Of a stretch of DNA of 64,000 nt, positions 1 through 64,000 are shown one piece after another. A program made the position numbers and the translations under genes. How positions within the stretch are numbered: the stretch's first letter is position 1; the number at the start of each line of letters is the position of its first letter. The notes under the pieces were generated by a model that saw only the letters and a list, made by a program, of their open reading frames with translations, did not search any database and was not told the DNA's origin. The stretch comes from Escherichia coli (GTDB lineage: Bacteria > Pseudomonadota > Gammaproteobacteria > Enterobacterales > Enterobacteriaceae): assembly GCF_016903815.1 (NCBI RefSeq), contig NZ_CP069973.1; one strand, 5' to 3'.

Positions 1-219
1 GCTGGCGGACACTGTACCGGCAAAATCAATGCCTGGCACCATTGGAAAGTGCCGGACGATAGGCCCGCGGCCCGTAATAGCCAGTGCGTCTTTGTAGTTG
101 ATAGATGAACAGTCGACATTGACCTCCACATCCCCCTGTGGCAGCTCGCTTTCAGCGATTTCAGCAATTTGGGCACTGTGGCGGTCATCCATCTTACTGA
201 TTAATAATGATTTAAACAT
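1..219 (-). CDS. Partial CDS (N-terminal part; continues beyond window start): YhdH/AcuI-like MDR-superfamily NADPH-dependent oxidoreductase
   Basis: Reverse-strand translation from ATG at 217-219 reads MFKSLLISKMDDRHSAQIAEIAESELPQGDVEVNVDCSSINYKDALAITGRGPIVRHFPMVPGIDFAGTV, which aligns with the N-terminus of E. coli YhdH/AcuI (SSLNYKDALAITGKG...PMIPGIDFAGTV). Not the K-12 yhdH locus, so probably island cargo. Confidence 0.6.
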   Translation of the reverse strand, partial: MFKSLLISKMDDRHSAQIAEIAESELPQGDVEVNVDCSSINYKDALAITGRGPIVRHFPMVPGIDFAGTVSAS

Positions 220-872
220 TTTTTTTCTCGTCTTTCTGGTTTGATGTCATTGAGCTATAAAGTAGTCAATAAACAATATTGACCGATCGTCTAATAATCA
301 ACGCTGATATCCCAGTGTTTGTCAGAAAACAAGAATTGCTTTTCTTTTCATCAGGTTAAATCTATCTTTTTTGATTTATATCAAACCAGATTCGGTCTTC
401 AATTATATAGGCATCAATGTTAGCGGTCCTACAAGATACGCAGTCGATGCTTCAGGGCGTACTGATGAAATAAAACAAGTAGGCTGAGATTAGTTGGTCT
501 GCTCATCGCTCACAGCGGACCTTCAGCTTCGTTAGCCAAGCGCTGACATAGTTACCGATGTAGCGTGTTAATCTGTCGGGAGCATAGCCGAAATCACTTA
601 ATCCATTAGACTTCACCTAAAACTGCAAAAATTACCGTCTTTGTCACACTCACCGAGTTTAATCAAACTAACACTGTACATAGTGCGAACAAGAGCCAAC
701 CAGAAAGACTGTTCAGCATCAACAGTGAAGTTTTTCCCCGCCACTTCCCCGCAATTCCTCCGCAGTTTTCCCACTAGAGAGTTCGACACATCCCTTGCAT
801 ACCAACGCTTTGATTCAAATCTCGGTAGTGCATCCAATTAGTAGAATATGTGTTTTTCGATAAATGCTCCGA

Positions 873-1232
873 TCACTTTTTCGTGGATCTCAACTGAGCG
901 TGAGAAGCAGATTGTTTACGAGCCAACCGCTTAATGTGGGTGCGTAGCGTCAGATTATTACGCTCAATGCGTTGGGTGAATATTTTGCCGGTCAGATGCT
1001 TATTCTTCGGCACCACCCGGCCATAGCTGTCCCAGTCATCGCTGGTGAGCATGCCGATGTTGAAGGGTGTAAGCAGTGCCAGTAGCTCCCGGCACGTTTG
1101 ATTGGTTCGGGGACCAAAAGTGTAGGCCAGTACACCGCCTGTTTTGGTGTTGTACGCGTACCAGAGCCAGTGTAGCCGGGCTTTACTGCCAACGTAGCTC
1201 CATTGCTCATCAAGCTCGCAGATAAGCGCCAC
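873..1232 (-). CDS. insB: IS1-family InsB-like transposase segment (probably expressed as InsAB' by -1 frameshift, or N-terminally truncated)
   Basis: 119 aa ORF ...CELDEQWSYVGSKARLHWLWYAYNTKTGGVLAYTFGPRT... matches the IS1 InsB catalytic region (compare [25 protein letters not shown]...). Confidence 0.7.
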   Translation of the reverse strand: MALICELDEQWSYVGSKARLHWLWYAYNTKTGGVLAYTFGPRTNQTCRELLALLTPFNIGMLTSDDWDSYGRVVPKNKHLTGKIFTQRIERNNLTLRTHIKRLARKQSASHAQLRSTKK

Positions 1233-1258
1233 ATCAGCATGGGCAACAGGCGAAGAAG

Positions 1259-1531
1259 TTATTTGCGTTGGCGCGAGTTTTTTAAAGTCCGGATGATGGT
1301 GTTAATACCAATTTTCAGTGTCCTGGCGGTATCGCGAACCCCGGCACCATTAAAGGCCATTTCAGTGATCATCTCTTTCATACCCGGCTTACGTGCTTGA
1401 TAAGTATAAGTGAGCTGAAACACACGGTGGCAGTCACGGCAGCGAAATCTGTCACGGCCTTTAGGGTTCTGACCATGGCGGTAAACCTGAGCTGACTGAC
1501 AACGGGGACAATGAATATTAACGCTGGCCAT
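1259..1531 (-). CDS. insA: IS1-family InsA-like protein (zinc-finger/HTH transposition regulator)
   Basis: 90 aa MASVNIHCPRCQSAQVYRHGQNPKGRDRFRCRDCHRVFQLTYTYQARKPG...; CxxC...CxxC pattern and colinearity with canonical IS1 InsA. Confidence 0.8.
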   Translation of the reverse strand: MASVNIHCPRCQSAQVYRHGQNPKGRDRFRCRDCHRVFQLTYTYQARKPGMKEMITEMAFNGAGVRDTARTLKIGINTIIRTLKNSRQRK

Positions 1532-1783
1532 GAGATAACCTCAAAAGCCCGTATTATACATCAGATTCAACCAATTAGAGGCATCACCCTTTCCTACATT
1601 CGTAGGACTTTGATTACATATAGCAAGGGTTAATTCTTATATACATAGAATAAATTAGGAATATAATGAATTTTATCGTGACGACCTTATTTATAATTAA
1701 TTTATATCGTCAGAGAAATTAGTGTCCACAACATGAAGCCTTACAAAGAGATTCTATGATTTAAAAAAAATAAGAGCCAGCTT

Positions 1784-3253
1784 ATGCATATCGATTCGAC
1801 TGAAAAAAATAATAAACAAAAGTTGGGCTTGCTTGCGCTAACATCCATTGTCGTGAGCTCGATGATCGGCAGCGGCGTTGACGGACTCCCCCAGAATATG
1901 GCGGAGAATTCTGCCGTGGGCCCGGTGGCGATAGCATGGATAGTCTGTGGTATCGGCATGTTTTTCATCTCCAGAACTTTTATCGTGCTGTCAAACATTA
2001 GACCTGATCTCCAGTCAGGAGTTTATATGTATGCCCGGGAAGGGTTCGGCCGATTTACGGCATTTAACGTCGCCTGGGGCTACTGGCTGATGACTATATT
2101 CAGCAACGTCGCCTTTGCCATTATGGTGATGGATACGCTGAATTATTTCTTACCAGGTGATTTCAAGGGAGGGAACAATATTCCTTCCGTTATCGGTGCC
2201 TCTTTGCTGATATGGGGATTCAACTTTTTAGTCCTCTCCGGTACCCGCATTGCCGGGTCGATTAACATCGTCGGCACGCTGGCCAAACTGATCCCGCTGG
2301 TGGCCTTTATTATTATTCTCATGCTGTTTATGAAGTACACCACGTTCGCAGATAACGTCTGGGGGCACAGCGCGAGTAAGGCCAGTCAGGACCTAGGCTC
2401 TATTTTCTCACAGGTAACTTCACCGCTTAGCGTGGCACTCTGGAGCTTCATCGGCGTTGAGGGGGCTGTCGCTCTTTCCGGTCGGGCCAAAAATAAACGC
2501 GACGTGGGTAAAGCCACATTCATTGGCTTCGTTGTATCACTGATTATCTGTCTGCTGGTCTCCATCCTGCCGTTTGGCGTGCTGACTCAACATGAGCTCA
2601 GCGCAATTCCAACCCCATCCACCGCCGGTATTCTGAAGATTGTTGTCGGTGAATGGGGGAAGATTATGATTATCTTGGGGGTGCTGATTTCGGTGCTTAC
2701 CAGCTGGCTGGCGTGGACCATCATCTGCGCCGAACTGCCTATGGTGGCCGCGCAGAACGGCACATTCCCGAAACCGTTCAGCAAAAAAAATGTGAAGGGT
2801 TCGGCCTCGGTTTCGCTTTATATAAGCAGTGCGTTTATGCAAATCGTCGTACTTCTGGTCTACTTTTCTAACGATGCCTGGCTTGCAATGCTGGCTATCT
2901 CTACCCTGACCGTTTTACCTGCGTATTTAATGACCACGGCATACCTGTTTAAACTATGTATTAGCGGCGAGTATGCCAGCTATACCACGAATCACAGCCG
3001 CAGCGCCGCGCTGGTCAGCAGTATTATCGGCTTTGTATTCTGCCTGTTTATGTTCTACGCCAGTGAAATCAAATATCTGGCGATGGTTCCGGTGCTGCTT
3101 ACGCTGGGCGTGCCCCTGTTTATCTGGGCAAGAAAAAAAGACGATCGCGCAGATAAAATATTTACGCTACGCGAACTGGCATTTTTTATTTTACTGCTGG
3201 TCCTCGACATCATTGTTTTTATTCTACTGCATTATAAAACGATACATTTTTAG
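1784..3253 (+). CDS. ArcD/YdgI-type basic amino acid/polyamine antiporter (APC superfamily, APA family), copy 1
   Basis: 489 aa; ATG at 1784 with AAGAG RBS; N-terminal KLGLLALTSIVVSSMIGSGV..LPQNMA motif and GVEGAVALSGRAKNKRDVGKAT motif typical of ArcD/YdgI arginine:ornithine-type exchangers; multiple hydrophobic helices. Confidence 0.85.
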   Translation: MHIDSTEKNNKQKLGLLALTSIVVSSMIGSGVDGLPQNMAENSAVGPVAIAWIVCGIGMFFISRTFIVLSNIRPDLQSGVYMYAREGFGRFTAFNVAWGYWLMTIFSNVAFAIMVMDTLNYFLPGDFKGGNNIPSVIGASLLIWGFNFLVLSGTRIAGSINIVGTLAKLIPLVAFIIILMLFMKYTTFADNVWGHSASKASQDLGSIFSQVTSPLSVALWSFIGVEGAVALSGRAKNKRDVGKATFIGFVVSLIICLLVSILPFGVLTQHELSAIPTPSTAGILKIVVGEWGKIMIILGVLISVLTSWLAWTIICAELPMVAAQNGTFPKPFSKKNVKGSASVSLYISSAFMQIVVLLVYFSNDAWLAMLAISTLTVLPAYLMTTAYLFKLCISGEYASYTTNHSRSAALVSSIIGFVFCLFMFYASEIKYLAMVPVLLTLGVPLFIWARKKDDRADKIFTLRELAFFILLLVLDIIVFILLHYKTIHF

Positions 3254-3357
3254 TCCAGATTAATTCACAGCAAGTTAAGGTGACGATAATGTCTGTTTCT
3301 TGGGCATGACATCCTCACAGTTAAATACTATCTGAACAGTAACAGTGGAGACACCTA

Positions 3358-5727
3358 ATGAAATTTAACCACAATCTTTTATTTATTTCCTCACAATATC
3401 TTGATGGCGACAACCCTTCGCAGCAGGTACTGGAAGAGCTTCAAACCGAACTCGCGGAACGCGGTTTTAAAATTCATATCACGCACCAGATCTCTGATGG
3501 ATTAAAAATCATCGAAAAAAGCCCCCAATACAGCGGGATTGGTTTTTACTGGGAGCCAGACAATCCGACCTTTGCAGAAGAGCTACAGCACTTTATCAGC
3601 ATATTCCGCAAAAGAAATGCCACGACGCCGCTGATAATTTTCTCAGAACAGAATATTACCGATCGTATCCCACTCGACGTCTTAAAAGAGGTCAGCGAAT
3701 ATGTTTATCTGTTCTCTGAATCCGCAGCCTTCACTGCCAATCGACTGTACTCCTTAGTCCACCGCTATGCGGATAAGCTTCTTCCTCCCTACTTTAAAAC
3801 CCTTAAGGACTTTACCGAGGACGGTGACTATTACTGGGACTGCCCGGGGCATATGGGGGGAATGGCCTATCTGAAACATCCTGTTGGCATTGAGTTCATT
3901 AACTTCTTTGGCGAAAACATGATGCGCGCTGATATTGGCGTGGCTACCGCGGAGATGGGGGATTATCTGATCCACGCCGGACCGCCTAAAAAATCGGAAG
4001 AAATTGCGGCCCGACTGTTTGGCTCTGATTGGACCTTCTACGGTGTTTCCGGCTCATCGGGGTCGAACCGTATTGTGGCCCAGGCTGCGGTTGGCGCAGA
4101 TGAAATTGCCATTATTGACCGAAATTGCCACAAGTCACTTAATCATGGCCTGACCTTGTCTCAGGCAAGGCCGGTTTACCTGAAACCTACCCGCAACGCG
4201 TGGGGGCTGATTGGGCCTATCCCGACCGGACGCCTGAAGAAGGCCAGTATTGATGCGCTGGTGGCAAACAGCCGACTGGCATCTGGTGCGGTCAGCCAGT
4301 CCCCGTCCTACGCCGTGGTAACCAACTGCACCTATGATGGCTTCTGTTATAACGTGAACGATGTAGTCAGACACCTGGGTGAAAGCGCACCGCGCATCCA
4401 TTTTGATGAAGCATGGTATGCCTATGCGCGTTTCCATCCGCTATACCAGAGTCGCTATGCAATGGACGCGGAGGAAACGCCAAATCGTCCAACCCTATTC
4501 GCCGTACAGTCCACCCATAAAATGCTGCCCTCACTCTCCATGGCCTCAATGATTCATGTGAAGAAAAGCGATCGCGCGCCGCTTAATTTCGATGACTTTA
4601 ACGATGCCTTTATGATGCACGGCACGACCTCACCCTACTACCCGATCATTGCATCAATTGATGTGGCAGTAAGCATGATGGAGGGTGAATCCGGTTATTC
4701 GCTTGTGCAGGAGTCAATTGAAGAAGCGATTGCCTTCCGTAAAGCCGTGGTCAGCGTCAAGCGCCAGCTCCAGGAGCAGGAAGGTGGTGACGCCTGGTTC
4801 TTCGATGTGCTTCAGCCAACCGAAGTGCAGGACAGCGATTCTGGGCAGCGATACAGTTTTGAAGAGGCACCCGTATCGCTGCTGAGCCACAGCGCCGACT
4901 GCTGGTCGCTGCGCTCCGGTGAGCGCTGGCACGGTTTTGCCGATGATGATCTGGTCGAAACCAACAGTATGCTCGATCCAGTAAAAGTGACCCTGACTTG
5001 TCCAGGGATCGGCCCGAAGGGAGAATACCAGAAAAACGGTATTCCGGGATATTTGCTGACCCGTTTTCTCGATGACCGTCGCATTGAAATTGCCCGTACT
5101 GGTGACTACACCGTGCTGATCCTGTTCTCCGTCGGCATCACCAAAGGCAAATGGGGAACTCTGATTGAAAGCCTGCTGGCCTTTAAAAAGCATTACGACA
5201 ATGACGATCTGGCCACAGATGCTATCCCGTCGCTGAAAGCGCATTCTCCACACTACGACACGCTAACCCTCAAGGAGCTATGTCAGATAATGCATGAAAA
5301 AATGGATGAGCTGGAGCTGATGTCGCATATCAACGACGCGGTAAACACCGATCCGGAACCAGTTATGACCCCGGCAGAAGCCTATCAGAAAGTCGTACGC
5401 TACAAAACCGAGCATATCCGGCTGGATGATTTTAGCGGCAGAATTGCCGCCAGCATGCTCGTCCCATATCCCCCAGGCATTCCTGTACTGATGCCGGGCG
5501 AACGGATGCCGCAAGGTAACAAGGGCATTATTGGCTATCTGCGCGCCCTGCAGGAATTCGATAAGCAATTCCCAGGTTTTGAACATGAGATCCAGGGCGT
5601 TAACGTCGATGAAGACGGGGACTTCTGGGTCAGAGCGATTGTGGAAGAAGAACGCGATGGGCAGTCGCTACCCGGCCACATAACCTTTAAACGCCAGGTC
5701 TCTGGTATTAAAAAGGGCCGCCAGTAG
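3358..5727 (+). CDS. PLP-dependent Orn/Lys/Arg decarboxylase, AdiA/CadA/SpeF family (fold-I, with N-terminal wing domain); substrate not assignable from sequence
   Basis: 789 aa; GGAGA RBS before ATG 3358; conserved blocks shared with E. coli AdiA (YWDCPGHMGG, SGSSGSNRIV, DRNCHKSLNHGL, VVTNCTYDGFCYN, HFDEAWYAYARF, STHKML with the PLP-binding Lys, ASIDVAVSMMEG, MLDPVKVTL, KGKWGTL, PYPPGIPVLMPGE, FPGFEHE). Longer than AdiA (755 aa) with a distinct C-terminal tail. Confidence 0.9.
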   Translation: MKFNHNLLFISSQYLDGDNPSQQVLEELQTELAERGFKIHITHQISDGLKIIEKSPQYSGIGFYWEPDNPTFAEELQHFISIFRKRNATTPLIIFSEQNITDRIPLDVLKEVSEYVYLFSESAAFTANRLYSLVHRYADKLLPPYFKTLKDFTEDGDYYWDCPGHMGGMAYLKHPVGIEFINFFGENMMRADIGVATAEMGDYLIHAGPPKKSEEIAARLFGSDWTFYGVSGSSGSNRIVAQAAVGADEIAIIDRNCHKSLNHGLTLSQARPVYLKPTRNAWGLIGPIPTGRLKKASIDALVANSRLASGAVSQSPSYAVVTNCTYDGFCYNVNDVVRHLGESAPRIHFDEAWYAYARFHPLYQSRYAMDAEETPNRPTLFAVQSTHKMLPSLSMASMIHVKKSDRAPLNFDDFNDAFMMHGTTSPYYPIIASIDVAVSMMEGESGYSLVQESIEEAIAFRKAVVSVKRQLQEQEGGDAWFFDVLQPTEVQDSDSGQRYSFEEAPVSLLSHSADCWSLRSGERWHGFADDDLVETNSMLDPVKVTLTCPGIGPKGEYQKNGIPGYLLTRFLDDRRIEIARTGDYTVLILFSVGITKGKWGTLIESLLAFKKHYDNDDLATDAIPSLKAHSPHYDTLTLKELCQIMHEKMDELELMSHINDAVNTDPEPVMTPAEAYQKVVRYKTEHIRLDDFSGRIAASMLVPYPPGIPVLMPGERMPQGNKGIIGYLRALQEFDKQFPGFEHEIQGVNVDEDGDFWVRAIVEEERDGQSLPGHITFKRQVSGIKKGRQ

Positions 5728-5745
5728 GCGGGGGAAAGAACAATA

Positions 5746-5771
5746 CCGTCGGATCGCCTGCAATCCGACGG
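5746..5771 (+). promoter_or_regulatory. Intercistronic stem-loop between the decarboxylase and the downstream antiporter (possible attenuator or mRNA processing/stability element)
   Basis: Inverted repeat CCGTCGGAT-cgcctgca-ATCCGACGG (9-bp stem) in the 74-bp spacer; no strong T-run follows. Confidence 0.4.
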
Positions 5772-5801
5772 CAATATTATAGAATAGCTGAGGGAAACGT
5801 T

Positions 5802-7301
5802 ATGGCAGAGCAATCTTCAGATGTAAAAAATAGTGACAATAGCGCCGGAGGACATAAGCTGGGGCTTATATCCCTCATCGCTATTGTCGTTAGCTCCATG
5901 CTGGGAGGCGGCGTTTTCAGTCTGCCGCAAAACACGGCGGCCTCTTCTGCACTAGGGCCAGTAATCATTGCATGGATTATTGCCGGGATCGGTATTTATT
6001 TTATCGCAAACTCCTTTCGCGTACTATCAGATCTGCGCCCGGACCTTCAGGCTGGAGTGTATATGTATGCCCAGGAAGGTTTTGGTTCCTTTATTGGCTT
6101 TAACGTCGCCTGGGGCTACTGGCTGATGACCGCATTTGGCAACGTTGCCTTTGCGGTAATTTTAATGGATGCTTTTAATCAGTTTATGCCGGGGGTTTTT
6201 ACGGATGGTAATAATCTGAACTCCATTATCTGCGGCTCAGTGCTGATCTGGGGCTATAATTTTCTTGTTCTGTCCGGGACGAAAGTGGCCGGATTTGTTA
6301 ACACCTTGGGAACCATCGCCAAGCTCGTCCCTCTGATCCTATTCGTATTACTGCTGGGTGTGCTGATCGATTATTCGGACCTGTTTAAAAACTTTTGGGG
6401 AGAATCACCCGCGATCCTCAGTGGCAACGGAAATGACGCCGCACCAGTATCGCTGCTGTCTCAGATTCTGGCACCGATGACCGTAACGCTCTGGGCCTTT
6501 ATTGGCGTCGAGGGAGCGGTTGTTCTATCCGGACGTGCCAAAAATAAACAGGACGTAGGGAAAGCCACACTGATCGGCTTTCTGCTGGCGCTAATTATTT
6601 ATATGTTAATGTCCATTCTGCCGTTCGGTGTAATGCCTCAGGCAGAACTAGCGCAGGTCAGTAACCCCTCTACCGCAGGCGTGCTCGCCCACGTTGTCGG
6701 TCAGTGGGGCGACTGGCTGATGAGCGCGGGGCTGATTATTTCTGTTCTGGCCGGCTGGCTTGCCTGGACCATGCTATGCGCTGAAATACCGATGGTAGCA
6801 GGACAGAAAGGCGCTTTCCCGCGCGCGTTTGCCCGAACGAACAGTAAACAGGCGGCCAATGTGTCACTGTGGGTTAGTAGCTTTGTGATGCAGGCGGCCA
6901 TGTTACTTGTTTATTTTTCAAATAATGCTTGGACCACCATGTATAATATCAGTGCGCTGATGGTTGTTCCGGCCTATATTACCACCACGCTGTATCTGAC
7001 CAGTATTTGCAGAAACGGAAAATATGATCAGTATGCAAAAAAAGGCCGCAGGCTGGCTTTGTCCAGCGGTGTTTTAGGCTCGCTATTCTGTCTGTTTATT
7101 CTTTACGCCAGCCAGATTGAGTATGTTGCATTAATTCCTATCCTGTTGACCTGTGGTCTGCCGGTCTTTATCTGGTCAAGAAAAGAAAAAAATGATGGTC
7201 AGCCGATATTTACCAAAAAAGAGCTGATTTATCTGATTATGCTGTTGCTGTGCGATATTATCGTCGTTGCCCTGTTTATTGGTGGATATTTAAAGGTATA
7301 A
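5802..7301 (+). CDS. ArcD/YdgI-type basic amino acid/polyamine antiporter (APA family), copy 2 (paralog of 1784..3253)
   Basis: 499 aa; GAGGGA RBS; same motifs as copy 1 (KLGLISLIAIVVSSMLGGGVFSLPQNTA, GVYMYAQEGFG, FNVAWGYWLMT, GVEGAVVLSGRAKNKQDVGKAT) with long collinear identity. Confidence 0.85.
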   Translation: MAEQSSDVKNSDNSAGGHKLGLISLIAIVVSSMLGGGVFSLPQNTAASSALGPVIIAWIIAGIGIYFIANSFRVLSDLRPDLQAGVYMYAQEGFGSFIGFNVAWGYWLMTAFGNVAFAVILMDAFNQFMPGVFTDGNNLNSIICGSVLIWGYNFLVLSGTKVAGFVNTLGTIAKLVPLILFVLLLGVLIDYSDLFKNFWGESPAILSGNGNDAAPVSLLSQILAPMTVTLWAFIGVEGAVVLSGRAKNKQDVGKATLIGFLLALIIYMLMSILPFGVMPQAELAQVSNPSTAGVLAHVVGQWGDWLMSAGLIISVLAGWLAWTMLCAEIPMVAGQKGAFPRAFARTNSKQAANVSLWVSSFVMQAAMLLVYFSNNAWTTMYNISALMVVPAYITTTLYLTSICRNGKYDQYAKKGRRLALSSGVLGSLFCLFILYASQIEYVALIPILLTCGLPVFIWSRKEKNDGQPIFTKKELIYLIMLLLCDIIVVALFIGGYLKV

Positions 7302-7443
7302 GTCCGAGTTAAATCTTTACTGGGCTAGTAATGCCGCCTTTTAAACAAGAAGGGCGGCAATCTTACTGAAATTAGTATGCTGCAAATCGGTAATGCTGCC
7401 AACTTACTGATTTAGTGTATGATGGTGATTTTAAGGTGCTTGC

Positions 7444-7719
7444 GTGGCTTCCATTTCCATCAGATGTCCTTCCTGCTCCGCTACTGAAGGCGTGGTGCGT
7501 AACGGCAAAAGCACTGCCGGACATCAGCGCTATCTCTGCTCTCACTGCCGTAAAACATGGCAACTGCAGTTCACTTACACCGCTTCTCAACCCGGTACGC
7601 ACCAGAAAATCATTGATATGGCCATGAATGGCGTTGGATGCCGGGCAACTGCCCGCATTATGGGCGTTGGCCTCAACACGATTTTACGTCACTTAAAAAA
7701 CTCAGGCCGCAGTCGGTAA
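7444..7719 (+). CDS. insA: IS1 InsA
   Basis: 91 aa [91 protein letters not shown]. Confidence 0.95.
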
Positions 7720-8141
7720 CCTCGCGCATACAGCCGGGCAGTGACGTCATCGTCTGCGCGGAAATGGGCGAACAGTGGGGCTATGTCGGGGCTAAATCGC
7801 GCCAGCGCTGGCTGTTTTACGCGTATGACAGGCTCCGGAAGACGGTTGTTGCGCACGTATTCGGTGAACGCACGATGGCGACGCTGGGGCGTCTTATGAG
7901 CCTGCTGTCACCCTTTGACGTGGTGATATGGATGACGGATGGCTGGCCGCTGTATGAATCCCGCCTGAAGGGAAAGCTGCACGTAATCAGCAAGCGATAT
8001 ACGCAGCGAATTGAGCGGCATAACCTGAATCTGAGGCAGCACCTGGCACGGCTGGGACGGAAGTCGCTGTCGTTCTCAAAATCGGTGGAGCTGCATGACA
8101 AAGTCATCGGGCATTATCTGAACATAAAACACTATCAATAA
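7638..8141 (+). CDS. insB: IS1 InsB (expressed as InsAB' fusion by frameshift)
   Basis: 167 aa ORF ...[40 protein letters not shown]...[10 protein letters not shown], canonical IS1 InsB. Confidence 0.95.
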
Positions 8142-8156
8142 GTTGGAGTCATTATC

Positions 8157-8949
8157 TAACCGTAGCGTTTATTACGCGCAGGTGACGCGTCCTGTTAATG
8201 TGCAAAGAATTGACTTACGAAGTCGGGTGAGGGCTTTCCATGCTCTCAGTCGTGGCGCAGCCGGTAGCCGTGCAATCAGTCAGATGTTGCGCCAGAGTAG
8301 CGTTGATGCAGGCCGGTGGCTGGCACGACGACTGATGCGGGAATGCGGGCTGACAAGTCGACAGATGGTTAAACATCACTACCGGGTCAACGAAGACAAA
8401 AGTCCGCCATTGCCAAATTTACTGAACCGGCAATTTCACCCCGCCGCACCAGACCGCGTCTGGTGCGGCGACATCAGTTTTATTCGCCTGCATGACAAAT
8501 GGTGTTAGCTCGCGCTCGTTGTTGATTTATATTCACGGCGGATTACCGGTTCAGCCCTCTCATTAACCGCTGATGCTGAGTTGGTGTGTAGGGCTTTGCG
8601 TAATGCACTGGAAACACGATCACGTGATGGCCGTCTGCTGTTTCATTCAGATCAAGGTGTTCAGTATAAAAGCAATAAATACAGAAAGTTACTCTGGCGT
8701 TATGGGGTAATGCAAAGTATGAGTTGCAGAGGGAATGGCCTGGATAATTCGCCGATGGAAAGAGTCTTTCGCAGCCTTAAAAATGAATGGCTTCCGAAAG
8801 GTGGTTATGGTGATTTTATCCATGCGGTACGTGATATAAACCAGTGGATTAATGGTTATTACAACGTTTATCGACCTCACACGAACAACGATGGTTTACC
8901 GCCTTGCTTACATGAAGAAAAGTGGAAACAGGTTATTCCGGTGTCCTGA
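8157..8949 (+). pseudogene. IS3-family transposase OrfB remnant: 5' part (OrfA and start of OrfB) removed by the IS1 insertion, plus an in-frame TAG at 8506-8508
   Basis: Single reading frame translates ...[49 protein letters not shown]...[11 protein letters not shown]...[13 protein letters not shown]...[15 protein letters not shown], collinear with IS3/IS2-type OrfB; the amber codon sits where family members have Tyr (WLYLAVV). 3' end of the element not precisely located (probably within ~40 bp after 8949). Confidence 0.8.
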
Positions 8950-9166
8950 TTTTGTGAACCACTACAATAATCCTTTTTCACAGACTTGTCAGCAGCCAGC
9001 ATTTATGTTCTTTTACCTGCGGGAATTTATCCGTCTGCCTGTCGGGACTACTCTGTCATACAGAAATCAGGTAGGAATAAATTGTAGTGGAAAGTCGATG
9101 TTTACCGGATGACTGATGCGCGCTTGTACACAGACAGTGTGTTTCAGTAATATGGAGAATAATGAA

Positions 9167-9667
9167 ATGAATAACACAGACACATTAGAAAAAATAATCA
9201 GACACCAAAAAAACAAAGACCCCGCATATCCCTTTCGGGAACATTTGTTGATGCAGCTCTGTATTCGCACAAATAAAAGAATGCAGGATAATATATCTGA
9301 ATTTCTGGGGGCGTATGGAATAAATCACTCAGCATATATGGTTCTCACCACATTATTCGCAGCGGAGAACCATTGTCTGTCACCTTCAGAGATAAGCCAG
9401 AAACTTCAGTTTACCAGAACTAATATTACCCGCATTACAGATTTTTTAGAAAAAGCCGGATATGTAAAAAGGACGGATAGCAGGGAGGATCGCCGTGCTA
9501 AAAAAATCAGTCTGACATCTGAAGGTATGTTTTTTATTCAGAGGCTCACTCTTGCACAAAGCATGTATCTGAAAGAAATCTGGGATTATCTGACTCATGA
9601 TGAACAGGAACTGTTTGAAGTCATTAATAAAAAATTACTGGCACATTTTTCTGATGCCAGCTCATAA
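9167..9667 (+). CDS. MarR-family transcriptional regulator, EmrR/MprA-like (possibly a PapX/SfaX-type 17-kDa regulator)
   Basis: ORF 9116..9667; likely start ATG 9167 after GGAGA. Sequence ...YPFREHLLMQLCIRTNKRM...GINHSAYMVLTTLFAAENHCLSPSEISQKLQFTRTNITRITDFLEKAGYVKRTDSREDRRAKKISLTSEG... aligns with EmrR (winged-helix region [28 protein letters not shown]). Surrounded by AT-rich DNA. Confidence 0.8.
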   Translation: MNNTDTLEKIIRHQKNKDPAYPFREHLLMQLCIRTNKRMQDNISEFLGAYGINHSAYMVLTTLFAAENHCLSPSEISQKLQFTRTNITRITDFLEKAGYVKRTDSREDRRAKKISLTSEGMFFIQRLTLAQSMYLKEIWDYLTHDEQELFEVINKKLLAHFSDASS

Positions 9668-10133
9668 AGTGCGAAATATCTGAGGATGCTGGATAGCTTC
9701 AGGCAAGAGAATAATGATTCTTGCAGATGTGTTTTTCCGGATACAAAAACAAAAGTAAAAAATTGCAGCGCCAGGCCACCTTTCAAAGCAGGGAGGCTTG
9801 TACCGCGTCGAAAATTTCAGCCAGTTAATGTAATTGTCTGAACCAGGCACTTCGCCCGGGCAGGAGAAGGAGCGTGGTTGCGGTCATCCTGTATACTGAA
9901 GTCGTTATGAAGGAATAATACAAATAATTGCCCGTTTTCTCTGTACGATAGAGGCAGGTGTGTATGATTGCATCACTATGTTTTTGTGATATAAAAAACT
10001 AAATGGTGAGATATGCATTTTAAAATATAACAAAAATCACCATGAAATAAGAATAATTATCCACGGAGAACATAAACTGCAGACTGTTACAATGCATGCT
10101 GTTCATCTTGACAATGTCGGTAATGACTCCAAC

Positions 10134-10637
10134 TTATTGATAGTGTTTTATGTTCAGATAATGCCCGATGACTTTGTCATGCAGCTCCACCGATTTTGAG
10201 AACGACAGCGACTTCCGTCCCAGCCGTGCCAGGTGCTGCCTCAGATTCAGGTTATGCCGCTCAATTCGCTGCGTATATCGCTTGCTGATTACGTGCAGCT
10301 TTCCCTTCAGGCGGGATTCATACAGCGGCCAGCCATCCGTCATCCATATCACCACGTCAAAGGGTGACAGCAGGCTCATAAGACGCCCCAGCGTCGCCAT
10401 CGTGCGTTCACCGAATACGTGCGCAACAACCGTCTTCCGGAGCCTGTCATACGCGTAAAACAGCCAGCGCTGGCGCGATTTAGCCCCGACATAGCCCCAC
10501 TGTTCGCCCATTTCCGCGCAGACGATGACGTCACTGCCCGGCTGTATGCGCGAGGTTACCGACTGCGGCCTGAGTTTTTTAAGTGACGTAAAATCGTGTT
10601 GAGGCCAACGCCCATAATGCGGGCAGTTGCCCGGCAT
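10134..10637 (-). CDS. insB: IS1 InsB
   Basis: 167 aa, identical in translation to the InsB at 7638..8141. Confidence 0.95.
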
Positions 10638-10831
10638 CCAACGCCATTCATGGCCATATCAATGATTTTCTGGTGCGTACCGGGTTGAGAAGCGGTGTAA
10701 GTGAACTGCAGTTGCCATGTTTTACGGCAGTGAGAGCAGAGATAGCGCTGATGTCCGGCAGTGCTTTTGCCGTTACGCACCACGCCTTCAGTAGCTGAAC
10801 AGGAGGGACAGCTGATAGAAACAGAAGCCAC
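10556..10831 (-). CDS. insA: IS1 InsA
   Basis: 91 aa [37 protein letters not shown]..., canonical InsA. Confidence 0.95.
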
Positions 10832-11360
10832 TGGAGCACCTCAAAAACACCATCATACACTAAATCAGTAAGTTGGCAGCATCACCCAATCTGCTGACAG
10901 ACGAAGATAATGAACCCGTTATGGTTTTTAACGGAGAGAGGAATGTACTGGCAGACAGTCTGAAACCACAGCCTCTGATTCTTCCGGTCAAGGGAAAATA
11001 AGCGTAATGTTCATCACCAGATTATGTACGATGAGTTTTCCACTGTTTATAGCAATTATCTTGCTAATAACCAGACAGGAGTAACCAGACCAACCGAAAA
11101 CACCGGGAAGGTGATTACCCGCTGGCAGAGGAAATCCGGTTTTTTTTGATGTCAGCCATAACGTGTTTGACAATAAAGCATCATGAAAGGGTGTTAATGA
11201 GTCCATGGGATAATTCATAAAAATAATTTACTGTGTTATCCTTTTCAAAAGAAATATTCAGAAGATAACCCCTGGCTGACAACCAGGGGAAGGGGGCATT
11301 AACAGTGTTATTATTGGTGAATAAATTATTACTTGTGTGCAGGATACACTAATGCAATAT

Positions 11361-12434
11361 CTACTGATACTGTATGCCAGTATGTTTCATGCCTGCCGCT
11401 GAAAACGGCAATATCCAGGGCCAGACATATTCACCATTCATATTTCTGCATTTCTGTACAATTTTCTCAGAAAGCGTCTCATCAATTCTTTCACGCAACT
11501 TCTCCTGCTGTCTTAAAATACTTTCGCATATTTCGAAATCATCTTCCTGCATCAGCATTTCGGCGCATTTAATGATTTCTGCCCGTTCATGCAGCACAGA
11601 GGAATGATTATAGAGCCAGTTTACAAACAGCAATGCTTCCGGATATTGCCCCCATAACGGGTGGTATGTGGCATAATAATCTTCGGCAGTATCCGGACCG
11701 CCTGAAAAGTTATGCCATACAGCAAGTGGAAATGGATGCAGATTTCCGCACAGTATTTCTGCGATGTAAGTATTTGCCGCAAAGCCGCGACGAAATGCAG
11801 TTGCAGCTTTTACCAGTTCCCCATTAAGAAAATGCAGAAGGCCGAGTTCATACCAGTAAGGTGAAAATTCATCTGCATGTTCCTGCAGTATATGGCGTGC
11901 CTGTTCATGAGCGCCAGTGCGTAACAGTTCCGGTCCCAGTAGCCAGCGTGCACCATGATTATCTTCGGGATTGTAATCCAGTATTTTTTCAATGAGCATG
12001 ATGGCATCCTGATGACGCCGTAAATGTGCATTTGCCAGGATTGCCGCATAGAGGGCACGAAGAAAAGGTCGGTTGTCAGGATGTATCCAGATGATTCTGC
12101 CACTGAAACCTTCAGGGATAAGACGATTGCCAACTGCCAGCCCTTTAAGGGCAGCATTCAGCGCCTTACGCGGGGCATTCTGCTCCAGAAATACGTATGC
12201 CAAGTGAGCGTGTACATCAATAAAGTCATTCTCCTGTCGGGCAAGGCGCCTGAGTTTGTTGATGTAACTTGTTTCGCTGATTTCATCCGCATCGTATGCA
12301 TCAATCAGTTCTTCAAACTCATCCAGCAACGAGCCAAACCAGGTTTCCGGAAATATGAAACAGCCCTGGTTATCGTTCACTTCAAAGCGTAATTTGCCAG
12401 TCATATTCTGAACCTGTAAAAAAGGATGGACCAT
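11361..12434 (-). CDS. Hypothetical protein (island cargo next to integrase); helical-repeat (TPR-like) character, function unknown
   Basis: 357-aa ORF (possible internal start at MTGKL...); no family recognised from memory; lies immediately downstream of the integrase region inside the pheU island. Confidence 0.55.
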   Translation of the reverse strand: MVHPFLQVQNMTGKLRFEVNDNQGCFIFPETWFGSLLDEFEELIDAYDADEISETSYINKLRRLARQENDFIDVHAHLAYVFLEQNAPRKALNAALKGLAVGNRLIPEGFSGRIIWIHPDNRPFLRALYAAILANAHLRRHQDAIMLIEKILDYNPEDNHGARWLLGPELLRTGAHEQARHILQEHADEFSPYWYELGLLHFLNGELVKAATAFRRGFAANTYIAEILCGNLHPFPLAVWHNFSGGPDTAEDYYATYHPLWGQYPEALLFVNWLYNHSSVLHERAEIIKCAEMLMQEDDFEICESILRQQEKLRERIDETLSEKIVQKCRNMNGEYVWPWILPFSAAGMKHTGIQYQ

Positions 12435-12616
12435 AACCTGCAGGCTATAAAAATTGTGATGCCTGGCATCGGTGTCCTTTTATTGTCCGGGATTAACGTT
12501 GCCCATGATAATACAGTGAATTCTGTTCTGTGGTAAGACGTTGAGTTATTGAATGAGAACCTCAGCCTGGCTGATGGTTCCGCCGGCATAAAAAAGAAAT
12601 TGATTGAGGCGGGTGC

Positions 12617-12640
12617 TCTTCCCCTTAAGAGGAAGAGCAT
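12617..12640 (-). terminator. Near-perfect 12-bp inverted repeat just downstream of the integrase stop (possible terminator or protein-binding palindrome)
   Basis: GCTCTTCCCCTT/AAGAGGAAGAGC palindrome with one mismatch; T-run on minus strand is somewhat distal. Confidence 0.35.
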
Positions 12641-12659
12641 GTGTGTAAATGGCGTTCAG

Positions 12660-13925
12660 TCACCTTTTCAGTGGATTGTTAACTTTTGCATATTCAAACG
12701 GACTGATACACTCCTCCCTGTTTGCATCCAGAAAATCTGCCCACCATTGCAGCATAAGCCGACGTTCTTCCAGATGTTCTGCTTTATGAATATACGCGGC
12801 ACGTACTCCGTTGCGCTCCTGATGACTCATCTGACGTTCAACCGCATCTCTTGACCATAAGCCGGATTCAATCAATGCACTGCACGCCATCGCCCGGAAT
12901 CCATGGCCACAGACTTCCTTGGTTGTGTCATACCCCATCACCCTCAGGGCTTTATTTACAGTATTTTCACTGATTGGTTTACGCGGGTCATGTGCACCCG
13001 TAAATATCAGACCATTTTCACCTGCCCATGTCTGAAGTTCTGTCAGTATGGCTACAGCCTGTTTACTGAGTGGCACAAGATGTGGTGTCCGCATCTTGGA
13101 GCCCCGGTGTGAGAATTTTACGCCAGGCAGAGGTTCGCGTTCGGCTGGAATAGTCCACATGGCATTGTCAATATCAATTTCAGACCAGCGGGCATATCTG
13201 AGTTCACTGGAACGAATAAAAACCAGTAAATTCAGCATAACGGCAAGCCGGGTGACAGGCTGGCCTTTATAACCGTCAATACGCGACAGAAGTTCAGGCA
13301 GGCGTGAAAGATTCAGAGCGGGGCGATGCTGGCGTTTTACCGTGGTCAATGCACCAGCCATATCCAGAGCCGGGTTATATCTGATGATGCCAGACTGTAC
13401 GGCGTAACGCATTACAGCAGATATTCTTTGCTGCAGACGACTAGCGATTTCATAAATTTGTTTTGCTTCTGCAGCACGAACAGGGATAAGCAGGTCCGGG
13501 GTATTGAGTGTTGTGATATCCCGGTTGCCGATAAAGGGGAAAACGTGTGTCTCGAGGCTTTTGAGTACTTTATCGCTGTGTGATTGTGCCCATTGTTTAT
13601 TACTGGCATGCCAGCGTCGTGCAATATGTTCAAAAGAGAGCTGTAAATCAGGGACTACTTTTTTAACTCTTTTCTGTTCGCAAGGGTCAATCCCCTCTGA
13701 AATCAGTTTTCGGGCCTCATCCCGTTTTGTACGAGCTTCGGAGAGAGAAACTTCTGGATACACACCAAGTGCCAGAGTCTTCTCCTTACCCAGAATACGA
13801 TAACGGAGACGCCAGTAACGGGAACCATTAGGATGAACCAGCAGGAACATGCCGGCCCCGTCAGTGAGTTTATAAGCCTTGTCAGTGGGCTTTGCAGCCC
13901 GGATTTTTGCGTCAGTCAGTGCCAT
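12660..13925 (-). CDS. P4-type (phage/island) tyrosine integrase, tRNA-associated
   Basis: 421 aa MALTDAKIRAAKPTDKAYKLTDGAGMFLLVHPNGSRYWRLRYR..GKEKTLALGVYPEVSLSEARTKRDEARKLI...; C-terminal region with HGFRAMACSALIESG...R and catalytic-type motifs; adjacent to the 3' end of tRNA-Phe. Confidence 0.93.
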   Translation of the reverse strand: MALTDAKIRAAKPTDKAYKLTDGAGMFLLVHPNGSRYWRLRYRILGKEKTLALGVYPEVSLSEARTKRDEARKLISEGIDPCEQKRVKKVVPDLQLSFEHIARRWHASNKQWAQSHSDKVLKSLETHVFPFIGNRDITTLNTPDLLIPVRAAEAKQIYEIASRLQQRISAVMRYAVQSGIIRYNPALDMAGALTTVKRQHRPALNLSRLPELLSRIDGYKGQPVTRLAVMLNLLVFIRSSELRYARWSEIDIDNAMWTIPAEREPLPGVKFSHRGSKMRTPHLVPLSKQAVAILTELQTWAGENGLIFTGAHDPRKPISENTVNKALRVMGYDTTKEVCGHGFRAMACSALIESGLWSRDAVERQMSHQERNGVRAAYIHKAEHLEERRLMLQWWADFLDANREECISPFEYAKVNNPLKR

Positions 13926-14085
13926 AGTTCAGCCTTCTGAATGCGTTAAAGAGGGTATAAATTCTGTCGAACTGGGGTATGCCCACAATTATACCCACAC
14001 AATGAGGTTGATGTGGGGGGAATCTGGTTGAGTTCGGTAGAATTGATTTGGAGGCAGGACGCTTAAATCGTGGCGTCCTGGAATG

Positions 14086-14110
14086 AAAAACGGACCTCCG
14101 TGGAGGTCCG
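14086..14110 (-). terminator. Rho-independent terminator of pheU
   Basis: Palindrome CGGACCTCCG-TGGAGGTCCG followed (on minus strand) by a T-run, immediately 3' of the tRNA. Confidence 0.7.
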
Positions 14111-14122
14111 TTGATATGAATT

Positions 14123-14198
14123 TGGTGCCCGGACTCGGAATCGAACCAAGGACACGGGGATTTTCAATCCCCTGCTCTACCGACTGAGCTATCCGGGC
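14123..14198 (-). tRNA. pheU: tRNA-Phe(GAA)
   Basis: Reverse complement reads GCCCGGATAGCTCAGTCGGTAGAGCAGGGGATTGAAAATCCCCGTGTCCTTGGTTCGATTCCGAGTCCGGGCACCA (76 nt, CCA end, GAA anticodon). Confidence 0.97.
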
Positions 14199-14304
14199 AA
14201 CGGGGCGCATTAAACCGTAATCTGCACATCTCGTCAACCTAATTTCAGTAAAAGCGATTCAACTGCTTAAGATTGCGGCAAATCGCTTCTTTTCTGTGTT
14301 TCTG

Positions 14305-14880
14305 TCAGGTCAAAGCACCACCCTGGCGGCAGCGGGCGAAGCGCAGGATATCTTCCGCCAGCCGATGTGCGGTGTCGACATCCGCCTGGCTACGATTCAC
14401 CAGCATTCGGCTTAAACAGCCTTCCAGCACCAGTTCCATCTGCTTTGCTACCATCGCCGGATCGTCAACTTCCAGTGTGGTTAACAGTTCGTGGGTGAAA
14501 TCGTAGGCCGCGCTTTTTTGCTGATCGGCCAGTTGATGAATAGGGTGGCCAGGATCGGGATAAAACGTACAGGCAGCGATAAACAGACAGCCCGGATAGC
14601 GGTTGTTTTTAACGCACTCCGATAACGCCTGATAACGTGCCAGCAACTTTTGTTCGGCGGTTTGCGTTTCGTCCAGCATCAGCTGACGACGCCAGACATC
14701 TATCTGTTGGCTAAGATAACGCAGCGCATCGTAGAGGATTGCCTCTTTGTCTGGCCAGAAGCGGCGTAGCTCGTCCAGTGGATAATCCACACGTTCAGCA
14801 ACCATCTCCAGCGTGGTGTTGGCAATCCCTTGTAATTCTAATAATTTCAGGGCTTCTCCCAGTACATCTTCACGTTGCAC
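14305..14880 (-). CDS. yjdC: TetR-family transcriptional regulator YjdC
   Basis: ORF 14305..14904; GTG start at 14880 gives 191 aa matching K-12 YjdC (…[30 protein letters not shown]…). Confidence 0.85.
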
Positions 14881-14916
14881 GCTATTTTCCTCCGTCTTTC
14901 CCACTGCAAGTGTCGT

Positions 14917-16614
14917 TCACGGTTGGCGATCGCGCAAATGTGCGCTGAAGGTTTCAGCATCCATAAAGCCCGTGACGCGTGCTTGTGGATGCTCCTGGCC
15001 TTGTCCGTCAAAAAAGAGAATTGTCGGTAGGCCAAGGACATTAAGATGCTTTAACAGCGCCACATCTTGTGCGTCGTTGGCAGTGACGTTGGCCTGAAGT
15101 AATACCGTGTCTGCTAACGCTTTTTGCACCTGCGGGTCGCTGAAGGTGTATTTCTCAAACTCTTTACAGGCGACGCACCAGTCGGCATAGAGATCTAACA
15201 TCACTGGTTTGCCTTTGGCTTCAACGAGCGCCTGATTTAACTCATCTACCGTTTTGATTTGTGTAAAGTTGAGATGCGTCTGAGTTTGCGCGGTATGCGT
15301 CGCACCAAATGCCCAATCCTGAAGTGGGCGCACGCTAACCAATGCCGCTGCCAGCAGGATTATTTGCACCACGCGCATCCAGCCGCGTTTGGCCTGTAGG
15401 CTGGTGATAAAGGCCCAGCCAAAGAATGCGACACCAAGCGCCGACCACAAGCGTAATCCCCATATATCACCAATCACTCGCTCCAGCAGGAAGACCGGCA
15501 GTGCGAGGATCACAAAACCAAACGCGGTTTTGACTTGTTCCATCCACGGGCCGCTTTTCGGCAGCAAGCGGTTACCAAAGACGGTAATTAGCATCAGCGG
15601 CAGGCCCATGCCCAACGCATAGAGATAAAGCGTGCCGCCCCCCAGCCACATGTTCCCGCTTTGGGCGATATACAGCAGAATCGCGCTAAGCGGTGCGGTG
15701 GTGCATGGTGAACAGATCAGTCCGGCAATCGCCCCCATAACAAACACACCGCCAGGTGAGCCGCCCTGTTGGCGATTGCTCATCAGCGTGAGACGTGTTT
15801 GCAGCGAAGAGGGGAGTTGCAGAGTAAACAAGCCAAACATTGACATCGCCAGCAAGGTAAAGACGATAGCGAGGCCAATGAGCACGTATGGGTGCTGTAG
15901 CGCCGCCTGGAACTGTAACCCTGCGGCGGCAACCACCAGACCCAGTGCCGTGTAAGTCAGCGCCATCCCCTGCACATAAATAAAGGTCAGCAACAATGCT
16001 CTGGCAGTGGAGAGCCGCTGTTTACCGCCCAGCACGATACCAGAAATCAGTGGGTACATTGGCAGCACGCATGGCGTAAAGGCGATACCAATACCGATCA
16101 ACAACGCCCAGAGCGCGGAAAAGGGCAATTGCGCGGTGGGCTGCTCTTGCTGCGGAACAGACACAGGCTGTGACGCTGCGTTGTTGGCGACCACTTCGCT
16201 TAACGGAACGGTTTTGGTTTCTGGCGGATAACAGAAACCGGCATCAGCACAGCCCTGGTAGGTGATAGTTAACGTCGCTCCCGCACTCGCCTGGTTGATG
16301 GTGACGGGAAGCGTCAGCCGATCGCGGTAAATCTCGCTTTTGCCGTAAAACTCATCTTCATGCCAGACGCCTTGCGGCAGCTGCACGTCGGCAATTTTCG
16401 CGTGTTCCGGCGTAATGCGGATCTGTTTACGGTAGAGGTAGTAACCGTCTTTGATCTGCCAGGTCAGATTCAGGTCATGTTGGTTTTGCTGAAAATCAAA
16501 AGCAAAGGCTTGATCCGCGGGGACAAATTGTGAACGTCCCGGCGCGTCGAATAATCCGGCAAAAACGGAAGTGCTGCAAAGTAGCAGGATCAGCGTAAAG
16601 ATGCGTTGAGCCAT
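14917..16614 (-). CDS. dsbD: Thiol:disulfide interchange protein DsbD
   Basis: 565 aa from [22 protein letters not shown]...; CxxC thioredoxin-like C-terminal domain (DWCVACK). Confidence 0.95.
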
Positions 16615-16928
16615 GAGAGGTAATCTGTGTCTCCGTGTGTAACAGGTAAAACCAGAAGTTCCGGGGTTTGATATGGATGATGAGACTTCAGGCATTCCAG
16701 CAGTGCCTGCTGGTGAGATACGGTAGTTTTTAAAATCATCTGCACTTCGTATTCTTGCTCCAGCTTACCTTCCCAGTAATAGAGAGAGGTAGCGCCGGGG
16801 ATCAAGGTCGCGCAGGCCGCCAGTTTTTCCGCCAGCACTTTGGCGGCTAAATCCTGGGCTGTCGCTTCATCCGGTGCCGTACATAGCACCACGACAGACG
16901 CGGTATTCGAACTTTTTTCATCAAGCAT
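16590..16928 (-). CDS. cutA: Divalent-cation tolerance protein CutA
   Basis: 112 aa [61 protein letters not shown]... Confidence 0.95.
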
Positions 16929-17042
16929 AAACACCTCGCAAGAACAGATGGAACCGCAAGAGAGAGGTCACTATACAACGGACGGGGGAAGGATGTTAGT
17001 CGGCGGGAAAGAAAGCGGGGCCTGAAGCCCCGCGATTGGTCA

Positions 17043-18344
17043 TTACAGCATGAAGCTACCCAGCACGAAGCCGAAGCAAACGGCAAGGGCAACACCCAGA
17101 GTACCCGGGATGAAGAACGGATGGTTGAAGACGAATTTACCGATACGGGTAGTACCCGTGTCATCCATCTGTACCGCAGCAACCAGCGTCGGGTAGGTTG
17201 GCAGAATGAACAGACCAGACACCGCAGCGAAAGAAGCAACAGCGGTCAGCGGAGAAACGTTCAGTGCCAGAGCCATCGGCATCAGTGCTTTTGCGGTTGC
17301 AGCCTGAGAGTACAGCAGAGCAGAAGCAAAGAAGAAGATGACGGCCAGCAGCCACGGATGACCCTGAATCACTTCACCAGCGGTATCTTTGATCCAGTCG
17401 ATGTTGTTGGAAACGAAAGTATCGCCCAGCCATGCAACACCCAGGATACAAATACAGGCGCTCATACCTGCTTTGAAGGTGCTGGAGTTGAGGATGTTGT
17501 CGGTATCGACTTTACAGATAACGGTGGTCAGAGTTGCAACGCTGAGCATGATGATCAGGATTGCGTTGGTGGTGTTCATCAGCGGTTTTTCAACCAGACC
17601 CATGCTTGGGCTGTTGATGATTGCATAGATAACAACGCCAACTACGCCCAGCAGGAACAGCCAGACGGACGTTTTTGCACCGGATTTGATTTCAATCTGC
17701 TTTTCACCGCGCAGTTCAACCAGGCCTTCTTCCAGACGCTTGCGATAAATCGGATCGTCAGAGAGTTTGGAGTTGAACAGCATAGTGACCAGGAAGGACA
17801 TCACCAGAACCGCCAGCAGGGTGGACGGGATGACCACGGAGAGCAGATGGAGGTAGCTGATGCCATGACCTTCCATTACGGAAGACATGTAAACCACTGC
17901 CGCTGAGATTGGCGATGCGGTGATCGCAATCTGCGCGGATACCACTGCAGTAGACAGCGGACGGCAAGGTTTAACGCCTTGTTCCTTCGCAACTTCAGCG
18001 ATAACTGGCAGTGTCGCCAGAGAGATGTTGCCAGTACCAGCAAAGATAGTCAGGAAATAGGTCACGATCGGTGCGAGGATCGTGATGTATTTCGGGTTAC
18101 GGCGCAGCAGCTTTTCTGTCTGATGAACCAGATAGTCCAGACCGCCAGCAACCTGCATGGCAGAAATAGCGGCGATAACCGCCATGATAATGGAAATGAC
18201 ATCGAACGGGATGTTACCGGGTTTAACGCCAATAGCGGCAAGAACCAGCACCCCCAATCCGCCTGCAAAACCAATACCTATTCCCCCCAATCTGGCGCCC
18301 AAGAAGATCGCCAGCAAAACTATGATGAGTTCTACAACTAGCAT
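17043..18344 (-). CDS. dcuA: Anaerobic C4-dicarboxylate transporter DcuA
   Basis: 433 aa MLVVELIIVLLAIFLGARLGGIGIGFAGGLGVLVLAAIGVKPGNIPFDV... Confidence 0.95.
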   Translation of the reverse strand: MLVVELIIVLLAIFLGARLGGIGIGFAGGLGVLVLAAIGVKPGNIPFDVISIIMAVIAAISAMQVAGGLDYLVHQTEKLLRRNPKYITILAPIVTYFLTIFAGTGNISLATLPVIAEVAKEQGVKPCRPLSTAVVSAQIAITASPISAAVVYMSSVMEGHGISYLHLLSVVIPSTLLAVLVMSFLVTMLFNSKLSDDPIYRKRLEEGLVELRGEKQIEIKSGAKTSVWLFLLGVVGVVIYAIINSPSMGLVEKPLMNTTNAILIIMLSVATLTTVICKVDTDNILNSSTFKAGMSACICILGVAWLGDTFVSNNIDWIKDTAGEVIQGHPWLLAVIFFFASALLYSQAATAKALMPMALALNVSPLTAVASFAAVSGLFILPTYPTLVAAVQMDDTGTTRIGKFVFNHPFFIPGTLGVALAVCFGFVLGSFML

Positions 18345-18409
18345 ATTAGCCTTCCTTGTTTTTTAACAAGTTGATATTAGATTGTTATTTTTAAGTTACT
18401 GCTCACAAG

Positions 18410-18441
18410 AAAAAAGGCACGTCATCTGACGTGCCTTTTTT
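18410..18441 (-). terminator. Rho-independent (bidirectional-type) terminator downstream of aspA
   Basis: AAAAAA-GGCACGTCATCTGACGTGCC-TTTTTT hairpin flanked by A- and T-runs. Confidence 0.8.
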
Positions 18442-18461
18442 ATTTGTACTACCCTGTACGA

Positions 18462-19898
18462 TTACTGTTCGCTTTCATCAGTATAGCGTTTTGCTTTGTA
18501 AGCCGGGTGCATCAGATTCTGTACGGAGAAAATATCGTCAAGTTCCGCTTCAGTCAACAGACCGCGTTCCAGAACGACTTCACGTACACTCTTACCGGTT
18601 TCGGCACAGATTTTACCCACGATGTCACCGTTGTGGTGACCGATGAACGGGTTCAGGTAAGTAACGATACCGATAGAGTTGTAAACGTAACCTTCGCACA
18701 CTTCTTTGTTAGCAGTGATGCCGTTAATGCATTTTTCCAGCAGGTTGTAGCAAGCGTTGGTCAGAATGTGAACGGATTCGAACATAGCCTGGCCAATGAC
18801 CGGCTCCATAACGTTCAACTGCAGCTGACCTGCTTCTGCTGCCATGGTAACAGTGGTGTCGTTACCGATGACTTTGAAGCATACCTGGTTAACCACTTCC
18901 GGAACAACCGGGTTTACTTTAGCTGGCATGATGGAAGAGCCCGCCTGCAGTTCCGGCAGGTTGATCTCGTTCAGGCCGGCACGTGGACCAGAAGAGAGCA
19001 AGCGCAGGTCGTTACAGATTTTGGACATCTTCACAGCCAGGCGTTTCAGCGCGCCGTGAACCATTACATAAGCGCCGCAGTCAGAGGTCGCTTCGATCAG
19101 GTCTTCAGCCGGTACGCATGGGAAGCCAGTGACTTCAGCCAGTTTTTTCACTGCCAGCGGAGAGTACTCTTTCGGCGTGTTCAGACCAGTACCGATTGCT
19201 GTTGCGCCAAGGTTAACTTCCAGCAGCAGTTCAGCGGTACGTTGGATATTTTTCACTTCTTCTTTCAGCAGGATGCTGAAAGCGCGGAATTCCTGACCGA
19301 GGGTCATCGGTACTGCGTCCTGCAGCTGGGTACGACCCATTTTCAGGATGTCCTGGAATTCGACAGCTTTACGTTCAAAGCCTTCACGCAGTTGGTTAAT
19401 CGCATCTACCAGCTTAATCAGGGAAGAGTAAACTGCGATACGGAAACCGGTCGGGTAGGCGTCGTTAGTGGACTGACATTTGTTAACATGGTCGTTCGGG
19501 TTCAGGTACTGATATTCACCTTTCTGGTGACCCATCAGTTCCAGACCGATATTGGCCAGCACTTCGTTGGTGTTCATGTTTACGGAAGTACCTGCGCCGC
19601 CCTGGTAGACGTCTACCGGGAACTGATCCATGCATTTTCCGTTGTTCAGGACTTCATCACATGCGGCAATGATGGCATTCGCTACACTTTTAGGAATGGT
19701 TTGCAGCTCTTTGTTTGCCATAGCTGCGGCTTTTTTAACCATTACCATACCGCGAACAAATTCAGGAATATCACTGATTTTGTTGTTGCTGATATAGAAG
19801 TTTTCAATCGCTCTCAGAGTGTGAACACCATAGTAGGCATCAGCTGGAACTTCCCTGGTACCCAACAGATCTTCTTCGATACGAATGTTGTTTGACAT
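18462..19898 (-). CDS. aspA: Aspartate ammonia-lyase
   Basis: 478 aa from [34 protein letters not shown]...; fumarase/aspartase family signature [10 protein letters not shown]. Confidence 0.97.
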
Positions 19899-20234
19899 GT
19901 GAACCTTCTTTTTCAAGCTGCCAATGATTTGCTTTAAACACACAGAATATATGTGGTTTCGAATGTTTTTCGACCGACGATTATCCCCTGCATCGACCGA
20001 ATACCCGAGATCATATGCTGCTTGAGGATTTCTACCGTAATCTGGATCACTTTAAGTGTCGGTTTTTACCCCTTAATTATTAATTTGTGAAATAGATCAC
20101 CGCTTTGGGATTACTACCAAAAATAGTTGCGCAAACATCTTGAAATTTTGCTAATGACCACAATATAAGCTGAACGCGATTCGCAACCCATTCAGGTAGC
20201 CGGGGTTAACCGGCTGCTATTACAGGAGAAACCT

Positions 20235-20711
20235 TTGCGCTGGTTACCTTTTATTGCCATTTTCCTTTATGTCTATATTGAGATTTCAATCTTTATTCAG
20301 GTTGCCCATGTATTGGGGGTATTGCTGACCCTCGTGCTGGTTATATTCACGTCAGTTATCGGTATGTCACTGGTACGTAACCAGGGCTTTAAGAATTTCG
20401 TGCTGATGCAGCAAAAAATGGCGGCGGGTGAAAACCCAGCGGCGGAGATGATTAAAAGTGTTTCGCTGATCATTGCCGGTTTGCTGCTTTTATTACCGGG
20501 CTTTTTCACCGACTTCCTTGGTCTTCTGCTTTTATTACCGCCGGTGCAAAAGCATCTGACAGTGAAGTTGATGCCACATTTGCGCTTTTCTCGCATGCCA
20601 GGCGGCGGTTTTAGCGCCGGGACCGGTGGCGGTAATACTTTTGATGGTGAGTACCAGCGAAAGGATGATGACCGCGACCGCCTTGATCATAAAGACGATC
20701 GCCAGGATTAA
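20235..20711 (+). CDS. fxsA: FxsA (F-exclusion suppressor) inner membrane protein
   Basis: 158 aa MRWLPFIAIFLYVYIEISIFIQVAHVLGVLLTL...; TTG start codon. Confidence 0.9.
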   Translation: MRWLPFIAIFLYVYIEISIFIQVAHVLGVLLTLVLVIFTSVIGMSLVRNQGFKNFVLMQQKMAAGENPAAEMIKSVSLIIAGLLLLLPGFFTDFLGLLLLLPPVQKHLTVKLMPHLRFSRMPGGGFSAGTGGGNTFDGEYQRKDDDRDRLDHKDDRQD

Positions 20712-20726
20712 TGTCGAAACGCCGGA

Positions 20727-21983
20727 TTATGTGGTTATGCCATTTTCCGGCGTTTTTCGTTTTGGCAGAAACAGCCATAACCCCGCCAGCATGATCAGCG
20801 CATAGAGACTTTTCCAGCCGACCATTGCCAGTAACAGAACGCATAACAGCCCGCCAACCACCGCCAGTAGTCGATAACGTCCTTGCAATAATTTACAGCC
20901 TGCCAGCATGCATAACAGATAAATCATAATAAAGATGCCATTGGCATAGATGATAAGTGCGTCCAGATTGATCTCTAAAGCATGAATCACCAACGTGCTC
21001 ACCACGCAGCAGCCGAGCACCGCATTGAGGGCATTATTCGGGATATGACGAGAAGAGAGGCGTGCCAGGTAGTGGTCAGGATTATGTTGCGCCTGCGACC
21101 AGACCAGGCGGGCGAAGCTCTGTATATAAATGTTGAGGCTGGCAAAGCAGGCCAGATAGCCAATCACGCAGGCAATCCATAACGCTCCTACACCGAACAA
21201 CTGCACTACAATTTTTGGAAGCGATGCTGCTGCCGCCATTTGTTCACCATAGGCGTCGAAGTGTAAGACGACTACCGTACAGCCCCAGTAGACTAATCCT
21301 GCCAGCAGCAGACCAATCATCAAAGCACGAGGAAAATCACGCTCTGGATTTTTAAATTCCGAGGCAAGATGGGCAAATGCTTCCAGACCGACAAAGCACC
21401 AGAACATCACTGATAACGCAGCAAATAACCCGGTAAGTTCGATATTACCAGGTGCAGGGAAGGGGATATTCGCAGGTTTGATATCGCCCGCCCACCAGAT
21501 AGCGACAATCAGCGCGACGATAAGTCCGGCAATAACTGTTTGTAGATTAGCACTGGAACTAGCACCGCGAGTACCGATATACCACACCAGCGCCAGCGTA
21601 CCGAGTTCTGCCAACAACAGTTGCCAGCTATGCCAGCCAAACATTGCCTGGCCGAACCCGGCGGCAATTTGTAGCGCGGCAGGCAAACCCACGGGAATGA
21701 CCGATAAAAACAACCAGCCGGTGACTCGCTCAAGCCGCGAACCAAACGCCATACCGACGAAGTGCGCGACACCGCCTGCGCTGGGATAGTGGCGACCCAG
21801 AATCGCAAACACAATCGCAATCGGGAACACTAAGATAATCAAAACGGGCCACGCCCACAGGCTGTTATTGCCCGCTACCAGCGCAGCTAACGCAGGAACG
21901 GCAAACACGCCAGTGCCTAATAATGACGTCGATAGCAGGCCAATGCCCTGGGCCAGCCCCAGTTCTTGTTTGAGTCTACTCAT
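20727..21983 (-). CDS. yjeH: Amino acid exporter YjeH (APC superfamily)
   Basis: 418 aa from MSRLKQELGLAQGIGLLSTSLLGTGVFAVPALAALVAG... Confidence 0.9.
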   Translation of the reverse strand: MSRLKQELGLAQGIGLLSTSLLGTGVFAVPALAALVAGNNSLWAWPVLIILVFPIAIVFAILGRHYPSAGGVAHFVGMAFGSRLERVTGWLFLSVIPVGLPAALQIAAGFGQAMFGWHSWQLLLAELGTLALVWYIGTRGASSSANLQTVIAGLIVALIVAIWWAGDIKPANIPFPAPGNIELTGLFAALSVMFWCFVGLEAFAHLASEFKNPERDFPRALMIGLLLAGLVYWGCTVVVLHFDAYGEQMAAAASLPKIVVQLFGVGALWIACVIGYLACFASLNIYIQSFARLVWSQAQHNPDHYLARLSSRHIPNNALNAVLGCCVVSTLVIHALEINLDALIIYANGIFIMIYLLCMLAGCKLLQGRYRLLAVVGGLLCVLLLAMVGWKSLYALIMLAGLWLFLPKRKTPENGITT

Positions 21984-22145
21984 GGGTTGATGTCCGATTG
22001 CGCCCAAATTATGGGCAACTGCGTAGATTTTCGATGGTAGCACAATCAGATTCGCTTATGACGGTGATGAAGAAATTGCGATGAAATGTGAGGTGAATCA
22101 GGGTTTTCACCCGATTTTGTGCTGATCAGAATTTTTTTTCTTTTT

Positions 22146-22181
22146 CCCCCTTGAAGGGGCGAAGCCTCATCCCCATTTCTC
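22146..22181 (+). promoter_or_regulatory. Sigma-32 heat-shock promoter of groESL
   Basis: CCCCCTTGAA (-35) ...13-14 bp... CCCCATTTCT (-10) upstream of groES, matching the sigma-32 consensus. Confidence 0.75.
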
Positions 22182-22207
22182 TGGTCACCAGCCGGGAAAC
22201 CACGTAA

Positions 22208-22552
<345 letters not shown>

Positions 22553-22583
22553 TCCGCGCACGACACTGAACATACGAATTTAA

Positions 22584-24242
<1,659 letters not shown>

Positions 24243-24271
24243 TTGCCCTGCACCTCGCAGAAATAAACAAA

Positions 24272-24304
24272 CCCCCGGGCAGAAATGTCTGGGGGTTTTT
24301 CTTT
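24272..24304 (+). terminator. groESL rho-independent terminator
   Basis: ACCCCCGGGCAGAAATGTCTGGGGG hairpin followed by TTTTTCTTTT. Confidence 0.8.
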
Positions 24305-24379
24305 TGGTCATCTTTCTAGTATAAGATTCAGACACGGACGACGCGAGTGGCGTCCAGCTCATTGATTATGGGGAATAAC

Positions 24380-24733
24380 ATGCACGTAAAATACTTAGCA
24401 GGGATTGTCGGTGCCGCGCTACTGATGGCGGGTTGTAGCTCCAGCAACGAATTGAGTGCTGCCGGTCAGAGTGTACGCATTGTGGACGAGCAGCCAGGCG
24501 CAGAGTGCCAGCTGATTGGTACTGCGACAGGTAAGCAAAGCAACTGGCTTTCCGGGCAACACGGTGAAGAGGGCGGTTCTATGCGCGGCGCAGCAAACGA
24601 TCTGCGCAACCAGGCGGCTGCAATGGGCGGTAACGTGATTTATGGCATCAGCAGCCCGTCGCAGGGGATGTTGTCCAGTTTTGTCCCGACGGATAGCCAG
24701 ATTATCGGCCAGGTATATAAGTGCCCGAACTGA
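24380..24733 (+). CDS. yjeI: Lipoprotein YjeI
   Basis: 117 aa from MHVKYLAGIVGAALLMAGCSS (lipobox) ... Confidence 0.85.
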   Translation: MHVKYLAGIVGAALLMAGCSSSNELSAAGQSVRIVDEQPGAECQLIGTATGKQSNWLSGQHGEEGGSMRGAANDLRNQAAAMGGNVIYGISSPSQGMLSSFVPTDSQIIGQVYKCPN

Positions 24734-24782
24734 TGGGATCCAGAGGCTGGATACTTCCAGCCTCGTAGTAAAACAGATGGGA

Positions 24783-25652
24783 TTATTTCGCCTGTGGTGC
24801 AGTTTTGCTGGTGGATTGAACACGTAAGTGATGCAGCGCGCGTAAGCATTGATCCTGGGTTAGCGGTTGGGCGTTATTTGCCGCTACGGTGCGAACATAG
24901 ACCTGACATGGTACACCCGCGAGTTTTTTCAGTCGTGGGCTGAAATCAAGCATTCGGCGAGTGATCGCCTCCACTTCTTTACCCGGCGTTGCTTCACGCG
25001 TTTTCACCACTGCGCCGCTAAATTGTTCTTTGCCACTTTCATCTTTAAAGCGGTAAAGCACCGCCAGATAATGGTTGAACAAGTTATGTTTCCATTCCGG
25101 TTGGGAATAGGTGTCATATTCCAGATTGCCATTGTCCTGGCAGTCAACGTCGTATAACGGCAGGAAATCTAACAGTGAAGTAATACGTAATGCCAGTTCA
25201 CGCATTTCCGCATTATTAATTGCATGAATGATTGCTCGCGCCAGCATTTCAATCTGCAATTCATTGATGACTAACTCACATTTGCTACTGTCATGTAGCG
25301 TTAATACGAAGGTAAGATTTTCACCCTGATTATCGGTAAGTTCCAGCGTGTTAACCCGACGATTAATATCGGCATTTTTAAGCTCATCAACCAGAATTTC
25401 TGGTATATTTTCTGCCATTTTCTTAATGACTTTATCGCGAGCTTGCTCATACTGAAGGCGTGCAGCAGCATCCAGTTTATGCTTTTGATGCAGACGGCTT
25501 TCCAGCGCAATCAGAAGGTCGCGCAGTTCCATGACAGACAGAAAGAACAACGATTCTTTATTGCGAGGCTCTTTAATTTTCAGCGCCAGTGCAATGAAAT
25601 TATTACTCTTGCGAATAACACCGGTATTAACACCCTTGATGCTTATGGCCAT
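24783..25652 (-). CDS. yjeJ: Uncharacterized protein YjeJ
   Basis: 289 aa ORF in conserved position between yjeI and epmB. Confidence 0.8.
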   Translation of the reverse strand: MAISIKGVNTGVIRKSNNFIALALKIKEPRNKESLFFLSVMELRDLLIALESRLHQKHKLDAAARLQYEQARDKVIKKMAENIPEILVDELKNADINRRVNTLELTDNQGENLTFVLTLHDSSKCELVINELQIEMLARAIIHAINNAEMRELALRITSLLDFLPLYDVDCQDNGNLEYDTYSQPEWKHNLFNHYLAVLYRFKDESGKEQFSGAVVKTREATPGKEVEAITRRMLDFSPRLKKLAGVPCQVYVRTVAANNAQPLTQDQCLRALHHLRVQSTSKTAPQAK

Positions 25653-25886
25653 GTAGGTTCTCCCTAACCATTTCTCAATTCAATAATTAATTTTAATTTA
25701 TAAGCCAGATAAATGGGCTTGGTAGTAATAGTTGTTAAAATAACATAAATAGCCGTGCTCACTCTATATAAACAGAAAAGAAAGGTTAATTATTGGTGTT
25801 GGTTATATAAAAAGTAATAACAGCAATGTATATGAATAATTAAAGGTTATGCAACGTGCAAAGATTAAACTTCCCTGTTTAATCAG

Positions 25887-26915
25887 TTACTGCTGGCGTA
25901 GCTGGAGATCCAGCGGCGTTTTGCTGGGTTCGCCGCCAATTTCTCGCGCCAGTTTAGGCACCAGATATCCCGACACCAGTGTCAGCAACTCACGCATAAT
26001 CTGCCGTGCTTCGTCATCACTCACCATAAAATGCGCCGCGCCCTGTACTTTATCGAGCACATGCAGGTAATACGGCATCACGCCGGCATCGAACAACGCA
26101 TTACTCAGGTTTGCCAGCGTTTGTGCGTTATCGTTCACGCCACGTAACAGAACGCTCTGGTTGAGCAAAGTAACGCCTACCCGGCGCAACTTAGCCATCG
26201 CCTGACGGAATGTTTCATCTATCTCATTGGCATGGTTGATGTGATTCACCAGCAAGATTTGCAGCGTAGAATGTGAAAAGCGTTCAACCAGCGCATCTGT
26301 GATGCGTGCCGGGATCACAATCGGCAGACGGCTGTGAATCCGCAGACGTTTGATATGCGGGATGGCTTCCAGTTGTGTGAGCAACCAGTCCAGCTCGTGA
26401 TCTTTCGCCATCAGCGGATCGCCGCCGGAGAAAATCATCTCGTCCAGTTCCGGATGCGCAGCAACATACTCAAGTGCAGTCTGCCAGTTACGCTTGTTGC
26501 CCTGATTTTCGGCATAGGGGAAGTGGCGACGGAAGCAATAGCGGCAATTTACCGCGCAGCCGCCTTTGACCAGCAAAAGCGCCCGGTTGTGGTATTTATG
26601 CAACAAACCTGGCACTACGCTGTGCTGTTCTTCCAGCGGGTCGGTGGAGAATCCGGGCGCGACGACAAACTCATCTTGCGAGGTAATTACCTGACGCAAA
26701 AGCGGATCGTTCGGATTGCCTTTCTCCATGCGATCGATAAATGAGCGGGGCACACGCAGGGCAAACAGCTTTTTGGCGCTGCATCCGGCCAACAGTTTTT
26801 CGTCCGCGTCTATATTCAAAAGACGCAGAAGTTCATCAGGATCGGTCACAACATCGGCAAGTTGCGTTAACCAATCTTCTCTGGATGGGGTATTTAGGGT
26901 TACAATATGCGCCAT
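25887..26915 (-). CDS. epmB: EF-P beta-lysylation radical SAM protein (lysine 2,3-aminomutase-like) EpmB
   Basis: 342 aa; radical SAM CxxxCxxC motif (GGCAVNCRYCFRRHF). Confidence 0.93.
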   Translation of the reverse strand: MAHIVTLNTPSREDWLTQLADVVTDPDELLRLLNIDADEKLLAGCSAKKLFALRVPRSFIDRMEKGNPNDPLLRQVITSQDEFVVAPGFSTDPLEEQHSVVPGLLHKYHNRALLLVKGGCAVNCRYCFRRHFPYAENQGNKRNWQTALEYVAAHPELDEMIFSGGDPLMAKDHELDWLLTQLEAIPHIKRLRIHSRLPIVIPARITDALVERFSHSTLQILLVNHINHANEIDETFRQAMAKLRRVGVTLLNQSVLLRGVNDNAQTLANLSNALFDAGVMPYYLHVLDKVQGAAHFMVSDDEARQIMRELLTLVSGYLVPKLAREIGGEPSKTPLDLQLRQQ

Positions 26916-26956
26916 TTTGTGGCTTAGCTACCAATTAACAAATTTCAGAGGGCCTT

Positions 26957-27523
26957 ATGGCAACGTACTATAGCAACGATTTTCGTGCTGGTCTTAAAAT
27001 CATGTTAGACGGCGAACCTTACGCGGTTGAAGCGAGTGAATTCGTAAAACCGGGTAAAGGCCAGGCATTTGCTCGCGTTAAACTGCGTCGTCTGCTGACC
27101 GGTACTCGCGTAGAAAAAACCTTCAAATCTACTGATTCCGCTGAAGGTGCTGATGTTGTCGATATGAACCTGACTTACCTGTACAACGACGGTGAGTTCT
27201 GGCACTTCATGAACAACGAAACTTTCGAGCAGCTGTCTGCTGATGCAAAAGCAATTGGCGACAACGCCAAATGGTTGCTGGATCAGGCAGAGTGTATCGT
27301 AACTCTGTGGAATGGTCAGCCGATCTCCGTTACTCCGCCGAACTTCGTTGAACTGGAAATCGTGGATACCGATCCGGGCCTGAAAGGTGATACCGCAGGT
27401 ACTGGCGGCAAACCGGCTACCCTGTCTACTGGCGCTGTGGTTAAAGTTCCGCTGTTTGTACAAATCGGCGAAGTCATCAAAGTGGATACCCGCTCTGGTG
27501 AATACGTCTCTCGCGTGAAGTAA
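26957..27523 (+). CDS. efp: Elongation factor P
   Basis: 188 aa [49 protein letters not shown]... Confidence 0.97.
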
Positions 27524-27574
27524 TGCGGTTGTGGTGCGGCCTGCAGGCTGCACCATCACTTATTCAGGTCAGAG

Positions 27575-27700
27575 ATGATGAAACGCCTTATCGTTCTTGT
27601 TTTGCTTGCCAGTGCGCTGCTCACGGGCTGTAACACCGCTCGCGGTTTTGGTGAAGACATTAAACATCTCGGTAATTCCATCTCCCGCGCTGCCAGCTAA
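27575..27700 (+). CDS. ecnA: Entericidin A lipoprotein (antidote)
   Basis: 41 aa MMKRLIVLVLLASALLTGCNTARGFGEDIKHLGNSISRAAS; lipobox LTGC. Not in the ORF track because it is short. Confidence 0.85.
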   Translation: MMKRLIVLVLLASALLTGCNTARGFGEDIKHLGNSISRAAS

Positions 27701-27810
27701 TTTTTCTTCTCTTCCGAAAAATCATCAGATTTCCATCATTTTTGGTGATGTTGTCTATTATTAATTTGCTATAGGCAAACATAAATAACATTACCTAAAA
27801 GGAAGACGTT

Positions 27811-27957
27811 ATGGTGAAGAAGACAATTGCAGCGATCTTTTCTGTTCTGGTGCTTTCAACAGTATTAACTGCCTGCAACACCACGCGTGGCGTTGGTGAA
27901 GACATTTCTGATGGCGGTAACGCGATTTCTGGCGCAGCAACGAAAGCGCAGCAGTAA
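27811..27957 (+). CDS. ecnB: Entericidin B lipoprotein (bacteriolytic toxin)
   Basis: 48 aa [48 protein letters not shown]; paralog of ecnA. Confidence 0.85.
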
Positions 27958-27994
27958 GCAATAACGGTACGACAGTTATGTCGTGCCGTTTGTT

Positions 27995-28700
27995 GTGCAC
28001 AGAAAACCCCCAGCTAGGCTGGGGGTTCCGGAAAGCTTTCAGCTTTGAGCCAGTTATTAAAACCCCTTTTGATTTGTTAAAACACCTTGCGGTCTGGCAA
28101 CTGCAAGTGTCAAACAAGAAATCAAAAGGGGGTCCCAATGGGGAACGAAAAGAGCTTAGCGCACACCCGATGGAACTGTAAATATCACATAGTTTTTGCG
28201 CCAAAATACCGAAGACAGGTGTTCTACAGAGAGAAGCGTAGAGCAATAGGCAGTATTTTGAGAAAGCTGTGTGAGTGGAAAAGCGTACGGATTCTGGAAG
28301 CTGAATGCTGTGCAGATCATATCCATATGCTTGTGGAGATCCCGCCCAAAATGAGCGTATCCGGGTTTATGGGATATCTGAAAGGGAAAAGCAGTCTGAT
28401 GCTTTACGAGCAGTTTGGTGATTTGAAATTCAAATACAGGAACAGGGAGTTCTGGTGCAGAGGGTACTACGTCGATACAGTGGGTAAGAACACGGCGAAG
28501 ATACAGGATTACATAAAGCACCAGCTTGAAGAGGATAAAATGGGAGAGCAGTTATCGATTCCCTATCCGGGCAGCCCGTTTACGGGCCGTAAGTAACGAA
28601 GTTGGATGCAAATGTCAGATCGTGTGCGCCTGTTAGGGCGCGGCTGGTAAGAGAGCCTTATAGGCGCATTTGAAAAACCTCCGGCTATGCCGGAGGATAT
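27995..28700 (+). mobile_element. IS200/IS605-family (IS200-like) insertion sequence; boundaries approximate (+/- ~15 bp)
   Basis: Single Y1-transposase gene flanked by subterminal hairpins: CCCCCAGC-tag-GCTGGGGG (28007-28025) and CCTCCGG-ctatg-CCGGAGG (28678-28696); ~700 bp overall, as expected for IS200. Confidence 0.8.
28138..28596 (+). CDS. tnpA: IS200-family transposase TnpA (Y1 HUH transposase)
   Basis: 152 aa MGNEKSLAHTRWNCKYHIVFAPKYRRQVFYREKRRAIGSILRKLCEWKSVRILEAECCADHIHMLVEIPPKMSVSGFMGYLKGKSSLMLYEQF...; HxH (HIHML) motif and catalytic Tyr region. Confidence 0.92.
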   Translation: MGNEKSLAHTRWNCKYHIVFAPKYRRQVFYREKRRAIGSILRKLCEWKSVRILEAECCADHIHMLVEIPPKMSVSGFMGYLKGKSSLMLYEQFGDLKFKYRNREFWCRGYYVDTVGKNTAKIQDYIKHQLEEDKMGEQLSIPYPGSPFTGRK

Positions 28701-28781
28701 TTATTTTTTTGCGATAGTCACAAAGGTAATAGTTGAAATTCCCCTGCCACCTGGCAAAATATCCGTTCAACCATCAGCTTT

Positions 28782-28824
28782 GCAGGACGACCTGCAAACG
28801 CCTCTTTTCACCGGGGACGGCCCC
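28782..28824 (+). promoter_or_regulatory. Guanidine-II (mini-ykkC) riboswitch in the gdx 5' leader
   Basis: Two short hairpins with ACGR tetraloops: GCAGG-ACGA-CCTGC (28782-28795) and GGGG-ACGG-CCCC (28813-28824), directly upstream of the gdx start codon. Confidence 0.85.
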
Positions 28825-28842
28825 AATTCTCCGGAGCCTGAT

Positions 28843-29160
28843 ATGTCCTGGATTATCTTAGTTATTGCTGGTCTGCTGGAAGTGGTATGGGCCGTTGGCC
28901 TGAAATATACCCACGGCTTTAGTCGTTTGACGCCAAGTGTTATTACCGTGACGGCGATGATTGTCAGTATGGCGCTACTTGCCTGGGCGATGAAATCGTT
29001 ACCAGTAGGGACGGCTTATGCCGTGTGGACGGGTATTGGCGCAGTCGGCGCGGCCATCACCGGCATTGTGCTGCTCGGCGAGTCCGCTAACCCGATGCGC
29101 CTGGCGAGTCTGGCGTTAATCGTATTGGGGATTATTGGTCTGAAACTCAGCACTCACTAA
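28843..29160 (+). CDS. gdx: Guanidinium exporter Gdx (SugE), SMR family
   Basis: 105 aa [105 protein letters not shown]. Confidence 0.95.
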
Positions 29161-29690
29161 CTACCGGGCTGCTGTACCCAAATAAACTTACTGACATCAA
29201 ACCCTTCCTGGGTCGCGACTGCCAGCATCTCCTGTTTCACTTCGTCAGAAATGGTTGGTGTGCGGGAGAGTATCCACAGGTAGTCGCGGTCCGGGCCGCA
29301 AACCAGCGCATGGCGGTATTCCCGATCGAGTGCAATAACGTTATAACCGCCATAGAAAGGACCAAAGAATGACACTTTCAGCGCAGCGCGAGTTGGTGCG
29401 CCGGTAAAGTACGCTTTCCCTTCACTCTGCTGCCACATTTCTCTGTCAGGGTTATAGCCTTTATTAATGACATTCAGGCCGCCGTCATCCCGCAGGCTGT
29501 ATGTTGCGGTGACTTTTTCCAGTCCACGTTCAAAGCGGTGATCAAAACGGGCAATCTCATACCAGGTACCGAGATAGCGTTTAGCATCGAAATTATTCAC
29601 TACGGTCACGCCACGGGGCGGCGTAGGAGAACTGCAGGCAACGACCAGAAATGCAGCTGTCGCTGCGGCAACGAGAGGGAGCAGGCGCAT
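29157..29690 (-). CDS. blc: Outer membrane lipocalin Blc
   Basis: 177 aa [57 protein letters not shown]...; convergent with gdx, stop codons overlapping. Confidence 0.95.
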
Positions 29691-29777
29691 AAATGTTTCC
29701 TTACTGGTTTTTTCTAAGTGTAGATGACAGCAAGGAAAAGCGCAGAAAAGGTCCGAAAATTCGGACCCGATGAAATT

Positions 29778-31333
<1,556 letters not shown>

Positions 31334-31343
31334 CTCAGGCTCC

Positions 31344-32476
<1,133 letters not shown>

Positions 32477-32484
<8 letters not shown>

Positions 32485-34285
32485 TCGCCTTCTCCTTCTT
32501 ATTGGCTGCTTCCGCCTTATCGGCTGCATCCGCTTCGCCACCGTAGACGCGTTTAGCTGGCGGCAGCGTAGTAATCTTCACGTCGCTGTACTCCAGGCGA
32601 GTTGTGCCATCAGCATCGCGGAAGGCGAGGGTGTGTTTGAGGAAGTTGACGTCGTCACGCTCGGTGCAACCTTCGTCCAGACGCTGGTGCGCGCCGCGGG
32701 ACTCTTTACGTGCCATTGCGGAGTGCGCCATACATTCAGCAACGTTCAGACCGTGACCCAGTTCAATGGTGTAGAGCAGGTCGGTGTTGAACACGCTGGA
32801 GGTGTCGGTGATGCGCACGCGCTTGAAGCGTTCCTGCAGCTCAGCCAGCTTGTCGATGGTTTTCTGCATCAGTTCCGGCGTACGGTAGATACCGCAACCT
32901 TCTTCCATAGCCAGGCCCATTTTGTCGCGGATCTTCGCCCAGTTTTCGCCGCCATCCTGGTTAACCAGATCTTTCAGACGTTGTTCAACGCCAGCTGCCT
33001 GCGCTTCAATTGCCGCTTCGTTGCCATTACCGGCAGTTGCTGCACGCTCTGTCGCTTGTTCACCGGCCAGACGGCCGAAGACCACCAGTTCCGCCAGGGA
33101 GTTGGAGCCCAGACGGTTTGCACCGTGCAGACCAACAGAGGAACATTCACCCACGGCGAACAGACCTTTAATGCGGGTTTCACAGTTCTGATCGGTTTCG
33201 ATACCGCCCATGGTGTAGTGTGCGGTCGGACGTACCGGAATCGGTTCTTTAACCGGATCGACGCCAACGTACGCTTTCGCCAGTTCGCAGATGAACGGCA
33301 GACGTTCATGCAGTTTTTTCTCGCCGAGGTGACGCAGGTCGAGATAAACCACATCGCCACGCGGCGTGGAGATGGTGTTGCCTTTACGCCATTCGTGCCA
33401 GAAGGCCTGAGAAACTTTGTCGCGTGGACCCAGTTCCATATATTTGTTTTTCGGCTCGCCCAGCGGAGTTTCCGGGCCCATGCCGTAATCTTGCAGATAA
33501 CGGTAGCCATTTTTGTTGACCAGAATACCACCTTCACCGCGGCAGCCTTCTGTCATCAGGATACCGGAACCTGGCAGACCGGTTGGGTGATACTGAACGA
33601 ATTCCATGTCACGCAGCGGAACGCCGTGGCTTAGCGCCATACCCATACCGTCACCGGTAACGATGCCGCCGTTGGTGTTGTAACGATAAACGCGACCCGC
33701 ACCGCCGGTAGCCATAACGACCGCGTTAGCACGGATCTGCACCAGCGTGCCTTCCATCATGTTCATTGCTACCAGGCCGCGAACATGACCATCATCAACC
33801 AGAATATCCAGCACGAAATGTTCGTCAAAACGCTGGATCTGCGGGAATTGCAGAGAGGTCTGGAACAGCGTGTGCAGCATATGGAAGCCGGTCTTATCGG
33901 CGGCGAACCAGGTACGCTCGATTTTCATGCCGCCGAAGCGACGTACGTTGACGCTACCATCCGGGCGACGGCTCCATGGGCATCCCCACAGTTCCAGTTG
34001 GGTCATTTCGGTTGGGCAGTGGTGGACGAAATAATCCACGACATCCTGCTCACACAACCAGTCGCCACCCGCTACTGTATCGTGAAAGTGATATTCGAAG
34101 CTGTCATGATCCTGCGCGACAGCGGCGGAGCCCCCTTCTGCAGCAACGGTATGGCTACGCATCGGGTATACTTTTGAGATTAGTGCGATTTTTGCATTTG
34201 GATTTGCCTGCGCGGCAGCAATTGCAGCACGTAATCCCGCGCCACCGGCGCCTACAATGGCAAGATCGGCTTGAAAGGTTTGCAC
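32477..34285 (-). CDS. frdA: Fumarate reductase flavoprotein subunit FrdA
   Basis: 602 aa [52 protein letters not shown]...; FAD-binding GxGxxG and histidyl-FAD region. Confidence 0.97.
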
Positions 34286-34609
34286 GACATTCCTCCAGAT
34301 TGTTTTTATCCCACAGCCCCGTACTTCAGGGTAAGTGCCTGAAAGTTACGGTCTGCGAACGCTATTCCACTGCTCCTTTATAGGTACAACAGTATAGTCT
34401 GATGGATAAGTCTGAAATTTGACGAGATCGATTTTTTTAGTGCGCAAGAGGGCTAAATTATCACTGAAGATGATTAATTTAATTACTAAACCATCAGATC
34501 GTGCTTTTTTTAGTCACTGCCCACCCTTGTTTGATTCCTGCGTAAAATTTGTCTCGCCGTCGCGTTGCGAGTAGACTTCGTGCCCTTGTCAAAAACTGGA
34601 GATTTAACT

Positions 34610-35587
34610 ATGAGCGAAACGGCATCCTGGCAGCCGAGCGCATCCATTCCTAACTTATTAAAACGCGCGGCGATTATGGCGGAGATCCGTCGTTTCTTTG
34701 CCGATCGTGGAGTGCTGGAGGTGGAGACGCCTTGTATGAGCCAGGCGACGGTAACCGATATTCATTTGGTCCCGTTTGAGACACGTTTCGTTGGCCCTGG
34801 GCATTCGCAGGGGATGAATCTCTGGTTAATGACCAGCCCGGAATACCATATGAAGCGCCTGCTGGTTGCCGGTTGTGGGCCGGTATTCCAGCTGTGCCGC
34901 AGCTTCCGTAATGAAGAGATGGGGCGTTATCACAACCCTGAGTTCACTATGCTTGAGTGGTATCGACCGCACTATGATATGTACCGGTTGATGAACGAGG
35001 TGGACGATCTCTTACAACAAGTGCTGGACTGCCCGGCAGCAGAAAGCCTTTCTTATCAACAAGCTTTCTTGCGTTATCTGGAAATTGACCCGCTCTCTGC
35101 CGACAAAACGCAACTGCGGGAAGTGGCAGCGAAACTGGATTTAAGCAACGTTGCTGATACCGAAGAAGACCGCGACACGTTGCTACAATTGCTGTTTACC
35201 TTTGGCGTAGAGCCAAATATTGGCAAAGAAAAACCGACCTTTGTGTACCACTTTCCAGCCAGCCAGGCATCACTGGCGCAAATCAGTACCGAAGATCATC
35301 GGGTCGCTGAACGCTTTGAGGTTTATTATAAAGGTATTGAGCTGGCGAATGGTTTCCATGAATTGACGGATGCCCGTGAGCAGCAACAACGCTTTGAACA
35401 AGATAACCGTAAGCGCGCGGCGCGCGGTTTGCCGCAGCACCCCATTGACCAGAATCTGATTGAAGCCTTGAAAGTCGGTATGCCTGACTGTTCCGGCGTG
35501 GCATTAGGTGTTGATCGTCTGGTGATGTTGGCGCTGGGCGCGGAGACACTGGCTGAAGTCATCGCCTTTAGCGTTGACCGGGCATAA
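34610..35587 (+). CDS. epmA: EF-P lysine-34 lysyltransferase EpmA (PoxA/GenX)
   Basis: 325 aa from [50 protein letters not shown]...; class II aaRS-like catalytic core. Confidence 0.95.
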
Positions 35588-35805
35588 TTCTGAAAAATTA
35601 CTGAATTAACCGCGAAGAATGGCGTGATAAGCGCCATTCTGTAGCATATGTTTTCATTTTTCCGCTAAAGGCCACAATTTAAGACTGGATATTTGATATC
35701 ATCCAGGTATCAATTCTGTATTGGTTTTTACGCTGCCCGCTCAATGTTGGGCAGTGCAGTTCAGTGGGCGCGTTTTATACACGCGCTGAAATGAAGGATG
35801 GTTTC

Positions 35806-37308
35806 ATGCCTCACACGATAAAAAAGATGAGTCTGATAGGACTCATATTGATGATCTTTACTTCCGTATTTGGATTTGCCAATAGCCCATCGGCTTATTA
35901 CTTAATGGGTTATAGTGCGATTCCCTTTTATATATTTTCTGCATTGTTATTCTTTATTCCATTCGCCTTAATGATGGCTGAAATGGGAGCTGCTTATCGC
36001 AAAGAAGAAGGCGGTATCTATTCCTGGATGAATAATAGTGTCGGACCACGTTTTGCCTTCATTGGCACATTTATGTGGTTTTCCTCTTATATCATCTGGA
36101 TGGTGAGTACCTCCGCGAAAGTTTGGGTACCGTTCTCAACATTCCTCTATGGTAGCGACATGACCCAGCACTGGCGTATTGCCGGACTGGAGCCTACGCA
36201 GGTGGTTGGTCTGCTGGCAGTGGCATGGATGATTCTGGTCACCGTCGTTGCTTCAAAGGGGATTAATAAAATTGCCCGCATTACTGCGGTGGGCGGTATT
36301 GCAGTAATGTGTCTGAATTTAGTATTGCTGTTAGTAAGCATTACTATTTTGTTATTAAATGGTGGGCATTTCGCGCAGGATATTAATTTCCTTGCATCAC
36401 CGAACCCAGGTTATCAGTCCGGTCTGGCAATGCTATCGTTTGTGGTATTTGCTATTTTTGCCTATGGCGGAATTGAAGCGGTTGGTGGTCTGGTCGATAA
36501 AACGGAAAATCCAGAAAAGAACTTTGCCAAAGGTATTGTTTTTGCCGCTATTGTTATTTCAATCGGTTATTCGCTGGCAATATTTTTATGGGGCGTCAGC
36601 ACAAACTGGCAGCAGGTATTAAGTAATGGTTCCGTTAACCTCGGCAATATTACCTATGTGCTGATGAAGAGCCTCGGGGTGACGCTGGGTAACGCACTGC
36701 ATTTGTCACCAGAAGCGTCATTGTCGCTGGGCGTATGGTTTGCGCGTATTACCGGACTTTCGATGTTCCTCGCTTATACCGGTGCGTTCTTTACGCTTTG
36801 CTATTCACCGCTGAAAGCCATCATCCAGGGAACGCCGAAAGCATTGTGGCCGGAACCGATGACGCGCCTGAATGCGATGGGGATGCCGTCTATCGCCATG
36901 TGGATGCAGTGCGGGCTGGTTACTGTCTTCATCCTGCTGGTTTCGTTTGGTGGCGGTACCGCATCGGCGTTCTTTAACAAGCTGACGCTGATGGCGAACG
37001 TGTCTATGACGCTTCCTTACTTGTTCCTCGCGCTGGCTTTCCCATTCTTTAAAGCACGTCAGGATCTCGACAGACCGTTTGTGATTTTCAAAACGCGTAT
37101 GTCGGCAATGATTGCGACGGTGGTTGTCGTTCTGGTGGTGACATTTGCGAACGTCTTCACCATTATTCAGCCTGTGGTTGAAGCCGGAGACTGGGACAGC
37201 ACATTGTGGATGATTGGCGGCCCTGTCTTCTTCTCGCTGTTAGCGATGGCGATTTACCAGAACTATTGCAGTCGCATGGCGAATAAACCTGAGTTAGCTC
37301 TCGACTGA
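35806..37308 (+). CDS. yjeM: Inner membrane transporter YjeM (APC superfamily)
   Basis: 500 aa from MPHTIKKMSLIGLILMIFTSVFGFANSPSAYYLMGYSAIPFYIF... Confidence 0.88.
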   Translation: MPHTIKKMSLIGLILMIFTSVFGFANSPSAYYLMGYSAIPFYIFSALLFFIPFALMMAEMGAAYRKEEGGIYSWMNNSVGPRFAFIGTFMWFSSYIIWMVSTSAKVWVPFSTFLYGSDMTQHWRIAGLEPTQVVGLLAVAWMILVTVVASKGINKIARITAVGGIAVMCLNLVLLLVSITILLLNGGHFAQDINFLASPNPGYQSGLAMLSFVVFAIFAYGGIEAVGGLVDKTENPEKNFAKGIVFAAIVISIGYSLAIFLWGVSTNWQQVLSNGSVNLGNITYVLMKSLGVTLGNALHLSPEASLSLGVWFARITGLSMFLAYTGAFFTLCYSPLKAIIQGTPKALWPEPMTRLNAMGMPSIAMWMQCGLVTVFILLVSFGGGTASAFFNKLTLMANVSMTLPYLFLALAFPFFKARQDLDRPFVIFKTRMSAMIATVVVVLVVTFANVFTIIQPVVEAGDWDSTLWMIGGPVFFSLLAMAIYQNYCSRMANKPELALD

Positions 37309-37322
37309 TCCTATGAAATCCT

Positions 37323-37353
37323 GCAACTCATCGTCTCTCCGACGATGAGTTGT
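37323..37353. terminator. Convergent-gene hairpin between yjeM and mscM (likely bidirectional terminator)
   Basis: Perfect 12-bp stem CAACTCATCGTC-tctcc-GACGATGAGTTG. Confidence 0.6.
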
Positions 37354-37458
37354 CAGGAAGTAATGCGTATGGATGATACTCTCCAGGGCCGGTGATAACT
37401 GAAGATGATGTTAAGCTGCTAAATGAGCCACGTTGACATCATTTGGCAGCTTCATGCA

Positions 37459-40400
37459 TTACAAACTTCCCGCCTGACGACCTTTGCCCGCAGACGTCAG
37501 CGTTCTCCCCGTTTGTTTACCGTTGAGGCTTTCCAGACGCATCTGGAAGGGCGGGAATGGCATATCGATACCGTGGGCGTGGAAGCCTGCCAGAATTAGC
37601 TGGTGGATCTCATGGCGTAGCGGCATACGGTGACCCATCTCAGCGGCGTAAATACGCAGCTCGAAAATCTGAATCCCCTGTTGCAGATCCACCAGGAAGA
37701 CTTCCGGTGCCGGGTTGTCGATCACCAGCGAGCAGCGACGCGCTGCGGTGAGCAGGATTTCCGTCACTTCTTCACTGTTGGCATCGGCAGGGGCCGGAAT
37801 CGTCAACACCACGCGCGTGACCGAGTCAGAGAGCGACCAGTTGATAAACTGCTCGGTAATAAATGCCTTGTTCGGCACGATTATCTCTTTACGGTCCCAG
37901 TCGCTGATGGTGGTGGCACGGGTGTTAATTTTCGTCACGCTACCAGTAAGATCGCGGATCGTTACCGTATCGCCAATGCGAATCGGTTTTTCGAACAGGA
38001 TGATCAGGCCAGAGATAAAGTTGGCGAAAATTTCCTGCAAACCAAAACCGAGACCAACACCGAGCGCGGCAACCAACCACTGCAATTTCGACCACTCAAT
38101 ACCAATCATTGAGAAGCCGACCAGCCCGCCAATCAGCATCAGCAGATATTTGGTGATGGTGGTGATGGCGTAGCCCGTACCCGGCGTTAAATCCAGGTGC
38201 TGCAAAATCGCCAGTTCCAGCAGCGCGGGCAGGTTGCGCACCAGCTGCGTGGTGATGATAAATACCAGAATGGCAATCAGCACCGCACCGAGGGTAATCG
38301 GCTCCAGACTTTCCACGCCCTGTACCGTGGAAGTGACATCCCACAGCGAAATATTTTCAAGGAAGCCGAAAGCGGAATGGATTTCTGACCACAGCACAAT
38401 GACCGAAAGCAGGGCGATCAACATCAAAATTGAGCGCACCAGCCGCAAGGATTGCGCACTGATGGCATCGAGATCGACTTCGCTTTCATCGACTTCAATT
38501 GCCCCTTCGGGGCTACTGTGATGATGCGCTTCCTCTTCGCCACGCGCACGTTGCGCTAACATCTCTGCCCGGCGATGCTTCGCCCGGTCAAACGCCAGTC
38601 TGCGTCGCTGGATCAGCATCCAGCGGCGGATAACGTGATAAACCACCAGTAGCAGGAACCAGATGGCAACCGAGGTTTCAAGCCTCGCTAACAGCGCCTG
38701 CGCCGTTGCCAGATAACCCACCGCCGACGCCAGAATGGCAACCAGCGGTGCGCCAATCATCATGTTCCACAGCATATGGTTGGTAATGTTGTCGCCGCTG
38801 CCTTCTTTGTTGAGATACAGCGGGATCCCGGCCTTTTTCAGACTGAGGGTGACTACTGCCAGTGCACCGCAAATGAGGATAAAGCAAAGCCGTCCCAGCG
38901 AACCGGAGAATTCACGGTCGTCGAGATTATCGAACATCATCAGCGCCATAATCAGCGGCACGATAAGCCCAATGCTCATCAGGTAGTAGCGCATCCCACG
39001 GGAAACCCGTTCGCGCGGCCAGCCAAAATGAGCGATAAACAAGCCGTTCGGGCGGGCAAAGGTAGCGCAAATCATCACTACCCATAGCAGCGGTACGGTG
39101 GCTGTTACGCCATCACCAATCGCTACCGCCAGCGGATAAGGCCACGCCTCGCGCAAGCCGTAACCCAGCGTCATCCACAGCACCGGGAGCGGTGACGCGA
39201 CGAGAATCGACCAGAAAAGAGTGCGCAACGTCAGCCAAAAGTGATCCTGAGTCACTTTGCCGACTTTCGCCGCCGAACGTTCAAGAAAACGGGTGAAATA
39301 GCGGCGCGAGTAAATACTGCAACCGACCAGAATCAACGCGCCAAACAGCGGCAAAATTGTCTCTTTGCTGGTCAGCATCATCACACTGGCTTTGCCCAAC
39401 TGACTGAAGGTGTCCAGCGAAATGAGACGACGCAGATCCTGGGCGATCTCCAGCGGCCAGGCGATGGTCATCGGGCGCACGTCAGAGGTCCAGAACAGAT
39501 AGCGGTGCGTCGCTTCGTTCACCTCTTTCAGCGCATCCTCCAGTTGCCCGTTGGAGACTTTCAGCTTGGTCAGTTCCAGCAGTAGCGTGTCGCCACCCTG
39601 CAACAATGAGTTCAGCAACTCACGCTGAGTGCGTAGCTGTGCTTCCAGAATACGGTTTTGCTCGGCGGTCAGCGGCTGACCGTCGGCCTGATGGATTTGC
39701 CTTAGCAGCGGCTGTTTATTTAGCAGATCCTCATAACGTAACCGTTGCACACGCAACTGCGCCATTTCGGTATCAAGCTGTTGTGGTTTTGGCATTTCCG
39801 GTAGCCGTGCCACCTGCGCCCGCAACGCTTCACCGAGCAGGTTGGACGATCCCAGCCATTGCGACTGTTCACGCAGCGTATTCAACGCCTGCCGGACCTG
39901 TAACGTCTGGCTGGCAGCCTGACGCTGTTGCGAGGCAACGAGATCCATCCGCTGCGCCTGTTGATTCAGCGCCGCCGATAGTTCGCGGTTAATTTTGAAT
40001 TGCGCGACGATATCTTTCGGCAAATCGGCGCTGTTTTCTGCCAGCAATTCGGTACTTTCCAGCGCCCGCTCCGCCTCAAGCTGACGTTGGCTGTTCAACT
40101 GATTACGTAAGGCCTGCAAATACGCATCCAGTTGCTGGCTCTCTTTTTCCGCCAGCTCTGAGCGTAAGCGCGCTAATTCCTGGCGGTTATTGGCGGACAG
40201 CTGCGCCAGTTCCAGTTCATCGACGAGCGCTTTCAGGCGTGCGGAGTCAGACTGCAACGCGAAATTTTGTGCCTGATTGAGCGGGGAATTGCCGGTAAGC
40301 GTCCCCAGGCGGCGCTCGATTTCATTTAACTGACGGCGGGCATCGGTTTGCTGTTGCGGCAGTTGATTCAGCGAATCGGCAATCTCGCGGGCGCGTTCCT

Positions 40401-40782
40401 GCTCTTGCTGGGCCTGACGGCTTTTATCCAGCAACTGGCTGCTGACCTGGAGAATTTCCTGATTCAGCGCGTCGGTAGACATTCCCGGTGACACGCTGCG
40501 CGGCTCGTCACGCATGTTGTTTAATTGCGCGCGCAGAGTAGCGGAGAGTTTCGGATAATTATCAATGACTTCTTGATATTGCTTGATGCGCTCAAGGGAA
40601 CCTTTCCGTTCCTCAAGCGCATTTAAGGCAGACTGGAGCGCCTCTACGACTTCCGGTTGCGCGGGTTTCGCCGCTTTTGCCTGCTCCAGTTCTTGTGAGA
40701 TTTGTTTGCTATCGGGGGCCGTCGCGGCGTACGCCCCCCAACTGAGGCACCAGGCCATCAGAAAAGTGATAATCAGGCGCAC
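37459..40782 (-). CDS. mscM: Miniconductance mechanosensitive channel MscM (YjeP)
   Basis: 1107 aa; N-terminal signal, long coiled-coil periplasmic region, C-terminal MscS-like channel domain. Confidence 0.93.
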   Translation of the reverse strand: MRLIITFLMAWCLSWGAYAATAPDSKQISQELEQAKAAKPAQPEVVEALQSALNALEERKGSLERIKQYQEVIDNYPKLSATLRAQLNNMRDEPRSVSPGMSTDALNQEILQVSSQLLDKSRQAQQEQERAREIADSLNQLPQQQTDARRQLNEIERRLGTLTGNSPLNQAQNFALQSDSARLKALVDELELAQLSANNRQELARLRSELAEKESQQLDAYLQALRNQLNSQRQLEAERALESTELLAENSADLPKDIVAQFKINRELSAALNQQAQRMDLVASQQRQAASQTLQVRQALNTLREQSQWLGSSNLLGEALRAQVARLPEMPKPQQLDTEMAQLRVQRLRYEDLLNKQPLLRQIHQADGQPLTAEQNRILEAQLRTQRELLNSLLQGGDTLLLELTKLKVSNGQLEDALKEVNEATHRYLFWTSDVRPMTIAWPLEIAQDLRRLISLDTFSQLGKASVMMLTSKETILPLFGALILVGCSIYSRRYFTRFLERSAAKVGKVTQDHFWLTLRTLFWSILVASPLPVLWMTLGYGLREAWPYPLAVAIGDGVTATVPLLWVVMICATFARPNGLFIAHFGWPRERVSRGMRYYLMSIGLIVPLIMALMMFDNLDDREFSGSLGRLCFILICGALAVVTLSLKKAGIPLYLNKEGSGDNITNHMLWNMMIGAPLVAILASAVGYLATAQALLARLETSVAIWFLLLVVYHVIRRWMLIQRRRLAFDRAKHRRAEMLAQRARGEEEAHHHSSPEGAIEVDESEVDLDAISAQSLRLVRSILMLIALLSVIVLWSEIHSAFGFLENISLWDVTSTVQGVESLEPITLGAVLIAILVFIITTQLVRNLPALLELAILQHLDLTPGTGYAITTITKYLLMLIGGLVGFSMIGIEWSKLQWLVAALGVGLGFGLQEIFANFISGLIILFEKPIRIGDTVTIRDLTGSVTKINTRATTISDWDRKEIIVPNKAFITEQFINWSLSDSVTRVVLTIPAPADANSEEVTEILLTAARRCSLVIDNPAPEVFLVDLQQGIQIFELRIYAAEMGHRMPLRHEIHQLILAGFHAHGIDMPFPPFQMRLESLNGKQTGRTLTSAGKGRQAGSL

Positions 40783-40803
40783 GTCAGCGTTTCCTTTGAT
40801 GGA

Positions 40804-41772
40804 TTAGACCTGGTCTTTTTTGTCGTCAACCAATGGGCTGGCGTCGTGTTCTGCTTCGATCTCTTCAGCAGGAAGCGGGGCGGGTTCAGCGTCTGGCGTA
40901 ACAAAGGTTTCGGTAGATACTGCCAGCGGCTGACCAATTTTCGTAACAGACAGGCTTTCCAGTTGCTCAACCAGATTCACTTTACCTGGTGCAAACAGGT
41001 TGATAACGGTAGAGCCAAGTTTAAAGCGGCCCATTTCTTGGCCTTTCAGCAGTGCCACAGAACCGTCGTTTTCCCCGGCAGGCCAGGTCCAGCGCTTGAT
41101 GATGCCTTCGCGCGGCGGCGTAATGGTGCCCGCCCAGACCGTCTCAATGCTGCCAACAATCGTCGCCCCGACCAGAATCTGCGCCATTGGGCCAAATTCG
41201 GTATCGAACAGGCAGATCACGCGTTCGTTACGGGCAAACAGATTCGGCACGTTCTGAGCGGTGAGATGGTTAACGGAGAAGAGATCGCCTGGCACGTAGA
41301 TCATCTCACGCAGAATACCGTTGCACGGCATGTGTACGCGGTGGTAGTCACGCGGGGAGAGGTAAGTGGTCACAAACGTACCGTTGCGGAACAGGTCCGC
41401 CATCAGATAGTTGCCTGCCAGCAGGGCTTCGAGGCTGTAGTTGTGGCCTTTGGCTTGCAGGATTTTATCTTCTTCGATTTTACCCAACTGGCTGATAACG
41501 CCATCGGCAGGCATAACCAGGACATTCGGATCGGTATCGATTGGGCGTACTTCGTCACGCAGCGGACGGACAAAGAATTCGTTAAAGGTGCGGTAGCTGG
41601 CGGTATCCGGCTTTTGCGCCTCTTTCATGTCGACCTTGTAGTATTTAACGAACAGATCGATAACCAGTTTTGTCAGCCATCCTGCCCGCTTGCTTGCGCC
41701 CCAACCCGCCAGGCGAGTAAGCCATAGTTTCGGCAGAATGTACTGTAGCGAAAGTTTAAATGAATTTAACAA
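40804..41772 (-). CDS. psd: Phosphatidylserine decarboxylase proenzyme
   Basis: 322 aa [56 protein letters not shown]...; LGST self-cleavage motif ([11 protein letters not shown]). Confidence 0.96.
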
Positions 41773-41868
41773 GGTAGCCTCCAGGCCATTGTTTTGTCGT
41801 TCCTGATCCGGCCTACATGCCGGATCCTGAAAAAAAGGGGACGATTCTAACGACGGTTAGCTTAATTG

Positions 41869-42921
41869 TCAGTCATCCGTATCAGAAAAGTTTTTACGCG
41901 TTTTTACCTGCGCCATGCTTTCCAGAATACGGTGATAGTTTTCGAAACGGGTTTCCGCGATTTTTCCTTCCTCAACCGCTTCCCGGATAGCGCAGCCCGG
42001 ATCGGTATCGTGTTTGCAATCGCGATATTTACACAGACCTAAGTAGTCATGGAATTCGACAAAGCCCTGAGTGATTTGTTCCGGCTCCAGGTGCCAGAGG
42101 CCGAACTCACGCACTCCTGGGGAGTCAATCACATCACCGCCGTGCGGGAAGTGATACAGCCGAGCGGCGGTCGTGGTGTGCTGACCGAGCCCCGAGTTGT
42201 CAGAGACATCGTTGGTCAGGATCTCTTTTTGCAGCCCCAGCAACGCGTTCAGCAGGCTGGATTTACCAACGCCAGACTGGCCGGCAAAAATGCTGATGCG
42301 CCCGGTCAACGCCTCTTCCAGCGGTTTCAGCCCATCCTGAGTATGGCTGGAAACCATCAATACGCGATAACCGATATTGCGGTAGATATCCATCTGCTCG
42401 TTGACGAACTCCATACCTTCGTCGTCCAGCAGGTCTATCTTGTTGAGCACAATAATCGGCTCAATCTGTAAGGTTTCGCAGGCCACCAGGTAACGGTCGA
42501 TAATATTGAGCGACAGCTCCGGCAAAATGGCGGAGACAATGACAATCTGATCGATGTTGGCGGCAATAGGTTTCACGCCGTCGTAGAAATCCGGACGCGT
42601 CAACACCGAGGTGCGCTCATGCACCGCTTCCACGATCCCTTTGACATTTACGCCTTCCGCCGCCGGTTTACCCGGACGCCAGACTACGCGGTCGCCGGTC
42701 ACCAGCGAACGGATGGTACGGCGAATATTGCAGCGGTGAACGTCGCCATCTGCGGATTCCACATCAGCGTGCATACCAAAGCGGCTGATGACGATACCTT
42801 CATCAGGCTCGCCAAACAGATTGTCGTCGTAGTCGGGCTTCTCCTTAGACGTTTTAAGACGACGCTGGTGATTGGCGTTCACGCGGCGCTGCTGGCCTTT
42901 GGAGAGTTTATTTTTACTCAA
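41869..42921 (-). CDS. rsgA: Ribosome small-subunit biogenesis GTPase RsgA (YjeQ)
   Basis: ORF 41869..42954; probable TTG start at 42921 giving ~350 aa ([22 protein letters not shown]...); GTPase motifs ([14 protein letters not shown]) and C-terminal zinc-finger Cys residues. Confidence 0.9.
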
Positions 42922-43015
42922 TCGTACAGACTCCTGGTCGCCCCTGATGGGCAAAACATCTATGATACACGCAATTGTGGATCAATATAGTCACTGTGAA
43001 TGGGTGGAAAATAGC

Positions 43016-43561
43016 ATGAGTGCCAATGAAAACAACCTGATTTGGATCGATCTTGAGATGACCGGTCTGGATCCCGAGCGCGATCGCATTATTGAGATTG
43101 CCACGCTGGTGACCGATGCCAACCTGAATATTCTGGCAGAAGGGCCGACCATTGCAGTACACCAGTCTGATGAACAGCTGGCGCTGATGGATGACTGGAA
43201 CGTGCGCACCCATACCGCCAGCGGGCTGGTAGAGCGCGTGAAAGCGAGCACGATGGGCGATCGTGAAGCTGAACTGGCAACACTCGAATTTTTAAAACAG
43301 TGGGTGCCTGCGGGAAAATCGCCGATTTGCGGTAACAGCATCGGCCAGGATCGTCGCTTCCTGTTTAAATACATGCCGGAGCTGGAAGCCTACTTCCACT
43401 ACCGTTATCTTGATGTCAGCACCCTGAAAGAGCTGGCGCGCCGCTGGAAGCCGGAAATTCTTGATGGTTTTACCAAGCAGGGGACGCATCAGGCGATGGA
43501 TGATATTCGTGAATCGGTGGCGGAGCTGGCTTACTACCGCGAGCATTTTATCAAGCTGTAA
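43016..43561 (+). CDS. orn: Oligoribonuclease
   Basis: 181 aa from [45 protein letters not shown]...; DEDDh exonuclease motifs. Confidence 0.96.
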
Positions 43562-43771
43562 ATTATTTCCTGGTCACGTAAGCGTCGGAATCCACTTGCG
43601 GTGGCGTGATTTTGACGCTAAATTGAACGCCTTGCTGATAATTTCAGCACTTGAGATAAAAACTCAAAAAAAATTTTTTAGGGGGGTTGCAGAGGGAAAG
43701 ATTTCTCGTATAATGCGCCTCCCGTAACGACGCAGAAATGCGAAAATTACGAAAGCAAAATTAAGTAGTAC

Positions 43772-43847
<76 letters not shown>

Positions 43848-44004
43848 AAATTTGAAAAGTGCTGCAAAGCACAGACCACCCAATCGCAGTATTTCGAATT
43901 GCGACAAGGCGGCAACTGAACGAATCCTTGGGAGCTTACAAAAGTAAGTGACTAAGGTGAGTGAAGGCAGCCAAGGCAGTAGCGGTTCGAAAGACGAAGA
44001 TTAA

Positions 44005-44080
<76 letters not shown>

Positions 44081-44115
44081 AAATTTGAAAGTGCTGTAAA
44101 GCACAGACCACCCAA

Positions 44116-44191
<76 letters not shown>

Positions 44192-44460
44192 AATTCTTCT
44201 CTCAATAAAATATCCACAGCGACGCGATGCGTTATTGCTGGTTTTTGTTGTCTCTGACAAACTCTTGTAAACAGAGTTATCCACAGTCTCAGGCTGTAAT
44301 CTTAATTTCAAAGAAACTTCGCACGGTGAATAGTATTTTTTTAACCTATTGATAGATAAGTTAAAAATTAAGATTTCGTTTTGTCGTATCGATCACTTGA
44401 CGATTTTTTCCGGCTTGAATTGCAATGCGTTTTTATTTTTATTCACAAGCTGTGGATGAA

Positions 44461-45598
44461 TCAGGCGTCACGCGGTAACCCTTTTTCAATCACCCGAACC
44501 AGACGCTGTTTTTTCGGTAATTGCACTTCGACCACGCACGCATTTCGCCTCTCGATTTGCTGCGCAATCGCCCACGCTATGTGCTCATCGAGAAGTGGGT
44601 GCTCACCTTTACGACTTTCCAGCGCTGTCAAAATCGTTTCATCCCAGGGGGCATTGCCTAATGCTACGGCGATATTACGCAGCCAACGCAGGTGACCTAT
44701 ACGGCGAATCGCCGAACCTTCCGTGACTTTTAAAAACTTCTCTTCACTCCAGGCGAATAACTCAATGAGTTCCGGTGCGTGTAGCGGCTTACGCGGGCTG
44801 AAATCGTCTTCTGTAGTGAGTTGCGAATAGCGATTCCACGGGCAGATAAGCTGGCAGTCATCGCAACCGTAAATACGGTTTCCCATTAACGGTCGCAACT
44901 CTTCCGGGATCGCCCCCTCCAGTTCGATGGTGAGATAAGAGATACAGCGGCGAGCATCGACGGTATATGGCTCGACGATGGCTCCGGTCGGGCAAATCGT
45001 CATACAGGCCACGCATTTACCGCATCCTTCCTCGACTGGTTGATCCACGGGCAGAGGAATATCGACCAGCAATTCGCCTAAAAAGAAGAATGAACCGGCC
45101 TCGCGATTGAGGATAAGTGAGTGCTTACCTGTCCAGCCAAGTCCTGCTTTTTCAGCTAACGGGCGCTCGAGAATAGGCGCAGAATCGACAAACGGTCTAA
45201 AATTCAGCGAAACACAATGTTGCTGAATCATCTCGCCCAGCTTTTTGAGTCGGTTGCGCAGAAGCTTGTGATAGTCACGGCCCAGCGCATAACGGCTAAC
45301 ATAGCCGAGTTTGGGATTTTTCAGCGTGCTGGCAAATGCGGCGTTAGCAGGAAGGTAATTCATCCGCACGCTGATCACGCGCAGCGTACCGGGCAATAAT
45401 TCGTGAGGACGAGCACGCAGCATACCGTGACGCGCCATCCAGTCCATTTCGCCGTGGTATTGTTTGTCCAGCCATGCTTGCAGTTTGGGCTCGGACGCGC
45501 TGAGATCGGTATCGGTAATACCTACCTGCTGAAAGCCCAGTTCCAGCCCCCACTGTTTAATTTTTTGCGCTAACTGATTGAGATCGAGGGGCTCTGAC

Positions 45599-45600
<2 letters not shown>
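44461..45600 (-). CDS. queG: Epoxyqueuosine reductase QueG (YjeS)
   Basis: 379 aa from MSEPLDLNQLAQKIKQWGLELGFQQVGITD...; 4Fe-4S ferredoxin-type Cys clusters (CGKCVACMTICP, CDDCQLICPWN). Confidence 0.93.
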
Positions 45601-47579
<1,979 letters not shown>

Positions 47580-47597
47580 CCTTTGAAAGGTGGCGGG

Positions 47598-48935
47598 ATG
47601 ATGTATCGCATCAGAAATTGGTTGGTAGCGACGTTGCTGCTGCTGTGCGCGCCGGTGGGTGCCGCGACGCTCTCTGATATTCAGGTTTCTAACGGCAACC
47701 AACAGGCGCGGATAACGTTGAGTTTTATTGGCGATCCTGATTATGCGTTTAGCCATCAAAGCAAACGCACCGTGGCGCTCGATATCAAACAAACGGGCGT
47801 GATTCAGGGACTGCCGTTGTTGTTCAGCGGCAATAATCTGGTGAAGGCGATTCGCTCTGGAACGCCTAAAGATGCACAAACGCTACGGCTGGTGGTCGAT
47901 CTTACCGAAAATGGTAAAACCGAAGCGGTGAAGCGGCAGAATGGCAGCAATTACACTGTCGTCTTTACGATTAACGCCGATGCGCCGCCACCGCCTCCTC
48001 CGCCGCCTGTGGTTGCGAAACGCGTTGAAACGCCTGCGGTTGTCGCACCGCGCGTCAGCGAACCGGCGCGCAATCCGTTTAAAACGGAAAGTAACCGCAC
48101 TACGGGTGTTATCAGCAGTAATACGGTAACGCGTCCGGCAGCGCGTGCGACGGCTAACACAGGCGATAAAATTATCATCGCTATTGATGCCGGACACGGC
48201 GGTCAGGATCCTGGCGCTATCGGCCCCGGTGGTACGCGGGAGAAAAATGTCACCATCGCCATCGCGCGTAAATTGCGTACTTTGCTCAATGACGATCCGA
48301 TGTTTAAAGGCGTTTTAACTCGTGATGGGGATTACTTTATTTCGGTGATGGGGCGCAGCGATGTGGCACGTAAGCAAAACGCCAATTTCCTCGTGTCGAT
48401 TCACGCTGATGCCGCACCAAACCGCAGTGCGACTGGCGCTTCCGTATGGGTGCTCTCTAACCGTCGTGCAAACAGCGAGATGGCAAGCTGGCTGGAACAG
48501 CATGAGAAACAGTCGGAGCTATTGGGCGGAGCGGGCGATGTGCTGGCGAACAGTCAGTCTGACCCCTATTTAAGCCAGGCGGTGCTGGATTTACAGTTCG
48601 GTCATTCCCAGCGGGTAGGGTATGATGTAGCGACCAGTATGATCAGTCAGTTGCAACGCATTGGCGAAATACATAAACGTCGGCCAGAACATGCCAGCCT
48701 TGGTGTTCTGCGTTCGCCGGATATCCCGTCAGTACTGGTCGAAACCGGTTTTATCAGCAACAACAGCGAAGAACGTTTGCTGGCGAGCGACGATTACCAA
48801 CAACAGCTGGCAGAAGCCATTTACAAAGGCCTGCGCAATTATTTCCTTGCGCATCCGATGCAATCTGCGCCGCAGGGTGCAGCGGCACAAACGGCCAGTA
48901 CGGTGACGACGCCAGATCGCACGCTGCCAAACTAA
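47598..48935 (+). CDS. amiB: N-acetylmuramoyl-L-alanine amidase AmiB
   Basis: 445 aa from [27 protein letters not shown]...; Amidase_3 domain ([20 protein letters not shown]). Confidence 0.95.
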
Positions 48936-48944
48936 GGATTATTG

Positions 48945-50792
48945 ATGCCAATTCAGGTCTTACCGCCACAACTGGCGAACCAGATTGCCGCAGGTGAGGT
49001 GGTCGAGCGACCTGCGTCGGTAGTCAAAGAACTGGTGGAAAACAGCCTCGATGCAGGTGCGACGCGTATCGATATTGATATCGAACGCGGTGGGGCGAAA
49101 CTTATCCGCATTCGTGATAACGGCTGCGGTATCAAAAAAGATGAGCTGGCGCTGGCGCTGGCTCGTCATGCCACCAGTAAAATCGCCTCTCTGGACGATC
49201 TCGAAGCCATTATCAGCCTTGGCTTTCGCGGTGAGGCGCTGGCGAGTATCAGTTCGGTTTCGCGCCTGACGCTCACTTCACGCATCGCAGAACAGCAGGA
49301 AGCCTGGCAGGCCTATGCCGAAGGGCGCGATATGGACGTAACGGTTAAACCGGCGGCGCATCCGGTGGGAACGACGCTGGAGGTGCTGGATCTGTTCTAC
49401 AACACCCCGGCGCGGCGCAAATTCCTGCGCACCGAGAAAACCGAATTTAACCATATCGATGAAATTATTCGCCGCATTGCGCTGGCGCGTTTCGACGTCA
49501 CGATCAACCTGTCGCATAACGGTAAAATTGTGCGTCAGTACCGCGCAGTGCCGGAAGGCGGGCAAAAAGAACGGCGCTTAGGCGCGATTTGCGGCACCGC
49601 TTTTCTCGAACAAGCGCTGGCGATTGAATGGCAACACGGCGATCTTACGCTGCGCGGCTGGGTGGCAGATCCGAATCACACCACGCCCGCACTGGCGGAA
49701 ATTCAGTATTGCTATGTGAATGGTCGCATGATGCGCGATCGCCTGATCAATCACGCGATCCGCCAGGCCTGTGAAGACAAACTGGGGGCCGATCAGCAAC
49801 CGGCATTTGTGCTGTATCTGGAGATCGACCCACATCAGGTGGACGTCAACGTGCACCCTGCCAAACACGAAGTGCGTTTCCATCAGTCGCGTCTGGTGCA
49901 TGATTTTATCTATCAGGGCGTGCTGAGCGTGCTACAACAGCAACTGGAAACGCCGCTACCGCTGGACGATGAACCACAACCTGCACCGCGCGCCATCCCG
50001 GAAAACCGCGTGGCGGCGGGGCGCAATCATTTTGCTGAACCGGCAGTTCGTGAGCCAGTAGCTCCGCGTTACACTCCTGCGCCCGCCTCAGGCAGTCGTC
50101 CGGCTGCCCCTTGGCCGAATGCGCAGCCAGGTTACCAGAAACAGCAAGGTGAAGTGTATCGCCAGCTTTTGCAAACGCCCGCGCCGATGCAAAAACCAAA
50201 AGCGCCAGAACCGCAGGAACCTGCACTTGCGGCGAACAGTCAGAGTTTTGGTCGGGTACTGACTATCGTCCATTCCGACTGTGCGTTGCTGGAGCGCGAC
50301 GGCAACATTTCACTTTTAGCCTTGCCAGTGGCAGAACGTTGGCTGCGTCAGGCGCAACTGACGCCGGGTGAAGCGCCAGTTTGCGCCCAGCCGTTGCTGA
50401 TTCCGCTGCGGCTAAAAGTTTCTGGTGAAGAAAAATCGGCATTAGAAAAAGCGCAGTCTGCCCTGGCGGAATTGGGTATTGATTTCCAGTCCGATGCGCA
50501 GCATGTGACCATCAGGGCCGTGCCTTTACCCTTACGCCAACAAAATTTACAAATCTTGATTCCTGAACTGATAGGCTACCTGGCGAAGCAGTCCGTATTC
50601 GAACCTGGCAATATTGCGCAGTGGATTGCACGAAATCTGATGAGCGAACATGCGCAGTGGTCAATGGCACAGGCCATAACCCTGCTGGCGGACGTGGAAC
50701 GGTTATGTCCGCAACTTGTGAAAACGCCGCCGGGTGGTCTGTTACAATCTGTTGATTTACATCCGGCGATAAAAGCCCTGAAAGATGAGTGA
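48945..50792 (+). CDS. mutL: DNA mismatch repair protein MutL
   Basis: 615 aa [50 protein letters not shown]...; GHKL ATPase motifs. Confidence 0.97.
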
Positions 50793-51735
50793 TATCAGTA
50801 AGGCGAGCCTGCCTAAGGCGATTTTTTTGATGGGGCCGACGGCCTCCGGTAAAACGGCGTTAGCCATTGAGCTGCGTAAAATTTTACCAGTAGAGTTGAT
50901 AAGCGTTGATTCTGCCCTTATTTACAAAGGGATGGATATCGGGACGGCGAAGCCGAACGCTGAAGAGTTACTCGCCGCGCCGCACCGATTGCTGGATATT
51001 CGCGATCCGTCGCAGGCTTACTCGGCTGCTGATTTTCGCCGCGATGCGCTGGCGGAAATGGCCGATATCACCGCGGCGGGGCGGATCCCACTGTTAGTGG
51101 GCGGTACTATGTTGTATTTCAAGGCATTGCTGGAAGGGTTGTCGCCGCTACCGTCGGCAGACCCGGAAGTGCGGGCCAGAATTGAGCAACAGGCGGCAGA
51201 GCAAGGTTGGGAGTCATTGCATCGTCAACTTCAGGAGATCGATCCGGTTGCGGCAGCAAGGATTCATCCAAATGATCCACAAAGGCTTTCCCGGGCACTG
51301 GAAGTTTTTTTCATTTCGGGTAAAACTTTAACGGAACTGACGCAAACGTCAGGAGACGCTCTACCGTATCAGGTGCATCAGTTCGCCATCGCCCCGGCGA
51401 GCCGTGAACTGCTCCATCAACGAATTGAGCAGCGTTTTCATCAGATGTTGGCTTCAGGTTTTGAAGCAGAAGTCCGGGCGCTTTTTGCCCGAGGAGATTT
51501 GCATACGGACTTGCCTTCCATTCGTTGCGTGGGTTATCGCCAGATGTGGTCTTACCTTGAAGGCGAAATCTCATACGATGAAATGGTTTATCGAGGTGTT
51601 TGCGCCACGAGACAGTTGGCGAAGCGGCAGATAACCTGGCTGCGTGGTTGGGAAGGGGTTCACTGGCTTGACAGTGAAAAACCAGAACAAGCGCGTGACG
51701 AAGTATTACAGGTTGTTGGTGCTATCGCAGGCTGA
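50785..51735 (+). CDS. miaA: tRNA dimethylallyltransferase MiaA
   Basis: 316 aa; P-loop GPTASGKT; overlaps the mutL stop. Confidence 0.96.
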
Positions 51736-51808
51736 ATGTGTACAATTGAGACGTATCGTGCGCAATTTTTTCAGAATCGAAAGGTTCAAAGTACAAATAA
51801 GCATATAA

Positions 51809-52129
<321 letters not shown>

Positions 52130-52204
52130 GGTTTCGGGCTGTTTTTTTACACGGGGAGCCAGCGATCCTGCGTTCCCCGCTGATCTATTTAGAGGGTTAT
52201 ACGC

Positions 52205-53485
52205 TTGTTTGACCGTTATGATGCTGGTGAGCAGGCGGTACTGGTACACATCTATTTTACGCAAGACAAAGATATGGAAGACCTCCAGGAGTTTGAATCT
52301 CTGGTCTCTTCCGCCGGTGTCGAAGCATTGCAGGTGATTACCGGTAGCCGTAAAGCGCCGCACCCAAAGTATTTTGTAGGTGAAGGTAAAGCAGTTGAAA
52401 TTGCGGAAGCTGTCAAAGCGACGGGTGCTTCGGTCGTTCTTTTTGACCATGCCCTGAGCCCGGCGCAAGAGCGTAACCTGGAGCGTTTGTGCGAGTGTCG
52501 TGTCATCGACCGCACCGGCCTTATTTTAGATATTTTCGCCCAACGTGCCCGTACCCATGAGGGTAAGTTGCAGGTTGAGCTGGCGCAGCTGCGCCATCTG
52601 GCTACGCGCCTGGTGCGTGGCTGGACCCACCTTGAAAGACAGAAAGGCGGGATAGGTTTGCGTGGTCCGGGTGAAACCCAGCTCGAAACCGACCGTCGTT
52701 TGTTGCGTAATCGCATCGTGCAGATACAGTCGCGCCTGGAAAGAGTTGAAAAGCAGCGTGAGCAGGGGCGGCAATCGCGTATCAAAGCCGACGTTCCTAC
52801 TGTTTCGCTGGTGGGATATACCAACGCCGGTAAATCTACCCTTTTCAATCGCATCACCGAAGCGCGGGTCTACGCGGCAGACCAGTTGTTTGCCACCCTC
52901 GACCCGACGTTGCGGCGTATTGACGTCGCAGATGTCGGTGAAACCGTGTTGGCAGATACCGTAGGGTTTATTCGCCACCTGCCGCACGATCTGGTGGCGG
53001 CATTTAAAGCCACGTTACAAGAGACGCGGCAAGCCACATTGCTGCTGCACGTCATTGATGCGGCGGATGTACGTGTACAAGAAAACATCGAAGCGGTGAA
53101 TACGGTTCTTGAAGAGATCGACGCTCACGAGATCCCAACCCTGCTGGTGATGAACAAGATCGATATGCTGGAAGATTTCGAACCGCGTATTGATCGGGAC
53201 GAAGAGAACAAACCGATCCGTGTCTGGCTTTCCGCACAGACCGGAGCGGGGATACCACAGCTTTTTCAGGCTTTGACGGAGCGGCTTTCCGGCGAGGTGG
53301 CGCAGCATACATTGCGTCTGCCACCGCAGGAAGGGCGTCTGAGAAGTCGTTTTTATCAGCTTCAGGCAATAGAAAAAGAGTGGATGGAGGAGGACGGCAG
53401 CGTAAGTCTGCAAGTTCGTATGCCGATCGTTGACTGGCGTCGCCTCTGTAAACAAGAACCGGCGTTGATCGATTACCTGATCTAA
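52205..53485 (+). CDS. hflX: GTPase HflX
   Basis: 426 aa; G-domain motifs ([21 protein letters not shown]). Confidence 0.96.
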
Positions 53486-53570
53486 CGGCGTAGCGTCTGA
53501 AGCGTGGAGTCATATCCTCTGGCGTCGAAAGACAACAGGGATCACCGCATAACAAATATGGAGCACAAAC

Positions 53571-54830
53571 ATGGCGTGGAATCAGCCCGGTAATAACGGA
53601 CAAGACCGCGACCCGTGGGGAAGCAGCAAACCTGGCGGCAACTCTGAGGGAAATGGAAACAAAGGCGGTCGCGATCAAGGGCCACCTGATTTAGATGATA
53701 TCTTCCGCAAGCTGAGCAAAAAGCTCGGTGGTCTGGGCGGCGGTAAAGGCACCGGATCTGGCGGTGGCAGTTCATCGCAAGGCCCGCGCCCGCAGCTTGG
53801 CGGTCGTGTCGTTACCATCGCAGCGGCAGCGATTGTCATTATCTGGGCGGCCAGTGGTTTCTATACCATTAAAGAAGCCGAACGTGGCGTGGTAACACGC
53901 TTTGGTAAATTCAGCCATCTGGTTGAGCCGGGTCTGAACTGGAAACCGACGTTTATTGACGAAGTCAAACCGGTGAACGTGGAAGCCGTGCGTGAACTGG
54001 CAGCTTCTGGTGTGATGCTGACGTCGGACGAGAACGTAGTGCGCGTTGAGATGAACGTGCAGTACCGCGTCACCGATCCGGAAAAATATCTGTATAGCGT
54101 GACCAGCCCGGATGACAGCCTGCGTCAGGCTACCGACAGCGCCCTACGCGGGGTTATCGGTAAATACACCATGGACCGCATTCTGACGGAAGGTCGTACC
54201 GTGATTCGTAGCGATACTCAGCGCGAACTGGAAGAGACGATTCGTCCGTATGACATGGGTATCACGCTGCTGGACGTCAACTTCCAGGCTGCTCGTCCGC
54301 CGGAAGAAGTAAAAGCGGCGTTTGACGATGCGATTGCCGCGCGTGAAAACGAACAGCAATACATTCGTGAAGCAGAAGCGTATACCAACGAAGTTCAGCC
54401 GCGTGCGAACGGTCAGGCGCAACGTATCCTCGAAGAGGCGCGTGCGTACAAGGCCCAGACCATCCTGGAAGCTCAGGGTGAAGTGGCGCGCTTTGCTAAA
54501 CTTCTGCCGGAATATAAAGCCGCGCCGGAAATTACTCGCGAGCGTCTGTATATCGAGACGATGGAAAAAGTGTTGGGCAACACCCGCAAAGTGCTGGTTA
54601 ACGATAAAGGTGGCAACCTGATGGTTCTGCCATTAGACCAGATGCTGAAAGGTGGTAACGCCCCTGCGGCGAAGAGCGATAACGGTGCCAGCAATCTGCT
54701 GCGTCTGCCGCCAGCCTCTTCCACCACAACCAGTGGAGCAAGCAACACGTCGTCCACCAGTCAGGGCGATATTATGGACCAACGCCGCGCCAACGCGCAG
54801 CGTAACGACTACCAGCGTCAGGGGGAATAA
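53571..54830 (+). CDS. hflK: FtsH protease modulator HflK (SPFH/band-7 family)
   Basis: 419 aa MAWNQPGNNGQDRDPWGSSKPGGNSEGNGNKGGRDQGPPDLDDIFRKL... Confidence 0.96.
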   Translation: MAWNQPGNNGQDRDPWGSSKPGGNSEGNGNKGGRDQGPPDLDDIFRKLSKKLGGLGGGKGTGSGGGSSSQGPRPQLGGRVVTIAAAAIVIIWAASGFYTIKEAERGVVTRFGKFSHLVEPGLNWKPTFIDEVKPVNVEAVRELAASGVMLTSDENVVRVEMNVQYRVTDPEKYLYSVTSPDDSLRQATDSALRGVIGKYTMDRILTEGRTVIRSDTQRELEETIRPYDMGITLLDVNFQAARPPEEVKAAFDDAIAARENEQQYIREAEAYTNEVQPRANGQAQRILEEARAYKAQTILEAQGEVARFAKLLPEYKAAPEITRERLYIETMEKVLGNTRKVLVNDKGGNLMVLPLDQMLKGGNAPAAKSDNGASNLLRLPPASSTTTSGASNTSSTSQGDIMDQRRANAQRNDYQRQGE

Positions 54831-54832
54831 CG

Positions 54833-55837
54833 ATGCGTAAGTCAGTTATCGCGATTATCATCATCGTGCTGGTAGTGCTTTACATGTCTGTCTTTGTCGT
54901 CAAAGAAGGTGAACGCGGTATTACGCTGCGTTTTGGTAAGGTACTGCGTGACGATGACAACAAACCTCTGGTTTATGAGCCGGGTCTGCATTTCAAGATA
55001 CCGTTCATTGAAACGGTGAAAATGCTCGACGCACGTATTCAGACCATGGACAACCAGGCCGACCGCTTTGTGACCAAAGAGAAGAAAGACCTGATCGTCG
55101 ACTCTTACATCAAATGGCGCATCAGCGATTTCAGCCGTTACTACCTGGCAACGGGTGGTGGCGACATTTCGCAAGCGGAAGTGCTGTTGAAACGTAAGTT
55201 CTCTGACCGTCTGCGTTCTGAAATTGGTCGCCTGGACGTGAAAGACATCGTCACCGATTCCCGTGGTCGTCTGACCCTCGAAGTACGTGACGCGCTGAAC
55301 TCCGGTTCTGCGGGTACAGAAGATGAAGTTACTACCCCGGCAGCAGATAACGCCATTGCCGAAGCGGCAGAGCGCGTAACGGCTGAGACGAAGGGTAAAG
55401 TTCCGGTCATCAACCCGAACAGTATGGCGGCGCTGGGTATTGAAGTTGTCGATGTGCGTATTAAGCAGATCAACCTGCCGACCGAAGTGTCTGAAGCGAT
55501 CTACAACCGTATGCGCGCCGAGCGTGAAGCGGTAGCGCGTCGTCACCGTTCACAAGGTCAGGAAGAAGCGGAAAAACTGCGTGCGACTGCCGACTATGAA
55601 GTGACCAGAACGCTGGCAGAAGCTGAGCGTCAGGGCCGCATCATGCGTGGTGAAGGCGATGCAGAAGCAGCCAAACTGTTTGCTGATGCATTCAGTAAAG
55701 ATCCGGACTTCTACGCATTTATCCGTAGCCTGCGTGCTTATGAGAACAGCTTCTCTGGCAATCAGGACGTGATGGTCATGAGCCCGGATAGCGATTTCTT
55801 CCGCTACATGAAGACGCCGACTTCCGCAACGCGTTAA
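54833..55837 (+). CDS. hflC: FtsH protease modulator HflC (SPFH/band-7 family)
   Basis: 334 aa MRKSVIAIIIIVLVVLYMSVFVVKEGERGITLRFGKVLRDDDNKPLVYEPGLHFKIPFIE... Confidence 0.96.
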   Translation: MRKSVIAIIIIVLVVLYMSVFVVKEGERGITLRFGKVLRDDDNKPLVYEPGLHFKIPFIETVKMLDARIQTMDNQADRFVTKEKKDLIVDSYIKWRISDFSRYYLATGGGDISQAEVLLKRKFSDRLRSEIGRLDVKDIVTDSRGRLTLEVRDALNSGSAGTEDEVTTPAADNAIAEAAERVTAETKGKVPVINPNSMAALGIEVVDVRIKQINLPTEVSEAIYNRMRAEREAVARRHRSQGQEEAEKLRATADYEVTRTLAEAERQGRIMRGEGDAEAAKLFADAFSKDPDFYAFIRSLRAYENSFSGNQDVMVMSPDSDFFRYMKTPTSATR

Positions 55838-55866
55838 TATAACGACTGCGGTACAGGTCAATAAAG

Positions 55867-55903
55867 CCACCGCATCCTCAGGGATGTCGGTGGTTTTCTT
55901 TTT
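55867..55903 (+). terminator. Rho-independent terminator after hflC
   Basis: CCACCGCATCC-tcag-GGATGTCGGTGG hairpin followed by TTTTCTTTTTCT. Confidence 0.8.
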
Positions 55904-55918
55904 CTATAAGGATAATGA

Positions 55919-56116
55919 ATGAATTCGACAATCTGGCTGGCGCTTGCCCTGGTTTTGGTACTGGAAGGTTTAGGGCCGATGCTTTACCCGAAGGCATGGA
56001 AGAAGATGATCTCTGCGATGACCAATTTGCCCGATAATATTTTACGTCGTTTTGGCGGTGGACTTGTGGTTGCGGGCGTTGTGGTCTACTACATGTTGAG
56101 GAAAACGATTGGCTGA
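55919..56116 (+). CDS. yjeT: Small inner membrane protein YjeT (DUF2065)
   Basis: 65 aa MNSTIWLALALVLVLEGLGPMLYPKAWKKMISAMTNLPDNILRRFGGGLVVAGVVVYYMLRKTIG. Confidence 0.85.
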   Translation: MNSTIWLALALVLVLEGLGPMLYPKAWKKMISAMTNLPDNILRRFGGGLVVAGVVVYYMLRKTIG

Positions 56117-56216
56117 ACAAAAAACAGACTGATCGAGGTCATTTTTGAGTGCAAAAAGTGCTGTAACTCTGAAAAAGCGATGGTAGAATCCATTTTTAAG
56201 CAAACGGTGATTTTGA

Positions 56217-57518
<1,302 letters not shown>

Positions 57519-57722
57519 TTCTGGTACGCCTGGCAGATATTTTGCCTGCCGGGCTAACAGTGTGATACATTGCTGTGTCGGGTAAGCCATTACGCTATCC
57601 GACACAGTGTTAAATCCTCGCTTTTTTCCTTCCCCGAACTGAAATAAATTAGCGACACAGCTTGTGGCTGGTTTATCATCAATATAAATGTATTTTTTCC
57701 CGATTTCCCTTTTGAGGTTGAT

Positions 57723-58148
57723 GTGCAGTTAACGAGTTTCACTGATTACGGATTACGTGCGCTGATCTACATGGCGTCATTGCCAGAAGGGCGGATGACC
57801 AGTATTTCTGAAGTGACTGACGTCTACGGCGTCTCCCGTAATCATATGGTCAAAATAATCAATCAACTTAGTCGTGCCGGCTACGTGACTGCTGTTCGTG
57901 GAAAAAATGGCGGCATTCGTCTGGGTAAACCGGCGAGTGCGATACGTATTGGTGATGTGGTGCGCGAGCTGGAGCCCTTATCGCTGGTGAATTGCAGCAG
58001 TGAGTTTTGCCACATTACACCTGCCTGTCGGTTGAAACAGGCACTTTCTAAGGCCGTGCAAAGTTTTCTTACGGAACTGGATAACTACACGCTTGCCGAT
58101 TTGGTTGAAGAGAATCAACCGCTTTATAAATTATTGCTGGTGGAGTGA
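57723..58148 (+). CDS. nsrR: Nitric-oxide-sensing transcriptional repressor NsrR (Rrf2 family)
   Basis: 141 aa (GTG start) [64 protein letters not shown]...; three C-terminal Cys for the Fe-S cluster. Confidence 0.95.
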
Positions 58149-58186
58149 CGAAAATCTTCATCAGAGATGACAACGGAGGAACCGAG

Positions 58187-60628
58187 ATGTCACAAGATCC
58201 TTTCCAGGAACGCGAAGCTGAAAAATACGCGAATCCCATCCCTAGTCGGGAATTTATCCTCGAACATTTAACCAAACGTGAAAAACCGGCCAGCCGTGAT
58301 GAGCTGGCGGTAGAACTGCACATTGAAGGCGAAGAGCAGCTTGAAGGCCTGCGTCGCCGCCTGCGCGCGATGGAGCGCGATGGTCAACTGGTCTTCACTC
58401 GTCGTCAGTGCTATGCGCTGCCGGAACGCCTCGACCTGGTGAAAGGTACCGTTATTGGCCACCGTGATGGCTACGGCTTTCTACGGGTTGAAGGACGTAA
58501 AGATGATTTGTATCTCTCCAGCGAGCAGATGAAAACCTGCATTCATGGCGATCAGGTGCTGGCGCAACCGCTGGGCGCTGACCGTAAAGGTCGTCGTGAA
58601 GCGCGTATTGTCCGCGTACTGGTGCCAAAAACCAGCCAGATTGTTGGTCGCTACTTTACCGAAGCGGGCGTCGGCTTTGTGGTTCCTGACGACAGTCGTT
58701 TGAGCTTCGATATCTTAATCCCGCCCGATCAGATCATGGGCGCGCGGATGGGCTTTGTGGTGGTGGTTGAACTGACCCAACGCCCGACTCGCCGTACCAA
58801 AGCGGTGGGTAAAATCGTCGAAGTACTTGGCGACAATATGGGCACCGGCATGGCGGTTGATATCGCTCTGCGTACCCATGAAATTCCGTACATCTGGCCG
58901 CAGGCTGTTGAGCAACAGGTTGCCGGGCTGAAAGAAGAAGTGCCGGAAGAAGCAAAAGCGGGCCGTGTTGATCTGCGCGATTTACCGCTGGTCACCATTG
59001 ATGGCGAAGACGCCCGTGACTTTGACGATGCAGTTTACTGCGAGAAAAAACGCGGCGGCGGCTGGCGTTTATGGGTCGCGATTGCCGACGTCAGCTACTA
59101 TGTGCGTCCGCCAACACCGCTGGACAGAGAAGCGCGTAACCGTGGTACGTCGGTGTACTTCCCTTCGCAGGTTATCCCGATGCTGCCGGAAGTGCTCTCT
59201 AACGGTCTGTGTTCGCTTAACCCGCAGGTAGACCGCCTGTGTATGGTGTGCGAGATGACGGTTTCGTCGAAAGGCCGCCTGACTGGCTACAAATTCTATG
59301 AAGCGGTAATGAGCTCTCACGCACGTCTGACCTACACCAAAGTCTGGCATATTCTGCAGGGCGATCAGGATCTGCGCGAGCAGTACGCCCCGCTGGTTAA
59401 GCATCTCGAAGAGTTGCATAACCTCTATAAAGTGCTGGATAAAGCCCGTGAAGAACGTGGCGGGATCTCATTTGAGAGCGAAGAAGCGAAGTTCATTTTC
59501 AACGCCGAACGCCGTATTGAGCGTATCGAACAGACTCAGCGTAACGACGCACACAAGTTAATTGAAGAGTGCATGATTCTGGCGAATATCTCGGCGGCGC
59601 GTTTCGTTGAGAAAGCCAAAGAACCAGCACTGTTCCGTATTCACGACAAGCCGAGCACCGAAGCGATTACCTCTTTCCGTTCAGTGCTGGCGGAGCTGGG
59701 GCTGGAATTGCCGGGCGGTAACAAGCCGGAACCGCGTGACTACGCGGAGCTGCTGGAGTCGGTTGCCGATCGTCCTGATGCAGAAATGCTGCAAACCATG
59801 CTGCTGCGCTCGATGAAACAGGCGATTTACGATCCGGAAAACCGTGGTCACTTCGGTCTGGCATTGCAGTCCTATGCGCACTTCACTTCGCCGATTCGTC
59901 GTTATCCTGACCTGACGCTGCACCGCGCCATTAAGTATCTGCTGGCGAAAGAGCAGGGGCATCAGGGCAATACCACTGAAACCGGTGGTTACCATTATTC
60001 GATGGAAGAGATGCTGCAACTGGGTCAGCACTGTTCGATGGCGGAACGTCGTGCCGACGAAGCAACACGCGATGTAGCTGACTGGCTGAAGTGTGACTTC
60101 ATGCTCGACCAGGTAGGTAACGTCTTTAAAGGCGTAATTTCCAGCGTCACTGGCTTTGGCTTCTTCGTCCGTCTGGACGACTTGTTCATTGATGGTCTGG
60201 TCCATGTCTCTTCGCTGGACAATGACTACTATCGCTTTGACCAGGTAGGGCAACGCCTGATGGGTGAATCCAGCGGCCAGACTTATCGCCTGGGCGATCG
60301 CGTGGAAGTTCGCGTCGAAGCGGTTAATATGGACGAGCGTAAAATCGACTTTAGCCTGATCTCCAGCGAACGCGCACCGCGCAACGTCGGTAAAACGGCG
60401 CGCGAGAAAGCGAAAAAAGGCGATGCTGGCAAAAAAGGCGGCAAGCGTCGTCAGGTCGGTAAAAAGGTAAACTTTGAGCCAGACAGTGCCTTCCGCGGCG
60501 AGAAAAAACCGAAGCCGAAAGCGGCGAAGAAAGACGCGAGAAAAGCGAAAAAGCCATCGGCTAAAACGCAGAAAATAGCCGCAGCGACCAAAGCGAAGCG
60601 TGCGGCGAAGAAAAAAGTGGCAGAGTGA
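58187..60628 (+). CDS. rnr: Ribonuclease R (VacB)
   Basis: 813 aa from [30 protein letters not shown]...; RNB catalytic domain, S1 domain and Lys-rich basic C-terminal tail. Confidence 0.97.
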
Positions 60629-60665
60629 TCATAACCCTCTTCAAACAGAAGAGGGTGAATTATCC

Positions 60666-60695
60666 GTAGGCCGGGCAAGCGTGGCGCTCCCGGCA
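60666..60695. repeat. REP-like palindromic element between rnr and rlmB
   Basis: GTAGGCCGGGCAAGCGTGGCGCTCCCGGC resembles the E. coli REP consensus (GTAGGCCGG...CCGGC). Confidence 0.45.
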
Positions 60696-60718
60696 AAACG
60701 TAAACAACGAGTACATTA

Positions 60719-61450
60719 ATGAGCGAAATGATTTACGGCATCCACGCAGTGCAGGCCCTGCTGGAGCGCGCCCCTGAACGTTTTCAGGAAGTCTTTATTT
60801 TAAAAGGCCGTGAAGATAAACGTCTGTTACCGCTGATTCACGCCCTTGAGTCCCAGGGCGTGGTTATCCAGTTGGCGAACCGTCAGTATCTCGACGAGAA
60901 AAGCGACGGTGCCGTGCATCAGGGCATTATCGCCCGTGTGAAGCCAGGACGGCAGTATCAGGAAAACGATCTGCCGGATCTGATCGCTTCGCTCAATCAA
61001 CCGTTCCTGCTGATCCTCGACGGCGTAACCGATCCGCACAACCTCGGCGCGTGCCTGCGTAGCGCGGACGCCGCTGGTGTTCATGCGGTGATTGTGCCGA
61101 AAGATCGCTCCGCACAGCTCAACGCCACGGCGAAAAAAGTGGCCTGTGGTGCGGCAGAAAGCGTTCCGCTGATTCGGGTGACTAATCTGGCGCGCACCAT
61201 GCGTATGTTGCAGGAAGAGAATATCTGGATCGTCGGTACGGCAGGTGAGGCGGATCATACACTTTATCAGAGCAAAATGACCGGACGGCTGGCACTGGTG
61301 ATGGGCGCGGAAGGTGAAGGTATGCGTCGCCTGACTCGTGAACATTGCGACGAGTTGATCAGCATCCCAATGGCAGGAAGCGTTTCTTCCCTGAACGTTT
61401 CGGTTGCGACAGGGATTTGCTTATTTGAAGCGGTGCGACAGCGCAGCTAG
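60719..61450 (+). CDS. rlmB: 23S rRNA (guanosine2251-2'-O)-methyltransferase RlmB
   Basis: 243 aa; SpoU/TrmH family motifs ([36 protein letters not shown]). Confidence 0.96.
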
Positions 61451-61470
61451 TTCCTCTGAATTATGAAAAG

Positions 61471-61497
61471 CCATCCAGATTTGGATGGTTTTTTTTT
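61471..61497 (+). terminator. Rho-independent terminator after rlmB
   Basis: CCATCCAGA-TTTGGATGG hairpin followed by a run of 9 T. Confidence 0.85.
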
Positions 61498-61576
61498 GTG
61501 TTTAGCTGGTAAGATAATTACGTACTGCAAATATTCATTTTGTTAATATTTAAACTAAATCTATATGGAATAATAT

Positions 61577-61978
61577 ATGACATGGAATCCGTTGGCGCTG
61601 GCGACGGCGCTGCAAACTGTACCTGAACAAAATATTGATGTAACAAATAGCGAGAACGCATTAATTATTAAAATGAATGATTATGGCGATTTGCAAATCA
61701 ATATTCTTTTTACTTCCCGCCAAATGATTATCGAAACCTTTATTTGTCCGGTGAGTAGTATCAGCAATCCAGATGAATTTAATACCTTCTTATTAAGAAA
61801 TCAGAAGATGATGCCGTTGTCATCGGTAGGGATCTCCAGCGTACAACAGGAAGAGTATTACATTGTTTTCGGGGCGTTATCGCTTAAATCTTCTCTTGAA
61901 GATATCCTGCTTGAGATAACCTCGCTGGTAGATAACGCATTGGATCTGGCTGAAATTACAGAAGAATATTCACACTAA
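61577..61978 (+). CDS. yjfI: Uncharacterized protein YjfI (DUF2170)
   Basis: 133 aa ORF in conserved position ahead of yjfJ. Confidence 0.8.
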   Translation: MTWNPLALATALQTVPEQNIDVTNSENALIIKMNDYGDLQINILFTSRQMIIETFICPVSSISNPDEFNTFLLRNQKMMPLSSVGISSVQQEEYYIVFGALSLKSSLEDILLEITSLVDNALDLAEITEEYSH

Positions 61979-61996
61979 TTACAAGGACGGGTATTT

Positions 61997-62695
61997 ATGG
62001 GAATTTTAAAAAGTTTATTTACGCTGGGGAAATCGTTTATCTCCCAGGCGGAAGAATCCATTGAAGAAACCCAGGGCGTGCGCATGCTGGAACAGCATAT
62101 TCGTGACGCTAAAGCTGAACTCGATAAAGCCGGAAAATCTCGCGTTGATCTGCTGGCGCGGGTGAAATTAAGTCACGATAAGCTGAAAGATTTACGTGAG
62201 CGCAAAGCCAGTCTGGAAGCTCGTGCGCTGAAAGCGTTAAGCAAGAACGTTAATCCGTCGTTGATTAACGAAGTTGCTGAAGAAATCGCGCGCCTTGAGA
62301 ATCTCATTACCGCTGAAGAGCAAGTGTTGTCGAATCTGGAAGTCTCTCGTGATGGCGTGGAAAAAGCAGTTACAGCGACAGCGCAGCGTATCGCTCAGTT
62401 TGAGCAGCAAATGGAAGTCGTTAAAGCCACTGAAGCCATGCAGCGTGCACAACAGGCTGTAACGACCTCTACCGTTGGCGCATCTTCCAGCGTTTCGACA
62501 GCGGCAGAATCCTTAAAACGCCTGCAAACGCGTCAGGCCGAACGTCAGGCTCGTCTGGATGCTGCTGCACAGTTGGAAAAAGTCGCAGACGGTCGCGATC
62601 TTGATGAAAAGCTGGCGGAAGCCGGAATAGGCGGTAGCAATAAAAGTAGCGCCCAGGATGTATTAGCAAGACTGCAACGCCAACAGGGCGAGTAA
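61997..62695 (+). CDS. yjfJ: PspA/IM30-family protein YjfJ
   Basis: 232 aa, coiled-coil rich (MGILKSLFTLGKSFISQAEESIEETQGVRMLEQHIRDAKAELDKAGKSR...). Confidence 0.88.
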   Translation: MGILKSLFTLGKSFISQAEESIEETQGVRMLEQHIRDAKAELDKAGKSRVDLLARVKLSHDKLKDLRERKASLEARALKALSKNVNPSLINEVAEEIARLENLITAEEQVLSNLEVSRDGVEKAVTATAQRIAQFEQQMEVVKATEAMQRAQQAVTTSTVGASSSVSTAAESLKRLQTRQAERQARLDAAAQLEKVADGRDLDEKLAEAGIGGSNKSSAQDVLARLQRQQGE

Positions 62696-62702
62696 TTTTT
62701 TT

Positions 62703-62730
62703 GCCAGCCTCACTGCAAGGCTGGCAACTA
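62703..62730 (+). terminator. Stem-loop after yjfJ (possible terminator/attenuator)
   Basis: GCCAGCCT-cactgca-AGGCTGGC hairpin then AACTATTTT. Confidence 0.5.
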
Positions 62731-62745
62731 TTTTAAGGATAAAAT

Positions 62746-63405
62746 ATGTCTGGTTTTTTCCAGCGTCTGTTTGGCAAGGATAATAAGCCTGCTATCGCTC
62801 GCGGTCCGCTGGGTCTGCATCTCAATAGTGGTTTTACGCTCGACACGTTAGCGTTTCGTTTGCTGGAAGATGAATTGCTGATTGCGCTGCCGGGTGAGGA
62901 ATTTACGGTAGCCGCCGTCAGTCACATCGATCTGGGCGGCGGTAGCCAGATTTTCCGCTACTACACTTCGGGCGATGAATTTCTGCAAATCAATACCACC
63001 GGCGGCGAAAATATTGATGACATTGATGATATTAAGCTCTTTGTCTATGAAGAGAGCTACGGTATCAGTAAAGAGAGTCACTGGCGCGAGACGATCAATG
63101 CCAAAGCGATGGGGGCAATGACCTTAAACTGGCAGGAAAAACGCTGGCAGCGATTTTTTAACAGCGAAGAACCGGGAAATATCGAACCCGTCTACATGCT
63201 GGAAAAAGTAGAAAATCAAAACCATGCCAAATGGGAAGTACATAATTTTACCATGGGCTACCAACGGCAAGTAACCGAAGATACTTACGAATATTTGCTG
63301 CTAAATGGTGAGGAATCTTTTAACGATCTCGGCGAGCCAGAGTGGTTATTTTCGCGCGCGTTGGGTGTCGATATCCCGCTGACATCACTTCATATTATTG
63401 GTTAA
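62746..63405 (+). CDS. yjfK: Uncharacterized protein YjfK (DUF2491)
   Basis: 219 aa ORF in conserved position. Confidence 0.8.
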   Translation: MSGFFQRLFGKDNKPAIARGPLGLHLNSGFTLDTLAFRLLEDELLIALPGEEFTVAAVSHIDLGGGSQIFRYYTSGDEFLQINTTGGENIDDIDDIKLFVYEESYGISKESHWRETINAKAMGAMTLNWQEKRWQRFFNSEEPGNIEPVYMLEKVENQNHAKWEVHNFTMGYQRQVTEDTYEYLLLNGEESFNDLGEPEWLFSRALGVDIPLTSLHIIG

Positions 63406-63422
63406 TTACAAGGACGTTTACA

Positions 63423-63821
63423 ATGCATATACTGGATTCAATTCTTGCCTTTAGTGCCTATTTTTTTATTGGCGTGGCTATGGTGATTATTTTTCTGTTT
63501 ATCTATTCTAAAATTACACCGCACAACGAATGGCAGTTAATCAAAAACAATAATACCGCGGCGTCCCTGGCGTTCAGCGGTACATTGTTGGGTTACGTGA
63601 TCCCGTTATCCAGTGCGGCAATCAATGCGGTGAGTATTCCAGACTATTTCGCCTGGGGCGGGATCGCACTGGTGATTCAGTTACTCGTTTTTGCTGGCGT
63701 CAGACTTTATATGCCCGCATTAAGCGAAAAAATTATTAATCACAATACCGCAGCAGGAATGTTTATGGGAACCGCCGCACTGGCTGGCGGTATTTTTAAC
63801 GCAGCTTGTATGACATGGTAA
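63423..63821 (+). CDS. yjfL: Inner membrane protein YjfL (DUF350)
   Basis: 132 aa from MHILDSILAFSAYFFIGVAMVIIFLFIYSKITPHNEWQLIKNNN... Confidence 0.85.
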   Translation: MHILDSILAFSAYFFIGVAMVIIFLFIYSKITPHNEWQLIKNNNTAASLAFSGTLLGYVIPLSSAAINAVSIPDYFAWGGIALVIQLLVFAGVRLYMPALSEKIINHNTAAGMFMGTAALAGGIFNAACMTW

Positions 63822-63830
63822 TGGACGATC

Positions 63831-64000
63831 ATGGCCAGAAAACGCAAATCAAGAAATAACAGTAAAATTGGTCACGGAGCGATCAGTCGCATTGGTAGAC
63901 CGAATAATCCTTTTGAACCGCGTCGCAATCGTTACGCACAAAAATACTTAACGTTGGCGCTAATGGGCGGTGCCGCTTTTTTCGTATTGAAAGGTTGTGG
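63831..64000 (+). CDS. yjfM: Partial CDS (5' part; runs off window end): YjfM-like protein (DUF1190)
   Basis: Translation MARKRKSRNNSKIGHGAISRIGRPNNPFEPRRNRYAQKYLTLALMGGAAFFVLKGC... continues past position 64000. Confidence 0.7.
   Translation, partial: MARKRKSRNNSKIGHGAISRIGRPNNPFEPRRNRYAQKYLTLALMGGAAFFVLKGC

Follow-up and report, generated by a model that had tools for sequence, protein, structure and literature searches.

The insertion sequences of the IS3 family (IS3, IS911, IS150, IS2, and others) are the closest described systems to the locus analyzed here, and a strong cis-preference has been reported for their transposases. In a 64,000-nucleotide stretch of Escherichia coli DNA (referred to as the window), a remnant at positions 8157-8966 on the plus strand resembled these elements in the spacing of its DDE/rve residues, in an HTH_21 domain upstream of them, and in a CA terminus; its relatives, approximately 1.25 kb long with orfA, orfB, and an A-rich frameshift region, were also as in the family. 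Unlike the family, the remnant consisted only of the right 811 bp, contained an amber codon, and had no left repeat, orfA, or frameshift site. This locus is very probably a non-functional relic of an ISKpn37-like IS3-family element in the pheU-tRNA pathogenicity island of extraintestinal E. coli, and none of the observations spoke against this reading. The remnant was already known as an IS3-family pseudogene, since PGAP annotates 8158-8949 as [quoted passage not shown], and it is a neutral scar, that is, ordinary genomic debris.

Close relatives of the remnant were labelled "IS3-like element ISKpn37 family transposase" by PGAP, and tools of the MobileElementFinder type likewise use the name ISKpn37 for the nearest relatives. 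ISfinder regards two elements as one only when their identity is very high, and the protein bearing the name ISKpn37 (P0036) was only 62-63% identical to the remnant protein. Identity with ISKpn37 itself was therefore rejected, and this value points to a distinct member of the ISKpn37 subgroup. The closest intact proteins were unnamed IS3-family transposases from Citrobacter, E. coli, Serratia, and Salmonella: a protein search returned Citrobacter freundii at 94% identity (P0001), followed by E. coli, Serratia, Salmonella, and Enterobacter at 87-90% (89-90% for the E. coli and Serratia relatives and 89% for the Salmonella one), and the furthest relative was IS222 of Pseudomonas (50%).

When a full-length copy (L002:2554-3810) was searched against the whole window by BLAST, a single match was obtained, in which element positions 447-1257 corresponded to window 8157-8966 with 97.2% identity. 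The remnant is thus the right-hand 811 bp of an insertion sequence of approximately 1257 bp, and the left inverted repeat, orfA, the frameshift site, and the start of orfB are absent. Full-length copies in other E. coli genomes and in Salmonella were 1257 and 1253 bp long, started with TGTAGTGGATCGG..., and ended with ...CCACTACA. In the IS3 family, orfA and orfB overlap and are joined by a programmed -1 frameshift, and the corresponding part is deleted from the window copy. The relatives L002, L008, and L011 contained orfA (HTH_Tnp_1) and an A-rich GGAAAAAGAAATACTAAAG region, and PGAP annotated the full-length relatives either as fused proteins of 385-388 amino acids or with "programmed frameshift". 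A newly inserted IS3-family element would be flanked by a target duplication of 3-4 bp; no matching 3-bp repeats bordered the full-length relatives L002, L006, and L008, nor were any seen at the window copy, the left end of which is deleted.

The initial annotation had placed the remnant at 8157-8949. Its left boundary was exact: IS1 stops at 8156, and homology to the full-length copies starts from 8157. Its right boundary fell 17 bp short, because the right inverted repeat (27 bp, 8940-8966, plus strand, ending ...CCACTACA), a search for which had been recommended, overlaps the stop codon of orfB, so that the element extends to 8966, where homology among all copies also ends. The reverse complement of this repeat, TGTAGTGGTTCACAAAATCAGGACACC, matched the left repeat of the full-length copies, TGTAGTGGATCGGTAATTCAGGACACC, at 22 of 27 positions; the right repeat terminates in CA and the left repeat of the full-length copies starts with TG, i.e., the TG...CA ends of the IS3 family.

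Translation of window 8143-8952 on the plus strand gave 268 codons with one internal stop, compared with about 12 stops expected for a random sequence of equal length (3/64 per codon). The truncated orfB frame (8158-8949, plus strand) comprises 263 sense codons and a natural TGA stop at 8947-8949, with one amber codon inside. The conceptual protein, in which Tyr was put at the stop, matched Pfam rve (5e-24), rve_3, and HTH_21, and NCBIfam NF033516 "IS3 family transposase" with 245.1 bits (cut-off 160); the match covered profile positions 114-365 of 369, and the N-terminal third is therefore missing. All three catalytic codons were kept on the plus strand (residues numbered in the 263-residue protein): the first Asp (D105; Gly-Asp-Ile-Ser-Phe) at 8470-8472, in an alignment column at least 90% invariant; the second Asp (D165; His-Ser-Asp-Gln-Gly) at 8650-8652, 60 residues past the first; and Glu (E201; Ser-Pro-Met-Glu-Arg), invariant in the alignment, at 8758-8760, with 35 residues between Asp and Glu. 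Lys at seven residues after Glu (K208, codon 8779) was likewise invariant, and the arrangement was thus D-60-D-35-E followed by K at E+7, as in IS3-family DDE transposases. These results agree with the proposal that an IS3-family OrfB remnant occupies a nearly continuous frame broken by one TAG.

The amber codon lies at 8506-8508 (plus strand), twelve residues past the first catalytic Asp. In all 13 aligned homologues (50-94% identity) this column was occupied by Tyr, within the motif Trp-Cys-Tyr-Leu-Ala-Leu-Val-Val-Asp-Leu. The initial annotation had called for a change from either TAT or TAC; since the seven DNA copies with an intact codon (from Citrobacter, Salmonella, and the chromosome and plasmids of E. 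coli) all contained TAT, the change was TAT to TAG, a T-to-G transversion. A normal feature of the orfA/orfB frameshift site was considered as an explanation and rejected, the codon being located in the catalytic core at a position of Tyr in all homologues: TAG is at alignment columns 852-854, and the slippery site, at columns ~380-397, is about 460 nt upstream.

The distribution of the two alleles was estimated with a 41-mer centred on the codon, for which a central mismatch stops any megablast seed and thereby separates TAG from TAT. Of 5426 complete E. coli genomes, 571 carried the TAG allele: 337 were exact to the window-type 41-mer and 234 had one mismatch, the latter being consistent with a CAG variant seen in the copies examined from a second island locus, next to hlyCABD-cnf1 (see below). 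In four genomes the TAG 41-mer occurred at two places. The TAT allele was present in 80 of the 5426 genomes and was mostly plasmid-borne; the four TAT copies examined (NC101, pVirR1, MLI023K1, and pDEC5B-4) were all annotated as frameshifted or with other stops, and one E. coli genome yielded a 385-amino acid fused product (P0002). Since the chromosomal and plasmid copies inspected in E. coli were all annotated as pseudogenes, this IS lineage looks largely extinct in the species.

Inactivation by nonsense mutation had been described as clean, and this wording could not be upheld. Between the remnant frame and the intact Citrobacter copy there were 21 codon differences, 16 of them non-synonymous and 5 synonymous, whereas the Citrobacter and Salmonella copies, both intact, differed by 16 non-synonymous and 49 synonymous codons. 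The ratio of 16:5 against 16:49 suggests relaxed selection, and the missense changes included Arg to Cys and Cys to Gly within the conserved Ser-Arg-Arg-Gly-Asn-Cys-Leu-Asp-Asn motif. Judged from this neutral substitution pattern, the remnant has evolved without selection for function.

Full-length copies carrying TAG were found at another island locus, upstream of hlyCABD-cnf1, with an IS66 fragment on one side and a sensor kinase gene on the other; all four copies examined there contained the amber codon. In a study of ST131, the name "ISKpn37" was given to an element of GI-pheU that lies next to the histidine kinase, upstream of hlyCABD-cnf1 (PMC8386418), and this copy is the TAG-bearing paralogue found here. 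In the literature on "ISKpn37" only descriptive mentions were found, and the amber allele was not among them. Four further derived substitutions (8158, 8437, 8725, and 8737) were common to both loci and absent from all seven TAT copies, and two of these sites fall in the conserved Ser-Arg-Arg-Gly-Asn-Cys-Leu-Asp-Asn motif. An extra +1 G frameshift was present in the full-length TAG copies and absent from the window copy. The shared TAG together with the four derived sites indicates that the amber is not private to the copy next to papX, the gene downstream of the remnant, and the local event implied by the initial annotation is not borne out. The amber thus predates the divergence of the two island copies and, with it, the truncation by IS1; it probably also preceded one, if not both, of the insertions.

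Two routes may have brought TAG to both loci, namely, transposition of a defective element or gene conversion between the copies. Instead of being spread by transposition, TAG may have passed from one island copy to the other through homologous recombination or gene conversion, a reading to which we attach real, if tentative, weight. Both loci are in related pathogenicity islands, and L002 was mosaic: its positions 3400-3810 correspond to window 8560-8966, the last ~400 bp were identical, and all 22 differences fell in the first ~480 bp, while L003 and L004, from the same hly-cnf1 locus as L002, had differences from the window copy in their 3' part. The copies thus do recombine, and the mosaic suggests gene conversion between the two island copies. 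On the other hand, differences specific to the window lie on either side of TAG, at 8493 (13 bp before it) and at 8546 (38 bp after it), so that only a very short converted tract, or an old one, could have included the codon. It appears rather doubtful that the damaged, amber-bearing element reached the second locus by transposition, for which a sibling copy would have had to provide the transposase in trans in spite of the strong cis-preference of the family; if it did so, the shared TAG would represent natural non-autonomous mobilization of an IS3-family element inside pathogenicity islands.

The window was 100% identical to the chromosome of E. coli 7/2 at the pheU island, and also to many human, animal, and environmental isolates. 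Its first ~14 kb are the end of the island at the tRNA-Phe gene beside dicD-dsbD-cutA-dcuA, and the remainder is core chromosome as far as yjfM. Downstream of the remnant, 8967-9115 (plus strand) is the rest of a papG-papX intergenic region, i.e., the target DNA, with ~92% identity, from exactly 8967, to the uninterrupted papG-II...papX spacer (strain 755) and to the sfaY-sfaX spacer. The start of this match at 8967 places the insertion of the element in the papG-papX interval of a P-fimbrial operon. The adjacent gene (9116-9667, plus strand), an intact open reading frame of 183 amino acids annotated by PGAP as "MarR family transcriptional regulator", is of the papX type, and its counterpart is annotated as papX in other genomes. 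It is orphaned here: no pap operon was found upstream, the P-fimbrial operon having since been deleted.

On the other side, the remnant abuts a complete IS1 copy (IS1-a; 768 bp, 7389-8156, plus strand), which was identified by matching the IS1 end pattern (left end GGTAATGCTGCC..., right end ...GTCATTATC) and contains InsA and InsB open reading frames at 7444-7719 and 7638-8141 (PGAP: "IS1 family transposase, programmed frameshift"). Searches of the window with IS1 revealed a second copy of 768 bp (IS1-b; 10119-10886, minus strand), inverted relative to IS1-a; the two sequences showed 14 differences, almost all of them within the first 91 bp. These two copies bracket the remnant and papX. No 9-bp target duplication was found at either: the flanking 9-mers were ctgcaaatc and taaccgtag for IS1-a, and gacaatgtc and caatctgct for IS1-b. 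When two full-length copies were used as queries, the missing 5' 446 bp had no match in the whole 64-kb window.

A simple IS1 insertion deletes nothing and leaves both halves of the target together with a 9-bp repeat, and it is established that IS1 promotes adjacent deletions. The loss of the 5' part had been attributed to the insertion of IS1. The position of the break was confirmed, the missing sequence ending exactly at a complete IS1; simple insertion was not, since the lack of a target duplication and of the 446 bp from the window argues for a deletion or rearrangement. The locus resembled known IS1-mediated deletions and invertible segments in having IS1 at the break without a duplication, varied cut points, and both orientations; from these end states, we infer an IS1-associated deletion or IS1-IS1 recombination.

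In the APEC strains E18006 and E12053, the segment 7389-10886 was reversed relative to the flanks on both sides, which indicates inversion by IS1-IS1 recombination. IS1 might accordingly have inserted simply, with the 5' half moved by inversion between the inverted IS1 copies instead of being deleted; element positions 1-446 would then be located elsewhere in the genome at an IS1 end, followed by a duplication of TAACCGTAG. The segment between IS1-a and IS1-b does invert, but no other piece of the element was found within the 64-kb window, and the outer and inner flanks of the two IS1 copies formed no crossed 9-bp duplications of the kind left by insertion followed by inversion. We consider this course of events very unlikely, and a deletion or recombination associated with IS1 is the preferred reading of the left boundary.

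Of 5426 complete E. coli genomes, 936 contained the junction between the IS end and papX; with a junction-specific 80-mer, exactly the IS1/remnant junction seen in the window was counted in at least 268 genomes. A figure of 579 genomes for the IS1/IS3 junction, obtained at a query coverage of at least 80%, was rejected because the other locus was included, 809 of 1001 bp being sufficient to pass. In the ST131 strain MB1159 and in strain KY 1497, a different IS1 cuts the same remnant at window 8860, leaving 107 bp; this IS1 is of the IS1A type, is 97.5% identical to IS1-a, and has a truncated papA on its other side. Both strains retain the junction between the IS end and papX (window 8860-9116; L015 3984-4257; L019). 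The IS1 cuts at 8157 and 8860 are independent, nested truncations of one ancestral insertion. A shared right junction in combination with lineage-specific IS1 breakpoints places the IS3-type element first and IS1 later, in agreement with the order in the initial annotation.

An origin of the amber within the papX-site copy, after its insertion, was also weighed; in that case TAT would have changed to TAG a second time, in parallel, at the hly-cnf1 locus. The papX-site and hly-site copies differed at 22 of 810 positions, and from the TAT-bearing Citrobacter copy at 23 and 17, so that each island copy was about as distant from the other as from Citrobacter and the tree was nearly star-like, as a local origin would allow. 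Such an origin nevertheless needs the same T-to-G transversion twice, and it has to accommodate the four other derived substitutions common to both loci and absent from all seven TAT copies, as well as TAG in every one of the four hly-cnf1-locus copies; its probability is slight indeed. The preferred reading remains an amber that predates the divergence of the two island copies.

The history of the locus may have proceeded in three steps. An element would first have entered the spacer that separates papG from papX in the P-fimbrial operon, at 149 bp before papX. The lineage of the element would already have gained the TAT-to-TAG change and several damaging missense changes before the two copies diverged. 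An IS1-associated deletion or IS1-IS1 recombination would then have removed the left 446 bp and whatever lay upstream, leaving the right 811 bp fused to a complete IS1.

With its left repeat, orfA, and frameshift site lost and its orfB no longer open, the remnant can neither serve as a substrate for transposition nor produce a transposase. Production of the protein by readthrough or by a tyrosine-inserting amber suppressor, which would restore the wild-type residue, is virtually precluded: the catalytic Asp, Asp, and Glu codons are all kept, but the N-terminal DNA-binding part, the start, and the frameshift site are gone, damaging substitutions affect conserved residues in a neutral substitution pattern, and the full-length TAG copies carry the +1 G frameshift as well. 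The one plausible role left to it is passive: it offers homologous sequence to recombination and is carried along within the segment 7389-10886 between the two IS1 copies. Taken together, the IS-end/papX junction, the nested IS1 breakpoints, the amber allele, and the invertible segment provide a relative timeline of the decay of the pap/hly pathogenicity islands at pheU, and these same four features could help to type ExPEC lineages.

Several other features were observed in the window and next to it. The region 1784-7301, flanked by IS1 copies, contains a cluster of two antiporters, one for basic amino acids/polyamines and a second at 5802-7301, together with a decarboxylase of the Orn/Lys/Arg type (about 3358-5727), and looks like an accessory module of the acid-resistance type. 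In strain 7/2, the sequence just upstream of the window contains a truncated alcohol dehydrogenase gene and fragments of IS3-family, IS30, and other transposases, and this end of the island is therefore heavily scrambled. A third IS1 copy at about 838-1531 (minus strand) is annotated by PGAP as frameshifted, and its left end fails the IS1 end pattern within two mismatches. In the otherwise core part, an IS200C transposase gene is located at about 28138-28596 (plus strand), between ecnB and sugE.

Follow-up and report, generated by a model that had tools for sequence, protein, structure and literature searches.

The gene at positions 9116-9667 of the window, as we call the whole 64,000-nucleotide stretch of DNA analysed, is identified here by sequence comparison as an intact orphan papX, a member of the PapX/SfaX/FocX group of 17-kDa MarR-like regulators, and it is what remains of a fimbrial operon that insertion sequences have taken apart. 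It is probable, in our view, that the promoter of this papX is still active and that the product continues to dampen flagellar expression, uncoupled from P fimbriae.

An orphan papX between inverted IS1 copies

The regulator gene, the elements on either side of it and the gene cluster to their left are laid out in the window as follows.

1784-7301, plus strand: antiporter, Orn/Lys/Arg-family decarboxylase (789 aa) and second antiporter, within an IS-bounded module (window 600-8156)
7389-8156, plus strand: left IS1 copy, whose inner end cuts an IS3-family element and which closes the decarboxylase/antiporter module on the right
8157-8966, plus strand: IS3-family remnant, the 3' 810 bp with an internal stop; the right terminal repeat ends at 8966
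8967-9166, plus strand: papX proximal promoter and leader, from alignment with intact pap, foc and sfa loci
9116-9667, plus strand: papX coding sequence, 183 codons (PGAP), with a 166-codon version from 9167 in the same frame
9668-10118, plus strand: papX 3' flank, with a terminator-like hairpin at 9703-9724, ended by IS1
10119-10886, minus strand: right IS1 copy, inverted with respect to the left copy, with its exact end at 10119

This layout agrees with the initial annotation, which had described an orphan MarR-type regulator between inverted IS1 copies, with an IS3 remnant and IS1 upstream and the end of an IS1 at 10119. The left IS1 has the ends GGTAATGCTGCC...GAGTCATTATC, and the two copies, which leave ∼1.96 kb in between, are 98% complementary over 766 nt. 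PGAP annotates the IS3 remnant in strain S88 as an IS3 family transposase pseudogene, and matches to IS3 only stop at query position 810, which is window position 8966. Both junctions of the right IS1 recur in the pheV islands of ST131, Nissle and CE10. The 3' flank had been described as ∼450 bp of very AT-rich DNA; the length is right (451 bp), but the composition was overstated, the flank having 39.7% GC compared with 38.0% for papX, and just its final ∼220 bp dropping to 32%. An Rfam scan of 8900-10200 at E values up to 1 returned no structured RNA. Matches in generic σ70 promoter and terminator scans were at chance level, the promoter scan taking spacers of 16-18 bp, to which the published papX promoter with its 19-bp spacer is invisible.

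A composite IS1 transposon was considered and rejected, as there is no matching 9-bp target duplication: the outer flanks of the pair, CTGCAAATC and CAATCTGCT, mismatch, and the inner flanks mismatch too. That neither IS1 has a target duplication fits deletion and recombination rather than simple insertion, and the two copies are the outcome of distinct events and of deletions and did not come in together as a transposon.

The papX reading frame is not disrupted, its 183 codons being open throughout. A Shine-Dalgarno sequence, GGAG at 9154-9157, lies nine bases 5' of the 9167 start, and it is this start that fits the residue numbers T35, A97 and M103 of Luterbach and Mobley (PMC6246914), which correspond to positions 52, 114 and 120 in the 183-residue form. 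A MarR winged-helix domain (Pfam PF01047, residues 69-128, E = 2.1e-11) is recognised in the product, which also matches MarR-family structures. In our gene search set of 5,426 complete E. coli genomes the ORF was matched in 1,387, with DNA matches at 97.3-99.5% identity carrying the annotation papX and those at 95.8-96.6% the annotation sfaX.

The PapX proteins whose genes follow papG-II or papG-III directly in intact pap operons are 96% identical to the window protein; for a foc-linked X protein the figure is 95%, for SfaX of IHE3034 it is 93%, and ST131 strains, EC958 included, have a PapX that differs by a single residue (A66V, 99% identity). Residues T35 and A97, which tell PapX from FocX (PMC6246914), are both present in the window protein. 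Compared with operon-linked PapX, the window gene has 14 base differences, and the codon changes divide into 8 nonsynonymous and 4 synonymous, a count that is compatible with relaxed constraint and cannot separate it from adaptation. Among the sequences compared, A73, N85, F178, S179 and A181 are substitutions of the orphan lineage only. The protein retains K54 and R127, which we take to be functionally required in PapX.

The best NCBIfam model for the product is MprA (NF008122, E = 5.4e-35), as would be the case for an EmrR/MprA-type efflux regulator that had been stripped of its pump genes. However, the score of 120.7 bits is below the equivalog cutoff of 157, the identity to PapX is 96%, the flanks are pap, foc or sfa sequence, and neither emrAB nor any other efflux gene occurs in the window flanks or in any relative examined. 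The comparative data already refute such an origin, and we assign it a vanishingly small probability. Set against EmrR/MprA on the one hand and PapX, SfaX and FocX on the other, the protein falls with the latter, which bears out the PapX/SfaX type proposed in the initial annotation; the accompanying observation that no cognate efflux operon lies next to the gene is correct in that none was found, but beside the point for a gene that is not an EmrR-type efflux regulator. In S88, whose DNA is identical to the window across 8800-10300, the protein (WP_001447126.1) is labelled merely 'MarR family transcriptional regulator', as it is in ATCC 11775 and in many other genomes, and in all of these the gene should be read as papX.

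Descent from a pap operon

The breakpoints of the pap remnant were taken from pairwise blastn against intact operons. Homology starts at 8967, the base after the IS3 right terminal repeat, where the break is visible in the alignment, and from there it reaches 9733 in a papG-II operon, 9951 in a papG-III operon and 10118 at the foc operon end, the point at which IS1 interrupts.

Window positions 8860-11000 have collinear counterparts (99.6% identity) in ST131 strains, EC958 and Nissle 1917: the end of the IS3 element, papX with its 3' flank, the right IS1 and, after it, the hypothetical-TPR-integrase-tRNA-Phe side. In these strains the left IS1 is at 8860, and papA'-papB-papI lies beyond it. 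ST131 has been reported to retain papA, papB, papI and papX beside mobile elements, with the suggestion that regulatory pap genes may stay for trans-acting roles (PMC8281228).

A query in which the part of the IS3 element absent from the window was joined to window sequence found the complete element adjoining papX in 70 genomes. The meningitis strain CE10 carries, in order, papI-papB-papA-IS1-fimbrial subunit-papF-papG-complete IS3-MarR protein-IS1(-)-hypothetical-TPR-integrase-tRNA-Phe. At 7985-10886 of the CE10 sequence compared, IS1 comes straight after papA, papH to papK are missing, a frameshift divides papG, and a complete IS3-family pseudogene stands before papX. Window 8153-11400 and CE10 are collinear at 99.75%, and the CE10 MarR protein has the same accession as that of S88. 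The papX DNA of CE10 and S88 is 0-1 bases apart, while neighbours such as papA and papG are frameshifted.

CE10 preserves an intermediate stage of pap decay, and it is this intermediate state, along with the papG-papX collinearity and the papI-papB-papA' of ST131, that makes the relic of an IS1-deleted fimbrial operon, one of two origins offered in the initial annotation, the right reading of the window gene. Between the IS1 copies and in their vicinity fimbrial genes are absent, so that papX does not stand here at the 3' end of a fimbrial operon. Given that the flanks are pap sequence, and that in CE10 papF-papG and the IS3 element precede a gene for the same protein, we judge the fimbrial neighbours to have been lost secondarily.

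The decay can be pictured in three steps. First, an IS3-family element would have landed in the papG-papX interval, 19 bp before the papX -35 hexamer; IS1-adjacent deletions would then have removed the left part of the IS3 element and all of the pap structural genes, to an extent that varies by lineage; and a second, inverted IS1 would have truncated the 3' flank, 42 bp short of the next gene.

At the right-hand end of this flank the initial annotation had seen the start of a truncated downstream gene. The sequence in question, ATGCATGCTGTTCATCTTGACAATGTC, is present at 10092-10118, but in the uninterrupted foc locus of strain UPEC957C its ATG opens a frame of only 21 codons, and we reject the truncated gene as a chance frame. 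The true next gene in UPEC957C belongs to the STM1630 family and starts 42 bp past the window IS1 site; a gene of this family is absent from the window. In 40 of 40 sampled genomes the 3' flank is without a gene annotated by PGAP.

The decarboxylase module, the inverted segment and the island

The cluster at 1784-7301, which was found in 494 of the 5,426 genomes, is bounded on the left of its module by a divergent IS1-family element (∼800-1570, InsA 46% identical) and on the right by IS1. Its decarboxylase scores 740 bits against an AdiA equivalog cutoff of 1167, and both antiporters fall under every equivalog cutoff. Strain 027_SK3 carries at pheV a stretch collinear with window 600-8154 (98.1%) that is without papX and that consists of the divergent IS1-family element, the cluster and the left IS1 to its inner end, with the same cluster-IS1 junction. 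The left IS1 thus belongs to a separate IS-bounded module, and the junction of that module with the pap remnant is an IS1 event. That the left IS1 doubles as the right end of an unrelated module explains the adjacency of papX and the cluster.

The other origin offered in the initial annotation was that the regulator had been recruited to control this amine decarboxylase/antiporter cluster. The two are close together and, in the window orientation, on the same strand, and proximity is all that speaks for such a link. Cluster and left IS1 exist without papX in 027_SK3, however, just as ST131, Nissle and CE10 have an orphan papX but no cluster; 177 genomes carry the papX segment in the opposite orientation to the cluster; a full IS1 and the IS3 remnant lie in between; and the window holds no PapX-type site. 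With each found without the other and in either orientation, recruitment fails as an account of the gene, and we hold it to be very unlikely.

A related idea, to which we give a similarly slight chance, is that in window-type islands read-through from the decarboxylase/antiporter operon across IS1 and the IS3 remnant could transcribe the orphan papX, acid or amine stress then repressing flagella, and that the orphan-lineage substitutions (A73, N85, F178, S179, A181) might also have shifted the regulon. Co-orientation is the one observation in favour of read-through, and the inverted and ST131 forms are without that link.

In S88 and ATCC 11775 the IS1-bounded segment that carries the IS3 remnant and papX is inverted compared with the window, such that the integrase side meets IS1 by the IS3 remnant and the decarboxylase cluster meets IS1 by the papX 3' flank. 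With a 5-kb query across both junctions, 127 genomes showed the order of the window and 177 the inverted order. In either order the base at IS1 position 4, close to the outer end of the element, goes with the outer flank, which is the outcome expected of recombination inside the IS1 copies. The window copies differ at 14 sites, 12 of them in a block at positions 40-91. In S88 and in ATCC 11775 a strain's own two copies differ at one site, yet the copies differ between the strains, and the near-identity within each pair suggests gene conversion between the inverted copies. Given that CE10 and ST131 have the window-type right junction, the window orientation is ancestral.

With both orientations this common, and with an inner segment that is identical whichever way it lies (1,962 bp, 10 of 10 genomes compared), one could imagine the 1.96-kb segment to be a reversible switch that alters what reads into papX. 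In the ten genomes, though, a single SNP haplotype in the decarboxylase module, and at the first variable site towards the integrase, is common to all inverted copies, and the same IS1 and IS3 remnant lie directly upstream of papX in either orientation. Recurrent flipping is rejected for these ten genomes on the strength of the single haplotype, one historical inversion would be enough to explain the data, and a switch of this kind seems to us highly improbable.

Depending on the strain, the module with everything from the decarboxylase through IS1, IS3 remnant, papX and IS1 to the integrase occupies pheV or pheU, and both orientations occur at both sites, the placement having been made by comparison of CUVET20-PYO4 and SF-468 with window 1-14198. 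This distribution implies that the island has been transferred or exchanged between the two tRNA-Phe genes. The integrase/TPR side at 10887-14122 is mosaic, with a block of ∼40 SNPs that is common to the window and PEC1013 and absent in eight other carriers, which suggests recombination within the island. Elsewhere in the window, three tandem tRNA-Gly(GCC) genes at 43772-44191 look like an ordinary glyVXY-type cluster.

Promoter, flagellar target and known systems

Both papX and focX have a promoter of their own, which has a 19-bp spacer and whose transcription start site (TSS) precedes the ATG by 144 bp (PMC6246914). In the window the -35 hexamer, TTGTCA at 8986-8991, and the TSS adenine at 9024 match those of intact operons, with 19 bp between the IS3 end and the -35. 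The putative -10 hexamer at 9011-9016 reads TTTTAC in the window and in the ST131 orphans, EC958 being identical to the window, compared with TTTTAT in every aligned operon-linked pap, foc and sfa locus, and this T-to-C change at 9016 might weaken the proximal promoter. The identity to EC958 spans window 8860-9311 and includes the whole upstream region.

The papX gene of EC958 (EC958_3259) is itself an IS1-flanked orphan, and hypermotile cells showed a strong enrichment of Tn5 insertions in this gene, with a logFC of 8.76 (PMC5425062). This result bears on the alternative that the ORF is intact only for lack of time, with no useful expression and no function. The altered -10 hexamer, the 8:4 ratio of nonsynonymous to synonymous changes and surroundings made up entirely of IS debris would all suit a silent relic. 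Yet EC958 becomes hypermotile on papX insertion with an identical upstream sequence and a protein differing by A66V alone, the exact 183-residue protein is found unchanged on at least 1000 contigs of a large protein collection, and between CE10 and S88 papX has stayed the same to within a base in company with frameshifted papA and papG. We therefore regard silence as rather unlikely, if clearly less so than the other alternatives, and prefer the reading of a papX that is expressed and active.

PapX is known as the regulator that shuts flagella down while P fimbriae are produced in uropathogenic E. coli. The site to which it binds spans 29 bp and has its centre ∼410 bp upstream of flhD, and upon binding flhDC transcription and swimming fall; overproduced PapX and FocX each repress flhD and motility, and deletion of papX makes CFT073 hypermotile, with a slight effect in vivo (PMC6246914). 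The flhDC genes lie outside the window, and their upstream region was surveyed in the 5,426-genome set. The 29-mer used in our searches, which we take to be the PapX operator, is present once per genome, between uspC and flhD, in 5404 of these 5,426, centred ∼419 bp upstream of the annotated flhD start. No match to it with three or fewer mismatches occurs anywhere in the 64-kb window, where the best match is 19/29 compared with 17-20 in shuffled sequence, and the absence of a PapX-type site from the window argues that there is no local target.

Under the preferred reading, papX would be transcribed from the retained proximal promoter (TSS ∼9024), the pap operon promoter no longer being used; the dimeric winged-helix product would bind the 29-bp site upstream of flhD and lower flhDC transcription; and flagellar synthesis and swimming would be dampened irrespective of fimbrial expression. 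The loss of the operon promoter, which normally contributes to papX transcription, counts against function. Whereas the identity and the descent of papX are read directly from its sequence and that of its relatives, for expression and target binding in the source strain we infer what is likely from near-identical genes.

The orphan state of papX is common and already described, and it is a case of ordinary IS-driven decay, while the pheU arrangement beside the decarboxylase module and the inversion of the segment appear to be undescribed details. That many ExPEC lineages keep papX intact after the loss of P fimbriae fits a trans-acting role uncoupled from fimbrial expression, a role already suggested in PMC8281228, with support from the EC958 transposon screen (PMC5425062). 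Beyond annotation, the significance of the present case is small.

Of the systems with which the window gene can be compared, PapX of CFT073 is the 3'-terminal product of a pap operon and a MarR-like repressor of flhDC (PMC6246914). The window gene resembles operon-encoded PapX in its protein (96% identity), in the upstream region with the -35 hexamer and TSS, and in the first 66 bp of the 3' flank. In contrast to CFT073, there are no upstream pap genes and so no polycistronic transcription, an IS3 end stands 19 bp upstream of the -35, and the -10 is TTTTAC rather than TTTTAT. The protein itself differs by eight substitutions, with a FocX-like T at a wing position where PapX has M and with the C-terminus HFSDASS in place of HLDDVSS.

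With SfaX and FocX the window gene shares 93-95% identity and the same promoter region, and the sequence that follows a foc operon is collinear with the window 3' flank as far as 10118 (95.8%). Unlike the window gene, however, these genes have sfaY before them and an intact gene after them (of the STM1630 family, or iroN). The likeness to MprA (EmrR) extends to the MarR fold and to the best-scoring NCBIfam model, whereas the window gene stays below the equivalog cutoff, is without emrAB and has a different locus and history.

The orphan of EC958 and Nissle 1917 is the closest counterpart, with one residue (A66V) and 5 bases across 8860-10118 differing. The right junction of the EC958 orphan is identical (papX flank-IS1(-)-hypothetical-TPR-integrase-tRNA-Phe), and inverted IS1 copies lie on both sides in each. 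The two differ in where the left IS1 has cut, at 8157 in the window and at 8860 in EC958; in what lies beyond it, the decarboxylase module in the window and papA'-papB-papI in EC958; and in the tRNA site, pheU for the window and pheV for the EC958 orphan, for which TraDIS provides evidence of motility repression.

Follow-up and report, generated by a model that had tools for sequence, protein, structure and literature searches.

The gene beside a pheU island integrase of Escherichia coli is almost certainly sisA, and its predicted TPR-solenoid protein has relatives in many free-living bacteria

The gene lying next to the integrase of a tRNA-Phe island in the window (the whole 64,000-nucleotide stretch of Escherichia coli DNA that was analysed) is, with very little doubt, sisA, the 'shiA-like inflammation suppressor'. 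This is an already known, named virulence-associated gene, the E. coli paralogue or orthologue of Shigella flexneri shiA, found here in its usual place directly after a tRNA-linked island integrase, and the locus itself is not unusual. The original prediction had described the gene as uncharacterized and without a family, which does not stand, as infection phenotypes have been published for it in Shigella and UPEC. Regarding its mode of action, we lean, if only somewhat, towards an adaptor that would act inside the bacterium. What may go beyond the searchable literature is the high-confidence structure, whose nearest solved fold is Rqc1, the spread of the family past pathogens (environmental Alpha- and Betaproteobacteria, Verrucomicrobia, and 36% of complete E. 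coli genomes), the mosaic, integrase-swapping cassette, and the lack of a conserved neighbour gene.

Identity of the Gene

The window protein is identical to CFT073 AAN82005.1 (named 'ShiA homolog' in UniProt) at 345 of 347 positions, the two substitutions being H67Y and R129Q relative to CFT073, and its best AFDB match is Q6KD66, also a 'ShiA homolog', with 99% identity. With the 347-aa S. flexneri protein P0007, which is taken as ShiA by species, length and cluster names without an accession match, it shares 288 of 347 residues (83%). PMC13340028, PMC7545054 and PMC4810123 give the UPEC CFT073 homologues sisA and sisB as 83.3% and 96.8% identical to ShiA, respectively. Our value of 83% for the S. 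flexneri protein agrees with the published one for SisA and ShiA, and this supports the identity as sisA.

The sisA-specific qPCR primers are those given in PMC3256949 and PMC2978726. The forward primer matches exactly at 12163-12182 (minus strand) and the reverse primer at 11880-11904 (plus strand), so that the pair converges inside the gene with an amplicon of 303 bp; the sisB reverse primer has no match in the window gene. The name 'shiA-like inflammation suppressor A' for CFT073 sisA reportedly comes from Lloyd et al. in 2009 (Infect Immun 77:5322), and because the primers match, it is very unlikely that the integrase-adjacent gene at CFT073 pheV differs from the sisA of those authors. The lead to this literature was a plasmid record in which a 56%-identical homologue is labelled "shiA"; the PGAP names "tetratricopeptide repeat protein" and "hypothetical protein" mask the sisA/shiA identity, and under them the gene will go on being taken for an unknown by human and automated readers alike.

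The layout of tRNA, integrase, TPR gene and small ORF is common to the window, CFT073 pheV and E. coli B selC. CFT073 SisA (AAN82005.1 / WP_000147023.1) stands in the same order of tRNA-Phe, integrase, gene and small ORF as the window protein, although the CFT073 gene is at pheV (PAI-CFT073-pheV) while the window gene is at pheU, in an ST405-like island, and, unlike in CFT073, has its distal side cut by IS1. ShiA (S. flexneri SHI-2, selC) and the E. coli B ECB_03517-type copy/SisB belong to the same family, and are likewise 347 aa long and integrase-adjacent, with 83% identity to SisA for ShiA and 86% for the B copy. At the E. coli B/ShiA-type locus, however, the partner integrase is of another type and the tRNA is selC, versus pheU in the window.

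As to the phenotype, ShiA of the S. flexneri SHI-2 island attenuates inflammation according to PMC13340028, PMC7545054 and PMC4810123, and these, together with PMC4229854, describe more host inflammation in animal models upon deletion of shiA, or of sisA and sisB together; the models are rabbit, mouse-lung and mouse-UTI. Expression is also on record, as PMC4229854 reports an approximately 2.5-fold induction of shiA by anaerobiosis in S. flexneri M90T, and PMC2978726 reports sisA transcripts in the urine of six out of eight women with UTI. The original prediction had named homology to a housekeeping or phage structural protein, or absence of expression, as outcomes that would count against it; neither was found, and expression is published for both shiA and sisA. 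No bacterial phenotype of shiA or sisA loss is reported in the literature, in which the in vivo phenotypes are host-directed. In vitro virulence phenotypes are said to have been unchanged in the work of Ingersoll in 2003.

In an EAEC case-control study (PMC3256949), the frequency of shiA did not differ between cases and controls, and the gene had no association with diarrhoea. The review PMC7545054 calls ShiA "a putative quinone reductase", which is unsupported by sequence or fold.

Gene Structure and Island Setting

The ORF list of the window contains, as predicted, a minus-strand ORF of 357 aa at 11361..12434, with the qualification that its start is probably the second Met. This second Met is the start used by PGAP for sisA, and homologue alignments begin at approximately residue 11 of the 357-aa query; for both reasons, a product of 347 aa (Table 1) is most likely. 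There is no strong Shine-Dalgarno sequence at either sisA start. The integrase-sisA spacer contains a sigma-70 promoter-like site, which by its consensus match is a candidate sisA promoter, and a 9-bp, GC-rich terminator-like hairpin, kept in CFT073 save for one base change at its 3' edge, follows approximately 72 nt past the sisA stop; the latter suggests that sisA may be a monocistronic unit. In comparison with the E. coli B copy, dN/dS equals 0.14 (dS 0.51), and sisA is under purifying selection. The homologues, the dN/dS value and the published expression make sisA a real gene and not a chance ORF.

Table 1. Coordinates of sisA and of the surrounding features in the window.
Feature	Coordinates	Strand	Basis
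sisA CDS, 347 aa, 40-kDa acidic soluble TPR-solenoid protein (predicted)	11361..12404	-	homology, primers, AF2
Candidate sigma-70 promoter-like site TTACCA-17-TATTAT, integrase-sisA spacer	12508..12536	-	consensus scan
Terminator-like hairpin CCCCTGGTTGTCAGCCAGGGG with T-rich tail	11269..11289	-	consensus scan
tRNA-Phe (pheU), island attachment site	14123..14198	-	ARAGORN
P4-type tyrosine integrase, 421 aa	12660..13925	-	ORF; NCBIfam NF007246 domain E 9.6e-75
Putative 76-aa ORF downstream of sisA, annotated hypothetical (WP_001333708.1)	10988..11218	-	ORF list, PGAP
IS1 copy (InsA/InsB ORFs), distal cut of integrase-sisA module	10134..10882	-	ORF list, CFT073 comparison

The position as first gene after the island integrase was confirmed, with the integrase 225 nt upstream of the 357-aa ORF on the same strand and itself adjoining tRNA-Phe. 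PGAP names this integrase 'tyrosine-type recombinase/integrase' or 'integrase arm-type DNA-binding domain-containing protein'. The DNA is chromosomal; across 11000-14250 it matches many ST405-like clinical E. coli isolates with 100% identity, and in these identical records dicD, dsbD, cutA, dcuA and aspA are annotated beyond pheU. On the distal side, homology to the CFT073 pheV island stops at approximately 10882, which is the start of the IS1 terminal repeat.

The 76-aa ORF, which was considered as a partner of sisA, follows the TPR gene in the pheV island of CFT073 and at selC of E. coli B as well, and has no NCBIfam match. Between loci it differs by two amino acids and by no synonymous change; it lies within a recombination tract of 99-100% identity and therefore carries no substitution signal on selection. 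This tract comprises the last ~240 nt of sisA plus ~400 nt downstream, where the window and the E. coli B locus are 99-100% identical, while the first 800 nt of sisA have 77-88% nucleotide identity to the E. coli B selC copy and the integrases of the two loci only ~50%. From these identities, the integrase-sisA cassette is a mosaic that swaps its integrase within E. coli.

Fold and Protein Properties

The AlphaFold2 model of SisA, built with a 60-sequence family alignment, has a pLDDT of 95.6 and a pTM of 0.91, and is an all-alpha, TPR-like solenoid of 17 helices. It begins with a family-specific beta-hairpin (residues 6-17) and has two short C-terminal strands, which are followed by a nearly invariant PW motif. 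SisA alone stays sub-threshold against Pfam TPR (best i-E 0.0017), and its TPR matches in the NCBIfam scan are weak and far below the cut-offs. The profile of the 60-sequence family, on the other hand, matches consensus TPR proteins with a full E of 2e-46 (conditional E ~1e-12 and i-E ~2e-7 per TPR domain), and 10-11 of the 60 members pass TPR_16/TPR_19 at E<=0.001. By these profile matches and the helical-hairpin solenoid of the model, SisA is assigned to the TPR superfamily, and the TPR-like helical repeat that had been suspected from the sequence is borne out. A PDB sequence search with SisA found nothing, and the profile of the C-terminal third (residues ~208-340) gave nothing significant in the PDB, the best match being Gp316/JADA with an E of 0.08, which is taken as chance.

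The conserved motifs of the family alignment are NRPFLRA, NPxDNxG, LRxGFxxNxYIAE and the C-terminal PW. Invariant are NRPFLRA, NPxDNxG, R205-G-F-x-x-N-x-Y-I-A-E, E273-R274 and W330, and the single invariant positions include N111/R112/P113, D148, R205 and N211/Y213 (347-aa numbering). The model, the Rqc1/TCF25-like fold described below and these motifs are handles for mutagenesis and for the hunt for partners, and they make the mechanism of ShiA/SisA, a question since 2003, more testable.

SisA has a pI of 5.4 and a mass of 40 kDa, and is acidic and soluble; no catalytic domain was found in it. Its maximal 19-residue hydropathy is 0.88 (family median 0.94), its N-terminus is hydrophilic, and no transmembrane segment, signal peptide or twin-arginine motif was found. 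Because of the low hydropathy, the hydrophilic N-terminus and the missing twin-arginine motif, SisA is predicted to be a soluble protein of the cytoplasm. The generic bacterial TPR scaffolds (MamA, YrrB, LapB, PilF/PilW and SycD-type chaperones) are likewise all-alpha hairpin solenoids that bind partners, but SisA, unlike them, lacks a membrane anchor, a lipoprotein signal and a partner operon, and it differs further by its own N-terminal beta-hairpin and by a C-terminal third without a detectable PDB relative.

Distribution, Neighbouring Genes and Proposed Mode of Action

The search of a 5.8-billion-protein set gave 111 homologues, and 92 clusters (50%-identity representatives) were found at E<=1e-30, nearly all of 330-347 aa. 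Full-length members are present in Morganella, Xenorhabdus, Aeromonas, Pseudomonas, Azovibrio, Massilia and Pseudoduganella, and furthermore in Rhizobium, Agrobacterium, Methylobacterium, Mesorhizobium, Sphingobium, Paracoccus, marine Rhodobacteraceae and Verrucomicrobium, with free-living bacteria carrying relatives at 35-50% identity. Within E. coli, a sisA/shiA-type gene is carried by 1961 of 5426 complete genomes (36%); the best copy is at least 99% identical to the window sisA in 1367 records and 80-90% identical in 578. Among these genomes are ABU 83972, a strain from asymptomatic bacteriuria, and derivatives of E. coli B. Carriage in a third of complete E. coli genomes, laboratory B strains included, together with the free-living relatives, raises doubts about sisA as a virulence marker, and the same distribution of sisA/shiA challenges the assumption of a dedicated host-directed role.

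Neighbouring genes were compared at 36 loci obtained from a profile search with a 12-sequence alignment, by all-against-all clustering of ORFs, and besides the gene itself no neighbour family recurs in more than 5 of the 36 loci. A recurrent "339-aa ORF" was rejected as a partner; it is an artefact of high-GC DNA, arginine-rich and antisense. In many unrelated bacteria the family gene belongs to accessory regions.

TPR solenoids work by binding partner proteins or peptides. We propose that SisA would be an intrabacterial adaptor for protein-protein interaction, whose TPR groove would hold a conserved partner from the bacterium itself; altered bacterial physiology, or altered surface and release of immunostimulatory molecules, might then lower host inflammation indirectly, and no dedicated secreted effector would be needed for the anti-inflammatory effect. 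We consider this intrabacterial adaptor, with its conserved bacterial partner and indirect effect, slightly better than an even chance. A bacterial partner is the most likely one because the protein is conserved at 35-50% identity, with invariant motifs, in free-living bacteria, and the broad family, the carriage in 36% of E. coli including non-pathogens and the absence of a conserved neighbour point to a cytoplasmic adaptor with an indirect effect. Indirect action is also consistent with the members in Azovibrio, Massilia, Rhizobium, Methylobacterium, Sphingobium, Paracoccus, Verrucomicrobium and others, which have no animal host, and with the missing association of shiA with diarrhoea in EAEC. 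Against the adaptor it should be said that no conserved neighbour points to the partner, that the published in vivo effects concern the host, and that a TCF25-like fold would equally fit a host-directed mimic.

The gene had originally been suspected of an anti-phage role owing to its integrase-proximal position, and the neighbourhoods of the family also bear on this. A function in anti-phage defence, or in anti-defence or establishment of a mobile element, with the inflammation phenotype being incidental, would agree with the integrase-proximal position in E. coli islands and with Morganella and Serratia, in which the gene lies in a Tn3-type transposon beside the resolvase. Several loci contain defence-related neighbours: a GajB or an SspE/HEC-06-like gene directly upstream (two loci), MqsRA with a relaxase and an AAA ATPase in Methylobacterium, Fic with an RM methylase and NERD-kinase cluster in Azovibrio, ISL3 and AbiEii in Verrucomicrobium, and a recurrent convergent 410-aa neighbour that is HipA-like as judged by sequence motif. 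In addition, relaxases adjoin the family gene in three alphaproteobacterial contexts, TraI or VirD2 relaxases are among the neighbours, and the family is found on 80 plasmid records. However, the scan with defence HMMs that had been suggested for the gene matched none of the PADLOC-DB v2 families at E<=1 with SisA, the best PHROGs match (phrog_6189, E 0.24 over 16 residues) is not meaningful, and tblastn against 50,697 phage genomes gave no sisA match; anti-defence genes are often phage-borne. SisA is furthermore a solitary TPR protein without an effector domain, several copies stand beside ordinary chromosomal genes (RNase G, LpxK, GGDEF, an S21 paralogue and fimbrial operons), and guilt by association is weak, as no neighbour recurs. 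The anti-phage role is thus unsupported, and we hold the whole defence or anti-defence reading to be unlikely, although the defence and toxin-antitoxin genes beside some distant homologues leave it a small chance.

The close company of sisA and integrases raises another possibility, namely that the gene is not cargo but a backbone or accessory factor of the island integration module, modulating the integrase, excision or island expression. Essentially all E. coli sisA-type copies accompany an integrase: the segment of integrase plus sisA is at least 80% covered in 1360 E. coli genomes, against the 1367 records with sisA of at least 99% identity. The cassette occurs after two integrase types, pheU/V-type and selC-type, of ~50% nucleotide identity, and in the Tn3-like elements of Morganella and Serratia the reading frame overlaps that of the resolvase/invertase. 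Outside Enterobacterales, though, a tyrosine recombinase lies within the flanks examined in just 5 of the 36 loci and a serine recombinase in 1 of 36; divergent E. coli copies are found away from integrases, SisA has no DNA-binding domain, and sisA has promoter-like and terminator-like signals of its own, which are consensus matches. On this balance a part in the integration module is quite improbable. An obligate link to a recombinase was rejected, as it fails outside Enterobacterales and for several plasmid and chromosomal copies of E. coli.

Likeness to TCF25/Rqc1

Structure prediction with fold comparison, which had been recommended for this gene, gave not only the TPR solenoid but also, as the closest solved fold, Rqc1/TCF25 (PDB 9ofv chain v; Pfam PF04910). 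Rqc1 is a eukaryotic ribosome-quality-control subunit with just 15% identity to SisA, and its modelled chain of 531 residues is far longer than the 347 aa of SisA. Five of the 60 family members match Pfam Tcf25 at E<=0.001, and 15 do so when the limit is E<=0.1 (best 3.2e-10); it is the top Pfam match in P0070 (1.9e-5), P0107 (4e-7) and P0091 (7.6e-6), where the alignment is co-linear from approximately 45-260 of the protein to approximately 25-267 of the 337 model positions. SisA itself has no Pfam Tcf25 match. When the Tcf25-positive P0091 and P0107 were compared with the PDB by phmmer, generic TPRs and not Rqc1 were retrieved, nor was Rqc1 retrieved from the PDB by the family profile of the C-terminal third. 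"TCF25/Rqc1-like" is thus to be understood for SisA as a lead and not as membership.

This likeness bears on the question of whether SisA/ShiA could be a released or translocated host effector, whose TCF25/Rqc1-like TPR body would bind ubiquitin or a RING E3 and perturb NF-kB/inflammatory signalling. Published mutants alter host inflammation without other reported phenotypes, some family members match Pfam Tcf25, and, as stated in PMC12215860, the C-terminal domain of Rqc1 binds the Ltn1 RING and ubiquitin, while its N-terminal region is required for 60S binding. On the other side, SisA lacks a signal peptide and a transmembrane segment, and no secretion signal can be recognised in it; close relatives abound among free-living bacteria of soil and water, and SisA has neither a Pfam Tcf25 match nor a pairwise sequence link to Rqc1. 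Neither UPEC CFT073 nor E. coli B is known to have an injectisome, which counts against a translocated effector as well. All things considered, such direct action on the host is distinctly unlikely, and the intrabacterial adaptor is preferred to it.

A further reading is that ShiA/SisA would be the bacterial counterpart of TCF25/Rqc1, a cytoplasmic TPR protein carried by mobile elements with its primary role inside the bacterium, for example at the ribosome or nascent chain or in the establishment of the element; the suppression of inflammation would in that case come about as a by-product, or by secondary exploitation of a ubiquitin/RING-binding surface. Bacteria are not known to have Ltn1 or ubiquitin. 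We regard this counterpart as doubtful, though worth keeping in mind. The family range under such a reading would extend from E. coli to soil Alphaproteobacteria.

Exchange of the TPR Cassette

When the window (10960-11600) was aligned with the E. coli B selC locus (L099, 7800-8450), the last ~240 nt of sisA and ~400 nt downstream of it were 99-100% identical; the remainder of sisA was 77-88% identical to the selC copy, and the integrases adjoining the two genes shared only ~50% identity. Judged from this alignment, the stretch is a recombination tract shared with the E. coli B selC locus, and the combination of a near-identical 3' tract, a diverged gene remainder and distant integrases indicates that the TPR cassette has been swapped independently of the integrase. 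The 76-aa ORF downstream of sisA (Table) is also found after the TPR gene in CFT073 (pheV island) and in E. coli B (selC), and had no family match in NCBIfam; since it differs between the loci by two amino acid changes with no synonymous change, it is given as a candidate coding sequence only.

Homologues of SisA with 55% identity were found in Morganella (L002, 3325-4901) and on a Serratia IncI1 plasmid (L096, 6001-7577), in both cases with 34 nt of overlap between the gene and the beginning of a serine resolvase/invertase gene. The Morganella homologue sits within a Tn3-family transposon, and the arrangement implies co-transcription with the resolvase.

In strain U14A (NZ_CP035516.1, 4726349-4728168), an otherwise identical sisA is cut into two parts by an IS1 insertion, so that this clinical isolate carries a naturally occurring knockout of the gene.

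Other Cargo of the Island

Table. Features of the pheU island near sisA.
Feature	Position	Strand	Remark
Cargo module	1784-7301	+	
Basic amino acid/polyamine antiporter 1	1784-3253	+	NCBIfam, below equivalog cut-off
Orn/Lys/Arg-family decarboxylase	3358-5727	+	NCBIfam, below equivalog cut-off
Basic amino acid/polyamine antiporter 2	5802-7301	+	NCBIfam, below equivalog cut-off
IS1 copy 1	7444-8141	+	Inverted relative to copy 2
IS3-family remnant	8143-8949		Between IS1 copies
MprA/MarR-like regulator	9116-9667		Between IS1 copies; NCBIfam MprA, E 5e-35, below cut-off
IS1 copy 2	10134-10860	-	Inverted relative to copy 1
76-aa ORF	10988-11218	-	Follows sisA

The decarboxylase, flanked on each side by an antiporter, looks like part of an additional acid-resistance-type module, the names of all three genes being family-level and without substrate specificity as the scores are under the cut-offs. 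The two IS1 copies encode identical InsB proteins (167 aa), and the inverted pair with the IS3 remnant and the regulator gene between them resembles a composite transposon.

Ribosome-Related Hints and Annotation

SisA residues 27-87 (window ~12144-12326) gave a sub-threshold Pfam match to PAH_ZNF598 (E 0.019), which is probably due to chance and is mentioned solely for its agreement with the Rqc1 fold match, ZNF598 being another ribosome-quality-control protein. In Rhizobium (L007, 7705-8990; L008, 286-1655), a ribosomal protein S21 paralogue is located 50 nt upstream of a SisA-family gene, a curiosity alongside the Rqc1-like fold of SisA, and an imuB/dnaE2-like mutagenesis cassette, a DNA ligase and an SRAP gene are nearby.

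The annotation of sisA/shiA is inconsistent: RefSeq PGAP labels vary between "hypothetical protein" and "tetratricopeptide repeat protein", and the name shiA collides with that of the K-12 shikimate transporter gene. ShiA was termed "a putative quinone reductase" in a review (PMC7545054), a function that the predicted fold does not support.

Follow-up and report, generated by a model that had tools for sequence, protein, structure and literature searches.

The locus considered here, in which a small insertion sequence separates the entericidin gene ecnB from the guanidinium exporter gene gdx (in the order epmB, efp, ecnA, ecnB, IS200C, gdx (sugE), blc, ampC, frdDCB), raises the question of how the element came to lie there and whether it changes the expression of the genes on either side. 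The window, that is, the whole stretch of Escherichia coli DNA that was analysed, comprises 64,000 nucleotides, and an earlier note on it had proposed that the insertion could displace the native gdx promoter, provide read-through transcription, or alter guanidine-responsive control and ecnAB expression. Based on the results described below, the element is a complete IS200C that very probably arrived in a single insertion by 'peel and paste' into the T-run of the ecnB terminator, and that is very probably near-neutral for gdx (Table 1). Since this is a mobile element defined by its sequence, chance plays no part in the observation.

Table 1. Sequence features of the region between ecnA and gdx, in window coordinates.
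Feature	Position	Strand	Description and evidence
ecnA (flanking gene)	27575-27700
ecnB (entericidin B lipoprotein toxin), CDS	27811-27957	+	NCBIfam NF007487, 121.9 bits (cutoff 94)
ecnB intrinsic terminator, insertion target	27965-27994	+	10-bp hairpin at 27965-27988 with loop GTTA, then TTTGTT at 27989-27994
IS200C insertion sequence	27995-28705	+	711 bp, complete, no target-site duplication; ends from the divergence of 8 other copies
Left-end subterminal hairpin, AACCCCCAGC-TAG-GCTGGGGGTT	28005-28027	+	10 bp, by folding; 10 nt from left end
Predicted art200 antisense sRNA	28058-28148	-	By homology: TSS at IS nt 153/154, ~90 nt long; coordinates carried over from the Salmonella/E. coli mapping in PMC4513863
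SD-sequestering stem-loop	28063-28131	+	RNA fold z = -6.9; equivalent to IS200 nt 69-138 (PMC4513863)
tnpA, Y1 HUH transposase, 152 aa	28138-28596	+	H61-I-H63; Y110
Internal imperfect palindrome of the right end	28624-28669	+	RNA fold centroid
Right-end subterminal hairpin, CCTCCGGC-TAT-GCCGGAGG	28678-28696	+	8 bp, by folding; 9 nt from right end
9-nt tail ATATTTATT, reaching the right cleavage site	up to 28705	+	3' of the right-end hairpin
Leftover T-run of the ecnB terminator (TTTTT), moved to the right of the IS	28706-28710	+
Native gdx (sugE) sigma-70 promoter, TTGAAA-16-(TG)CAAAAT	28733-28760	+	Promoter scan, Shimada 2014 and K-12 alignment
Guanidine-II (mini-ykkC) riboswitch	28779-28825	+	Rfam RF01068, 50.4 bits (gathering score 32)
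gdx/sugE guanidinium exporter, CDS	28843-29160	+	NCBIfam NF008512, 193.5 bits (cutoff 126)

RefSeq loci annotated as 'IS200/IS605-like element IS200C family transposase' were 100% identical to the window locus, among them one encoding WP_000526135.1, an accession also annotated on plasmid copies. The only long open reading frame within the element to match a transposase family was tnpA, with no tnpB present, and the length agreed with the ~0.7 kb of the group. The encoded protein scored 147.7 bits against NCBIfam NF033573 ('IS200/IS605 family transposase', cutoff 55), and its whole core could be aligned to the solved structures 2ec2, 2f5g, 2a6o and 2vju (IS608), and 2xm3 (ISDra2), with E values between 4e-23 and 1e-14. 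Both the HUH motif and the tyrosine were conserved with respect to the solved TnpA structures, the latter (RGY110Y) aligning with the tyrosine of the RSYF stretch in PDB 2ec2 and 2f4f. At the nucleotide level, the Rfam family STnc490 (RF01405; IS200 5'UTR and art200 region) was matched over its full length (1-124) at 28005-28128, with 146.4 bits for a gathering score of 56, and the stem-loop sequestering the Shine-Dalgarno sequence (SD) falls within this match. The published anatomy of IS200 (left-end hairpin, SD-sequestering stem-loop and right-end hairpin) was reproduced by folding; the first of these corresponds to nt ~12-34 of Salmonella IS200 (PMC4513863) and is presumed to be the binding site of TnpA. 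The right-end hairpin resembles the left-end one with paired changes (AAAACC[C/T]CC[A/G]GCTA[G/T]GC[T/C]GG[G/A]GG), and the ends themselves, GTGCACAG... and ...ATATTTATT, show no inverted repeats, subterminal hairpins being found at both. Hence, the tested features of the IS200 group were all found (Y1 HUH TnpA, tnpA only, subterminal hairpins, no target-site duplication, and strand orientation): the element is the named isoform IS200C and belongs to the IS200 group in every tested feature. No structural difference was detected with respect to IS200 / IS200C from Salmonella enterica, which shares the length (~707-711 bp), the single 152-aa Y1 transposase gene, the left-end terminator hairpin (nt ~11-33), the SD-sequestering stem-loop (nt 69-138), the right-end hairpin, the full-length STnc490/art200 match, and the lack of inverted repeats and target duplication; only the location in the ecnB terminator is particular to a minority lineage.

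The ends were set from junctions extracted by anchors, both from plasmid copies and from empty sites, since no second IS200 copy was found in the 64-kb window and the ends were therefore not definable internally. Eight plasmid copies of IS200C (loci L005-L012 of our comparison) matched the window from GTGCACAG... to ...GGAGGATATTTATT, and their flanks, entirely unlike those of the window, part from it exactly before GTGCACAG and after ATATTTATT; the right end carries an uncertainty of 1-2 nt, as TT is present on either side. The hairpin upstream of the left end was considered as part of the element and rejected, given that its sequence differs at every copy. A hairpin scan of the ecnB terminator gave a stem of 10, a loop of 4 and a tail of 6, in agreement with folding, and IS200C was found to be inserted within the T-run of this terminator, 6 nt 3' of the hairpin and 3' of TTGTT. 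When the left flank (…GCCGTTTGTT) and the right flank (TTTTTGCG…) are rejoined, the empty site of strain 50579417 (L004) is recovered base for base, indicating that no target duplication was generated and no host bases were lost. The empty site reads GCCGTTTGTTTTTTTGCG in this strain and one T more in a second locus (L003), these being the IS-free relatives closest to the window, and GCCGTTTGTTTTTTCTGCG in K-12, the TTTGTTTTTTT run being uninterrupted in all three. The absence of duplication or loss is what would be expected from 'peel and paste' transposition, by which the element would have inserted once, as a single strand, 3' of TTGTT. Among IS-free strains, the length of the T-run varies (TTTGTTTTTTC in K-12, TTTG+7T in L004 and TTTG+8T in L003), and the loop region of the hairpin reads CAGCTGTG in K-12 and CAGTTATG in the window lineage.

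Most of what the earlier note had said about the element itself is borne out by these results. Its description of a complete IS200-family element with a 152-aa Y1 transposase and a hairpin near each end agrees with NF033573, STnc490 and folding; its orientation (IS and gdx on the + strand), its place after the ecnB terminator hairpin, more precisely inside the T-run, and its absence from K-12, where the site is uninterrupted, were all confirmed. The alignment to IS-free sequence that it had suggested for the exact ends and any duplication yielded the 711 bp and the rejoined flanks described above, so that of the span proposed there (27995-28700) the left end holds and the right end moves to 28705, within the TT ambiguity.

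As for the choice of site, one genome per species was scanned for the left-end hairpin core and matches with an IS200-type leader were kept, resulting in 97 unique left flanks from E. coli plasmids, Yersinia pestis (IS1541), Vibrio ruber, Mailhella, Desulfovibrio, Oxalobacter, Sutterella, Brenneria, Edwardsiella, and Bacillota/Peptococcaceae MAGs; many of these flanks share genomes, left flanks only were used because MAG contigs often break inside the IS, and all copies analysed are survivors. All nine IS200C copies (the one in the window and the eight on plasmids) were preceded by a GC-rich hairpin plus TT-N-TT, and 82 of the 97 flanks end in TTNTT, a figure in which the last base was constrained to T by the filter (one hairpin pattern, with an IS200-type leader preceded by T), which biases the last-base statistic and not the hairpin statistic. 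Under a strict rule for terminator-like sequence, 79/97 left flanks qualified, with respect to 119/2466 (4.8%) of the TTNTT sites followed by G in the same loci and 37/3479 random positions. The folding energy (MFE) of the 45 nt upstream pointed in the same direction, with medians of -18.8 kcal/mol in the flanks and -6.0 kcal/mol in the control (Mann-Whitney p = 1e-49). The insertion point was located 5-10 nt past the G:C foot of the hairpin in 91/97 flanks and 6-9 nt past it in 79/97 (mode 6-7 nt), and at the element's own right end the cut lies 9 nt past the foot of the hairpin. Directly 5' of both end hairpins a conserved GAAAA was found. In IS608, base pairing takes place between the cleavage or target sequence and a short 'guide' located 5' of the hairpin, and by analogy GAAAA would fit a pairing of this guide/cleavage-site type with a T-rich target. 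In Y. pestis NCTC5923 (L118, L119 and L121), IS1541 copies are arranged head-to-tail in tandem, the second starting directly after ...CCGGAGGATATTTATT of the first, which indicates that the right end of a resident copy is itself targeted for insertion.

Taken with some reserve, these patterns suggest that IS200-type elements choose their sites by structure, an intrinsic terminator in single-stranded form being cut 6-9 nt past the hairpin foot in mimicry of the element's own right end; we regard this proposal as tentative, and as somewhat less than an even prospect. A preference for hairpin plus T-run would explain the position at the ecnB terminator, where the site would reflect a short T-rich target (TTNTT) directly after a stable hairpin, resembling the right end of the element with its hairpin and ATATTTATT. 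The group showing such structural targeting may comprise IS200, IS200C, IS1541, and relatives in Vibrio, Desulfovibrionaceae, Oxalobacter and Bacillota, and the ecnB-gdx copy may be, if this reading is true, one textbook instance of structure-guided site choice.

The association with terminators could also result from selection after insertion instead of target choice, copies located elsewhere having been lost and terminator-shielded ones having persisted. In a recent preprint (10.1101/2025.07.22.666184), terminator-like sequences were found to be enriched upstream of insertion sequences, most strongly for IS200/IS605, and this enrichment was taken to reflect a setting that keeps transposase expression low and helps the elements persist; the data presented here, all of them from fixed, surviving copies, would accommodate such a process. 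Selection does not readily account, however, for insertions inside the T-run at so narrow a distance (6-9 nt in 79/97) rather than scattered through the downstream intergenic DNA, for the ~17-fold under-use of T-run sites without a hairpin, or for the tandem copies of Y. pestis, placed exactly after the right-end hairpin and ATATTTATT of another copy, and the GAAAA 5' of the end hairpins would fit pairing of the IS608 guide type with a T-rich target. On balance, selection in place of target choice appears unlikely. The terminator association is not wholly new in either case, one genome paper also calling the IS200C sites a 'T-rich region'; no explicit statement of a fixed hairpin-to-site spacing or of right-end mimicry was found in the literature searched, outside which lay the older IS200/IS1541 papers and the family review. 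Within that literature, no data on where the element inserts were found in Ellis 2015.

The 17-nt hairpin core CCCCAGCTAGGCTGGGG was also present in other repeated contexts, with the leaders …GTTAAAGAAATAC and …AATAAGCATC (Ruminococcus / Eubacteriales MAGs). These loci (L033 and L098-L106; L018, L096-L097 and L102-L103) were left out of the target statistics; no match to an IS200-like TnpA was found within 800 nt of them, and they may represent different elements or non-autonomous derivatives.

Regarding orientation, members of the IS200/IS605 family, as established for IS608 and ISDra2, prefer to have their top strand on the lagging-strand template. The GC skew of the + strand was positive over the whole window, from which the top strand of the IS would be the lagging-strand template; in K-12 the locus maps to 4.376 Mb, a position that, from the location of oriC, we take to be within the right replichore. 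Such an orientation agrees with the lagging-strand template, as a single case that proves nothing.

Among known relatives, IS1541 from Yersinia pestis / pseudotuberculosis is close to the present element (TnpA ~94% identical, same left-end hairpin core), and the same hairpin and T-run target context was observed in 16 of its loci (L117-L132); it differs in its 5' leader (GTGCCCAG, compared to GTGCACAG here), in its host, and in the tandem arrays of Y. pestis, with none here. An IS1541 copy has been reported between pheL and pheA in Yersinia, i.e. after an attenuator (PMC3082878). With IS608 (Helicobacter pylori) and ISDra2 the element shares the Y1 HUH fold (PDB 2a6o, 2vju and 2xm3; E values from 1e-16 to 1e-19), subterminal hairpins, integration 3' of a short specific sequence with no duplication, and a top strand on the lagging-strand template. 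Unlike the IS200 type, however, these two also carry tnpB and have TTAC and TTGAT as targets, while the target of the IS200 type is T-rich and adjoins a hairpin. To our knowledge, a hairpin beside the target is not needed by IS608 or ISDra2. A similar niche is occupied by group IIC (bacterial class C) introns, which prefer a terminator stem-loop followed by a T-run and thereby limit harm to the host, yet rely on retroelement/ribozyme chemistry and unrelated proteins, so that the analogy is one of niche only. The insertion of group IIC introns after intrinsic terminators was reportedly described by Robart, Seo and Zimmerly in 2007.

Whether the IS materially rewires the expression of its neighbours, through read-through into gdx, loss of promoter determinants or a destabilised or extended ecnB mRNA, was evaluated on both sides of the insertion; were this the case, carriers would differ in guanidine/QAC export or in entericidin-mediated lysis. 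On the gdx side, which is co-oriented with the IS, the alignment showed the window to be identical to K-12 from ~28710 up to the first gdx codons, riboswitch and SD included. The promoter TTGAAA-16-CAAAAT, the only sigma-70-like site within 27500-29200 in the promoter scan, begins 27 nt past the right end of the IS, and its core as well as the 27 nt upstream of the -35 are those of K-12. Shimada et al. 2014 (Table 3; PMC3946193) list the same hexamers for an RpoD-holoenzyme peak located in the ecnB>sugE spacer, where they were obtained by in vitro binding of RNAP holoenzyme and consensus searching rather than by mapping of a 5' end. The riboswitch, located 73 nt from the IS right end, consists of two hairpins with ACGR-type loops (ACGA and ACGG) ahead of the gdx SD, and by sequence belongs to the guanidine-II class, defined by two ACGR hairpins before the SD of an SMR/Gdx gene. 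Given that promoter and riboswitch are identical to K-12 and lie downstream of the IS, the insertion has neither displaced the promoter nor changed the riboswitch. Beyond ~-62 with respect to the gdx promoter, the native upstream DNA has been replaced by the IS, and an upstream activator or UP-like contribution could have been lost with it.

Transcription arriving from the IS would be limited as well. Read on the + strand, the right end resembles a terminator, with its hairpin, ATATTTATT, and then the leftover TTTTT, and the left-end hairpin is known in Salmonella IS200 as a bidirectional terminator stopping ~85% of the impinging transcripts, a figure that belongs to that element and not to the present copy (PMC5435999). 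Terminator-like hairpins at both ends thus make read-through into gdx unlikely. An outward or hybrid promoter at the IS right end was also considered, and this reading was dropped as none was detected by the promoter scan. In Salmonella IS200 the tnpA promoter is intrinsically weak, and tnpA is repressed by the 5'UTR structure and by art200 (PMC4513863, PMC5435999). In the present copy, tnpA would be near-silent for the same reasons (weak promoter, sequestered SD and art200 antisense RNA), and its transcripts would end at the right-end hairpin and the leftover T-run. Little read-through into gdx is predicted, and the effect on this gene is likely small.

On the side of ecnB, a gene annotated in RefSeq relatives, the insertion truncates the U-tract of the terminator from UUUGUUUUUUU to UUUGUU followed by GUGCACAG, leaving 5 U in 6 nt where there had been 10 U in 11 nt. 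With this shortening, termination may become less efficient and part of the 3' ends may move to the IS hairpin lying 10 nt downstream, so that the left-end terminator of the IS would act as a back-up for the ecnB hairpin and its reduced U-tract. The truncated U-tract, the replaced DNA upstream of ~-62 and the co-orientation of IS and gdx are what speaks for a rewired locus; set against the K-12-identical promoter, riboswitch and SD, the terminator-like hairpins at either end, the weak tnpA promoter and the lack of an outward promoter-like site, they leave this reading quite improbable. A near-neutral insertion is favoured instead, downstream of which gdx would retain its own promoter, riboswitch and coding sequence unchanged, with the gene and its guanidine control hardly affected and at most a mild change at the ecnB 3' end.

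Consequently, the regulatory proposals of the earlier note fared less well than its description of the element. The gdx promoter that it supposed displaced lies 3' of the IS and is intact at the sequence level, an outcome that the note itself had named as counting against its proposal; altered guanidine-responsive control finds no basis in a riboswitch that is identical to K-12 and downstream of the insertion, and read-through into gdx runs against the terminator-like right end and the documented terminator at the left. The element does lie upstream of the two ACGR hairpins, at 73 nt instead of the ~80 bp given, and of the suggested change in ecnAB expression, a modest effect at the ecnB 3' end could still follow from the shortened U-tract.

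In order to place the insertion within the species, 5426 complete E. coli genomes were searched for both junctions. The left junction was found in 71 and the right junction in 69, compared to 5350 with the contiguous empty site; the top carriers were 100% identical across the whole region, and one origin of the insertion is assumed from the identical junctions. The carriers WCHEC96200 and WCHEC4533 belong to ST405, phylogroup D (PMC5762679, PMC9037040), and the site is empty in the ST38 strain 266917_2. Since the gdx promoter and the guanidine riboswitch are untouched, the insertion is an ordinary, RefSeq-annotated strain polymorphism of a minority E. coli lineage including ST405 strains. A full IS200C-like copy was present somewhere in 1949/5426 genomes (~36%), and carrier chromosomes held 17-30 matching places each, almost all of them IS200C copies. 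Up to 35 IS200C-like matching places were counted per genome and 1291 on plasmids in the same dataset, several of the plasmid copies being in phage-plasmid settings, next to genes for an antiholin, a head processing protein or a KilAC antirepressor (L005, L007 and L010). Such abundance is hard to reconcile with the dormant reputation of the element. That this copy is an inert, immobile relic is highly improbable: IS200 has been described as mostly dormant, with a strongly repressed transposase (PMC4513863), but here the ORF with its HUH motif and tyrosine is intact, as are the two ends and the regulatory RNA structures, many plasmids carry copies that are 99-100% identical to this one, and the 17-30 places per carrier chromosome point to recent spread. 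As judged from these intact features, the present copy is probably transposition-competent.

Elsewhere in the window, positions 1-14198 correspond to an apparent genomic island abutting a tRNA-Phe gene (14123-14198, - strand), at what we take to be the pheU position. The island carries an integrase-domain ORF (12660-13925, - strand), two IS1 transposase ORFs in opposite orientation (7638-8141, + strand; 10134-10637, - strand) flanking an MprA/MarR-like regulator (9116-9667), and two basic amino acid/polyamine antiporters (1784-3253 and 5802-7301) around a 789-aa Orn/Lys/Arg-type decarboxylase (3358-5727), the latter below all equivalog cutoffs; its GC content is 0.48-0.49, compared to 0.50-0.54 further along the window. 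At 43772-44191, the + strand carries a tandem array of three identical tRNA-Gly(GCC) genes, presumably the glyVXY arrangement of K-12.

By itself, the insertion matters little, being a catalogued IS at a lineage-specific site, already annotated by NCBI in ~70 complete genomes. The IS200C-ecnB junction could serve as a PCR marker of the carrier lineage, including ST405, and the locus offers a natural test case for whether ecnB, a toxin gene, is expressed differently when the U-tract of its terminator is split. Only the target-site pattern merits follow-up, and it could matter more than the finding itself. If structural targeting is true, each insertion would split a host terminator and bring terminator-like hairpins at both of its ends, with a near-neutral outcome. 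Targeting of a hairpin and T-run at a fixed spacing would, if confirmed, explain why IS200 elements are benign and persistent, and would add a structure-dependent rule to target recognition in the IS200/IS605 family.
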